Below are positions 1 to 64,000 of a DNA stretch of 64,000 bases, piece by piece. The notes under the pieces are model-generated. The model had not been told where the DNA came from and made no database searches. It saw only the letters and a program-made list of their open reading frames with translations. The translations under genes and the position numbers were made by a program. The stretch is taken from assembly GCA_030704615.1 (NCBI GenBank), contig CM060731.1, forward strand, positions 44,764,001 through 44,828,000, given 5' to 3'. The DNA comes from Takakia lepidozioides. Taxonomy: Eukaryota > Plantae > Bryophyta. Numbering within the stretch: the first letter of the stretch is position 1; each line of letters starts with the position of its first letter.

Positions 1-715
1 TTATTCAATTCTGTCGCAGAAACTTGTGCAAGACGTGGACGACGACAATCTTAAGAAGTACTACACTAACTAGCCCTCAAAGATTATATGGTCAAAGGAT
101 GTGATGAGGCTCGTGAAGCTATCTAAGCTCCTAAACGACCCGAATAAGGCGCAAAAATTTAACACAACATTTCCCGAGAAAGTTGCACATCCCTAAATGA
201 TTCATTGTGTTTTCTGTTCCTTTTGCTAAAGAACCAAATTATTTTCAAGCTCGGATTTAATGTGACGACGGACCGACGCATTACGAAGCAAGAGACACTA
301 CAAAAGGAGCTTCAAAAGGGAGGGTGTTACAATGAACGAGCGGGATGGTTTAAAATTCATTAATTCGACATGATGAGGTCTTTTGTAATGTGTCTTGTTT
401 GGTAATGAGGTGCTTGTCCAGCTCTTCTTTTCCCAATCTATTTATGTTCTCCACCTGGAACAGTTCCTCAAATGTGCCGCAAAAATACTTGAAAAACTTC
501 ATATGATCATGAAAATGTGATGTGGCGGAGAACGTTTCCAAAAGTTTTCAAGGTCATTGGGTTTTTCAACTATTTTCTAGGCACAATATTGGAACTGTTC
601 TTGGTGGAGAACATGAGCAGATTGGACAAATTTGACTTGGAGGAGCACCGCATTCCGAAGCATGAGATACTACAGAAAGAGCTTCAAATTACAAGGCACA
701 AGAAGATGGACGGAG

Positions 716-1444
716 TGTCGCGCACCTCACTTCGGTAAGCTCCCCTTCAAGTCATAGTTACTCGCTTTGATGCGCGCGCCTGACTCCCAACCTGGCCACC
801 CCGGCCAACTTGGAGCTTCGGCTGCTCACCGGGACATAACGGTCCCCCCCTTCGCTTCCCTCTAAACCCTCCACCTAATTGGGACTAGGAGAATTCTTTG
901 GTATGGCAGTCCGGAACAGCTCCCCACTCTTGGTCGCTTTCCTTTCTCGCTCGCTTACTCACTAGTTTTAGTCACCAACGGGCTTGCACCGTTCTCGGGG
1001 TTACTACTCCCTATATATACTTCTGTAGCTGTCCGCGGGGGTTCCACAACCAGCCATGCCATTTTATGGCGAACCACCACGAAAACCCTCGACTCCCGGT
1101 GATGAGTCGCGGTGAGTCTTGGCCCGCTCACCACGGCCCCTATGGACCGTGATGAGTCCCAAGACTCCCCACGACTCCCACCACGAGGTCTCCGCCCCCT
1201 TGGTGAGTCCTATGTCACCCCCACTAAGTCCCACTAAGCTACCACCACCCCTTGTGGAGCCACCCCCACCGCAACCCGGTGTGCGGGGCTCCACCTAGTG
1301 AGCGCCTCCGCTTCCCTGAGTGCCTTGGGCACTCAAGGGTGCTTCAGCCCCCCATACCTATCGCTGGCTGCCGCTGCCCCCACCACAGGGGCAGCCCCTC
1401 ATGTGTCCCCCGACCCCCTGCCCTCAAGGCAAAGGGCCGCGACA
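716..1444 (-). repeat. 3' LTR of chromovirus copy 1
   Basis: Near-identical to 6943-7670; TG...CA ends; preceded on the minus strand by purine-rich GGTAGGGGTGTG (1445-1456). Confidence 0.95.
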
Positions 1445-2347
1445 CACACCCCTACCAACAGGGAGTCGATGTCCTCATCGACTTGTCCATTTTGTAGAAA
1501 CGAACATCCAAGTTGTGGCGTCCCACATCAAGGAGTTTGTTTCCACCCCATGGCATCCCATGGCAAAGAACCAAACCCCACACTTGACTCTACTCTCCAC
1601 TAGCTAGTTCGGCCGACTTCCTTCAAGTCTCGGCCAAGGGTGGAGCCTCTCCAGCTCCACCCAGTGCACTCTTCTTGGCCTACTTCAAGGCCAAGGAACG
1701 ATCCTCCCCGAGGATCGAATCGCCTTACTGCAACAACATTGCTTGCGATCGCTCATGATGCCGCTTTTGGCATCACCTTGAGCAAGGGTTCACCTGGAAT
1801 CCTCTTTGACTAGAAGATAACCTTGAACCAACCGTGCGCCCCAATCACTACAATTGGGTCCGCCTTGGAATGTTGGCCTGAGGTACGGGAACATGCCGAA
1901 GCCGCACTACGACTTCGTCCCGAGGCTACACGATTATAGTACGTGAATGGAAGCACGTAGCTTCCGCGTTAGCCCGCACTACAAGGCAACCCCCTCGGTA
2001 ACGCAGTTATAGTACGCGCACGCGCCAGGTGCGCACTAGCACGTGAACTCCCAAAGAAGTCGCAAGTTTCCTTGCCCCTTGGATGGGGGTCACCCGATTT
2101 CGGCACTACGCAAACACACGATTAACCAATTTACCTCTCCCACTTTTATAGCTAGCATGCATTCTACACACTAGCCAACCATACCATGCATCACCATTCC
2201 AAACAAAATAGGACGCACAACATTTGGAACCCATTTCCTTTATAACAAATTTTTGTACAATACAAGTTTTTGTAATCGGATTCCTAAGCTAGCTAAGCCG
2301 GGCTAAGCATGCATTTCCTCCCCCACGCTCCAAGGTTGATGTCCCCA

Positions 2348-5300
2348 TCAACGTTTTCTTCCGCTTTTGAGGTCGCCCTTCGAAAGCTGCAACCGCCTCG
2401 GATGCGTTTCCCATTTCTGAGGCACGCACCCAAGATGCCTCCACATGATGATAGCCCTTCCATTTGACGAGATACTCCGTTTCTCTCTTCTGAACCTCCT
2501 CGACTTAAGTATTGCCTCCACCTCGTACTCAGGTTCATTTTCATGATCCAACAGCATAGGTGGCGGACGCAACACTTGATGTCGATTCGGACGCGCTTCA
2601 TCTTTGAAGTAAGGCTTCAAAAGGGAGACATGGAATACTGGGTGAACCTTGCTGTTTGCCGGCAGCTCCAATTCATACACATCCTCATTCATAACCTTCC
2701 GAATGCGAAAGGGTCCCGCATACGGAGGTACGAACTTCGGACTCACTTCCGGAGGTAGTCGGAAATTCTTGATGTTCAACCAGACCTCCGTGCCTGCCTC
2801 AAACTTCACTTCCCTCCGCTTCCGATTCGCCTGCCTTTCATACCGTTTCCTAGCTTTGGCAATGTTGTACTTTGCGAGCTTCAACAAACGCTCGCGTTCT
2901 TCCAGTACTGCTACTGCCGGTTCCTCAACGTCCTGGGCGGCCAACTTGTCGACACCAGAGGTGCTTTTCCATAGACCAATACAAAAGGGGAAACTCCCCG
3001 TTGCGGAGTGTTCTGTGTTATTATAACAGAACTCTGCCGCGTCTAAGTGTTCCATCCAGTCTGATTGGTCTGCCGACACGTAATTCCGCAAGAATTGCTT
3101 CACTACGGAATTCACTCTTTCCGTTTGGCCGTCCGTCGTAGGTCGGAAGGCGGTGCTCATCTTCAGCCTCGTCCCCATCTTCTTCCAAAGTGTCCTCCAA
3201 AATTTACTCGTAAACTTTGGATCACGATCCGAGACAATATCCTTCGGGACTCCATGATGCTTTAAGACGTGGCAAAGTAAAGTCGCCCTGTCTCCTGCGC
3301 TTGCCGTCCTCTGGTGGGATGAAATGGCCCATTTTACTGAACCTATCCACCACCCATGATTGCATCGAATCCTTTTGACAGCGGCATAGCAGTCATGAAA
3401 TCCATCGAGACGCTTTCCCAAGTCCCCTCTGGAATCGGCAAGGGTTATAACAGCCCCGCTTGCTTTTTGTACTCGCTCCGGTTTTGTTGGCATGTGGTGC
3501 ATGTCTTGACATACTCCTCTGCCTCCTCCCTCAGTTTGGGCCAGAAATACTCTTTCTTCAAGAGTGCCGCAGTGCGCTTGGCTCCGTCGTGGCCCGCAAG
3601 CGGGCTATCATGGCATTCTCTCAAGGCTATCTCTGATCCCTCCCTTCGGCACATAGAGACGTTTTTGCTTATACCGGAGCAGTCCATTTTGCAAGTGGAA
3701 CTGCGATTTAACCCCCATTCTCAAGTCCTGCATCACGGACTTTGCCAGCTCATCCTTCCGGCAAGCCTTCCGGATCTTCCTTTGGAGCGCCGTCTCGCCC
3801 TTGTACACCAACAAGAGCTGTTGCTTTCTACTTAAAGCATCGGCCACCACATTGTCCCGTCCCGGTTTGTACTGGATATCCACGTCGAACACTGCCAAAG
3901 TATCTTGTCACCTAAGTTGTTTTGGGGACAACTTGGGCTGCGTGGCAAAATACTTCACCGTGACATTGTCGTGAACACCTTCACTGGGTTGGAACCAACA
4001 TAGTGGCGCCAAGCTCAAGGCAATGCACCACCGCCTTCATCTCTTTTTCGTGCGTCGGCCACCGTCGCTCCACTTCATTCAGTTTCTTACTTTCGTAAGC
4101 CACTGGACGTCCATCTTGCATAAGTACACACCCCCAATCGCGAAGTCCGATGCATCTGTATGAATCTCAAACGGACGATCGAACTCCGGGATTTTCAAGA
4201 CTGGAGCTTCCGTCATCCGCTGCTTCAATTCAGCAAAAGCTTGGCCACAAAATGTGTTCCATACCCAGACTTTGGATTTACACAGAAGGTCCGACAGCGG
4301 CCCCGCGATCTTGGCGAAATTTCTCACACTTCCGGTAATAGGAGGCGAGTCCTAGGAAGGATCGCACTCCCGGGACCGAAGTCGGAGGCTCCCAGTCCAA
4401 GATCGCCCTCACCTTTCTGTCATCCATTTTGATCCCATCCTGTGTAATCACATGCCCCAGGAACTCCACTTTTGTGACCCCGAATTCGCACTTTGAAGCT
4501 TTGGCATACAGCTTCCCTTCCCGCAATTTTTGGAACACCCTTTTGAGGTGCTCCAGGTGCTCCTCCTTTGTTTTCGAGTACACCAAGATGTCGTCGATGT
4601 ACACGATCACAAAGTCATCCAACCACTCCTGGAAAAGGCTGTTCATCAGCGTGCTAAATGTCGCTGGTGCATTGGTGAGCCCAAAAGGCATCACCAAGAA
4701 CTCATATGAACCATACCTTGTCCTGCACGCGGTCTTCTCCTCATCTCCTTCCGCCACCCGAATTTGGTGATAGCCGGAGCGCAAGTCGATCCGGCTGAAA
4801 TACTTCGCTCCTGCCAACCGATCGAAGAGGTCGTCGATCCTTGGCAAAGGGTACCGGTTTTTGATAGTCACCTTATTCAGAGCCCTGTATCGACACACAT
4901 CCGCAGCGTCCCATCCTTCTTGTCTGCAATAGCACCGGGGCTCCGTAAGGTGACTTACTTACTCGGCCGGATGTACCCCTTTGACATTAGATCCTTGAGC
5001 TGAGTCTTCAGCTCGACCAACTCTCTGTGGCTCAACCGGTAGGGCGCCTTGGCAGGCGGTTCCGATCCCGGTATCACCTCAATCTTGTGGTCAACTCCTC
5101 TTCGCGGTGGCAAGCCGCTTGGTAAATCCTCCGGCATCACATCCTGGTATCTCAAAATCCCCTTGATCCAATCTGGGCTCGGCTCCCCATCGCCTTCTCC
5201 TTTCACTTCTCTAATGTAAAGCAAAAACTGGGGCCCGTGTGCCTCCTCCACGGCCCACTCCCTTTGCTGACAGAAGGTTTATTCGCCCTCCCACGGATTT

Positions 5301-6887
5301 GGGCGTTTCTGACACTCGTAAAACCTCGCCACCATTCCCATGGCAGCGTGACTACTCTCTTGCGGCCATCTATGACCGCTCCGGATTTGCTCAAAAAGGT
5401 CATCCCCAAAATGAGATCCACTCCATCGATCTCGCAGATGGTGAAGTTCTCACGTCCCTCCCAACTCCCCAGTTGAAGGGGAACATCAATCACCAACCTT
5501 GTCGCCAACTGTGGTTCTCCTTTGGCAGAACGCACCTCAATAGAGGCCCCCACGTCACTTGTCGGGAGTCCCAGCTTTGTGCGTTGCCGGTGTCATGAAG
5601 GAGTGCGACGCTCCTGTGTCCACCAACAACGACACATTAGTTCCGATTATCCCATCCACGAACAATAACTGACTCCTTTTTCGTAAGGCGCCAGTTCCTG
5701 ATACAACTCACAAGAAAATTTGCCTACCTTGCAAGTCCTGGCGACCACCGCTTCCACCAAGCGACTGATGGTATCTTCCGACAGCTCCGTGGTCGCCCGA
5801 GTCATGTTCAATTGTCGGGGCTTCGTGCACTTCTTGGCCATGTGCCCGGGCTCCCCGCAATTGAAACACACTCCATCAAAGGTCGCCTTCTGTCCGCCAT
5901 AAGCCGCTCCACCCGCTTTTCTTTCGAAGCACCGGGTGCCGCCTTGACGTGTGAAGGCCCTCCCTTCGATTTCCACATGCCATGTCGCCGCGTGGCCTAT
6001 CCCACTTTTTTTCCGGTCGGAAGGAGTCACCTTCCCGCCGGGCCTTCTTGTGGTTCAGCTCCGTACGGCCTTGTCTCTCACCCCTAGGGACATCCGAGAA
6101 ACATTCAGCCCTCTCAATTGCCTCGTTCAAAGTCTTGGGTGGCTTCTCTCCTCCAACTTCCGCCTGGCCCATGGGGCCAGTCCCGCCACAAAGTTGAAGA
6201 CCATTTCTGGTTCTGCATGTCCGCGACTTCGAGCAACAGCACATTGAAAGCCTGGACATACCCCCGAATGTCATCTGTTTGCTTCAAATTCCTCATCTTG
6301 TCCCGGGCAAGCCAGGACGCGTTGAGGGGCACAAACTGTCTCTTCATCAATTCCTTGAACCCACTCCAGTTCAAGGTTTCCGGACTTGGACCTCGGTCGT
6401 GAAGGCGTTTCTGTCACCATTGTTGAGCATAGCCCCTCAAATAGGTGGGAGCCACTTCCACCGATCCTCGTCACTCAACTTGGCCGCCGGAAGTACTGCT
6501 CCAGCTCCAAGCCAGGTGTTGAGTGCCTTCCGATTTCGGACGCCCTCGAAGGTGCCGGGTTCCTTAGGCTTCACCTTAAACTTTGCCTTAGTGGAAGTGG
6601 CATTAGCCGCCTTCAACACGTTTTTCAACGTCCCGCCAAACTGCGCCAACAACCCTTCCCTTCCCAAAGGCTGCCGGCATGGGAGGCATCTCTTGGTTTC
6701 GGGAGCTCTCAAGGATTCCTCGGGCTCCGACTCCTCGGATTCCTCCCTCTTGGGCGGCCTCGTTTTCGGAAACATGCATCGCTTCCTCAAACGGCCGCCT
6801 CGGTGACACGCCGCCCCCATCGGGCTCACCGGGATCATCATCTTTTGGGCCGTTCCGCTTTCGCTTCGCTTCGGCTTGCCCCCCCAT
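2348..6887 (-). CDS. gag-pol polyprotein (frameshifted in this assembly): gag/CCHC, protease, RT, RNase H, integrase, chromodomain
   Basis: [14 protein letters not shown] knuckle; [11 protein letters not shown] protease; [11 protein letters not shown]...[11 protein letters not shown]; [11 protein letters not shown] RNase H; [13 protein letters not shown]...TDGQTERVN integrase; [11 protein letters not shown] chromodomain start. Confidence 0.92.
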
Positions 6888-6928
6888 GATGAGGCCAATC
6901 CCAAGGACGATCGCGTACTGAACTCTAA

Positions 6929-6940
6929 GCTCTGATACCA
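6929..6940 (-). promoter_or_regulatory. Primer binding site, tRNA-iMet
   Basis: Minus strand TGGTATCAGAGC, 2 nt downstream of the 5' LTR. Confidence 0.92.
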
Positions 6941-6942
6941 AG

Positions 6943-7670
6943 TGTCGCGCACCTCACTTCGGTAAGCTCCCCTTCAAGTCATAGTTACTCTCGCTTTGAT
7001 GCGCGCGCCTGACTCCAACCTGGCCGCCCCGGCCAACTTGGAGCTTCGGCTGCTCACCGGGACATAACGGTCCCCCCCTTCGCTTCCCTAAAAAACCCTC
7101 CACCTCATTGGGACTAGGAGAATTCCCTTTGGTAGATGGCAGTCCGGAACAGCTCCCCACTCTTTGGTCGCTTTCCGGCTCGCTCGCTTACTCACTAGTT
7201 TTTGGTCACCAACGGGCTTGCACCGTTCTCGGGGTTACTACTCTCCCTATATATACTTCTGTAGCTGTCCGCGGGGGTTTCCACAACCAGCCATGCCATT
7301 TTATGGCGAACCACCACGAAAATCCTCGACTCCGGTGATGAGTCGCGGTGAGTCTTGGCCCGCTCACCACGGCCCCTATGGACCGTGATGAGTCCCAAGA
7401 CTCCCCACGACTCCTACCACGAGGTCTCCGCCCCCATGGTGAGTCCTATGCCACCCCCACTAAGTCCCGCTAAGCTACCACCACCCCTTGTGGAGCCACC
7501 CCCCGCAAAACCCGGTGTGCGGCTCCACCTAGTGAGCGCCTCCGCTCCTGAGTGCCTTGGGCACTCAAGGGTGCTTCAGCCCCCATACCTATCGCTGCCG
7601 CTGCCCCCCACCACAGGGGCAGCCCCTCATGTGTCCCGACCCCCTGCCCTCAAGGCAAAGGGCCGCGACA
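6943..7670 (-). repeat. 5' LTR of chromovirus copy 1
   Basis: Matches 716-1444; adjacent to the PBS; TATA-like GTATATATAG on the minus strand near 7250. Confidence 0.95.
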
Positions 7671-8175
7671 CGGAGATGAATTGGCAATCGAATCATCATT
7701 TGGAGTATAATATAATTGACATGATAGTTGTGACTTTTGTTTCATCTCAAAAATTAATATCAAATATCGAATGAAATGTCTAACTTTGGCCCTGATTATT
7801 TTCGCAGGAATTTATGCAAGCATGTCGACTCATACTGGAGATGAGTAACGTGAAGGAGGCCATGGTTCTGGTTCTCTGTGACGAAGACGTATGGAACCTG
7901 TGGGAGGAAGTGTTCAAACAGTGGGAACAAGGAAAGCTTATTGATATTTTCGGGATTCAGTGCAAGGGTGAACAGCTACTGCTGAATAAAACCGCTATCG
8001 CGAAACTGCAAGGACTTAATAGCAGGCAGTTAAAAAGAGTGGCGGATAAAATCCTGAACAGAGACATTTGCATTCGGGGAACGAAATTCAAGGGCACGGA
8101 CAAATCCAAAAACACAATGAGCGCGTATATTGACCAAATGAAATTGCGACGGTTTATTATCGACGATGTAATGGA

Positions 8176-8659
8176 TGTTGTGCACCTAAGCATCGTGCCA
8201 CAACATATCTCGCTGTCCACCATACATTCTAAGCACACAATCCTAGAAAGTTATGCCACAATAGATAATGGAAGTGAACACACAATGGAAACACTCCACT
8301 CATGAATCCACTCAATCACATAAACTAAGTCAAGCCAAGGGCACCTTTGCTAAGGGAATCCACCCTACAAAGCCCTCACCACACTCCTTCTCAATACCTA
8401 GAGCTATGGAGGTGGGAGATGAGCCCTCCTCAACACTCACAAGGGGAAAATCCATCCCCATGTCCCAAGTGAGGTTTGTCCCAACACACAAAATATAAAT
8501 ATAAATATCCAAAATGTCCTAGTTAACTAGAAGTAGGTAATTCTAGTTAACCATGACTAAAACCATGACAGCTGTCGTGCACCTAAGCATCGTGCCACAA
8601 CATACATCGCTGTCCACCATACATTCTAAGCACACAATCCTAGAAAGCTATGCCACAAT
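8176..8659 (-). repeat. 3' LTR-like terminus with an 87-bp direct repeat (8176-8262 and 8573-8659)
   Basis: TGT(T/C)GTGCACCTAAGCATCGTGCCACAACATA...GCCACAAT occurs twice; PPT-like CTAGGGGGGCGA directly precedes it on the minus strand. Confidence 0.7.
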
Positions 8660-8904
8660 CGCCCCCCTAGCTGGTGATTAGGTCCCTCTAACACCTGATA
8701 GCTGACAAGTATCCACCTCAATAAAATCATCGTTTGGTCTTCAATCGCACATGTCCCAGTATCTAAAGTCAATAGATCAAGAGGTCGGGTGCAAAAGTAG
8801 CCCCATCGTTACTTGCCTTTGTGCAATCCATGATCTTCAATTAAGTATCCATGGCGTTGAGCTAGACCTTGGATCATTTGTCAATTCCACCATTGTCATG
8901 CCCA

Positions 8905-9060
8905 CTACCTATGTCCAAGGCATCGTGGACACAACCATTCTCCACTAGGAACCTCCTCAAGTGGCGGTGTGTCAAGCATCCCATGTGCCACCTCCTTGAG
9001 CATTTGTCACACACCAACATGGTCACGGCACCACCAACATGCCCACATAGCATGCAACGC
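8905..9060 (-). CDS. PHD finger (C4HC3) at the polyprotein C-terminus
   Basis: CMLCGHVGGAVTMLVCDKCSRRWHMGCLT, then after a frameshift PPLEEVPSGEWLCPRCLGHR-stop. Confidence 0.88.
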
Positions 9061-9299
9061 AACCCCGCAAGTACCACTACAAGGTTGGGATCTATCCTCC
9101 CATCCATATGTGGAAGGTGACATGGCGCACAATTGCGCACATGGTCCTTCCATACCATGCCATCTCAACCCTCCAGAATCAACACTCCTGAAGGCAACAC
9201 CTCCCGGACCCTTAGAATCACACGTCCTGCTGTGACATCCAAACTTGACGTCTAGGAGTTACCTTTTGTTTTCAAAGTTCATCTTTTTAAGTGCGGATT

Positions 9300-10010
9300 A
9301 TTCCCATATTTGATACACATAGTCCCCAGGGTGGAAACGCCGATCACCAGGCCGATATCCCCCTCCACGTATAATGGCGTACCTCAATGTGTCTTGGTGT
9401 TGGGCAATAGCAAGGTTCTCAAAAGCCATAGGCATGACTCTCTTGAACAACTCTGCCCGCTGGGCACATGCTTGTCCACACATCGGATCATCAAGGTTGA
9501 GAACTACTGCAGTCTCCTTGCGAATAGATGCAGGCAAATCTGGCTCTCGGCCAAAGAGAAGGAAATAAGGCAAGAACGAGGCAAGTGAAGTTTGTTTGCT
9601 AAACGTAGCCCATGGCCAACCAAGGTAGCTGAAGGTCCCAATCTCCTAAGTGTCCCTTCTGCAAGCCATACTTGTGCAAGCCATACTTGTGCAAGCCTCG
9701 CTTGACTGTTTGTACAACCCTCTCTGCCAGGCCATCAGCCTCGGGATGATCCCGAGAAGTAGTGCGGTGATCTATCAAGGCTTGCCCACACAAAGCCTGA
9801 AACTCCCCCAAGAACTCTCTCCTCTGGTCCGTGAGTACCTCGGCTGGAGCACCAAATTGGCTAAGCACTCGATCTAAGAATGCATACGCAGCCCCCTCAC
9901 TTGCCTTGTCAGGCAATGCCACCAGTTCAATCCACTTGGAGAAATGTTTCACCATCACCAGCACATACTTGTTATGGCGAATCGTTAGTGACAATGGGCC
10001 TGCAAAGAAC
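9300..10010 (-). CDS. DDE integrase core (degenerate; HHCC region missing)
   Basis: YVLVMVKHFSKWIE...FGAPAEVLTDQRREF...HPEADGLAERVVQTVKRGL; PYFLLFGREP. Confidence 0.88.
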
Positions 10011-10066
10011 CCTTAATCTTTTGGGGAACTACTTTAAAACTCATGTTCCTTCCGGAGGCCAGAATT

Positions 10067-11800
10067 CTATCTGAGCGGGAGACCATGGCGTACCAATCGC
10101 GCTCGTTGTGTTGGATGATGCACAAACCTCACTCGTCCATCCTCCCATACTCGGAGTAGGTGAGTCCCCTCCCACTTGAACCTCTTGGCTCGTTGTAGGA
10201 TCTGATCTCTCTCCTTAGCAGTCACACTGGCTGTTTTCTCTCTAGTACAAATATAGGCCAACAGTGCTGCATCTTCATGCACATCCTTAGCACCACTAAG
10301 CTCCTCACTGATCTCCGGATCATCATGCACACCATCTACATGACCAATGCTATGGGATGGACCAGCTTGAGCTCCCATTGCTAGGATGCACAAAAAGGCA
10401 GATGCTTGCCATCCTGGCACCATCTCCTCATCCGTCTCACCATGCCACCGAGCTCCAGTATCATCATGCTCGCTCGTGCATGGATTACGACTCAATCCAT
10501 CTGCATCCTGATTGACAATACCGGCTCGATGCACCACCTGAAAGTCGTATTCTTGAAGCATAAGTGCCCACCGTGCAAGCTTCCATGTAAGCTTGTCTGA
10601 CTCCAAACCACTTCAATGGTTGGTGATCCGTGACAAGGTGAAGATTGCCATAGAGGTAGCATCTGAAATGTGCCACTGCCCATACCGCCTAGACACTCCC
10701 CTTCATAGGAACTATACGTCGCCTCGGCATCATTGTTTGAGCGGCTAGCATATGCCACTACGAACTCTCTTCCCTCATCATCCATCTTTGTGTGCACTGC
10801 CCCAATCCCCAGCATACTCCAATCCGTATGTAGCTGGAAAGGCCGCCCCCGAATAGGCCGCCTCAGAATAGGTGCAGACATCAATCGAGCTTTGAGTTCC
10901 TCAAAGGCTTCCTCCTGCTCCTCCTCCCACTGCCACTCCTGACCCACCTTGGTCAACTTAGCAAGAGCCTCAATGCTGCTAAATCCCTTGACAAACCGTC
11001 GATAGTAGTTTGCCAACCCCATGAAAGCACGAACTCTGCTAACATCTATGGGGCATGGAATGCGTGCAATGGCCTCCACCTTCGTCTTTTGAACACCCAA
11101 TCCTCTAGGGTATATCATGTGGCCCAGATACTCAATCTGGTTGTGGAAGAACTTGCACTTCCCAGGGTGCAATTTCAACCCATGCACTCTCAAGCGCGCT
11201 CAAACACCACTGAAGGTGTCTCTCTCTCATGCTCCTCAACCGTAGCACTAAAGACGATGATGTCATCAATGTAACACCGGGCAAAGTCTAGCCCCACGAG
11301 AATCCTATCCATAACCCTCTGAAACTCTGCAGGAGCATTCTTCAACCAAACGGTAGGAAGCGCCATTGGTACAAGCAATCCTTCCCATGTTGGTCAATCC
11401 CCCAGAATGCCGTCTTTTGCTTGTCAGACTCTTTGATTGGCAACTGGTGGTAACCGGATCGCAAATCCAATGTGCTAAACACCTTCGCATGCCCAATGGC
11501 ATCAAAGATTTCCTCTGGAGTTGGCATGACATATCTATCGGACTTAGTCTGACGGTTCACAGGACGATAGTCCCCACACATCCTTCTTTCTATCCATCGC
11601 CATAGATATCCTTCTTAGTTGGCATCACCGTTGCCGAGGCATACTCCCCGCCTGACAACTCCACCAATCCAGCTTCGAACAACTCCATAGTCCGTGACTG
11701 AATCAATGACCTCTCTCATGTCACTATAACCGGTAGGGCCTTCGAAAGATTGGCATGTCACTTGCCAAATCATACGAATCTCCTGACCCTTCAAACTCCC
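10067..11800 (-). CDS. Reverse transcriptase and RNase H (frameshifted)
   Basis: MCGDYRPVN...[14 protein letters not shown]...LPFGLKNAPAEFQRVMD...CYIDDIIVFS; FQLHTDWSMLGIGAV...VVAYASRS...YSSYEGE; VTDHQPLKW; LARWALMLQEYDF. Confidence 0.92.
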
Positions 11801-12359
11801 AAATCCTTCAAACCGAAGGCAAGCAATTTCTATAAGCCCTTAGAATTGTTGATCCTCCGTCTCTCTCCTCCGGTGACTGTAGGTCCAATATCTGGTTCCC
11901 AATTGTCCTCAGTGATGCAACCTTGGGTACATCAGGCTTGGGGGGTAGGAAGAGCGAATCATTTGGGTTGCTAGATAGCAACCTCTTGGGCCTTGTCCGT
12001 CCATCTGACTGTGGGCGTAGCCTCCACTTGCTCTGCTCTGCTATAACCCTTGAGAACATCCTCTGGAAGAAACATTCCACCTCTTCAAAAACATTAGTCA
12101 CCACCTTGGCCTCCACTGATCCTCAGTGTATGGCTCTCCCCACTTCCTCATATTGTTGTTTGAGAGATCCAAGGACTCTCTCTTTCCGCATCTCTCCACT
12201 CTGCCATGGGTGTTTGCACCCCTGATCCTGTGCTCGCCCCCACTCACTGCCTCAACCGTCCCGTGTGGCAGAGGGGATACCTATACCAAATGGGAGTGTA
12301 GAGTAGCCACCACTGTCTGCAACCTCCGTTGCTCAGCCATGCACAAGCCATGACTCATG

Positions 12360-13270
12360 TCAAGCTTTAGATCCATAGCTTGACCCAAGACATGTCGGCG
12401 TGATGTCTGGCACAACTGTAGTGCCCGTGGCAAATCCCATTGCCCGCTCTCGCTCATCTACATGGGCTCCACCACTTGCTGTAGCACACTGTCCCAATCA
12501 ACCCAGGACCGATGTCTCGAAGCATGACGAGGGAAAGCTCATGACGTAGGCAGGCCGCACTGGCTACCCCACTCGATTTACCACTGCTAGAGGTAGACGG
12601 TCATCATGTCGCACCCTCTGTGGTTGCCTCCCTTGGTCCAAAATGCCCTCAACTGTGAGATTGGGTGGCCGTTGAATGGAATCGTATGCTCTCTTGAGCA
12701 GCTCTGGTGGTGCAAGATTGGTCCACCACAATCGAGGTCGATACGCTCGTGATCCCACCGCTGTTGCATCCAATAGCACCGCCGATCCAATCCAAGACCG
12801 CACCTGATGCACACTGGCCATAACCCTGGCCCGAGAGTCCCCCATAGGAACATTCTCCAAGATATAGACTAGAGGTTGCACTTGCCTCGTCTGCAAGTCA
12901 CAACACACCCTCAACATCTCCCAAAACAAATGTGATCGTGCATCATGCAAGCCGTTCCCATGACCTGCGGAGAGTGTCCTTGGCAAGGCCATCCAGCTTT
13001 CATCAAGTCAGTGGCACCATGCCGGTCCAAATCAGCCGTCCCCAACAAGGTAATGTCTGTTGGCAAGGCCTTTTGATATCCTTGAATTGTTGAGAGAGGC
13101 AACAACTCAGGATACCGGTGTGTGAGCAAGACGATATGGCGCATAGAAATACGCCGAGCTATCTCATCCTTCTCCACATACAAGTACTTGCATACTTTAA
13201 TCCCAACTTGCAACACTCCTGCAAGCCCAGTGCTCATGTCTCCAAACAGGTCTAGCAAACAATCCCTGAG
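12360..13270 (-). CDS. C5 cytosine DNA methyltransferase domain, DNMT3-like (degenerate)
   Basis: Motif I LDLFGDMSTG; II YLYVEKD; IV AGWPCQGHS; RSHLFWEMLRV; VI YILENVP; VIII RAYRPRLWWTNL; IX DERERAMGFATGTT; X RHVLGQAMDL. Motifs IX and X were read manually at ~12370-12465. Confidence 0.9.
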
Positions 13271-13639
13271 TCAGGTGGTTGCCATGTAATGGGCACTGTA
13301 TCCAAAGAGCTAACTGAGGAGGTCCAGTGATGTCACTGAACTCCCCTCACTCACCAATGGATAGGCCTCCTGCCTGCTGGTGCACCACTCGTCTGCTACT
13401 CGATGCAAATCCTAACTGTACCCCACAGTGTAATATGAACAGACACATGAGGAAGCAAATCAGCCTTGTATGCCAATTATTTGTCCTCATCAGGTGGTGG
13501 CCTATTATATGCATGGCTATTGCCCTCCAAGAGCTCACCACCCCAAGCCACCACCCCTGAGAATGCAGCCAATGTGGGCATCATGTTCCTATGATCCACC
13601 GCTACATTCCCAATAAACCGCACTGGGAGTAGTGCACAC

Positions 13640-14040
13640 CGCCTCCCTAACTGCCATTCCGGCCTGTAGGATGTCGTTTCCTCGTTTCCCCTCCCAAAAA
13701 GTCCAAAGTAAAGCCCATCGGGTATAACACGCCCCATCAACAAGCACATCATAAGACATCACTCCGTTAATGGCTTTTAGCTCTCATCACAGAGCCATCT
13801 GTAGGATGATCTGGCTGCAATCGAATGAAGAGCTCATGGCGTGTAATCCCTCGTGCCTTCTCCAAACCGCCCAAAGATGTTTGAATTTGGAAAAGACAAG
13901 GCTCCAAGTCCGCCTCTGTAAGGGCCTAGCCGACAATTGTTGCTCTCCCCAACATCAATGGCTCTACTCCCAAGTCCAACAAGACCCGTAGTGGCCTATA
14001 CCTCTTTCCAGTTGGGCCACCCAATTGAAATACTCCATCC
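13640..14040 (-). CDS. Aspartic protease of the DNMT-bearing element (degenerate)
   Basis: PLRVLLDLGVEPLMLG (Asp codon 13974-13976; expected DSG) and a downstream YDVLV motif near 13750. Confidence 0.7.
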
Positions 14041-14197
14041 TGATTGTCCACCAGGACTACCCCAGGAGTCACCAGCTGTGCTCAATGGCTGGCCTAGCTG
14101 GCAACTCCTGCAACCTTGCAGCTGCCGCTTGCCATGGCGCAGCTGTGGCTATTTTCACCCTTGAATCCAAGGCATCCATGCACTGCACCTGATCCGC

Positions 14198-14925
14198 TGT
14201 CGCACACCTCAGTTCGGTAAACTCCCCTTCAAGTCATAGTTACTCGCTTTGATGCGCGCGCCTGACTCCCAACCTGGCCGCCGGGCCAACTTGGAGTTTC
14301 GGCTGCTCACCGGGACATAACGGTCCCCTTCCGCTTCCCTCTAAACCCTCCACCTATTTGGGACTAGGAGAATTCCCTTTGGTAGATGGCAGTCCGGAAC
14401 AGCTCCCCACTCTTTGGTCGCTTTCCGGCTCGCTCGCTTACTCACTAGTTTTTGGTCACCAACGGGCTTGCACCGTTCTCGGGGTTACTACTCCCTATAT
14501 ATACTTCTGTAGCTGTCCGCGGGGGTTTCATAACCAGCCATGCCATTTTATGGCGAACCACCACGAAAACCCTCGACTCCCGGTGGTGAGTCGCGGTGAG
14601 TCTTGGCCCACTCACCGCGGCCCCAATGGACCGTGATGAGTCCCAAGACTCCCCACGACTCCCACCTCGAGGTCTCCACCCCATGGTGAGTCCTATGCCA
14701 CCCCCACTAAGTCCCACACTAAGCTACCACCACCCCTTGTGGAGCCACCTCCACACCGCAACCCGGTGTGCGGGGCTCCACCTAGTGAGCGCCTCCGCCT
14801 CCTTGAGTGCCTTGGGCACTCAAGGGTGCTTCAGCCCCCCATACCTATCGCTGCCGCTGCCCCCACCACAGGGGCAGCCCCTCATGTGTCCCGACCCCCT
14901 GCCCTCAAGGCAAAGGGCCGCGACA
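14198..14925 (-). repeat. 3' LTR of chromovirus copy 2
   Basis: TGTCGCAC...CGCGACA; matches 19981-20702. Confidence 0.95.
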
Positions 14926-15829
14926 CACACCCCTACCAACAGGGAGTCGATGTCCTCATCGACTTGTCCATTTTGTAGAAACGAACATCCAAGTTGTGGC
15001 GTCCCACATCAAGGAGTTTGTTTCCGTACCATGGCGTCCCATGGCAAAGAACCAAACCCCACACTTGACTCCACTCTCCACTAGCTAGTTCGGCCGACTT
15101 CCTCCAAGTCCCGGCCAAGGGTGGAGCCTCTCCAGCTCTCTCCCAGTGCACTCTTCTTGGCCTACTTCAAGGCCAAGGAACGATCCTCCCCGAGGATCGA
15201 ATCGCCTTACTGCAACAACATTGCTTGCGATCGCTCATGATGCCGCTTTTGGCATCACCTTGAGCAAGGGTTCACCTGGAACCCTCTTTGACTAGGAAGA
15301 TAACCTTGAACCAACCGTGCGCCCCAATCACTACAATTGGGTCCGCCTTGGAATGCTGGCCTGAGGTACGGGAACACGCCGAAGCCGCACTACTACTTCG
15401 TCCCGAGGCTACACGATTATAGTACGTGAACGGAAGCACGTAGCTTCCGCGTTAGCCCGCACTACAAGGCAACCCCCTCGGTAGCGCAGTTATAGTACGC
15501 GCACGCGCCAGGTGCGCACTAGCACTGGAACTCCCAAATGAGGCGCAAGTTTCCTTGCCCCTTGGATGGGAGTCACCCGATTTCGGCACTGCGCAAACAC
15601 ACGATTAACCCAATTTACCTCTCCACTTTTGTAAGCTAGCATGCATTCTACACACCAGCCAACCACACCATGCATCACCATTCCAAACACAATAGGACGC
15701 ACATATTTGGAACCCATTTCCCTTATCACAATTTTTGTACAATACAAGTTTTTGCAATCGGATTCTTGAGCTAGCTAAACCGGGCTAAGCATGCATTTCC
15801 TCCCCCACGCTCCAAGGTTGATGTCCCCA

Positions 15830-18800
15830 TCAACGCTTCTTCCGCTTTTGAGGTCGCCCTTCGAACGCTGCAAACTGCCTCGGATGCGTTTTCCCATTTC
15901 TGAGGCACGCACCCAATGCCTCCACAAGATGATAGCCCTTCCATTTGACGAGATACTCCGTTTCTCGGTTCTTGAACCTCCTCGACTTAAGTATTGCCTC
16001 CACCTCGTACTCGGGTTCATTTTCATGATCCATCAGCATAGGTGGCGGACGCAACACTTGCTGCCGATTCGGACGTGCTTCATCTTTGAAGTAAGGCTTC
16101 AAAAGGGAGACATGGAATACTGGGTGCACCTTGCTGTTTGCTGGCAGCTCCAATTCATACACATCCTCATTCATAACCCTCCGAATGCGAAAGGGACCCG
16201 CATACGGAGGTACGAACTTCGGACTCATTTCCGGAGGTAGTCGAAATTCTTGATGTTCAACCAGACCTTTGTGCCTGCCTCAAACTTCACTTCCCTCCGC
16301 TTCCGATTCGCCTGCCTTTCATACCGTTTCCTAGCTTTGGCAATGTTGTACTTTGCGAGCTTCAACAAACGCTCGCGTTCTTCCAGTACCGCCGCTACTG
16401 CCGGTTCCTCAACGTCCTGGGCGGCCCAACTTGTCGGCACCAGAGGTGCTTTTCCATAGACCAACACAAAAGGGGAAACTCCCGTCGCGGAGTGTTCTGT
16501 GTTATTATAACAGAACTCTGCCGCGTCTAAGTGTTCCATCCAGTCTGATTGGTCTGCCGACACGTAATTCCGCAAGAATTGCTTCACTACGGAATTCACT
16601 CTTTCCGTTTGGCCGTCCGTCGTAGGTCGGAAGGCGGTGCTCATCTTCAGCCTCGTCCCCATCTTCTTCCAAAGTGCTCTCCAGAATTTACTCGTAAACT
16701 TTGGGTCGCGGTCCGAGACAATATCCTTCGGGACTCCATGATGCTTTAAGACGTGGGCGAAGTAAAGTCGCCCTGTCTCCTGCGCAGTAGCCGTCTCCTT
16801 GGTGGGGATGAAATGGGCCATTTTACTGAACCTATCTACCACCACCATGATTGCATCGAATCCTTTTGACAGCGGCATAGCAGTCATGAAATCCATCGAG
16901 ACGCTTTCCCAAGTCCCCTCTGGAATCGGCAAGGGTTGTAACAGCCCCGCTTGCTTTTTATACTCGCTCCGGTTTTGTTGGCATGTGGTGCATGTCTTTA
17001 CATACTCCTCTGCCTCCTCCCTCAGTTTGGGCCAGAAATACTCTTTCTTCAAGAGTGCCGCAGTGCGCTTGGCTCCACCGTGGCCCGCAAGCGGGCTATC
17101 ATGGCATTCTCTCAAGAGACTATCCCTGATCCCTCCCTTTGGCACATAGAGACGTTTTTGCTTATACCAGAGCAGTCCGTTTTGCAAGTGGAACTGCGAT
17201 TTAACCCCCATTCTCAAGTTCTGCATCACGCACTTTGCCAGCTCATCCTTCCGGCAAGCCTTCCGGATCTTCCTTTGGAGCGCCGTCTCGCCCTTGTACA
17301 CCAACAAGAGCTGCTGCTTCTACTTAAAGCATCGGCCACCACATTGTCCCGTCCCGGTTTGTACTGGATATCCACGTCGAACACTGCCAAAGTATCTTGC
17401 CACCTAAGTTGTTTTGGGGACAACTTGGGCTGCGTGGCAAATACTTCACCCGTGACATTGTCCGTGAACACCTTCACTGGGTTGGAACCAACATAGTGGC
17501 GCCAGAGTTCAAGGCAATGTACCACCGCCTTCATCTCTTTTTCGTGCGTCGGCCACCGTCGCTCCACTTCATCAGTTTCTTACTTTCGTAAGCCACTGGA
17601 CGTCCATCTTGCATAAGTAACACCCCCAATTGCGAAGTCCGATGCATCTGTATGAATCTCAAACGGACGATCGAACTCCGGGATTTTTAAGACTGGAGCT
17701 TCCGTCATCCGCTGCTTCAATTCAGCAAAAGCTTGGCCACAAAATGTGTTCCATACCCAGACTTTGGATTTACACAGAAGGTCCGACAGCGGCCCCGCGA
17801 TCTTGGCGAAATTTCTCACATACTTCCGGTAATAGGAGGCGAGTCCTAGGAAGGATCGCACTCCCCGAAGTCGGAGGCTCCCAGTCCAAGATCGCCCTCA
17901 CCTTTCTGTCATCCATTTTGATCCCATCCTGTGTAATCACGTGCCCCAAGAACTCCACTTTTGTGACCCCGAATTCGCACTTTGAAGCTTTGGCATACAG
18001 CTTCCCTTCTTCGTAATTTTTGGAACACACCCTTTGAGGTGCTCCAGGTGCTCCTCCTTTGTTTTCGAGTACACCAAGATGTCGTCGATGTACACGATCA
18101 CAAAGTCATCCAACCACTCCTGGAAAAGGCTGTTCATCATCGTGCTAAATGTCGCTGGTGCATGGTGAGCCCAAAAGGCATCACCAAGAACTCATATGAA
18201 CCATACCTTGTCCTGCACGCGGTCTTCTCCTCTCACTTCTCTAATGTAAAGCAAAAACTGGGACTCGTGTGTCTCCTCCACGGCCCACTCCTTTGCTGAT
18301 AGAGGTTTATTCGCCCTCCCACGGATTTGGGCGTTTCCGACACTCGTAAAACCTCGCCACCATTCCCACATGGCAGCGTGACTACTCTCTTGCGGCCATC
18401 TATGACCGCTCCGGATTTGCTCAAAAGGTCATTCCCAAATGAGATCCACTCCATCGATCTCGCAGATAGTGAAATTCTCACGTCCCTCCCAACTCCCCAG
18501 TTGAAGAGGAACATCAACGCCAACCTTGTCGCCAACTGAGGTTCTCCTTTGGCAGAGCGCACCTCAACATAGAGGCCCCCACGTCACTTGTCGGGAGTCC
18601 CAACTTTCGCGCCGCCGCCGGCGTCATGAAGGAGTGCGACGCTCCTGTGTCCACCAACAACGACACATTAGTTCCGGATATTATCCCATCCACGAACAAT
18701 AACTGACTCCCTTTTCGTAAGGCGCCAGTTTCCTGATACAACTCACAAGAAAATTTGCCTACCTTGCAAGTCCTGGCGACCACCGCTTCCACCAAGCGAC

Positions 18801-19925
18801 TGATGGTATCTTCCGACAGCTCCGTGGTCGCCCGAGTCATGTTCAATTGCCGGGCTTCGTGCACTTCTTGGCCATGTGCCCGGGCTCCCCGCAATTGAAA
18901 CACACTCCATCAAAGGTCGCCTTCTGTCCGCCATAAGTCGCTCCACCCGCTTTTCCTTTCGAAGCACCGGGTGCCGCCTTGACGTTTGAAGGACCTCCCT
19001 TCGATTTCCACGTGCCATTTTCGCCGCGTGGCCTATCCCACTTCTTTTCCGGTCGGGAGGAGTCACCTTCCCGCCGGGTCTTCTTGTGGTTCAGCTCCGT
19101 ACGGCCTTGTCTCTCACCCTTAGGGACATCCGAGAAACATTCAGCTCTCTCAATTGCCTCGTTCAAAGTCTTGGGTGGCTTCTCCTCCAACTTCCGCCTA
19201 GCCCATGGGGCCAGTCCCGCCACAAAGTTGAAGACCATTTCTGGTTCTGCCATGTCCGCGACTTCGAGTAACAGCACATTGAAAGCCTGGACATACCCCC
19301 GAATGTCATCTGTTTGCTTCAAATTCCTCATCTTGTCCCGGGCAAGCCAGGATGCGTTGAGGGGCACAAACTGTCTCTTCATCAATTCCTTGAACTCACT
19401 CCAGTTCAAGGTTTCCGGGCTTGGGCCTCGGTCCGTGAAGGCGTTTCTGCCACCATTGTTGAGCATAGCCCCTCAAATAGGTGGGAGCCACTTCCACCCG
19501 ACTCCTCGTCACTCAACTTGGCCGCCCGGAAGTACTGCTCTAGCTCCAGGAGCCAGGTGTTGAGTGCCTTCCGGTTTCGAAACGCCTCGAAGGTGCCGGG
19601 TTCCTTAGGCTTCACCTTAAACTTTGCCTTGGTGGAAGTGGCATTAGCCGCCTTCAACACGTCTTTCAACGTCCCGCCAACTGCGCCAACAACCCTTCCC
19701 AAAAGGCTGCCGGCATGGGAGGCATCTCTTGGTTTGTCGGAGCTCTCAAAGATTCCTCGGGCTCCGACTCCTCGGATTCCTCCTGCGCTCTGAGCGGCCT
19801 CGTTTTCGGAAACATTAATCGCTTCCTCAAACGGCCGCCTCGGTGACACGTCGCCCCCATCGGGCTCACCGGGATCATCATCTTTTGGGCCGTTCCGCTT
19901 TCGCTTCGGCTTGGCCCGACCCCAT
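15830..19925 (-). CDS. gag-pol of copy 2 (RT N-terminus deleted)
   Basis: Same motifs as copy 1; integrase ORF 16225-17307 with HHCC and WESVSMDF; chromodomain [27 protein letters not shown]. Confidence 0.92.
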
Positions 19926-19980
19926 GATGAGGCCAATCCCAAGGACGATCGCGTACTGAACTCTAGGCTCTGATACCAAG

Positions 19981-20702
19981 TGTCGCACACCTCAGTTCGG
20001 TAAACTCCCCTTCAAGTCATAGTTACTCGCTTTGATGCGCGCGCCTGACTCCCAACCTGGCCGCCGGGCCAACTTGGAGTTTCGGCTGCTCACCGGGACA
20101 TAACGGTCCCCTTCCGCTTCCCTCTAAACCCTCCACTTTTTTGGGACTAGGAGGATCCCTTTGGTAGATGGCAGTCCGGAACAGCTCCCCACTCTTTGTG
20201 TCGCTTTCCGGCTCGCTCGCTTACTCACTAGTTTTTGGTCACCAACGGGCTTGCACCGTTCTCGGGTTACTACTCCCTATATATACTTCTGTAGCTGTCC
20301 GCGGGGGTTTCATAACCAGCCATGCCATTTTTATGGCGAACCACCACGAAAACCCTCGACTCCCGGTGGTGAGTCGCGGTGAGTCTTCCCACTCACCGCG
20401 GCCCCAATGGACCGTGATGAGTCCCAAGACTCCCCACGACTCCCACCTCGAGGTCTCCACCCCATGGTGAGTCCTATGCCACCCCCACTAAGTCCCACTA
20501 AGCTACCACCACCCCTTGTGGAGCCACCTCCACCGCAACCCGGTGTGCGGGGCTCCACCTAGTGAGCGCCTCCGCCTCCTTGATTGCCTTGGGCACTCAA
20601 GGGTGCTTCAGCCCCCCATACCTATCGCTGCCGCTGCCCCCACCACAGGGGCAGCCCCTCATGTGTCCCGACCCCCTGCCCTCAAGGCAAAGGGCCGCGA
20701 CA
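19981..20702 (-). repeat. 5' LTR of chromovirus copy 2
   Basis: Adjacent to the PBS; matches 14198-14925. Confidence 0.95.
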
Positions 20703-21399
20703 TCCGCTATCCCCGCAAATAGTGCCGATGCATCACCACTATCACAGAATCTAGCCGCTAGTCTGAACACAACAGCTGGCCGGATCCCCGACATTGCAAT
20801 GGACATTGCAGAAAATAATGGAACTTGGCAAACCGCCGAGCCGCCCCCAACAATGTACTGGCTGCACCTTGCTTTGCAGCACCACCCACTGGCATTTCCC
20901 GAGCCACACCCAACTCTCCCCAATGACACTCGTGGCTCTACCTCTGACACACTTGGGCGAGCAGGTGCCATTGATGGCGTAGATGGCACTGTTTCAGCCA
21001 ATGTAAAGGACTTGTGGAAGCCTTGTCTGACGACTTGCTTCCCCTCTTTGTGGATCAAAATCCACATCCGCTCCTCTTGGCTCAGAAGCACGCGTTGCTA
21101 CTCGAGTGACAGCAGCTACAGAGTCCATATGCAATGGTCCTGCAAGTGCGGCTCCACACATGAAGCCCATACCAATCTGGTCTTCCCTAGGCATAGGAGG
21201 TTGTGCAGGTGGGGCTTGAACCTCAAGCCTTGGAGCTGGCGCAACATGAGTAGTGGCCATGGCAGCAAGACGTTGCTCTAGCTGGGCAAGTCTATCCACC
21301 ATGCCTTGGTCATGACCTTGACCTTGACCCTATGCTCCTTGGTTTTGGTTACGTCCTCCACCCCGACCTCTGCCTCCTCTACCTCTCTGGACTACATTG

Positions 21400-22685
21400 C
21401 CTCATCCTCAGCCATCATTGTTCCCTTGGAACTGGTCTGGCCGTAGCTCAGGATGCAAGTCATAACAATGGGCCTCTTCATGCCCATACTTGCCACAATG
21501 CCCACATTGTAGTTGTGTAGGTTGTGCCTGTGCCGGCCCTTTGCATCTTTCCGGGCAATCTCTCTTAACATGGGGTCCTCCACAATCCCAACATGTCATA
21601 CCCGACTGTTGTTGGCCTGAGAATGAAGGAAGTGACCTTTGCAATTGAGATCCTCTCGGCCCTTCCTTGGGCTTTGCCTGAGCCCCCTTGTTGTCTTGAG
21701 CACGTTGGGGTAGTGGTTGTTGTTGGCTAGGAGCCCCACTTCATTGTGTCTCCTGACCAAACCCCACCATGACCACTCGCTCCTCCACCATATTGAGCTC
21801 TATCCGCTCTGCCAGCAAAAACACATTTGCTAAGGTGGGTTGGTCCACTTGTAGGAGAGTTGCATCCCGTACCCTTCTCCTCAGCTCCTTGTCCAGGATC
21901 CCATACCAGAACTGGACTGCCTGAGCTTCTGTAACCCCTTGGGTTACGTTTATCAAGCGCCTCATGCGAGTGTAAGCCTCCCTCAAACTCTCGGCAGGCT
22001 TTCGTTGGAACTCTTGCAAACTCCGCAATTTCTCCGTCCTTATCCCCTGGTAGTTTCTCCTTAACTCCTCGAAGAACTTCACAACTAGGTTAAAGGCAGG
22101 CACGGGTGTTGGTGCTACAATAGGAGCTTGGGTGGACTTCCCAGCTCAAGTTCCACTCGACGTCCCACTGCTACTTGCAGAAGCTACCGGTGTAGCTACC
22201 GATGTCACCACTGCCCTTGTGTCTCTAGTGATGGAGACATAGTCAGGTGACCAATACATCTGCCATTCCTCAATCTCCACCTCATGTCCTCGCCTAAACT
22301 CATGGTAGTCATCCATGGGCAGCCCCTCAAGGTGCTGAAACAGCCCCTTCCACGCCATAAAAGGCGTAAACAGTTGTGGATTGCGCATCTGCTATAAATC
22401 ACACCAACTATCAAACTCTTGTATGAAATCGTCAAGCTCGATGGTGTCCACAGCTCCAGAGTACCGACGTGGCCCCTTGGTAGCTCCATACATTTCCTCC
22501 ATCGTATCCCACAACAATGGCACGGAAATGGCTTGCACCCTCAGCGAGAATTCTCCTAACTCTGAGTTTGAACCTTCCTCAGAAGACACTGAAGGTGAAG
22601 GTGGCCTAAACCGCACACCTTGTCTTGTACACCCACTAGTATCGCTGGTGCTCGTACCGGCACTCTCCTCAGCAACTAGTGGCAC
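21400..22685 (-). CDS. Gag of the DNMT-bearing element with two zinc knuckles
   Basis: LQEFQRKPAESLREAYTRMRRL...QFWYGILDKELR capsid-like region; CWDCGGPHVKRDC and CGHCGKYGHEEAHC knuckles. Confidence 0.8.
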
Positions 22686-23269
22686 CTCCGTGATGAAAAC
22701 TCACAACCACACCTGTTGTAAACATGTCTCTAATCCCCCTTGGCTTATGGCTTAGACTACTAGGTTCGTAACATAAACCTGCACCTGCATCCACCGCAAG
22801 CACTCATATGGTCTGCTGGTCATCAACCCAGCCTCACCATAAGAGAAACAATGGTGGTTTGACTGGTCATCACCCCAGCCTCACCACCGACAGCATGCTC
22901 TAGGATTGGCCGGTGATCAAATCCGGACCAACCTCCTATGAAAACAAGCGCCCACACAAAACTGACATGGCGCACAGTTAAGCATGCAAGTGTGGGGGGG
23001 ATCCAAACACAAGAAAATCAAGACAGTAACTCCCTCACACCAATAAAAACACTCCACAGTGTCGCTCCTGCAAGGACACCCCAGCCCAAACCCGGACTGA
23101 CTCTTGCCTCCACCTACGGAAAGGTTTTGGCCTACATAGAGGGTGGAAGACTACGAGGAAGAGAGACTAAAGCAATTCCTAATCCTAGAATGCTCTCATC
23201 CCACTAGTCTCCCCCTATGTCTAAACGCTCTTGCTCATGACCAACAGACATAACTACCTTCCAGGGTCT

Positions 23270-23605
23270 CTCAAATAACTCTCCAAGAGCCCTCAAGATG
23301 TTTCTCAAACAATCTCACTAAGGCCCCCAAAGCCTGCCAAATCAAGGACCCCAAAAAGTCCTTCAGACAAGTTGCCAAAGACTCCTTCAGCTCGCCAAAT
23401 ATTAGCCTCCAAGGACCCCAAAATAGTCCTCCAAATAGCCCTCCAAAGCTCCAAATGTTTGCCAAATATTGGTCTTCAAAGACCCCCAATAGTCCTCCAA
23501 ACAGTCCTCCAAACACCCCTTCAAGAGCTCTTCAAGTGTCTTACAAAAGCTCCTCAAAGGACCCCCGAAAGATCCTCCAAAGGCAATACTCCTCCAGATA
23601 CACCC
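23270..23605. repeat. Degenerate low-complexity tandem repeat (CTCCAAA/CCCCAA-based)
   Basis: Repeated ctccaaatagtc / ctccaaacagtc / gacccccaa words. Confidence 0.55.
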
Positions 23606-23609
23606 TAGA

Positions 23610-23900
23610 TGTCATACACTTTTAATGAAAACGTATGGTAGGCAAAGTCTCTCCACTTGTATCCATACACAGTCCACAAAATTGTATGGTGGGGCAGATG
23701 GAGCCCATACTCTGTTCACAAAAACGTATGTCGGGCAGAGGGGGCCCATACTCTGTTCACAAAAGAGTATGTTGGGCAGAGGGGTTCCATACTTTGATCA
23801 CAAAAGTGTATGATGGGCAGAGGGAGCCCATACACAGTTTCTTGAAGAGTATGGAGACTAGGGTTTGTAGAGTATAGTAAGAAACACCTTCTTCATGGTA
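23610..23900 (-). repeat. Possible 3' LTR of a third, truncated LTR element, containing ~6 copies of a ~41-bp unit
   Basis: Unit CCCATACTCTGTTCACAAAA-GTATG--GGGCAGAGGGG; TGTCATA at 23610; PPT-like TTAGGGGGGAAGA on the minus strand at ~23901-23913. Confidence 0.5.
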
Positions 23901-24220
23901 TCTTCCCCCCTAACATGCATGCAAGATTGTACTATCTTACTTTGCAATGCATTTATCCCAAATTGACAAGTTCCTCTTGATCTCCTTGGAACTCATAGCA
24001 AGCTAATGTGCCCAATGACAAGCACCAAGCCTTGCTTGAATTTGAATTTTGTATGCCATCTTCCATGTGCTTTCCCTTGCATGGGCTAGTCGTGTACACT
24101 TCCACCTCTTGACCTAGGTGTTCTCTTCATTCATCATAATGTATATCCACACCTCTATTCAAGAGCTCATCTTCTCAAACTTGAAGTCACAAGCCCTAAA
24201 GAGCATGCTCCACATAAACA

Positions 24221-24832
24221 TCACTTTTAACTACGCGAAACGGTCTTGACGAATTCGTTAAGTGGGCCGTGAAAAAGTTTGCCGTTTGTTTTTGGAACAC
24301 GGGACCTGAAATGAACGTCGAGACTATCGCCAAGGCCGTGTTCGGGAAGTACTATTCCCAGGTCAGAACTTACAACAATGAGAATTCCATCATGCATAGA
24401 TCGACATTCAACGAAAAATGGCCTAAAGCTCCCAAAAATCTCATCTACTTTAAACATCTTTACGACATTTTCGCTGAGGAAGACCCGACAGCTTACAAAT
24501 CCAATACTCTCCTTATCAACACTGTAGACAATATGTACAAGTCCTACTTGAACCCGTTAGGACATACCATCTTCCTTCCAAAATATAAGACGCGCGTGGA
24601 CCCTGACAGAGATAAATTTCTACTGGAAGAGCTCAAGCCTCACCTTAACATGTTGCGGTTATCTGGGATGGATGTCATGCCATTCAACGAGCTACATTCT
24701 TTCGGCGTTACGAAGGATTTCTTCGAGGACGACCCAGCGATCAAAGTTCTTAGAGACTTTGATTATAGGTGGCAGAAGTTCCTTAGCAATCACGAGTTGC
24801 ATGTCGCTGCATTGGGACATAAAATATTTTAA
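24221..24832 (+). CDS. FCP1/NIF-like HAD phosphatase domain, N-terminally truncated
   Basis: TRNGLDEFVKWAVKKFAVCFWN...YFKHLYDIF...YKSNTLLINTVDNMYKSYLNP. Confidence 0.65.
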   Translation, partial: SLLTTRNGLDEFVKWAVKKFAVCFWNTGPEMNVETIAKAVFGKYYSQVRTYNNENSIMHRSTFNEKWPKAPKNLIYFKHLYDIFAEEDPTAYKSNTLLINTVDNMYKSYLNPLGHTIFLPKYKTRVDPDRDKFLLEELKPHLNMLRLSGMDVMPFNELHSFGVTKDFFEDDPAIKVLRDFDYRWQKFLSNHELHVAALGHKIF

Positions 24833-24953
24833 TTGAGTTTGGTGAACCTCGGCTGTCCAGTGGACGTTCTTGTTCACTTTCCTGGTGTCGGATTTTCCAA
24901 TGCATTGTATTGTTCCCTTTTTATCATCCTAAGTATTAACGACCCTCTGGCAG

Positions 24954-25688
24954 ATTGGAGCACCAGTTTCTCCTCCTGCGCAAGGGTTGCGTTTGATTAT
25001 TTTTGACGTGAATGGAGTCTTGTGCAAAATATTGAAGTACCAGAAGAGCTACAATTACCCCCCGGTTTTCAGAATCGGACTACAGAATTCCAGCTCTTGT
25101 CGGAATCCGACTTGTCTTTAGACGGGAGAAATATCGCGAAGTGTGGACATAGTTCCACAAATACTTCCGGTTATGGATTTGGAGCTCTATGATGTATAAG
25201 AACTTGCAGCCCATCCTGGATTTTTTGCTTCATGGTCTCCCTCAACCGCGGCCTTCGTTATGTCTCAAGAGGATTGTATTTCATGTCCTACTTCGGTTCA
25301 CCCTCAATTCAAATCAGGATTGGACCCTCCTCATTTGTTTTTGAAGCCACTGGTCAAGGTCTGGCAGAGATTTGGTGGACAATACACCAAGAGTAACACT
25401 CTGCTCATTGACGACACCGCCATGAAGTGTGTATTGAACCCGCCCGACTCATGTCTTGTTCTCAAACCGTTCCAGACCGTGGAGACTGATGGTTGTTATC
25501 TTCTCAAGGTTCTTCAGACCTATTTGCTTGGAATGAGGAAACATCCCACTGTTTCAAGATATCTTAGGAAAAAAATGATAGGGTTGAGTCTGTTTCCCAA
25601 TGTTTCAAACGATCCCAAGTTTATGCCACTCTGGGATTTTATTGAGGACAACGGTTTTAAGAGTCTGAGATATGATGCTTCAAAATAA
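24954..25688 (+). CDS. Second FCP1/NIF-like HAD domain exon (frameshifted)
   Basis: AG acceptor ~24953; LRLIIFDVNGVLC (Asp at 25005); IWSSM; LFLKPLVKVW...YTKSNTLLIDDTAMKCVLNP. Confidence 0.75.
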
Positions 25689-25933
25689 ATTATTTTTGAT
25701 CAATCACATCTCACTCGAGCTATTGAATATCTTCATGGTCTCTGATTTCCATTGCCTTGTAATCACACACGTGTCAGATATGGTACTCTCATTTTCACTC
25801 ATTTTTTGTTGAATTCTTGACGCACATTCCGAGCAATCCTAAGACTCTGATACAGGCCTTCATACGGGGACATGACTATATCTAGTGACCTCCACTGTTC
25901 AGTGGAGGTTCACATTCCTACACTCTCGGATTT

Positions 25934-26910
25934 ATGATTATGTCTCTTTGGCAGGTTCAAGGAGATGTTGACGACGTCATCGGTTCCTTAAGTCCCCTAA
26001 AGGAACCCTCCGGATCAGCAGTGAGTGGGAGTATTGAAGGCTTTCCGAGGGTTCACGATGGTGCTCAAATTGAGGGTGGATCCTCGGTCAGACCCTTCTC
26101 CTCCCGAAAAGCAAGCGACACTCTTCTCCTCTCGGGTCCTCCTGGGTGTAAAGTCCAAGGTGCAGGTGAAGAACAGAAATATCCCAGAAACTTTATCGAC
26201 CTTTCCCAACATTCCTCACCCTCCCCGTTCAATACGCAGGGTCTGGTCTATTCAACCCGCAGGGCAACCGTCGGGGACTCAACTACGGCTCCGCTGCACC
26301 TTGTTCCGTCTCTTCCTCGCATATCACCCCAGCACGAGGGTTGGACAGCCCAAATCCGCAGGAGTCCGGTGACTTAAACTCATTTCTCGCTCCTTGCTTA
26401 TTCTCCTAGTTTCACTTAGTTTGGGGTCTGATATTCATCTGTCGCTCCAGGTCAAAAAATCTGCAGATTATGACCTTCCTGTCAAATGACGTCTGCATTG
26501 GAATGCAGTTTCGAGGTAAATTATTCCTTCGTTGCGTTTTCATTCCATCAAGGGACAATTTTCTATGCTTGCCTGTTGTTGCCTCTCCACTCCCCCCGTC
26601 GTTCAATGGCAAAACATCTCCAACATCGACACAGCGTGACCCTGAACTGCTGGCACAATGTTCTGCACCAAAGAGGCGAAAAAGAACCCCCGAGCCATTT
26701 CCTTCCTCTGCAGGAAATCTTTCCAACGGACAAAAGGTTGACAAGAAAAAAAAAATGGACTCCAAACACATGAGGACTCCCTCGGATGTTGTGGCGCCTC
26801 GTCAATCCAAGCCCACAGGAATCCACTGTACCTCTGCGAAACCTTCAGTGGTAAATTTCAAAATTATTTCTCCACTTTCGTTTGCAGTTTGTTTTGCGGT
26901 CCCAAACTAA
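25934..26910 (+). CDS. Ser/Pro-rich exon-like ORFs of unknown function
   Basis: ORFs 25934-26377 and 26470-26910 with splice-like flanks and basic clusters (KRRKR, KKKK); no family recognised. Confidence 0.3.
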
Positions 26911-27110
26911 CTCCGTAATTTTTATACAATCGAGTATGGAGCCGCAGAACTTCTTGAATGCGCCTCCCGACAAGGTGCGTCCACTAACCTCCACTTGACA
27001 GCCGACATTCATCTTTTCATGATCTCCAACTCTTCTATACATGGTCTACTCTTGGTCCTTTACAATAATGCCGGTAAATAACGCCGGTAATTTATAAATT
27101 ATAATTTATG

Positions 27111-27289
27111 AAACGACCGTCCATATTGGCGGTCGCCCGTAATTTATTTATTTTTAAATGAAGCGACCGCCTATATTGGCGGTCGCTTGTATTTTATTAC
27201 ATTTTAAAATAAGCGATCGCCTACATTAGCCATGTGGCGGTCGCTCTTCTTGTTTTTATAAATATAGCGACCGCCATGCAGCGGTCGCG
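27111..27289. repeat. Array of four GC-rich palindromes (GCGACCGCC-n-GGCGGTCGC) with AT-rich spacers
   Basis: Hairpins at ~27111, 27161, 27211 and 27266; ~50-55 bp period. Confidence 0.85.
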
Positions 27290-27729
27290 TGTTTTGTTTT
27301 TCTTAGAAATTCAAGGACCTGCCGTGTGGCGAGGTGCGACTAGCCACTCGTGCCTTTTCAAGCATAATGTCATTTTGGGGAGGGGGGTGCTGGTGGGCGC
27401 CTATATAAACCATTCCCCCCTTCTTTTCAAATCACTTTTGTCCCTCTTGTGGTGCGGTTCCTTGGCATCCTGCAGTCCTTTTGAACTTCGTTGCTTGGCA
27501 CTGCCAATGGGAGGTGCAAAGGTGATTATTTGGGGGGGGGAGGTTTTGTTGGTTTTCTATTGGTCAGTCCCACACACTTGTTCACGGTACAATCATCGTA
27601 TCACCATTTTGCCGTTTCCGGATCTCCGGCGGCCTGTTTTTTTGCAAAAAACTACGAAGACACCATCCACACGCGTTCATTGTCATTTTTCTGAGGTTTT
27701 GGACCCTGTAGTGGGCAAATGTTTATACA

Positions 27730-27912
27730 ATGTCGGGGGTTGTGAATTCAAGTTCTGGGGCGGGATCGTCTGGGGGGCGGAGGAAGAGAAAACGTGCCCA
27801 CGAGCGGGATAGCCGAGTCAACAAGCCAGACTACCCGGGACCGGATGCCTTGGATAGGGTGAAAGAAGTGGTAGCGGATTATTTCAAGGGTAAGGACATG
27901 ATAAGGCTGGAG
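27730..27912 (+). pseudogene. 5' end of an unknown gene (NLS-like RRKRKR) truncated by PPR debris; upstream TATA CCTATATAAAC at ~27400
   Basis: MSGVVNSSSGAGSSGGRRKRKR...; the sequence switches abruptly to antisense PPR sequence at ~27915. Confidence 0.4.
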
Positions 27913-27914
27913 AG

Positions 27915-28465
27915 TGCTTCCTCCGCATCCTCAATGCTCTCACATATATTTGGCATACATGTCCACGAGGGCATTGTTCAGAATCGCATCTGTTACAATT
28001 CCAGCTTTGGTGATGCAACCATGCACCACTTTGCCCTTTTGCAGGGCTGCTAGACTTGCACACGCACTGCAAACGCACAATCTTGTTCAGCCATAGTGTT
28101 GAACACTCCTTTCGCATCCTCAATGCTCCCACATTTGGCATACATGTGTCCACCAGAGCAGTCATGTTCAGGATGACATCTGGTACAATTGCAAACTGTC
28201 ACGATGGATCTCTTTGCCCTTTTCCAGGGCTGCCAGGCTCCCACACTCACTGCCAACACACACAAATGTTATGTGGTCGGGCTTCACCCTTCCCCCATCA
28301 TTTGCTCATAGGTCTCCAAAGCCTCCATCCCATGCCCCTGCAAGCATCGCACTCCACGACACCACATCTCGTTTAGCCATAGTGTTGAACACTCCCTTGG
28401 CATCCTCGATGCACCCACATTTGGCATATATTTCCACCAGGGCAGTGTTCAAAATGACATCTGGT
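27915..28465 (-). pseudogene. Scrambled PLS-class PPR fragments
   Basis: Three partial copies of ..YAKCG(S/C)IEDAKGVFNTMA..; homologous to 46120-46368. Confidence 0.8.
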
Positions 28466-28589
28466 AATCTGCCAGGCATTCACCTTTTTGCCTCGGTTGT
28501 CCCACCATTGACTGGATCAGAAAAGTATTCATTCCACACCTTCTCCTCATCTCTTGTACCTGTTTTTGGATACTTTCCTGTTGTCACAT

Positions 28590-28890
28590 TGGCAGTATCA
28601 TGTCAAAGTCACTTCAATCTATCAAAGATTCACTCAACCAGCTAACTTGCATAATTCAACATGGAAATTTAGGGCTGATTCTGATAAGGGGGAAAAACAG
28701 GGTGAAATGTGTTGAAGTAGGTGCCCTCATCGCCTGATTTTACCAATTGTGCCGCTGCTGCTGCGGCTTTCAGTTGACCATCTACCCATGCAGTTTTCTT
28801 GTAGCTATCCTTCCACAAGGAATCATAGGCAATGTTGTGCTTGAAATGTGGCCCTCTTGGATGAATCTGGACCCACACTCTATCCCTGCT
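28590..28890 (-). repeat. Dispersed ~300-bp repeat, inverted homolog of 48525-48825
   Basis: Shared AGATTCATCCAAGAGG, ATAGCTACAAGAAA, TGGGTAGATGGTCA and TGCAAGTTAGCT. Confidence 0.75.
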
Positions 28891-29268
28891 CCTTCAGCTA
28901 TCCATGCCTCTCACAAATCATGCATACATCTTTGCCTTGCTGGTAGCAACTGACAATAACAGCCTACATTTGTTCTAGGAAACACCCAACTCAACTTCTC
29001 ACACTAGTTCCTATGCTCAATTGCATCTGCTAATCTCTATAATCCAACATGCATTCACCTTTTTGCCACAATTGGCCCACCATTGACTAGGGTCAGAAAA
29101 GTATACAGGCCACAACTCCATGACTGTTTAGGGTTCACTGTCACAAATGAAAGTGTGTTTGTCAGAAATTTGCCCACCCCAACAGCTCAGTCACTCCCAC
29201 CCATGCAAGGTACCATGCTGTATCAAGTCTAAACCCTGGAAAAATACATGCAATAGCAGAAACCAACT

Positions 29269-32200
29269 CTAGACCATAGCACAACTGGCCTGGTACCTCC
29301 CATGTGGAGCTTGCCTCCGCCTTCTACCATTTTGCCTCTGCCTTGCAAGTGCATTCAAGTTGGCAATGGCCAATTCATCTGCCTCACTCAAAGGAACACA
29401 AACAGCAAGCTCAGTCATGATGTTATGAGGAATTTCAGGAGGCACCATGCCTACATAAGTGTCTCCCTCACCCAGTGCCACTTCTGTAATATCGTGAACA
29501 ACTCGTCGGGATCGAGGGACCTTGTGAAGGACCACCTTCCAGTTCCCTCGTGAACTTTTTTCATCCAAGAAAAAAACTTGCTCCACCTGACTAGGGGATG
29601 TCCAGGGCTGCTCCATCCGAGGTAACATGCGACTAAAGTCAACCAAGAGAAAGCCATAATCATCTCGTTTCATGGTGGCATTCCGGCCCACCGTGTGTGA
29701 CCTCACCCATCTACACAAGAACATAATTGGGTGAAGAATTCCGTAATCCAGTTGAATTATTTCTGTTACAACACCCACATATTCCAATTGGGATAACACT
29801 TGTTTGGACATACCTGCTCTGTTTTCGCTTTCCTGATGGAATACTTGAGCAACTCCAGAATCAAATGTCACCTTGTCTGTGGCGCCAGTCCCATCACGTA
29901 TTGCTCGAAAGTGATTGCCGTAAGCATACATGGACTTGAAGCCCAAGGACTGTACTGCTGGTGGTATACATAAATGGCATATGTCCAAATCATAGGACTC
30001 ACCTGAACTCACCTTGCGTTGGACAACACCTTCAATCCATTCATGGAATGGAGCCAGTAAGTGCATATCTGTTGGGTATGGAATTTCTCCATTGTGGTGG
30101 TCTTGGTCTTGTCCACAAAGGAATGCTGTTCTAAACTCAGTGCGGGATGCTTCTATGAGTGCCATCTCCTCTTCATAGGCCCTGTCCAAATGAGAATTGA
30201 AAATTAGGATTACAGCTTATACCATTGGCAGAAATGAAACACACAGGATATGATAAGCAACATACTTACTCAAGGAATGGTTTCATGCAATCTGTGTTGT
30301 GCAAAATATACTCGTGTGCACTGTCTCGTTCTTGAATGGTGAGGACTCGTACACTTCCCAATCCTTGAACCACCTCCCCACTAACTGAGTCTTCTTCATT
30401 GGAGTCCCACACCCTTCGGCTTGTAGCATGAAATTCAGCCATATACTCAGTTAGAAACCCTAGGGCCTCATCCAAAGCATACCCTTCCGCCATGCTCCCT
30501 TCAGGTCGGCTCATATTCCTTACATAGCCTTTTAATGTCTTCATATACCGTTCCATAGGATACATCCAACGGCTAGACACGGGACCACACACCTCCAATT
30601 CGTCCACAAGGTGTACAAGCAAGTGAGTCATGATATCAAAAAATGACGGAGGGAATTCTTTCTCCAGCAGACACATAGTGATTGCAACATCTTCTTTTAA
30701 GGCCGGTAGCTCAGTTGGATTAATGATCTTTGCACACACTTTTCGGAAGACTCGAGAAAGCCTCATAATTGCCATCCGTGGACCCTTTCCCAATACCCCT
30801 CGAATGCAAAGAGGTAAAATCTGCTGCATCATTACATGGTAGTCATGGGTTTTCATTGTAGACAGTTTATTGTCAGCCACATGTTTCTGGAATGTGGCAG
30901 CATAACCTGTGGGGGCCTTTACTGCAGCCAATGTTTCCAAAAACAGCACCTTCTCATCTTCAGTAAGAACATATGGGGCCAAAGGCTTCACCAACTTGTT
31001 CGGGTGAGAGGGATGGGGTCTCAACCACAAGTGTTCACGAATGACATTGAGTTCCATATCCTTCCTAGATGTGGCTGTGTCCTTCTCCCCAAGAATGGTT
31101 CTCAGCACATTCTCACACAAATTTTTTTCACAATGCATCACATCCAGTGTGTATCGAATGAGTAAGTCTTTCCAGTATGGCAATTGGTTCAAAACAGTGA
31201 CCCGTTTCATGCCATGTTCCTTTGAAGGGTCCTGTTTTCCCCCCTCAGCCCCTCCCATTGCGAGATACAACTCTCTGGTTTTAGCCCGGTCAAATTGCTC
31301 ACTTGCAGTGACCACCATAGGAGCTGCTCTATGTTCCACATGTCCATTAAAGTGGGACGAGTTATTCCTATAGGGATGAACAGCAGGCAAGTATCTCCTA
31401 TGACCAAGATACAAAACTTTTTTGCATGCCTTGGAGTACCTGGAATCAACATTAGGGCCGCAAGCTGGGCAGGCCTTGTATCCCCCGTGTGCGCATCCTG
31501 CTAGCAACCCATAAGCTGGAAAGTCGTGGATTGACCACATCAAGATGGCCCTCATGCGAAATGACTGTTGCCCCACTAGGCTACTTCCATCCAATGCCTC
31601 CACACCAACTTCCCACAACAATTTCAGCTCATCCACAAGGGGCTGCAGATAAACATCTGCATTGTCATTTCCCACAGATTGTGGTCCAGGAATCAATAAA
31701 GCCAACATCGTGAAAAATGGCTTAGTACACAGCCAGGGTGGAAGATTATAGTTTACCAACATGACAGGCCAAGTTGACCATTTGTTTGATTTATCACTGT
31801 AAGGATTGACACCATCCCATGCGAGACCCAATCGCAGATTTCTGGGGTCCGCTGCAAACTCAGGCCATTTTTGGTCAATGTGGGCCCAAGCCTTGCTGTC
31901 TGCTGGGTGCCTAACCAAGCCATCCAGACTTCGATTCTTAAAGTGCCATGACATTAACTCTGAGATGGATTTGGCTTTATACATTCGAAGCAGCCTTGGA
32001 ATGATAGGGAAATGTCGAAGGACCTTACGAGGTACTGGTGTCTTCGTACCCACCACATAACGACGTGCCTGACATTTTGGACAAACCTCCAAATTCTGAA
32101 GCTCCCTTCTGAACAACACACAGCCTTTCGGACATGCATGTATACTCTCGTAATGAAGCCCGAGTTCCATTATGAGTTGTTTTGCCTCATAGTGGGACTT

Positions 32201-33078
32201 TGGCAGGCAATTGTCTGCTGGCAACAGTTGTCTTCCTAACAATGTAAGGAGTTCATCGACAAAGGTGTTTGACACACCATGGGTTTGACAAGCATTTAAC
32301 AGCAGTAAGGTAGCAGACAATCGAGAGGAAGAACTCCCTACATATAAAGCCCTGGATGCCTCGTGCTCAAAACGTAAGGCACTCGCTGCACCACGATCAC
32401 CATCGCTCTTCAGTCCACCATCAGTCTGCTCTGGCACTCCATCTGTGTCCCATTGGCCCTGTGTTCCATCTCCCGGTTCCTCATGTGCATCACCAGTTTG
32501 CACCCCATTATCTATAGTTGCGAATGTCTCCCGGAGCATTCTAAGCATGTCAAGATTACGATCCAAGGTATCAGGACCACCTGCAGGGCTGGTTTCCGTT
32601 CTAAACCCCTCATGTTCGTCTCCAGAGTTTTCCTGCTTAGTACATATCAGACGCCACATGTCAATCCACTATAAGATGGGGAGTTTTTTCATTTGCAATA
32701 GTGGATGTGGAACGTGCCATTATACAGGCACGTGGCAATAGGAAAACGGGCATGTACAATACTCTACACCTTACAACAATACCGCTACCAGGAATTTGAA
32801 CTGTTTCTTATAATTTCAAAGTATGCATCTGCAAAGGAAGAGAATCCAGAGATATGCACCGGGAGTTCTCGTAAGTTAGGATCTCGCAAGTTCAAAAGCA
32901 GATGACGCTTAGCCCGGCCAATGGTTTGCCAGTTCCCACCATGACAGGCATTGCATGGACATAGAATTTTCCGAAGACCCAGTCTTCTTGCTCGCGCTTC
33001 CTCTAGTTTCCACAATCTGTCATCGTCATGTTCTGCTTGTGTCCGCCTTTGCAATCGATGGGCAGTAGGAGGGATCAT
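29269..33078 (-). CDS. CACTA TnpD-like transposase (Transposase_21 type), spliced
   Basis: N-terminal CPCNAC..HL; IHACPKGCVLF; RHPADSKAW..IDQKWPEFAADPRNLRLGLAWDG; YNLPPW; DVMHCEKN; FPPSFFDIMTHL; RWMYPMER; QVEQVFF. GT-AG intron ~30182-30269. Confidence 0.95.
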
Positions 33079-33107
33079 CTTGGCGAGTGAGTGAGACTCG
33101 TCAGGAA

Positions 33108-35868
33108 ATGGAGACCCAAATAGAGTGTCCAGAAGTTACACCAGGGCGCAAGCCTACAGCGAGGGAGGTAGAACGAGCAAAGCGTCAAGCGGAGAACAAG
33201 GCATTCTTCGCACGACTGAAGATCTACGACATTGCAAAGAGGTCCGAACTTCCGTTTTTTTCATATCCCCTACCTAGCCCTAGCCATGAAACCGCATTAA
33301 AAGCTCCAAACCTGCAGAGAGGATATGTTAGGGTTTTGCAGCTGCTGACTTTGTTTTTCTTCTTCTTTGCAGCGTCGAAGAGAGCTTGAGTCGCCCTAAA
33401 CGCCTCGTTGAGGAAATCCTCAAACACACAGGTCCTCCTCGCCGAAGTCACAGAGTTCAACTCCTGCACTCTGCAATGTCACAACGGGAGAAAGAGGTAG
33501 AGCAAGAGGAGGAAGCGCAGGTTCAAGCGGAGTCAGACACAGAGGAGGCACGAGAGCAAGAATTGCAGCGAGACCAAGATTATGCCGCACATGAAGACTT
33601 CAATGAGACCAGCTCGGAGTCAGAGATGGAAACGATGAAAGAAGCCCCAACAAAGACAAAGCGCGCAAAGCACCCTGCAAACTCCCCAACCCATCAGCAG
33701 GTTTGCGATCTGCACCAAAGTTCTGTCTCCATGTGCATATGAAAAGGCAGTGAGGGTAAGAAACAATTGCAGCAAGGTTGTTGGGCATGAGTCTTGCATA
33801 TGAATTTGGGTGGGAAAAGGCTCACTGGAATGTCAACTCCAGTTGCCTGCTTTCTGGCTTGGTCTGGATTGTAATGAGGCCAACAGTTGTGGGGGTCATA
33901 CTTCTTCAACAAAGCCAGATAGACAATGCAGCACTAGAGGCACTTGAAGTCCTTACCCCTAAACCCTCCAACATCTCTTTGCCAATTCAACTTGTGGACC
34001 ATGTGCCTTTGTTTTCAGCAATGTGAGTGTTGGTACTCTTATGGTATGCTTGACTCTCCTTCATGATGGTATATAAATGTTGCCTCTTTTTCCTTTTTCA
34101 TCTTGAACCCATAAACTGAGAATAGTGGTTTTGACTTGGTGATTGTCTCTCACCAATCCATGGACCAAGAAGAAGAACAACATGAACGGTAGTGACAAGC
34201 CACTTTGTCTAACTTCATTTTCATCAGAGAGAGAGAGAGATTGTACTCATAAGACGTTGTTTGCCGTAGCCTTGTGGACATTGACCCCGCGCCCAGTTTG
34301 AGCGGGAACAAAAGGGACAGAACCTACCTCTGTCAGGGGCTGACGTTGGTAGTAAGACTTACCTTCATATATAGAATTAATTCGGGTTTTCCAGATATCC
34401 TCTAGAAATCCTTCTTGTATAGATTGACAATGACGCCCTGTCACCAGCGAAAGGGGATCGTTTCAGTCTTCTAGATCAGGTTAAAGAGGAGAACTAGGGA
34501 TTGAATTCTGTCTTGAAGTTGATGGATTGAACCGTCTCTGCCAACGCCTGATTTATGTTGGCAACCCGCATGGGATCGCCACCGTGCTTGATAAGCTCGT
34601 TGACAATACCATCAGGTCCACCAGCTTTATATCCATTTAAATGTTCAATTGCTTCCACAATCTCAGAAGGACTAATGGGAGCGTTATAAGCCATTGAAAT
34701 ATACTCCAGTTCATCAGGGCTGTTTTGCATCATAGGAACAGTTTTTCCAACTGTGTCCCTCCATTCAGTAGAAGACCCCTCACTGTTAGACCTAGAAGTT
34801 ATGCCAAGGATACTGTAGTGAGTTTCAAAGGTTTTGACAATGTCAACCGATGAAGTCACCACTGCACCTTTAGTAGTCTTCAGCGCTTGTACTTGCTGAC
34901 CGTTTTTCGGCTTGTACAAATGTTGAAGGGCCAACCAGAATTTCTTGTCATTACCACCATGGTGGTTTGAGTTTATTTCACTGTATAACTTGTCCCAGTA
35001 TAATTTCTTCTGAGACCTAACAAGCTGTTTGATATCTTTACGGAGCTGGTAGTACCTCGCCCACAATTCTCTGTTGGTTTCCAAATTGCAGCACTCTTTA
35101 TAGAGGGCTCGTCTCTCAGCTATCTTGAGTTTAATCTCATTGGTCCACCAATTAACAGCTCTACCACAGACAATTAGTTTCATCCCAATGATCTTGTCAA
35201 CCACGGAGGAAACGAAACTCTCCCAAGAGTCCCCTGCTCTTTCGACTTCATTTCTTGCGTTATCAGAGCGAGACTGAAGTTCTTGGAGCGATTGGACAAA
35301 ATGAGGGAGAGCCTCTTGCAAGGGCTGGACATACTCAGCCTTGACCTCCTCATTATGGAGTTTTTCTATGCGCCACTTCCGAATCGAATGTTTCACATAT
35401 CTCTTGGTGTTGGGAAAACACCTTTTGATCTCATTCCAAACCAGGAAATGGTCAGAGGTACCAATATCAGTTCTGTCGATCAACACATTGGCACACTGGG
35501 GAACAAATTTTTGTCCATTATGATATAATCCACAATGGAACGTTCCCCAGTTTGGGATTTCTCACGAGTCTTGGTCACCTCTTGTCCTGTTATTCAAGGT
35601 CAAAAGCTGAAGATCTTCTAGACAGTTAATTAACCGTCTGCCATTAGAATTCAGTTCGTCCTCACCAAAAGGTCCAATGATATCGTCCTGATGGAGCCCT
35701 TTGCCCACCCGGGCATTGAAGTCACCCAATAGCACCACCTGACCTTTGGCAAGGAACGAAGCACAGTCCAGCTTTACATCTTCGAAGGCTTTGTCTGCAT
35801 CAGCACAAAGCGTCCCCTCTGTGGGCATGTAAACACAACCCACAAAGAGGTCCTTCGTCCTCGAGACT

Positions 35869-35917
<49 letters not shown>

Positions 35918-38900
35918 CACTCCTGAGAAGTTGCTTATCATAGCCTTGTGGCCACAGACCTTGCCCGTGCCCAGCAGAACAAGAGGGAACAGACATGAGG
36001 GGCTCACTCCAGTAGTAGGACTTACCGTGTTATAAACATTAGTTCAGGCTTTCCAGATTCCTTTTAGAAAGCCCTTCACACAAGCATCAATATGTTGTAT
36101 GTGGGCTACCAAGCAATGAGACCCCAACAGGGCCACCGCTTTAGACTCAGCCTTGAGATATTGAAAGTTGGTGAACAGAGGTGCAGGGACTATGTTCTTG
36201 ATGGTCCTGAAGAGGGTCGCTCTCTGATGAGAATACCCCGGACTTGTATCAGAAAATGGACATTGTCTTCAGGCCACCCACACCAGTGAGCATTGACAAT
36301 CTCCCTTTCCTCTCTGCATCTGTTTATTGTTCAAAGGTAGACTCCCCATCCTGAGGTTAAATTTTCAGTCTAGTGCCAAGGGTAGGTCTGCCCTTCAGAT
36401 CATCCTCAAAGTCCTCACCCATGTCACAAACTGGAAACGAGTTCAGGGAAGTTTATGCCTAACATTGTTTTGTTCGGACATTCTTCATGCTTTTGACATG
36501 GCCTTAGACACTTCAGCCTCCACGTCAGATTCATCTAGCAGGGTGAGTTCTTCCTTCCTAATATTCAGGTATTTATCATAGGGTCGCTGGTATGAGGCAT
36601 GCGATTCAGCTGACTGTACCATCTGACCTTGAACTCATCATGTTGAGAGCTCAAGGCTGGTACTCCAAACTCGCCCTGAGCAGCCACGTCAGTTGTTCTA
36701 CAGCTTCTGGGGTCAGGGGAAAGATATGGAGGATGGTTCACAACCTGCATGCGAACACCAAAGCTTGTGTTGTGGTCAATAGCGAGAAGTCTAATTTCTT
36801 TGACATTGACCAAGGTGTAGCTCAAGGTTGTACCCTCTCCCCGCTGCTCTTCAATGTTTTCGTTTATCAGCCCCTTAAAAATTAGGAAAGCAAGAGATTT
36901 GGGTTACAGGTGGGTGATGCCGCCATACCAGCACTTATGAAGAGATCAGGCCTTATCAGGCCTTGGAGTACACATCTGCCGTGTGGGTTGGCCAACTCCA
37001 ATCATGCTAAAACTTTAGAATCCATTCAGCTTTTGGTGCTCAAAGAGAGCATGTCAGCGCGTGCACCATAAGATGTCAAGGAAGGAAACCTTTGTAGAAG
37101 GAAGGTGTCGTTCTAGGACAGAGGTTTCCTTAGAGGTTTCTTTCTTTTTTCCTTCCTTGAATAGGCCAGCTCAGGGACATGGTTGACACAGCCCCCAGGA
37201 AGCCTGCCTCACCTTCATGGAAAACACTTCCAGACTCCAAATCAACCTCAAGATGGGTGCTTATTATCCTACAGAACAGCTTGCAAACTGTGGTAAGAAG
37301 TGTAATGCTACGGTAGTTCCCAGGCTGTCATCTGTCACCTCAGATTGACACTGACACCCTCTCTCCAGCGAAAGGGTATCATTTCAGTCTTCCAAATAAG
37401 GTCAAAGAGGAGTGCAAGGGCATCTACCATATGATCACACCAGGCTTGACAATCGTATCAGACACACCAACTTTATAGCCCTTTAGATGTTCTATTGCTT
37501 CAGCAATCTCAGAAGAACTAATGGGCACGTTGTACCCCTTTGTGATGTACTCCAGTTTTTCAGGGTTGTCTTGGATTGTAGACAGTCATTTCCACTGTAC
37601 CCTTCCATTCTTTAGAAGACTCCTCACTGTTATAGGCAGGTCTGACTGACAGGGTCTTCTTGCATAGGCCTTTGGGCTTCGCTTACCCACTAGGTTTGCC
37701 ATCCCTAGTAGTATGGTGGTATTGTTTCTCATGTTTATGTTGAGCAATGTGTGCAGAGTTCAGAAAAAAAAGGAAGGGAATTGCAGGGAAGGATGCGAAC
37801 GAGCATAAGTCTCTTACTCCAGCAAAGTGTGCACCAACTATTGCGCCAACTGCTGTGATGAGTGGCGCGGTTGTTCCAACTTACGAAAAACCAGCCCCGC
37901 CCACTCCACAGACTGACGTTCCAGCTCCCTTGTATCCACCAGTATCGGCTCCTCCCTCGTATCCGCTTATGTACCCGCAGTATCCTGCCATGTCAGGGTA
38001 TAATCTGCATGGGCACATGCCGTATCCTCACTATCAACCTCCAAACAATGATCCTCAGTGCCAGAATTACAATTCTTTTGCTCCACCTGCAGGCGCTCCA
38101 ATGCATGATCCTAGTCAAGGTGGGTATTCCATTTACCACCATTATGGAATGCATCCCCATAGTATGTATCCTCCTCGGCCTATGTACAACCAACCTACTT
38201 CCTCCCTCTATCCTACCAGCCCTGCAAGACCACACCAGGGGCAGGTCCAGTATGGTGGCCACCAACCTTCAGGATCCAACTACAGTGGAGTACAACAGCC
38301 GGCACCTTCGAGCTTCACTGCACCGCGGCCACCTCTTTATCCAACATCTCCAGGTACACCTAATACCCTGAAAGGGAAAGGCATTCTGAAACAGACCGAG
38401 GATGCATTTGCTCCGCATCATCCTGTGGGGTGGGAGACAACAGTCCAGCCCCAACAGAGTGAAGGTGGTAACATGCAAGGTACTGCTGAAACCTTGCAGG
38501 ATTCCAGCCTTACTCCTGGGGGGACATCAGGTGTGACTCCTATAGAACGCAAAAATGCTTTAAGGAGGGAAAGAAGGGCACTTGCAAAAGATCTGAGAGA
38601 CCAGGCTGCTCAGAATGTGGCTGTAGGGAGGAGGAAATTTTTCATTTCTTGTGATGAACTTGGAAACCCTGAAGGTCCTGCTCGGAACCAGTGGATGACA
38701 GCTCTGCGAGGGCAGTGTCAACGTTTGTTGGACTGGTCATTGTATGCTCAGGATCAACCATTACACTTAATTGAAAAGATCATGGAGATCTTGGCTTCAG
38801 ATTGGGAATACGGACCTCCTGGTCTTAACATAAAGGCTATTACAAAAACAATTTGCGGGCAGCTCAAGTACCAACGAAATAAGCTGTTCAAAAATTACTA

Positions 38901-41708
38901 TAGTGTGGGGCTGCCCAAACCCCATCATGTGCCAGACAAGACATGGGCACAACTAGTTGTTAGTTGGGGTTCCACTGATTTCAAGAAATTCCAGGCAAAT
39001 GGTGTCAAGGCGCGGGGATGTGTGAAGAATACATCTCGATCGGGTCGCAGTGGAATCAGCGGTGTTGTAGCACGACTGGTATACTTTCTTACAACATAGG
39101 AAGTTCCCACATTGTTTTGCATTGACAAACTTTATGTGTTGGGTTTTTTTGGCTGGAGCTCAGAGTCTATTCCTATATGGATGGAATTAGTACACATTGC
39201 TACTACTTGGGGGCCTTCTCAGAGTTGGGCGCCAGCAAGAAACTAAGCACTCTTATTGAGGGGGAGTCATTGACGCTATCCTAGATAATTCTTTACTGTT
39301 GGCAGTGTGCTATGCTAGTCATTTACACTTGCAAGTTTGTTGCAATCACAGGAGAAGGAGACTGGACGTACACCAAGTTTGCAGGAGATCGCCGGTAGTG
39401 CCAGGAGTGACAAAGGCTACGGGTCGGGGTGTACAGGCAGTGCAGCCACAACGGTATATAAACTCAGTACCAATTCTGGTGTGAATTACATATTCGTGAT
39501 TTCCATGCCATTGCTAGTTGCCGTTTGGTTCTCTTTTCTTACTAGTTCATCAGTCAGTGTAGTGAATTGTTACTTTGGAGGTGTTCTATGTGATGGGGCA
39601 GGGAATTGGTTCACTAGCAGCTCGCCTCGATGCTATGGAAAACAAACAAGTGCAGATGGAAGCCAGCTCCAAGGCAGCTTTGGAAGCAGTCCAAGTCCAA
39701 CTGGAGGCAGCAGCTGCATTCAACATTGCGCTCGCAGCTAAACTTGGCATGAATGTGCCAGATTCACAGCCTACAGGTCCACCATGCACCACCTTTGCGC
39801 CACAGACAACAAATGAGACTATTTCTCATGTTATGGGCTCACCACTCAACCTGTTCAAGGCAGTTTCTTCACCGCCACCAAAGCCACAATAGGCTCATTG
39901 TTTGGGCTTTCAGAAATGGAGGGGGATGATGACATGGAGGGTTGGTCTGAAGGTGAACTCAATCCATCCCCCCATATTGTTGAGGCAACTGCAAAGTGTT
40001 CATCAGTTTTGTTGTCCCCTACACCAGTAGCACTGCCGGCATATGTACTACCCTCTCAATATGCCTGTGAGGTCTCCATGAATTTGCAGAGTGCCCCACA
40101 GAAAGGTGTGTCTTTTGTACATGATAATCATGTACAAGTTGTAGGTAATTGCCCTTCGGCAACTGAGAGGCAAAAACACATCCTTATACTTGACTTGAAT
40201 GGATTGTTATGTGAGAGCAGACTACGAACAAGGGAATACCTAGAGCCCACTGTCACCTCCAGACCTGGGTGTCAGGAGTTTTTGGACCGATGCCTTCAGA
40301 TTTTTGATGTAGGTGTATGGTCTTCCATGTCATTGAGTAATGTCCTTCCAGTTGTGAAAGCTTTGTTTCGTGGGAAGCAACCAAAGATGGTGCTTCACCA
40401 AGACTATTGTGACCAGCCTGTGGGAATGGTGGACCCTTTCAATCCTTCTAAAACTGTCATGTACAAGAACTTATGTAAGTTTTGGAAGGACTACAGCCAT
40501 TACAATCCAACCAATACTTTGCTGGTGGACGATTCCCCACTCACTTGCTTACCCAACCCTGCAAATAATTGCATCTTCCCGTATCCATGGAAGTTGAGGG
40601 ATCAGCCAAACTGCAAGAGGCTTATGAAAGAATTACTGCCTTGGTTAGAGGGTGTATCCAAGGCTGCACACATCCCTGAGTATGTGTCAGGGCACCCATA
40701 CAGATATGGGCAGCCCAACTACTTGTTCAATACTGCAGCCATGGGTAGTGGATCACAACAATCTGCAAAGGCATCCGAACCAGGGCTTCCTGCTGCCAGA
40801 GTTCCAACGACTTTGCCTCCCGATGCAACAACAAAGCATAATCAAAGAAAGGTGAGAGCAAAAGTTTCAATGCTTGGGCGCGTGGGTGGATTTGTATTGT
40901 TAATGCTACTTCACAATGTGTGTCATTCGTGCTATTCTCATTTTTTGATCGTTGTGTCATTCAATATACAGATGGTGAAACCAGTGAAGCGTTCAATGGA
41001 CAGGGAGAGTACAATATGTGCTATCAATCAGACTACAACCACAGTGGATCTAACTGAACCACAGGGTGACCAACAAAATCCGCACAGTGTAAGTACTTCC
41101 TTTGTGCAATTTTGTTTCCTTGTCTGATGCTGGATCAATACACCCCCTATGTATCGCCACATAGCTGCAGGCCCAACAACCTACAAAGGTAGTTTTGTGA
41201 CATCGTCCTACCACATCCATGTTGACCATGCATAACCTGCTACCCACTAGGTATGGCACCGTTCCAGCTTTGATCATGTCAGCATGTAGTATAGAGACAA
41301 GCAAATGCAATTCGGAATTGGAAGTACTGCAATAGGTAGGGTTGGGGTGTTTGCTGGAAGAACTTCAATGTCATTTTGCAGGAGTGCCAAGCTGTCAGTC
41401 TCTGTTCTCCAGGGTTCATTTCTGATATAGGAATCTGGTTTTTGTTGCAGTTTCAGATCGGCGACAAGGTGTTATTGTTTGATCCTTGTGCACCAAAAAG
41501 AAGGGCAGGTGTGGGATATATTGCTGGATTTCCGAAAGCAAATGTGCCAGACAACTATTACCGTATCCATGTGAAATCGGTCATGATTTCAGAGGTTGTG
41601 TTGCCGTACCCGGACTACTCTGTTACCCCTAATTATACCACATTGGGTGACACGCAGGGAAGTTCCACCTTATGGTCTGAAAAGTTTCTTAAACACGCGC
41701 GATATTGA
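33108..41708 (+). CDS. CACTA TnpA-like multi-exon gene with an embedded FCP1/NIF-like domain
   Basis: Exons ~33108-33241, 33373-33700, 37758-39079, 39351-39452, 39602-40851, 40972-41087, 41451-41708. Ptta-like KPHHVPDKTWAQLVVSWGS...RSGRSG and EKETGRTPS; C-terminal Tnp1-like YYRIHVKSV..VVLPYP..TLGDTQGSSTLW; NIF-like ILDLNGLL..RPGCQEFL..VGVWSS..NTLLVDDSP at ~40174-40710. Confidence 0.75.
34226..35871 (-). mobile_element. APE-type LINE (RTEX/RTE-like), 5'-truncated and internally deleted, with (TC)n tail
   Basis: VGCVYMP, VVLLGDFNARVG, NSNGRRL, SIVDYI, SDHFLV endonuclease motifs; KAGGPDGI; the 3' end ...ATANNVL-stop matches the 63160-63370 family. Confidence 0.85.
35872..35913. repeat. (GA)n/(TC)n microsatellite
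   Basis: About 21 GA units between two LINE pieces. Confidence 0.95.
35914..37640. mobile_element. Older LINE subfamily fragments in mixed orientation
   Basis: Minus-strand 3' end 35914-~36700; plus-strand RT piece GVRGKIW...DQGVAQGCTLSPLLFNVF at ~36700-37060; 37340-37630 resembles 34445-34790. Confidence 0.75.
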
Positions 41709-42102
41709 AGGTGCTACAAGTTTAGTTTAGTTTTCTTTATGGATTGAGGGTTGCTGAGACAGGTGAACAAAATAGCTCTTCTCACATGAACAGTATTTTT
41801 TGAATTGATGCTCTTGCTATTCTCATGTATGATCACAAGATCCCCTTGTTCAACGGCAACTTCATTTTCCCACATCAAGCCAAATTTTTCTTGTGTAGAC
41901 ATGAATGTGGTATTTTGCTGGTTGTTTGCTATATTTAATATTAATAACATTACTATTGGAATGTGGTTAATAATACAATTATTATCCCTGTTTTAAATAA
42001 GCTTTTGTTTAAATGAAACAAAACAAATAAAAATTCTAAAATAATAATATATTACATATTTAAATCAAGCAGCCAATGGCTTTTGGGGTGCTATCCCATT
42101 TA

Positions 42103-42141
42103 TTATAAGAATAAGAATAATAATAATAATAATAATAATAA
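42103..42141. repeat. (AAT)n microsatellite
   Basis: Directly visible. Confidence 0.85.
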
Positions 42142-42680
42142 TGTGACTATTCATTTTGGCATTTGTCAACAAATAATAATTGTTTACTTTTCGTCCAATA
42201 GGAACAAAACAATGGATATGACAGTATTCACACTAGTGTCATTGCGATCACACCACGACTTGAACCTGGTGTTAAATCTGTGTGAGAGAATCCGTAAGAA
42301 GAGCCCTTAATATCTATTATTTATTTAATAATTCTGATGGACTCTATTACGTGGCATTCCCTTTGACATACATGTAGCAGACATGGTGGCAATGAGGTGT
42401 AATAAGTACCGTAGAAAGACCATTAAGATTACTTAGTCAAAATAGTAGTTGAACTAACCAGTCAAAACGGCCGTCAAAATATCCGTCAAAAGAGCCACCT
42501 AAACCTACTGCCACATCAGGTGCAAGTTTGGTGTGAGATGCTTTTTTTCACAGGACCAAGAAAGTTCACATGTGGTGCAAAGGACTAGGTTAACCTAACA
42601 CCAAGGGGGGGTGTGAACTTGGGCTCTTTTCACACCAAAATGTGTGAGAAGAGCCGTTAAAAAAACCGGTTTCTGTATTA

Positions 42681-43489
42681 GTGTCTATTGCAAGAAAGAA
42701 CGATCAAGCTGCAACAAATGGGAGTTGTAAATTGAAGGAGGAGGTTGCAGATTCGGCGAGCTTGGGGTCTCATAATTCGGATTGTGTTGAGGTTTCTAAG
42801 AGTGTATTTTGTGGATCTCAACCTTCCTCATCTGCTCATACGGTCTTGCTTCACGACATGAAGCCTCGGAAAACTCCATTGGACAACACCACGTCTGATT
42901 GTTGCGAATCTGCGAGGGGTTTATCTTCATCTCCACGACTAGTAGGGGAGGCTACATCTACATTTCCTTCTGGTGTGTTGTCCATTTTGAGTATCTTGGC
43001 CACTGCTCGGAGGAATGGATCAAAAGGAGAGCTTTCTACCTTGGACTATAGTCACATTCCAGTGCATCGTGTTCGGTGTCTTCCTCGAGCTTTTGATGGA
43101 AAAGTGATCCACGAACTCCCCCCCCCGTGGTCAAACTACGTACGGACCGTGGTTCACAGTCCCTCCAAGGCATGGACCGCAAGTTTGATGGTCATCCTTG
43201 GTGCAAGATCAATACCTACAATATGTCTGGTGTTCCAGATCATGTGAAATGTAGTAAGGTTCTTTGTGTTGGAAAGCTCATATGTCAAAGCAGCACTTAC
43301 CCCATCTTCAAGAAAGAAGGAGAACGGAATGACCGCTATTGGGAAGGCAATGCAGACAAGGTGTTCATTGCAGGAGCCCAAGTTCCATTCAACCAGTTCA
43401 AGTGTAGTTTCTGCAAAGAAAGACCTTTCTGTGAGGCGCATTGTGGGGCAAGAATGTACTATGTCACAAGTTGTCACAAGTTGCCTTGA
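42681..43489 (+). pseudogene. Cys-rich N-terminal fragment of a probable DNA-transposon protein (GCM/MULE-like), truncated just before (GT)n
   Basis: LPRAFDGKVIHELPP...GMDRKFDGHPWCK..CVGKLIC..CSFCKERPFCEAHCGARMYYV; the family call is from memory of GCM-like MULE N-termini. Confidence 0.45.
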
Positions 43490-43805
43490 GGGAAAACATG
43501 CTATCTTGCAGCCTTTATGTGTGTGTGTGTGTGTGTGTGCAAGATTCCTGATCACACACACACATTGCCCTAAACGCAGAAAATGGAGTAATAAAATTTC
43601 ATAGCTGTAGCTGTATATGGATGCAGCAGCATGCGATTGCATTTGTATATGAGCACCGATGTGGATACACGCATCATACTAAATAATTATTTTCCTAATT
43701 GAACTTGGATCTTTACTTGAGCATCTTCCTGCCCTTGACTGCAAATTCTTGATCCGCAACCTCCTCGTCATCAACATGTACTGGCGCAGATTCATGCAAA
43801 ACGCA

Positions 43806-44891
43806 TCAACAGTTACGCCACACCAAACGCCCGTTAATGTTAGCGACATTGTTATTTACATCGTATCTTACTCCATATTGATTGCTGCCATCAAGTTTCT
43901 TGCAAAAAGCCAAAATAATGAAAGGTCCCCACCCGACTAATACTCATATCCAATTGTGGTGCACGAGTCTATATAGCTGTATCCCCACACCAAGTTCCCG
44001 TTATCGTTACCTATATACCAGTTGAGATCTAGTTCCATGCCCCACCTGCTGGCCTGCCCATTCCTTAGCTTGCAGTTGGATGTGAGAAGATTCCTATCAA
44101 GGGTTGATCCCCAGCAACAATCGGTAAAACCACCACACTGTTTTGAACGGTCATGCCACAACATACACACACATCCATGCATTAATCATCTGTATCATCG
44201 TTCATTGGAAATTGGAACAGTAAATGCATAATCCTAATTAGGAGTCAAGAGCATATTGTCATTCGCATAGCACACTTCATCCAAATCCACAAGTAGTAGG
44301 CGGGTACGAATTCAAAAAATTTGAACAAACAGTAAAATTTGATACCAAAAAATAAGTGCAGCTGGAGGTAACTATTAGTGTTGCACGGATATTTGATATC
44401 TTTTATATCAGCCGGTTACAGATGTCCGACTTTAACCTAATACCTACAGAACCATAATATATATCCATGACACTCAACTCCAAAAGCACCCACAACAATG
44501 GACATGTTGATTATCGAGAATCTACTGCAAGACATGAAGATGACTGCAAAATCTTGCAGCCATGGTCGAAGCACCGTACTAAAATTCACTGACGAAAAGT
44601 ATTTTGATCAGCAGGTACCTGCGGAAGACTGAAAGATGAGGAGCACTAGACAATCACGGGTTCCAGGAGCAGATTAGAATCCAAACGTACGATAAAGCAA
44701 TAATAATGATTCATGGTCCATTAAATAGCACTGTAGTAGTCAAATGAGATCAACAACACAAAACACATGAGGGAGGACGTGACAATTTCCAACTATTGGA
44801 GACGTTTACTCACTTGTGCTTGAACTCCGTTGAGCATTGCCAATGTACAGAGCAAAGCTAGAACCGCCATCTTTTGCCATGAATTAGCCAT
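43806..44891 (-). CDS. Secreted cyanovirin-N homolog (CVNH lectin), two exons 44814-44891 and 43806-44137
   Basis: Signal peptide MANSWQKMAVLALLCTLAMLNGVQAQ|GTGAGT; phase-0 acceptor CAG|CGGFTDCC...LTSNCKLRNG...LDLNWYIGNDNGNLVWG..SC; after a 1-bp frameshift (~43940) ILAFCKKLDG...YDVNNNVANINGRLVWRNC-stop. Confidence 0.85.
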
Positions 44892-45387
44892 GATATCGAT
44901 CTTTGCTAGGAGCTCACGTCGAGGAACGGATCATGGGAGACCGATGCTTCCAACTGTTGTCTATCTTCCATACATCAGCTCTGATCTAAGGCCATCTTGG
45001 TGAGTAGGAAGATAGACAACCGTTGCAAGCATCGGTATTTCTGATGTCAATGGGGAGGAGTCTCGATATTCCTGATGGTATTCCTGATGGGAAGTTACTG
45101 GTGCTGAATCCTCACGAGTGACGTTATGATTGGCAGACTTGCAAACTTGAGTACTGTGAATGAGATGGAGTGTCCCCACTATCCTCCTTTCTCAAAATAT
45201 ACTCGGTTCAACCACTCGGTTATCAGGAACGGGGGTGGTACATAAATAGTAACGAAGTCGGCGAGTAACCACATTTTGTTCTTGTTACCATGTTGGACTG
45301 TGTGGTGTGTCATTTACGAACTTACAACTGAATTTTTTTTATTGCGTGTGAAACTCGCGAGTGGAGGTCATTTCCCTGCGTAAAGAC

Positions 45388-45640
45388 CAGTGTTGGGCGG
45401 GTATTACATTTTTTAATACCAGCCGGGGCCTGGTAGGGTTCTGGTATTGAAAACAAAATTGTTTTTCAATACCAGTTGGTTCCATAGTATTGGAATATTC
45501 ACTTGATTATCTGCCGGTTCTCAATAGTAGTATGATTTTTCATTTGTGGATGGGTATCAATAGGACGGGTATTCCAATTGTAATACTAGCCGGTTATAAA
45601 CCCGGATATAAATAATTAAATTAAAATTAAACCACCGGAT
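45388..45640. mobile_element. Possible MITE/hAT-like terminal fragment
   Basis: Starts CAGTGTT; repeated GGTATT/AATACC and CCGG words in both orientations. Confidence 0.3.
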
Positions 45641-46119
45641 CTCTTTTTTTTTAAAGGAAAGGGGACAAGGCCCTATTAATCAAATTCATTGAGAAAGTTG
45701 TCACAAAGGTGGAAAAAATAACCACCGAGAAGGCCATGAAGGCTTACTGAAGGGGAACTTCCCCAAGGCCAAATCATTAGTATGCCTTTAATTTAGAAGC
45801 ATACTGATTTCACAAAGTAAATAACATGCCTTATGGCAGAGCCTACAGGCACTCAAGGGTTTTAATTTTTCCTTTAATAATCTTTCAATAAAATTTCATC
45901 CCATGTTCCAAAAAAGAAAAGAAAAGAAAAGAAAAGATTCTATTGCAAAAAATCAGACTTTGCATTACATAATAATATTGCGGATTTTACTAGTATGAAG
46001 CGAGCCTCTTTGTCAAACATACCAGCATCTACAATGAGATCCTCATCTTCATCAATCGTAATGTCGTCCGACAAAAAAAATCCTTGATCCCATGCTCAAC
46101 CACCTTGCAATCCGTCCGC

Positions 46120-46368
46120 ACGTCATCCCTGGAAAAGGGCAAAGAGGTGCATGGTGACATCGTCAGAGCTGGAATTGTACCAGATGTGATCCTGAACACT
46201 GCCCTGGTGGACATGTATGCCAAATGTGGGTGCATCGAGGATGCAAAGGGAGTGTTTGACAATATGGCTGAACGAGATGTGGTGTCGTGGAACGCGATGA
46301 TCGCAGGATATGCACAGCATGGTTGTCATAGGGAGGTCGTGCAACTATTTGAAGGAATGCAAAAGAAC
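46120..46368 (+). pseudogene. Isolated PLS-class PPR fragment
   Basis: LEKGKEVHGDI...NTALVDMYAKCGCIEDAKGVFDNMAERDVVSWNAMIAGYAQHG; flanks are unrelated. Confidence 0.85.
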
Positions 46369-47056
46369 AGCAATGGCGGTGAGGAGCGAACTTCGGACTT
46401 AGCAATTTCTGAGTGTTCTCGTCCCGTCTCGTCCCTCCGACAGGACCTATCTTATGTTCTCCTTGTTTTGCGTGCTGCGGGTTCTACCGTAGTAGTGTTC
46501 AACCCTAGTAGTGTTCAACCCGCTTCCCGTTAGATGTCTCCTAGTTCTAGCGATGACTGAAGATTGGAGACTAGTTTAGCGTAGAGCGTGAATAGGGTGC
46601 CATAGTGCCACATCGTCGTCGTTAGCCACGTCATCATCGTCATTTTTATTTTGACCATATTGCCCGAAGAAAAAACCAGGAGAAGTAATTTCTTCAACAG
46701 GCGTACCTCGGCACTATGTCCCAGACACTATGAGGGATAGTGCCGGGGATGCCCGAGCAAAAACTGCCCGACCTGCCACATCCTACGCGCCACGTGAGCA
46801 CCCGGCCCTCGCACTCCTCCCCATTGATTGCCCCACTCCTCAGTGCCACGCGGGCGCGTGGGGCCCGCCTGCCCCAATCCTTCCACGCCCACGCCTTGCC
46901 ATGTGAGGCCCTCCTTACTTGCCACGTTGCTCTCCCACAGCTGCACAATAGGCTATCCTATACACTCTCCCATACCATGTCTAAAAAGAGTATGGCTAAA
47001 CCAGATTGAGCCATATGCTTTTTAGATAGGGTATGGAAAAGTATATGAAATACACT

Positions 47057-48520
47057 GGTTGGGTGATTATAGCAGTGAGAGAACGGAGGGCTGTGAGGTG
47101 TATGGCTTTGAAGCATTTATGGATGGAAATGATGGGGAGATTAAAGTTAGTTTGAAGTTCAGAGATGCTGGCATTGTGGATGCCCCCTTTGGTGCTGGCA
47201 GTGATGACAGTGAGGGGGCCCGTGGCCCATCCCCTCCGGCGGATAGCAAGAATGAGTGGTATATATTTTTGGCGTTTTTCAAGGAGGGAAGAGCTGGGGA
47301 AGCGGTCATGGCAGAATGTGAATTCTACTAAGTGTATGGTAATGGCGGGGGACGGGGCAGAGGGTGGTGGGGCGTTGATGGGGAGCCCCTGGACTACGAG
47401 GATATCCGGACAGAGGCGGGAAGGGCATGTACATGATGTGTGGGGGTGACATATACAGGGGAGTAGCCACATAGGTACCGTGTGGTCTGGGGGCCGACCT
47501 TGGTAGGTGCCCGCATTGATGAGTGATAACCATCCAGTTTCATTATGTCATTGTAGGAGTTTGTGGATGTGCCATACAACGTGGTTATGTCGAGCAATAC
47601 GAAGCCCGTGAATGACTGGGTGGGGGCATTCGCTAAGAAGGTGAAGCCAGGTATCACGTGTGGCGTGAATGTGGGAGCACAGAGGGCAGTTTGGTGAGGG
47701 GTATATGGCTGGCCACAAGGTGTGTTTGTGTTGGTGGCCCATGTACTGGGCGTATCGGAATTTAAGGGTCTGTTGTATTTGAGCGTTTGATGCAGCTTTG
47801 GTGTGCCAGAAGTGGTTAAAGAGTTTGTGGTGGAGTACATCGGAGAGGGTCCATTTTTGGATATGCAATTTGGTATGGCTGAGAGAGGTAGATGCCTGTT
47901 TATTGGCTTCTTTAGTCAGGGTAGTCGACAGAAGATTTCGGGTTGGCCTGGGCTCTGGGGGGTCAGGGACTGGGTATATCAGCCAAAAGAGGTGAGTATG
48001 AGCGATGTGTATGGGGTCATCGGAGGGTTCAACTGTAGGTTGGGAGGCACCCAGTTGAGCGAGGAGGCCAACCTCCTCGTTTCCGTGCATACCTGTGTGT
48101 GAACGAACTTTGAGAAAATGAAGGGGTTTATTGATGGAGATGGCTAGGTTGATAATGATGGTGATAAGGTTTCGGTTGAAGTGGTGGAGGTGGGAGGAGG
48201 GACAAGCCAAGTGGTTGCGAGGTATAAAGAGAGAATTTAGGCTATCCGTGAAGATGTAGTTACATGGGGGTGGGAACGAGGCCAACTGTGACAGAGCTTA
48301 AAAAATGGCCATAAGTTCGGCGCGGAGTATGGTCGCGGGGCCTGGGAGACGATGTGCGGTTCCTTTGTTAGTAGCGGCATGGTAGACGACGTATCTAGCG
48401 CGGGAGCCAGATTGGGAGCCGTTTGTGTAGTGTGAGTGGAGGGGGGGTGGTATTTAGGGGAAGTGGGCCCAAGGTGAACCGGACGTGCATTGTGGGAGAT
48501 AATATGAGTGGGATTTGTAC
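47057..48520 (-). mobile_element. Non-LTR retrotransposon 3' fragment with RNase H, CCHC and RLE (Dualen/RandI-like)
   Basis: YTNGS..ILRAELMAIF..IFTDSLNSL..KVRSHTGMHGNE; CPLC..HLLSEC..ARHN; RLCPDIL..IHLVEF..HD..EKRQKY. Confidence 0.8.
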
Positions 48521-48524
48521 ACAG

Positions 48525-48825
48525 GCAGGGATAGTTGAAGGACCACGGATAGAGGTCTAGATTCATCCAAGAGGACCAGATTTCAAACACAAGATTATTT
48601 CTGATTCCCTGTGGATCAATAGCTACAAGAAATCTGCGTGGGTAGATGGTCAGCAGCAGCAGCAGCACAATTGATAGAACAAGGCACTGCTAATGAAGGC
48701 ACCACTAATGAACAGATTTCAGCCTATTTTTCCCTTTTATCAGATTCCCTGTTGAATTCTGCAAGTTAGCTCCTTGGTGGATCTATGGTGGTTTTGGAGT
48801 GATTTTGACATGTTACTGCACCAAT
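48525..48825 (+). repeat. Second copy of the dispersed ~300-bp repeat
   Basis: Homologous to the reverse complement of 28590-28890. Confidence 0.75.
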
Positions 48826-49628
48826 AAAACATGGTTCATTTGAGCACTAGGTGACACAATTTGAGGAGATCCTGAATAGATGGCAGGGGAATTGCTTTTT
48901 CTGCAAATCAAAAGTAACTAGCAAAGGCTTGACATGGCAAGAACCTGAGCATGTATGTGTGGGGCAATCTAATTAAGGTATCCTCATGTAAATAAGTAAC
49001 TGCCTGAATCAAACAATTAACCTCATCCTGCATAATAGCAATGATGCTGCTACAAATCCCCACTCACTTCATCTACTCCTGACACCAACAGAGATGTGGG
49101 TTATTCTACTCACTGCAAGTTCATAAACATGGGCATATGGTTATACTGGTATCCCCTACTGAGTTTTTAGTACAGTTCAGGACATTCCACGCAAAGGCCA
49201 GCACTCAAGAGGCCCTGAGCACATCGTAAGCCTCCTCAGACATACTTCAAAGAAAAAGCCATCTTTGGTAGGAAAGAATGAGCTTACCAGCTCCAGACAG
49301 ACTTTGACATAGCAAGGGTGTGTGCTTAGGCCAAGTTGGATTCTTCAGTATCTGAGGACTTGCTGTTCTACCCACTCATTTCATACTAAAAAGGCACTTT
49401 ACTTTGGTGGGATGCCTGGGAGACACCTGCAGCTACAACAGAACGACAAACACCATTGATTGAAAACTGCATGCATGACCTAAAAAAAAACATCAGCGTG
49501 TTTGCCAATCAGCAGGTGGGAGTGCTTTGATTTCATCAAAGTCCTTTGTGAGATGAACAGGTATCTTCATTGTTTTTGTCACGGCTGGTGCTGTATGCAT
49601 GCAGAGTAGAGAGTAGTAGGGATGCAGT

Positions 49629-51413
49629 CTAAGTCTCAACTTTCTCCAGAAACAGCTGGATACCCAACTTGGCTGCCCATTCAGGGCAAGGAGCAACAAT
49701 GTGAAAATTTTCAAGGGTGATGGGATGTGTAAAAGTAAGGCTCTCTGCATGCAACACATGAGAGTTGAAGCTAATATCCTGCCACACATCAGGTCCACCA
49801 TACTTGACATCGCCGCACAAGGGCAGGCCCAGGTATTGACAATGTAACCGGATCTGATGAGTTCTTCCAGTCTTTGGATATGCGCGTATGACTGTCACCT
49901 GCTGTCCTTGCAACAAACCACCCTCTTGTTTCTTAATGGGCCTTACATCACTTTCTGCTCCTACAACTACCACTGCTCCATGACTGTCGCCTGCAACTGG
50001 CACAGGCCATGCATCACATTCATAAGGTCTGGCTATCCCGACAACCTTTAGCCGAGTTTCCATGTCACGTACACAAGATCCTCCAGGCAGACTCCTGCCA
50101 ACATCTCGCTTGCAATAGACTCGCCACGCACCATATCTTGATCTCCCATGTCCAGACTCTATAGTAATCTGGTTCCACGTTGGGGGTGATGCAGCACACA
50201 TTGCTAGATAGGTCTTATGAACCTGCCGATTTGTAAATGCGCGCGTAAGTTTGGATGCTGCTTCCCTGCATTTTGTTATCACCATAACTCCACTTGTGTC
50301 TCGGTCCAAGCGATTGGCTAAATGTAGATGTGGCTGACTGCCAAACGTGTCTGCACTCCCTACAAACACAGATCTCAACAATTACTCTCCAGTGTGCAAC
50401 GCAAGTAAATTTGGAGTTTAATTACCATTGCTTCTGACTCCCATTTTTAGGCCCAGAGAAAGAATGAGTGGGAGGGTGAGAGAAAAACCTGTGTGCTGAT
50501 CAGGGGCACTGAGAATGGACGGTGCGGACGACAACACATGCTCACAGTAAAGCCCACGGGGCTTGTTGACCACCACCAGCCACTGGTCTTCATACAGCAC
50601 GTCCAGTTTGCTAATTGCAGGCCCTGCCTTCATTGCGGCTTCTGCAACCATCGCTCTCTCAAACTCTACCTCTTTTGCTTGTTCGCCTGCGAATGGTGAC
50701 ATGGGTTTGGGAAATTCTAAACCATCCACAGGTGTGGGAACTGTGTGAGAAGGTTCTTCCTCGTCCCTGACTATTTTCACCCCGTGCAATTCCTCCAACC
50801 TCCTTGACAAATTTTCCTCTCCCTCCTGCACATGTGACTGGCCAACCCATTCTGAATCGGCTATCCTTGCTCCATCCTGCTGGCTCTCCAAGCTGGCCAC
50901 TAAGGAGCCATCTAACCCAGCTGATAGACCCGTATCATATTCCCTACTTGAATTCAGCGCCCTTGCCCCTTCCAGATTCTGCAGCTTACCTAAATTGACC
51001 TCTTCCTGTAGACAAGTATCTTGATCCCTAATTGATTCCAATGTACATGCCCCCACCAGACTCCGCAATCTTGTGACCTCTTCGTCCAGTGGAAGACTAC
51101 CCTGACAATCTAAGTTGTCCTTTCCCGACGAGTGACTCCGAGCACATGTGGAAGGCCTAGAACTGTCCGTGATGGCTGAGTGGTCAACAGATACGTCAGC
51201 ATCAAATGCAGGCCTCATTTTGCCTATCACAAAATATTTTCCAGAGAAAGGCCACACCACGCACGACAGCATGCAGAGGCACTTGGATCCAAACGCCTTC
51301 CCCATGTCTTCCGGCGGCATGAACCGGTGGGTATACCAAATTATCCTAACCCCAACTTTCGAATAACCCGCGCGCAAACGAATCGTCAAAGATGTAGACA
51401 GTAGAGAATGCAT
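49629..51413 (-). CDS. RluA-family RNA pseudouridine synthase (2 exons; start codon uncertain)
   Basis: VLYEDQWLVVVNKPRG; HLANRLDRDTSG with the catalytic Asp; KTYLA; PKTGRTHQIRLH; LCGDVKYG; LHA. In-frame intron ~50351-50488. Confidence 0.93.
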
Positions 51414-52269
51414 TGGCCTTACCCAAAAGTAGCAGCCGCAGTCCTTTCATGCATCCACCGAGTTCCTCCCCTCCCCACCACAAGCAAGTGCGCAGGTACC
51501 TCAACTGGTATGGGCAAATTCCAATACCAGACTAACACTGGTTATAAACTTTCTTCCATCTTTCTCTCTCTTTTTGTGTTGGGCCGATGCACAGAGCGAA
51601 CGGAGATTGTTAACGCCCGATGCGGGGGCAGCCTACAATATCAACTTTCCTCTCCAATGTCCGGGCTAATCTTATCAAAGAACGACCCTCTTCAGAACCA
51701 TGAAGAACATAGTCCCTGACCTCTGTTCAAAATGTTGAGGCTGATGGCTCTGTCAGGGACAAAGTATGGGCAGCTCTCACATAGCAGACTGATGCTTGTT
51801 GTGGATTTCCCTTTGACTGTGTGTCGTCTTAAGTGTTGTCTTTCCTTCTTTCTTTCAATATAAAGCTTTAGGTGTTGCTTGAGCTACAGTATCAACCTGC
51901 ATAGCTTTATAAAAAGACCCAAGTGCTATGGTACAGGTGTTCGATTGACTTGATCGTTTAGTGTTGCTGTCTTTACATTCCGAGGTGAGAGAACGGGATG
52001 CCAGAGCCTTATACGAGACACATGCTATCCACGTGTATACATCCCGTGGATGACCTGACCTTGGGCGGCGAGTCAATACACTGTTGTGGCGCAGGCGCAG
52101 CGGTCGGTGTGATTCTTACAGAGACACAGACACTCTCTTCCTGTGATATTTGAGTGTTCGATACTCAGACCCAGGTGTGTGCGGGAGTTTCATCTTCTTT
52201 GGTAACAAGGTGGGGAGCTACTTGCATTCGTATGCTCTTAGAAAGGTAAGAAATTGATCTACGGCCACT

Positions 52270-53040
52270 TTACAGAGAAAAGAAAGGAAGTTTATGTTCG
52301 GAGATTGCTTGCACGAGGAGGCCTAATCGATGCTTTTTACGGGAGCTTTTGGATCCTTCGAAGAGGGAGGGAGACCCTCTGCAACTGAGCCATGTTCTAG
52401 GGCAATTCACAGAAGCAGGGAGGGATTTTTGACGGGATTCGTTAGGTTGCCATCTCGAGGAGGACTGAGCTCTCCAGTCTAAGTCGGGGACTGGGTTGGC
52501 CGTGATGCGAATTTTTCTAACGCTCATCAGGAGCTAGGGGATGGCTTCTTCAGGTATCTACTAAGGTCCTTGATACTCATTTGCCCCCAATTGAATTTTG
52601 TATAGGTAGAATAACTTGGATCGAGCCCAAAAGGGTGATGGGTTTTCTTATCTTTGGTGAGGGAGATATAGAGAGGCATGCTCTTTGGTTTATTGTGAAG
52701 AATTCTTTCAAGGTATAGAGAGGTTATGGCTCGACCTGTGTACACTTGTATCAAGATGTAGTACGTAATTGGTCGATGGAAAACAATGTCGTTCATATAA
52801 TGTCTACGCGCTCGTATGTGAGCGGCCTCAGCTCTGGAGCACGCAGTCCATAAATTTGCACAGGGGGGGGGGAGTGGATGGGATTTCAGAGGTGCATAAG
52901 AAGCTAGGGTTGTGGTAGGGGACACCGGAAGAAAGCAAGTTGGAAAAAAATGAAAGCGTCCCTGAGGTGGTAGGTAAGTAAGAACTAGATGTTGCATGGG
53001 TCAGTGAACCGGGAGGAAAAGAACTGTTTGGAGGGTATGA
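52270..53040 (-). mobile_element. Probable degenerate non-LTR retrotransposon fragment
   Basis: Pro/His/Thr-rich minus-strand ORFs with the same compositional skew as 47057-48520; no diagnostic motif. Confidence 0.3.
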
Positions 53041-53641
53041 CAGTTTGTTTCTGATTGACGAGGATCAACATCACTGTAGATACGCCATATCAAATTTCCT
53101 TATTATAAGCAGTCTCATACTTGCAAGGAAGGTTATGGTGTCTTGGACGCGAGTGCTTCATTATATATAAGGATCTGAGGGCTAATTAGGGCAGCCCTTA
53201 GATCAGTCAAAATGGGTACATTTGTTTCTGCCACTGTTATCCTGGAGCGACAGCAGCTATGTGTTTGTTGGTATGTCCATGGCAGTCACTCCCCTGTCCA
53301 TCTCTGTAGAGAACTCTAGAGGATAGATTATGACTTACGGTAGATTAGAAGATCCCTTGGTGATGTCTGCCAGTTGGGTCTGGCTGAATACAATCAACTT
53401 TTTTTGGAGAGGTGTGGGAAGCAGCCTCTTCCATCTCCTGGTTGACAAAATTGATTGTGCATCCACCCTGTAGTTTGAGCCGCTTCTACATAATCATGTC
53501 GTTCTTGGACCTTACACCCCTCTGATGCTCATGCATGGTAATAACTTTCTGTTCATTTCACGTTTCCTGATTGTTGAATCTAGGTTTCTTTTGAAGTTGG
53601 AGAAAATTCTGATTATCCCCCGTCTTTCTGGTTGATACCAG

Positions 53642-55796
53642 GGCGACCAGCACCACCAAAGCCATGGGAGCGGGCAGGGACACAGCAAAATAATGGGCCA
53701 TCTCCGTTTGCTCCCCCTTCAAACACCAGCAGTACTGCTACCATTGTTGCGTCTACGGATGTCGCAAATATATCGGCGAAACCTTGGGAGACAAAAACAG
53801 TCGACAGCGGAATTACCCGGACCATTCCTGTCACTGATGGAGACTCTATGGGGCGGCCTATGCCTCCGCGACCTTGGGAGCAACCCAGTAGCGGTAAGCT
53901 GTTAAGCATGCTAAAGCTTGGAGTCAGGTCGTTGTTCTTCTTCTTAATAAAGTGGATGAGGAATTGTACATTACATCAGACTTCTTGAAACCTAACACAT
54001 GCCAGCAACAGCAGAGTTATGATTGCACTGTCTCCACACTACATGTGATGGTCTTGAATGAGTTGGTCTCTCTCTCTCTCTCTTTTCTCTTGTGTTCGGC
54101 TCAAACTGGGCGCGGGGTCAATGGCCACAAGGCTACGGCAAACAACGTACATTCTCTCAGTCTCTCTCACAATATATTCACGGAGCTTCATTATCAGACT
54201 GTAGATCGACCAATAAAGCACAGAGAGAGGATATAATGATATATTTATTTGTTTATTGTATTTCATGCCACAAGATGTAAGGGTTGTACCACATGCAACA
54301 TCTGTTATGCAGAAGCACATTCTATTACGCGTTGTGCGAGATGTGGCTCATGGGTTTGTGTTCTTATCCATGTGGTCTGGAGTTTTATGTATGCAAAGCT
54401 GCTTCTTGGGGTCTGATTTTGGTGTTGTGTCTGATTGCAGGCTACGGCACAATGACAAGTTATAACAGGCCCCTATATGGCACAGCCAACATGTACGGTG
54501 GAAACAACTCTTATGGAAATCCCTATGGGAGTGCTCTTGGAGGCTATGGGAGCACCTATGGAGGAGGCTATGGCTATGGCAGCAATTATGGTGGACTGTA
54601 TAATAGATATAGTGGTGGCATGGGGGGCTATGCTGGGGGAATGGGGCCTATGGGGGGCTATGGCATGGGTTTGGGATCTCCCTATGGTTATGGTGGACCA
54701 GCGGATCCAAATGATCCCAACCGAGGCCCTCCACCAGGACCACCTAGTTTCTGGCAGTCCATGCTCCATGCGGTATGATACGTCTTCAAGGATATCAGCT
54801 GTCTCGGGCTCTCATACAGTCTTCTCATGTCACATGTTTCACCAGTGCATTTGTACATATTCCTTAAGATATGTGTACAACGTACTGATGGCATTGCCTC
54901 TGCAACACCTCAATAATAGGGCAATATAATATGAGCTCTATGAGTCAGATGCAGTCATGTGATAGCATCCTCTGTCCTTGGGGATTAGAGTCTGAGCATC
55001 TTTTTGTTGTGTCTGTCCAGTTACATAGTGTGTTGAGCTTCTTTGGACGACTGTCAATATTGGTGGATGAGAATACACAAGCTTTTCACTTCTTCATCAC
55101 CGCTCTGCTTCAGGTTCTTACTTCCCTCTTGAGGCTCTTTGTTGCAAGAAGTTTTTGTCTTCCATTCTTTTCCCCTGTTTACAGGGAATTTTTTTCTTGC
55201 AGGGCAGGGGAGAGAGCTAATTTCAACAGGCCTCAACATCTATATGAATGTATATAACTGAGGATGTATCTGTGAGTGATTTGCTTTGCCAGTATAAGAG
55301 ATACATGGTCTTTGGTATGTGATTCAATAGTTTAACTGCCTTAGTCCCCACCACTCAACATCTGATCTTGAAGGTTGATCTTTTGTCTAGCTTTTGCAAA
55401 CACAAAGGTGATAAGAGTGGGTTAGAAGTTACTATTGTGGTGCAATATGTAGAACAGAACTGCAGCCCAACGGTATCAGCAGTGATTTGGTGGTTTTGTT
55501 CTTGAATCCAATGGTATGGTAAGCCTGGGGCAGCAGAAAGAAGGATCCTTAACTGCATACTGACTTGATGTTTGCAGCTATGTGATCGAGCTGGTTTACT
55601 GTATGGAGAGTTAGCTCGGTTTGTGCTGGGAATCTTGGGCTTCCGCATCAGAGGTAGGGCCCGCTCCAAAGCAGGAGCCAGGGCCCTGCAGGCAGCAGGC
55701 CATAAAGATACTGGAGGGAAAGCTACTGCTGGAGATGGTGGGTGGGATTCTGTGTGGTCTGAGGGTGCTAACAATAGGTCCTCTCAAAAGCCATAG
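53642..55796 (+). CDS. PEX13: Peroxisomal membrane protein 13 (exons 53642-53893, 54441-54772, 55021-55113, 55578-55796; first exon not located)
   Basis: PPKPWE / PRPWEQ; Gly-Tyr-rich region; PPSFW; FFGRLSILVDENTQAFHFFITALLQLCDRAGLLYGELARFVL; WDSVW; phase-consistent GT-AG introns. Confidence 0.92.
54067..54169 (+). mobile_element. Very short LINE 3'-end copy within (TC)n in a PEX13 intron
   Basis: GCTCAAACTGGGCGCGGGGTCAATGGCCACAAGGCTACGGCAAACAACGT flanked by TC repeats. Confidence 0.85.
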
Positions 55797-57969
55797 TTAG
55801 AATGCATTTGTGTCCCTCAGCTTCCTATAGATTGTTCAGTCATTAGACTGGCCCCACAGGTCATGATCCCTGTTTGAACCACTCATGTCCATAGCCATGA
55901 CACATGGTTCACCCAGCTGTGGTCCACGATTCATGGCAAGCCATCCAGGTACCTAAGGTCTTGTTAGTTTCTACGGAAAGACTGGGCACAAGTAGTGCTA
56001 GTCACTTGATTAAGTGGCTGTCTCTTCCCCTTACAGTTTGGCTCTTCAGGTTTAGAAGAACTTGACTGTGGTCATCAGGTATGTAACATATGCTATGTTC
56101 AGCTGTGCACCCATGAAGAGTGTTTTTTGAGGACCGTAGTAAGTTTATTTTGTATGGCACATCCTGGTTGGTGTTCAGTGACCCAGACCATGCATTTAGT
56201 TATTGGGACTTCTTCATTTGCAGTAAGACATACCTTCTGGTTTCAGATTTTTCCATGGGGCAGTATTTTTTGGGTGGTTTTTCTTGTTTTTTCCAAAATA
56301 GCCCCAGGGGCCACATATAAATTCCATCCAGCACCCATGATGTGACAAGAATAACAAGGTGGCAGGGCTAGAAAAGTGGCTATATACTGGCACGTTTTAA
56401 TGGGTTCATGTAGGCACAAGCCTGGTATTCAACTACTTTGGTCGAATTTTTTGGTTTTTATCCCCCATAATTCCTTTGTACAAGTAGCGGACAGCTGACC
56501 CATTTCCAGATCAAAATCTACCGATTTTTTTGCCCCCGGAGCAAAACAGGATTTTCCACATGTTTTAGGAATATTCAGAGAGTTCTTGGGGACAGTTACA
56601 CCCATTTGTACAGTCACCCCGCTTGGGTCTTTTTATAAAGCTATGCAGGGTTGTGTGTTTTTAATATTCAGAGAATGCAGTGTTTGACAACCAACATTTA
56701 GCCCAATGGTAAGGGCACAAGCAGCCTCACCACTGGTTAATGAGATGACATAACCTTGCCAAGGCGGAGAGCTATGGCGTGTAAGGTGGGGGAGGAAAAG
56801 ACGAAAGAGAGGGAGAGAGTACATCAAGGTTGGTTATCATGAAATTGAATTTAACTTAGAAACTTGTAAGTTGACAAAGAGGGGAGAAACGGGTCAGGGG
56901 TGTTTGGCTAATAGTGGGCCACCAGCCTTTCATGTACAAACCAAGTAACTAGCACTTATGAACTAGCTGGGGATAAAGCTCTCATATTTTCTAGTCATGG
57001 CTCCAAGTACATGGTTTAAATAAGTGACAAGAAACAGTTTATGGTCACAAAAAGGTTCTAGAACATGAAATGTTGAAGGCTTGTTCTTGGGTTCAAGAGG
57101 TCCATGATCAAGACAGTATCGTGTATCGTCGCCGTCACCACTGACAATCAGAAACACCCACTGTGTTTGGGGGAAACTTGTCTCCATATTGATGGACTGC
57201 GAGTGCTTATTGTGGCCACCAAAGAGATTCCTACAAGGAATTAAGGGACAATTTGATACATGGCACACCCTCTTTGGAAACTTTCGAAGGACATCTCCAA
57301 CGCTGAGCATGCAATCTAATTAGGCAAGACTCTCCAACCCCGGTTCATCTGGGTGTATTCGAACCAGCCTAGACGATGTGTTGTGCTCTAATTCGCATGT
57401 TGTCCACACATTCACTTGGCTATCTGTTTTGGTGTTATACATGTCTGTAGCAATCCAATTCGCCAACCAAGCGTAGTTTGCACACACACAGAATTGAGAT
57501 GCGATCTAATTTGACCAGATCGTACGAACATTTAAGACTCGTAAGATTTAGAGTCAGTGCGTTGGCTCACAGTTTCGGTTTCTCTTATTACTTATTCCTA
57601 GTTCGTTTGGTTCGATGGCGGTACGAAAAGGTCGGTACACGACACAATGCAATGAGTAGGGCGTGGGGCTCCAAGCATATTCCTAGTTGTTCTATTTCCC
57701 ATGTGTAATTCCTGTAAGTAGACAAGGCGGGAAGCATGACAACAGTTGTCGATTCAACTCCTTTTCAACACGTCATCTTGAGTCCTCCCAGATTTTCTCC
57801 TGGGCAATATATAAACCAACTCTTCGCCCAAATCCGCAGAACCCAACTGAGCAAGACGTCTCCATTCATTACTTAGAAAGTGTGGGTGGACGAGGGGTTC
57901 TCATCTCCAGCAGATGCCTCGTGGATTTCATATCCAGACCAGCATCTGCTATAAACACGCTGAGCTCAT

Positions 57970-58800
57970 GTGAAGTCACTGAGGATTGAGAGATAGTCAA
58001 AACCCAAAACCCACAGAGATCTCAGATACCACAAAAACCATGGTGGGCCCCAGGTAATGTTCGCAGCTTGATACAGTTCCCTATGCAAAAGTATGTAATG
58101 TTCATGAATCTTGGTAGTGCTGTTTCGCAAACACCCGGGGTAACGCTGCCTTACAGGTGATCGCGGCCCTCCCTTTGCGGGCGGCCCACCCTTGCCTCGA
58201 GGGGTGGGGGAGCATTCAGATATGGCATACATACATATGCAGATGAGGGTCCTACTTAGAGGAACGGACAGAGGTTGATTTGTGTGAGCCATGTTTTGGG
58301 GATGTGAGATTAGTAGAGAGGAAGTGATGAGGGGGTCGCTAAGAGAGAGTGGAGAATGTGGGATAGTGCACAACCTGCGCTCCACAAGGAATGTGAAGGA
58401 AGGGGAGAAGGAGACCAAGGACATATGTGTTTGTGTTGGATTTAGTGAGAGTGTTCGTCGTTGTGTGTATTGTGGAAAAGTTGGGTGGGACTGTGGGTGT
58501 GTGAAGCTTGTGGACGGGCTTGGGTTTTACACGGAATAGGAAGGCCAATATATGGGAACAGGGTTGACCCTCGCTGTTGGAGCGAGTTCATTTAGAGCGA
58601 GGCAGTGCCAGAGAGGAGAACAACATTGGAGGCAGGCTCACATTTGCGTTGGCTAGAGCCGGCTGGAGTGGGTAGGAGCTAGGAAGGAAGCTGATGGAAT
58701 GCTGAGAGACGAGGCGGGTTGCTCGAGAGTGATCTTTAAACCACGGTTGCTTGCACTCTCCTTATCACCCTCCTCCCAACCCCGAGGAACGTCCTTCCTA
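57970..58800 (-). mobile_element. Probable degenerate non-LTR retrotransposon fragment
   Basis: Same strand skew and Pro/His/Thr-rich translation as 47057-48520; no diagnostic motif. Confidence 0.3.
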
Positions 58801-59808
58801 TCCATGAGCATATGGTTTATAGTTCGGGTTCTGACACAATCCCTGGCTAACTAGAGCAGTGCATTGACGACCCAGTTCTCGGCACGCATTTCTGCCTTTC
58901 CACTTCTTACCGGTTATAGATGAAGGCATTCGTAATCTAATTCTCGATTGCTTGTGCCAATAAGTGCTCGAAACGATTGACTTGCAACATTGCCTTAGGT
59001 TGCTTAAGCATTGCTCCACTATTTTGGTAGAGGTTTTATCATCTACATGCCGAGGTTTATGCGCGTACAGATTGTGGTTCAGTTCAGAGCTTCTTGGTCG
59101 ACTGACTTACAGAGCTATTAGCTGCAGCAGCTTCTGTTCTTGGATTACAAGAACCAAGGCACAAACTTAATACTGTAATCAAGAGTCCGCCACCTGCTCT
59201 CCATCTGCAGCTATGCCCCATGTTTGGGCTTCCCCTGAAGTCACATGGGATTCTTCATCCCACAACTATTTGTGATGTAGTAAGCTCTATGGCCTGATAT
59301 AGAAGTCAAGGACAGGACCCAATGCGTTTGAGAGTGATCAGAAGATGCATTTCATTTCCCTTGAGTTACCAGCTCCTTTTCTGGGCAGACTCTCCTCAGA
59401 TGGTCTGGTAATGTTAAGCTGTATCATGAAGACAGTGGTGCATACTGGGAAGATGATCATGCTTGAGTTCAACATCTGAAACTTACACCATTTTTTTGTT
59501 CAAATTGTTGTTAGATTCCCACCAAGCAAACTACTCGCCCTAACCTAGGAAACATCTAGTGCAAAGGGGAAATTTACCGCGAATCTCACATCTTCTATTG
59601 ACCTCCTTGCATCATGGATGATTTTGACAAACGACTAGGTAGCGTCCATGTGCTTCGTCCCCCCTGGAAGCAGTAGCTTAATCTATGTTCTACTTTCTGT
59701 CAGGAGCATGTTCAGGAACACCGTCTACCAAGTGCAGGAAAAAATGCACCATCAAGACCTGCATACAATAAAACACAGGATTTCATCTCTGCATCAAGCC
59801 CTGTGAAC

Positions 59809-61882
59809 ATGAGATCTCAAACCAACCAGCGCTTGGGGCCTGGGAGGAACCGCAAAGGGCAGCCCATGGGTCAGAGGACAGATGGCCCTAACTGGGCTAT
59901 GCTTGCTGGAGGAATTATTGTGACTGCTGTGAGTGTGGTGATTGGTCGGAGGCAGAGGCAATCTGAGGGAGGCAAGGTGGAGGACAGAGGTGACAAATCT
60001 GGCAAGGCGCAGCTAGCAAATCACCACGGTAATCTTGGCTGTACTTCAAGCTGTAACCCACTGATGCATCTCCAAGTCTTTAGTTTTTCATATGTTCCAC
60101 ACATTCTGAATTGGCTTCTTTTGCAGCGCAATTTTGTAGACACTGTGCTCCGGCACTGAAACTTGTGTCTGAGTCTGCCTCACACATATGTATTGGCTTG
60201 CTCACCTCAAATAGGTGCTAACTAGTTAACTGTGCTTGCAGACATCCCTGAGCCCATGAATAGACACTCCCCAGGCATGGCTGTTGGTGCACACCAGGAC
60301 AGCCAAGATGACAGAGTCACTCAGCTTCCACAGGCCACTCCTGTACCAGGTGGTTCTGCTTCATAGCTCCTTTCTGTAGCTGAATGCAGGCAAAGTGCAC
60401 TGCAAGCTGGAAACTTCCATAATTTTGTACCTTGGGCTTCCTGTCATGGGGGTAGAGACAGAAGTTTTGCTCCTTCTGTATATCTGTTTGTGTGCCTGTT
60501 GTCGAGTAATTCTCCCTTTCCAAAGCAGTATCACTTTTCTCCACTCGCTGCCATTCTCGCTTGAGGATTGTTGTGTACATATCCTCTGCCCTCTTGTTTG
60601 ATGATCGTTGTGCCTTGCATTTCAGATTTGTTTCTAACAGCCTATGCTGACAATGTCTGCAAAACTCCAGCAGGCAACACAGGCATTCAGCCACATTTGA
60701 ATGGCCTTCACTTGGATAGTCGCTTGGATGGGGCAGGTCCTTCTTTCCATTCTCAATTTCAGTTTCACTCCCAGAGGTCTCGGCCTGCAAAACGTCCAGC
60801 CCCTCCCACTTCATCCCCCCCTTCTCCCCTGCTATGTGATGAAGCTACAAGCATCTCAGTGACACCTTCCCCTACCCAGGAAAATGGGCAGTCTAGTCCA
60901 CATAGCTTTTCAGCTCTGCGGACAGGAATATCAGGAAAGCGTGACATGGTGCACAGGTTACGGCAGCAGCTGAAGAGTCGAGATGAGATGATATTTGACA
61001 TGCAGTCACACCAAGATCAAGTTATGGGAATGCATCATACCCGCACTGCAGATTTGCAAGCGCGTCTTGAGGCAACTAGTAAGGCACTGTTCGAGTCAAA
61101 TCGAGAGGTCCAGCGCCTGCAAAGGGCGTTGGCTGGTCAGGGTACCAAGCCTGTTGCCATCTCACATAACTTCTGTGGGTCTGTTGGAGGCGGAAAATTG
61201 ACAGCCAATGAGATGGACAGATCTCGAATTGAAGCCTTGATGCCTGTGAGTGCCCAGTGCATCCTAACACCAATTGAACATATAATCCAGAATGCCTATG
61301 CCGCCTCTGCACTATTTATCTTGTTCATCTTTGGAGTTTCATGGTGTGCCGTTTTCATGGTCAAAGCTATATCTAAAGTTAGAGTATGGACGGTTTAGAT
61401 GGCTACAATCTGTTGAATACAATGGGGTTAATAGACATCGTCATCCTCTGGAGCATCTATGCAAGGGCCTCATACATACAGTTGTGCCATATTGACAGGA
61501 TCTAGTTGTTTGATATGGAGTGCAGAAGCTAGTTGGGGAGATCTCCTTGATTTATATGCTTTCACAATGGGAGGTTTGCTGATGTGTTGGACTGGTTTTG
61601 GTAAATGATGTGTAGGATGTGAAGGCGCTAGTTTGGGAGGCAAGGAGGCTGGCAGGGGAAGTCATGCGGTTAGAAGGGGAGAAAAGAGAGACAGAGCAGG
61701 TGGGCCAAGCTATGTCAAAACAATATGAAGCACTTGTCCACAAAGTCCAAAAGATGGAGGCTGATTTGGAAGTGGCAAAGAAATCGGGTCTTGATAAGGA
61801 TTGCCGGCTTGAAACAAATGAGAAAGAGCTTTTGAAGTTTACTCATGCTCTGCATGACCTTCAGCTCAAGCTGGACTCTCAG
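59809..61882 (+). CDS. Plant coiled-coil protein with an N-terminal hydrophobic segment; continues beyond this exon
   Basis: Exons 59809-60001, 60242-60349, ~60626-61245, 61616-61882; GPNWAMLAGGIIVTAVSV; KRDMVHRLRQQLKSRDEMIFDMQ; heptad-rich C-terminal part. Confidence 0.75.
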
Positions 61883-62189
61883 GTTGGTATACGTATAACT
61901 CGCATATTGTGAGGCTTCCCCAATATATACCACCCAAGAAGTGGAGTGAACATGATTTCTTTTCCTGGTGCACTAGCTACTATGAGATCAGGGGGAAAGA
62001 TACTACAGTCTTTCTGGAAGCTCCTCGTCATTGGTACAGGTTCTCAGTTCGAAGTGCTTTACATACATGGGGGCACTGCATCTTCCAGTGATGTTGGGTT
62101 TCTTGATGCACTTTTCGGTTTTCTCTTGTGGCTGGACTCTGTGCCCATCGGCTGTCTGGGTGTGCTGTGGAATTAATAAATATCTTTCC

Positions 62190-64000
62190 TCTCTCTCTCT
62201 CTCTCTCTTTCTAGAGGATATCTGGAAAACCCGGATTAATTCTATATATGATGGTAAGTCACACTACCAACGTCAGCCCCTGACAGAGGTAGGTTCTGTC
62301 CCTTTTGTTCCCGCTCAAACTGGGCGCGGGGTCAATGGCCACAAGGCTACGGCAAACAGGAAACCATGCTTTGTCGCATTATTAGACCTGCCTTGGAGTA
62401 CAGATCTGCTATATGGGTTGATAACTCCAACCAGGCTAAGTCTCTAGAATCCATTCAAGTGGGGGTGCTTAAGGAGTGTATGTCAGCATGCTCCAAAACA
62501 GCCAATGTAGCTGTTCGGTGTGAGTTTGGCATTCCGTCCTTAAGCTCCCGACGAGATGAATTCAAGGTCAGATGGTGGGGTCAGCTGCAACATATGCCCA
62601 ACACCAGATATCCTAAGTTAATCGACTCTATATCTTGGAAACAGGACCGCCCTGTCAAACAGGCTAAGTCCTGGCAGAAGAGAGTAGAAGAGATTCTCAA
62701 GGACCTGGACCTGGATCCGCAAGCCTTGACCCTGCTGGATAAATCTGACTTAGAGGCTGTAGTGTCCTCAGCCATGTCTGTTGCCGTGAGATTGTCTGAT
62801 GAAAATGAAGTTAGGCAGAAAACTTCCCTGAACTTGTTTCCAGTCTGTGACATGGGGGAGGACATCTTGGATGACCTCAAGGGTCTACCCACTCTCGGCA
62901 CTAGACTGAAATTTAAACTCAGGGCAGGAAGCCTACCTTTGAACAGCAAACAGAAGCAGAGAGGAAAGGGAGAGTGCAATTGCCCGCTGTGTGGGCAATC
63001 TGAAGACAGTATTCATTTTCTGATACACTGTCCGGGGTTCTCTCACCAAAGAGACGCTCTCTTCAACTCTATCAAGGGAATTGTGCCTGTTCCCCTGTTT
63101 AACAATTTTGAAAGTCTCGAGGCTGAGCCAAAAGCCCAGGCCCTTCTGAGGCCTAGTTTTTGGCAAATCACACACAGCAGATTGATGCTTGTGTGAAGGG
63201 ATTTCTAGAGGATATCTGGAAAACCTGGATTAATTCTATATATGATGGTAAGTCACACTACCAACGTCAGCCCCTGACAGAGGTAGGTTCTGTCCCTTTT
63301 GTTCCCGCTCAAACTGGGCGCGGGGTTAATGGCCACAAGGCTACGGCAAACAACGTCTTATGAGTACAATCTCACTCCCTTCTCAAGGACCTGGACCTGG
63401 AACCGCAAGTCTTGACCCTGCTGGATAAATCTGACTTAGAGGCTGTAGTGTCCAAAGCCATGTCTGTTGCCATGAGATTGTCTGATGAAAATGAAGTTAG
63501 GCAGAAAACTTCCCTGAACTTGTTTCCAGTCAGTGACATGGGGGAGGACATCTTGGATGACCTCAAGGGTCTACCCACTCTCGGCACTAGACTGAAATTT
63601 AAACTCAGGGCAGGAAGCCTACCTTTGAACAGCAAACAGAAGCAGAGAGGAAAGGGAGAGTGCAATTGCCCGTTGTGTGGGCAATCTGAAGACAGTATTC
63701 ATTTTCTGATACACTGTTCGGGGTTCTCTCACCAAAGAGACGCTCTCTTCAAATCTATCAAGGGAATTGTGCCTGTACCTCTGTTTACCAACTTTGAAAG
63801 TCTCGAGGCTGAGCCAAAAGCCCAGGCCCTTCTGAGGCCTAGTTTTTGGGCAAATCACACAGCAGATTGATGCTTGTGTGAAGGGATTTCTAGAGGATAT
63901 CTGGAAAACCCGGATTAATTCTATATATGAAGGTAAGTCTTACTACCAACGTCAGCCCCTGACAGAGGTAGGTTCTGTTCCTTTTGTTTCCGCTCAAACT
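62190..64000 (+). mobile_element. Three tandem 5'-truncated copies of the APE-type LINE 3' end (intronic)
   Basis: ~62207-62358, 62359-63378 and 63383-64000; IIRPALEY..AVRCEFG..RYPKL; CPLCGQSEDSIHFLIHC; preceded by (TC)n. Confidence 0.9.

Follow-up and report, generated by a model that had tools for sequence, protein, structure and literature searches.

Since 2018 it has been asked why retrotransposons carry a silencing enzyme of their hosts, the known cases lying in algae that are hard to manipulate. The question is raised again by a locus in the moss Takakia lepidozioides. In the 64,000-nucleotide stretch analysed here (contig CM060731.1, positions 44,764,001 to 44,828,000; the window), an earlier note had reported the motifs of a C5-cytosine methyltransferase in order on the minus strand, between the protease and the reverse transcriptase (RT) of a Ty3/gypsy element. 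What is this domain, does it belong to the element, and what might it do there?

A DNMT3-type domain in a decayed Ty3/gypsy element

Three-frame translation of positions 11300-14300 revealed the methyltransferase motifs in canonical order on the minus strand: I (LFGD, 13249), II (YVEK, 13180), IV (WPCQ, 12991), VI (ENV, 12857), VIII (RPRLWW, 12740) and X (GQAMD, 12385). The domain occupies 12330..13261 (-), between the decayed aspartic protease and RT. A search with the DNMT fragment gave 9 intact relatives among 723 candidates, at 53-68% identity, and tblastn matched 13261-12399 of the window to intact relatives with E values of about 1e-90 (1e-87 to 2e-91), confirming the motif order and placement first described. 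The Pfam profile PF00145, suggested as a check, matched the open fragment of the domain, but weakly (E 0.0037, 17.2 bits, under the cut-off of 22 bits). The DNMT3-like identity was borne out by the intact relative P0002, whose nearest solved sequences were DNMT3A (6e-12) and DNMT3B (1e-9), then DRM-type enzymes (1e-8 to 1e-4) and HhaI (4e-3), and whose AlphaFold model (pLDDT 90.9) best matched DNMT3A (Foldseek E 5.7e-19, TM 0.84 by target). In the Atlas, the P0011 domain first matched a PF00145 cluster of 57 members, mainly from Streptophyta, and this may be the cluster to which P0011 itself belongs. Decay of this copy had also been recognized, from frameshifts and from the FGD of motif I. We found frame shifts near 12970 and at 12520-12400 together with stops at 12566 and 12500, and the G of motif I is kept in 32/32 other relatives of the same domain order. 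The window copy is dead; the element family is old and abundant.

The rest of the element could be traced along the minus strand by comparison with intact relatives. A conserved block of the 5' leader lies at 22898..22926 (93% over 29 nt to the leader of the intact element L081). A decayed gag with zinc knuckles, the first part of ORF1, follows at 20703..22646 (tblastn with residues 14-611 of P0011, the main piece being about 50% identical; weak PF03732); this gag, absent from the earlier note, is separated from the remainder of ORF1 by a nested chromodomain Ty3/gypsy element foreign to the DNMT element (14198..20702, -). The insertion has LTRs at 14198-14925 and 19981-20702 that are 98% alike, a 5-bp target duplication (TCCGC at 14193-14197 and 20703-20707) and Pfam matches to gag, INT, SH3 and Chromo. 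Beyond it come the decayed protease (13653..14078; tblastn 45-47% to P0010/P0011/P0019, the protease of relative P0014 matching Asp_protease_2 at E 0.0012), the DNMT, and then ORF2, onto which that of L081 maps in seven pieces. Its decayed domains are RT and RNase H (10605..11907; tblastn with L081 ORF2, 40-77% in five pieces; RT_RNaseH_2 2.5e-22), a linker with a DDE integrase (9300..10606; rve 1e-11) and, at the end, a PHD finger (8920..9060; PF00628 E 0.0011, below the cut-off, with L081 ORF2 homology reaching down to 8920). Three cluster members of 1319-1329 aa run from Gag and zinc knuckle through protease (PR) and DNMT and then end; such Gag-PR-DNMT proteins are collinear with 22646-20723 and 14078-12230 of the window, and the intervening gap is the nested chromovirus. 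Sibling copies in the host were followed as Logan contigs; those of run X1 numbered 25,828 on 7700-14190, and 30/30 bins were covered in X1, X2 and X5, a contig depth without power to rank the domains of the element.

The neighbouring sequence is rich in other repeats. The nested element and 716-7670, which sits 0.5 kb past the 3' end of the DNMT element, are two copies of one chromodomain Ty3/gypsy element, 94-96% alike, both with TG…CA LTRs and 5-bp target duplications (TCCGC and CGGAG, respectively). A CACTA-type transposase with long open frames lies at 29269-32668 (-; Transposase_21, DUF4218, DUF4216), and two NIF/FCP1-like phosphatase frames lie in repeat-rich DNA at 24218-24832 (+) and 39817-41127 (+). 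A pseudouridine synthase frame (49629-50381, -; PF00849, 1e-22) stands beside a 342-aa frame at 50418-51446 without a Pfam match; such a match was also missing for frames at 37744-39099 (+, 451 aa), 34494-35561 (-, 355 aa) and 62258-63196 (+, 312 aa). The last of these is part of a repeat that occurs twice (62694-63315 and 63380-64000), and relatives of the repeat are found in inverted orientation at 34227-36544.

Family range, trees and selection

With E below 1e-30, a search of representatives returned 269 clusters, each defined at 50% identity. Named relatives with the PR-DNMT-RT order came from Marchantia polymorpha, Calypogeia fissa, Sphagnum fallax, S. troendelagicum, Riccia sorocarpa and Mesostigma; M. 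polymorpha has many such genes, several of 1278-1281 aa, and a Marchantia paleacea fragment contains the DNMT part. Relatives in Marchantia, Calypogeia, Riccia and Sphagnum substantiate the view that land plants carry a DNMT element. A second order, RT-RH-DNMT-INT-PHD in one ORF, was found in Scenedesmus, Haematococcus, Chromochloris, Cymbomonas and Chlamydomonas eustigma, with 79 complete examples among the proteins examined. No vascular plant was named among the matches, most of which are unnamed and were scored only for the candidates sharing most words. Neither viral contigs (searched with P0002, P0223 and P0264) nor genome contigs (P0362) gave a match.

The earlier note had held that an element-encoded enzyme would be refuted by siblings lacking the domain together with insertion boundaries of its own, or by a one-off capture nearly identical to a host DNMT3/DRM exon. 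Neither was seen. Among 80 metagenome loci, most of them from a single family with its nearest named proteins in Sphagnum, PR lay upstream in 63/80 and RT downstream in 51/80 (both in 42, all seven domains in 11), RNase H just before the DNMT was found in 0/80, and the linkers around the DNMT were homologous; these loci were found via the DNMT, so that DNMT-less siblings could not appear. In P0010, P0011 and P0019, Pfam gave only gag and PF00145, and 17-19/26 long relatives had rve and Integrase_H2C2 with no recombinase family reported.

Some further records concern the wider set. P0074 (RH-DNMT-INT-PHD) ends with an extra Tudor-like domain (PF21743, 6e-8). L081 (CADCWO010000201.1), an intact plant-type element on a 9285-nt contig, is filed in a Synechococcales genome bin, and the name of the related DNMT P0362 comes from an Obscuribacterales bin; in both cases contamination from a eukaryote is likely, which could be mistaken for gene transfer.

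Trees of the two enzymes, proposed as a check, were concordant. A FastTree analysis of 203 DNMT domains, made up of the window and what remained of 290 full-length domains after reduction at 80% identity, separated every PR-DNMT-RT row from every RH-DNMT-INT row (0.989) and placed the window as sister to a Marchantia-Calypogeia-Sphagnum group (0.998). An RT-RNaseH tree of 88 rows showed the same split by architecture (SH-aLRT 85 and 97), and the window RT-RNaseH was 79% identical to a Marchantia copy. Since the outgroups were two chromoviruses, host DNMT3, DRM and Klebsormidium sequences being left out, the trees fit one capture with relocation or two captures alike. P0015 and P0022 are gag-only and were removed from later alignments.

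Between lineages, DNMT dN was 0.29-0.57 and dN/dS about 0.11-0.17 where computable, ratios that are rough because dS is near saturation. For the pairs WIN-L004, L034-L004 and L034-L010, DNMT dN was 0.29-0.31 and dS 1.7-2.7, resembling gag and PR. Comparisons inside the decayed family gave pN/pS of 0.54-0.93, higher than between lineages, as expected after insertion. Judged by these substitution patterns, the DNMT is under purifying selection and has long been retained between lineages. The domain is almost certainly a selected, fixed part of the element family, and the view that it is an element-encoded, intronless and long-selected component of a Ty3/gypsy-type element, related in kind to KnitGypsy-Dnmt3, holds.

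A conserved stop codon and split terminal repeats

The earlier note envisaged a polyprotein and proposed to test for a single open PR-DNMT-RT-RH-INT-PHD frame. Such a frame does not hold in this subclade, where a conserved stop, not mentioned in that note, lies at 11973 of the window. TAG followed by CAA CCC at 11965..11973 (-), between DNMT and RT, is a candidate readthrough site, in register with the stop of intact L081 (L081 ORF2 residue 22 maps to 11907). The window was aligned with 44 loci in which the DNMT ends close to the start of RT. A stop occupied one and the same codon column in 45/45 rows, compared with at most 7/45 in the other 217 columns, and the RT was in frame after it. As 42/44 loci are one L001-type family (the remaining rows are L034, L066 and the window), only about five independent lineages are represented, L081 included.

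The context of the stop was TAR-CAA-CCN in 43/45 rows. L081, only 50% identical in its DNMT, is intact, with 1162 codons of Gag-PR-DNMT, TAG CAA TCA and then 1047 codons of RT-RH-INT-PHD in frame; L034 reads TAG CAA CCA. These two less-decayed lineages thus have exact UAG-CAR-YYA, described as the type I readthrough motif of plant viruses and the tobamovirus signal (PMC3542737), while the CAA CCC of the window and the L001-type family falls short of full CARYYA. Other Ty3/gypsy elements are also reported to use in-frame stops to hold Pol at a lower level than Gag (10.1101/2022.12.06.519325). A conserved RNA stem behind the stop was not supported: the stem was strong in L081 only, with z -4.4 compared with -0.2 to -2.0 in the other five, and the alignment across lineages yielded no long stem in common. 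No stop lies between DNMT and RT in deeper-branching relatives such as P0210, P0338 and P0291, so that the stop looks derived. For Marchantia and other named proteins the stop context was taken from where the proteins end. We consider it probable that the stop is read through at a low rate, and its conservation, with UAG-CAR-YYA in two lineages, indicates that Gag-protease-DNMT is likely the main product.

Behind ORF2, also on the minus strand, a polypurine tract (PPT, 8660..8672) directly precedes the 87-bp repeat B1 (8573..8659), which ends in GACA; the same tract stands before B1 in L032, L060, L064 and L074 and before the B-like segment of L081. B1 is joined by GACA-GC-TGTC (8567..8576, a strandless palindrome also present in L081 and the predicted integrase attachment site) to repeat A2 (8263..8570), a copy of the element's 5' end. 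A2 was assigned by position, this segment being 88-92% identical to A1 in L032, L058, L060, L064 and L074. Repeat B2 (8176..8262), 95% identical to B1, forms the 3' end (…ACA), and flank contigs of runs X1, X2 and X5 stop at 8175. The complete order A1-ORFs-PPT-B1-A2-B2 was found in L032, L058, L060, L064 and L074. A1 was not found in the window, where A2 scored against 22640-26500 no better than shuffles. Short degenerate tandem repeats occur at 23343-23833, just upstream of the leader and at the expected site of A1.

Overall, the layout is A-ORFs-PPT-B-GC-A-B with termini TGTC and GACA, 4-bp target duplications and no ordinary LTR pair, as seen in loci of the PR-DNMT-RT type, from which all repeat and end data come. 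The duplications were exact in 7/9 scorable rows (6/8 distinct sites), with one mismatch in 2; L058 was not scorable. B1 and B2 were 92.3% identical within a copy versus about 90% between copies, and private variants were common to the pair, which indicates that both derive from one template in each cycle. By eye, the sequence after A1 did not start with TGG, which speaks against a canonical tRNA primer site; no tRNA genes were found in the 64-kb window.

The split ends and the palindromic junction suggest integration via the cutting of a circular intermediate. The repeat unit B-GC-A would act as the LTR and the cDNA ends would join as A|B (the A2|B2 junction); the integrase would then cut the internal palindrome after each CA, leaving two-base overhangs and yielding the permuted A-ORFs-B-GC-A-B insertion. 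Processed retroviral ends typically carry two-base overhangs, by established integrase chemistry. Cutting of a palindromic 2-LTR junction is within the reach of HIV-1 integrase (PMC1905944). A symmetric 2-LTR circle also predicts the mirror form A-B-GC-A-ORFs-B, however, which occurred in 0/26 5'-end rows, and the circle model does not account for why only one side would be cut. A 1-LTR circle might have given rise to the short form A-ORFs-B, present in 12 rows, but this reading was dropped: one 3' flank is common to L021 (short) and L076 (long), and the short form is explained by collapse during assembly or by B-B recombination. Nor was the circular assembly of L081 taken as proof of a circle. 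On this sequence evidence we hold the circle route to be about evenly balanced between true and false. Permuted ends of this kind suggest that the DDE integrase follows an unusual route of integration, and would probably defeat search tools that rely on paired LTRs.

Possible roles of the methyltransferase and comparison with known systems

These features can be assembled into a working model. ORF1 would encode Gag, protease and the DNMT3-type methyltransferase up to the conserved stop, and low-rate readthrough would add RT-RNaseH-integrase-PHD, so that the DNMT is made at the level of Gag and RT and integrase at a few percent. Readthrough would thereby set a high DNMT-to-RT ratio, the DNMT would be packed into particles in Gag-like amounts, and the protease would free it there. 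The enzyme could then mark new cDNA de novo, likely at CG sites, and the copy would arrive methylated, which would either shield it or pre-set its silencing. Isolated SymbioDIRS-Dnmt3 domains are reported to methylate CG de novo in yeast (PMC5890265). The CpG observed/expected ratio of the element (0.44-0.52) equals in its depletion that of the CACTA neighbour (0.43) and so has no bearing on self-methylation. We lean slightly towards this whole chain, a readthrough-controlled, particle-borne DNMT3 that would methylate the element's own cDNA.

Alternatively, the DNMT may be made with Gag, enter the nucleus and act in trans or at the insertion site, methylating its own or other repeats and so limiting copy number or shaping chromatin where a PHD-guided integrase lands. 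Both ideas are raised in the discussion of PMC5890265, the predicted abundance of the enzyme exceeds the need of a single cDNA, and the PHD reader on ORF2 is retained in most long relatives. However, every long protein examined has the DNMT joined to Gag-PR or to Pol, a linkage that speaks for action within the particle, and the DNMT has no targeting domain of its own. We regard the nuclear role as unlikely.

A second possibility is that the domain is retained because it binds DNA or plays a structural part, shielding the palindromic attachment site or the cDNA, for instance, and that catalysis is of secondary importance. The only Gypsy DNMT tested, that of Klebsormidium, showed no activity in yeast, a result described by its authors as inconclusive (PMC5890265); DNMT3B likewise failed in yeast. 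Motif IV reads EC instead of PC in 68/126 RH-DNMT-INT and 8/32 PR-DNMT-RT domains. Yet both clades show almost no variation at the catalytic Cys, the Glu of ENV, the two Arg of motif VIII and the Gly of motif I that binds SAM: 125-126/126 RH-DNMT-INT domains keep the Cys, the Glu and both Arg, and PR-DNMT-RT domains have the Cys in 29/32 (3 gaps) and the Glu in 31/32. Motif VI of RH-DNMT-INT proteins (P0109, P0235, P0284 and others) is often ENT or ENA, with Cys, Glu and Asn invariant, and the EC-type domains of this order are possibly a distinct catalytic-loop type. A mainly non-catalytic role seems improbable.

The amounts of DNMT and Pol would be set otherwise if RT-RH-INT-PHD were expressed by splicing or re-initiation. 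An ATG at codon 3 after the stop makes re-initiation possible in the L001-type family, and gene models from Marchantia (P0280, P0288, P0369, P0392, P0385) and Sphagnum (P0294) join DNMT to RT or RNase H across the stop region. The junctions of these models differ, though, and they are apparently predicted introns that skip the conserved stop. Moreover, the first Met after the stop is at codon 117 in L081, inside RT, and none precedes codon 48 in L034, and lineages whose DNMTs are about 50% identical have retained both the frame and the CAA context. Readthrough remains the preferred reading, and expression by either of these routes is quite doubtful. Finally, the window copy might on its own have captured an exon of a host DNMT3 or DRM. 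This reading, for which we found no supporting point, is refuted by the family data (269 clusters, the same DNMT position in dozens of loci, congruent DNMT and RT trees, no DUF3444 or introns, and a canonical rather than DRM-permuted motif order) and has practically no probability left.

More broadly, and only tentatively, a green-lineage-wide clade of PHD-finger Gypsy elements may have kept a DNMT3 since before the chlorophyte-streptophyte split and relocated it within the element genome. Its land-plant branch may have set the enzyme ahead of a readthrough stop, giving it capsid stoichiometry in each particle, and may integrate by an obligate cut of an internal palindrome in circular cDNA, so far known only as a side reaction of retroviral integrases. 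In the model plant Marchantia polymorpha, full-length Gag-PR-DNMT frames are annotated as hypothetical genes, among them Mp4g09160, Mp5g06330, Mp5g06860, MpVg00370 and MpVg00540, which makes activity, readthrough and cDNA methylation directly testable. Such element genes also inflate DNMT counts in bryophyte annotations.

Among known systems, canonical Ty3/gypsy elements have in common with this family the order gag-PR-RT-RH-INT, the PPT and target duplications within 4-6 bp, but their ends are two copies of one LTR and not A and B. DIRS elements use a tyrosine recombinase and lack a protease. Membership of the DIRS/PAT/Ngaro group was therefore ruled out by PR, rve/Integrase_H2C2, 4-bp target duplications and the lack of a recombinase family, although SymbioDIRS-Dnmt3 and PAT/Ngaro-type DIRS resemble the window family in split direct repeats and, as described in PMC5890265, a retroelement-borne DNMT3. 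Troyka, described with CG…CG termini and 3-bp target duplications in animals only (PMC12440569), was excluded by the TGTC…GACA termini and 4-bp duplications. Host plant DNMT3 (PpDNMT3a/b) has a DNMT3-type catalytic domain in canonical order with a C-terminal DUF3444 (PMC6453930); the element domains show no DUF3444 and are sited between PR and RT, and host DNMT3 or DRM identity was rejected for want of DUF3444 and of a permuted motif order.

As for the stop, it would limit polymerase relative to structural protein as in TMV-type UAG-CAR-YYA readthrough (PMC3542737) and in Tj1, Tosmo1-3 and Tcry1, whose reported in-frame TGA lies between gag and PR (10.1101/2022.12.06.519325); here TAG comes after Gag-PR-DNMT, placing the accessory enzyme on the abundant side. 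EpiLTR/DAM-LTR elements likewise combine a DNA methyltransferase with a chromatin reader, but theirs is an adenine or a DNMT4-related cytosine methyltransferase with a chromodomain, and the preprint sets them apart from 'streptophyte Gypsy-DNMT3' (bioRxiv 10.64898/2026.05.21.726589). That preprint and PMC12344493 mention 'streptophyte' element-borne DNMT3, citing de Mendoza et al. 2018.

The closest likeness is to KnitGypsy-Dnmt3 of Klebsormidium nitens, whose DNMT is described as part of Pol and whose repeats are DIRS-like (de Mendoza et al. 2018, PMC5890265); the comparison rests on the published description, no named Klebsormidium protein being among the matches listed. In both, a DNMT3-type domain without introns or motif rearrangement lies within the Gypsy coding region and is under purifying selection, and both have DIRS-style repeats in which two A flank the ORFs and two B flank A2. 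They differ in that the KnitGypsy DNMT is in one ORF with RT and RNase H, whereas a conserved stop intervenes here, and in that the window family occurs in liverworts and Sphagnum, its sister architecture in chlorophytes. The available description of KnitGypsy-Dnmt3 mentions no PHD, target duplication, palindromic junction or readthrough. In the literature searched, which excluded subscription journals and Repbase, we found neither a land-plant family nor the stop nor this integration geometry described.
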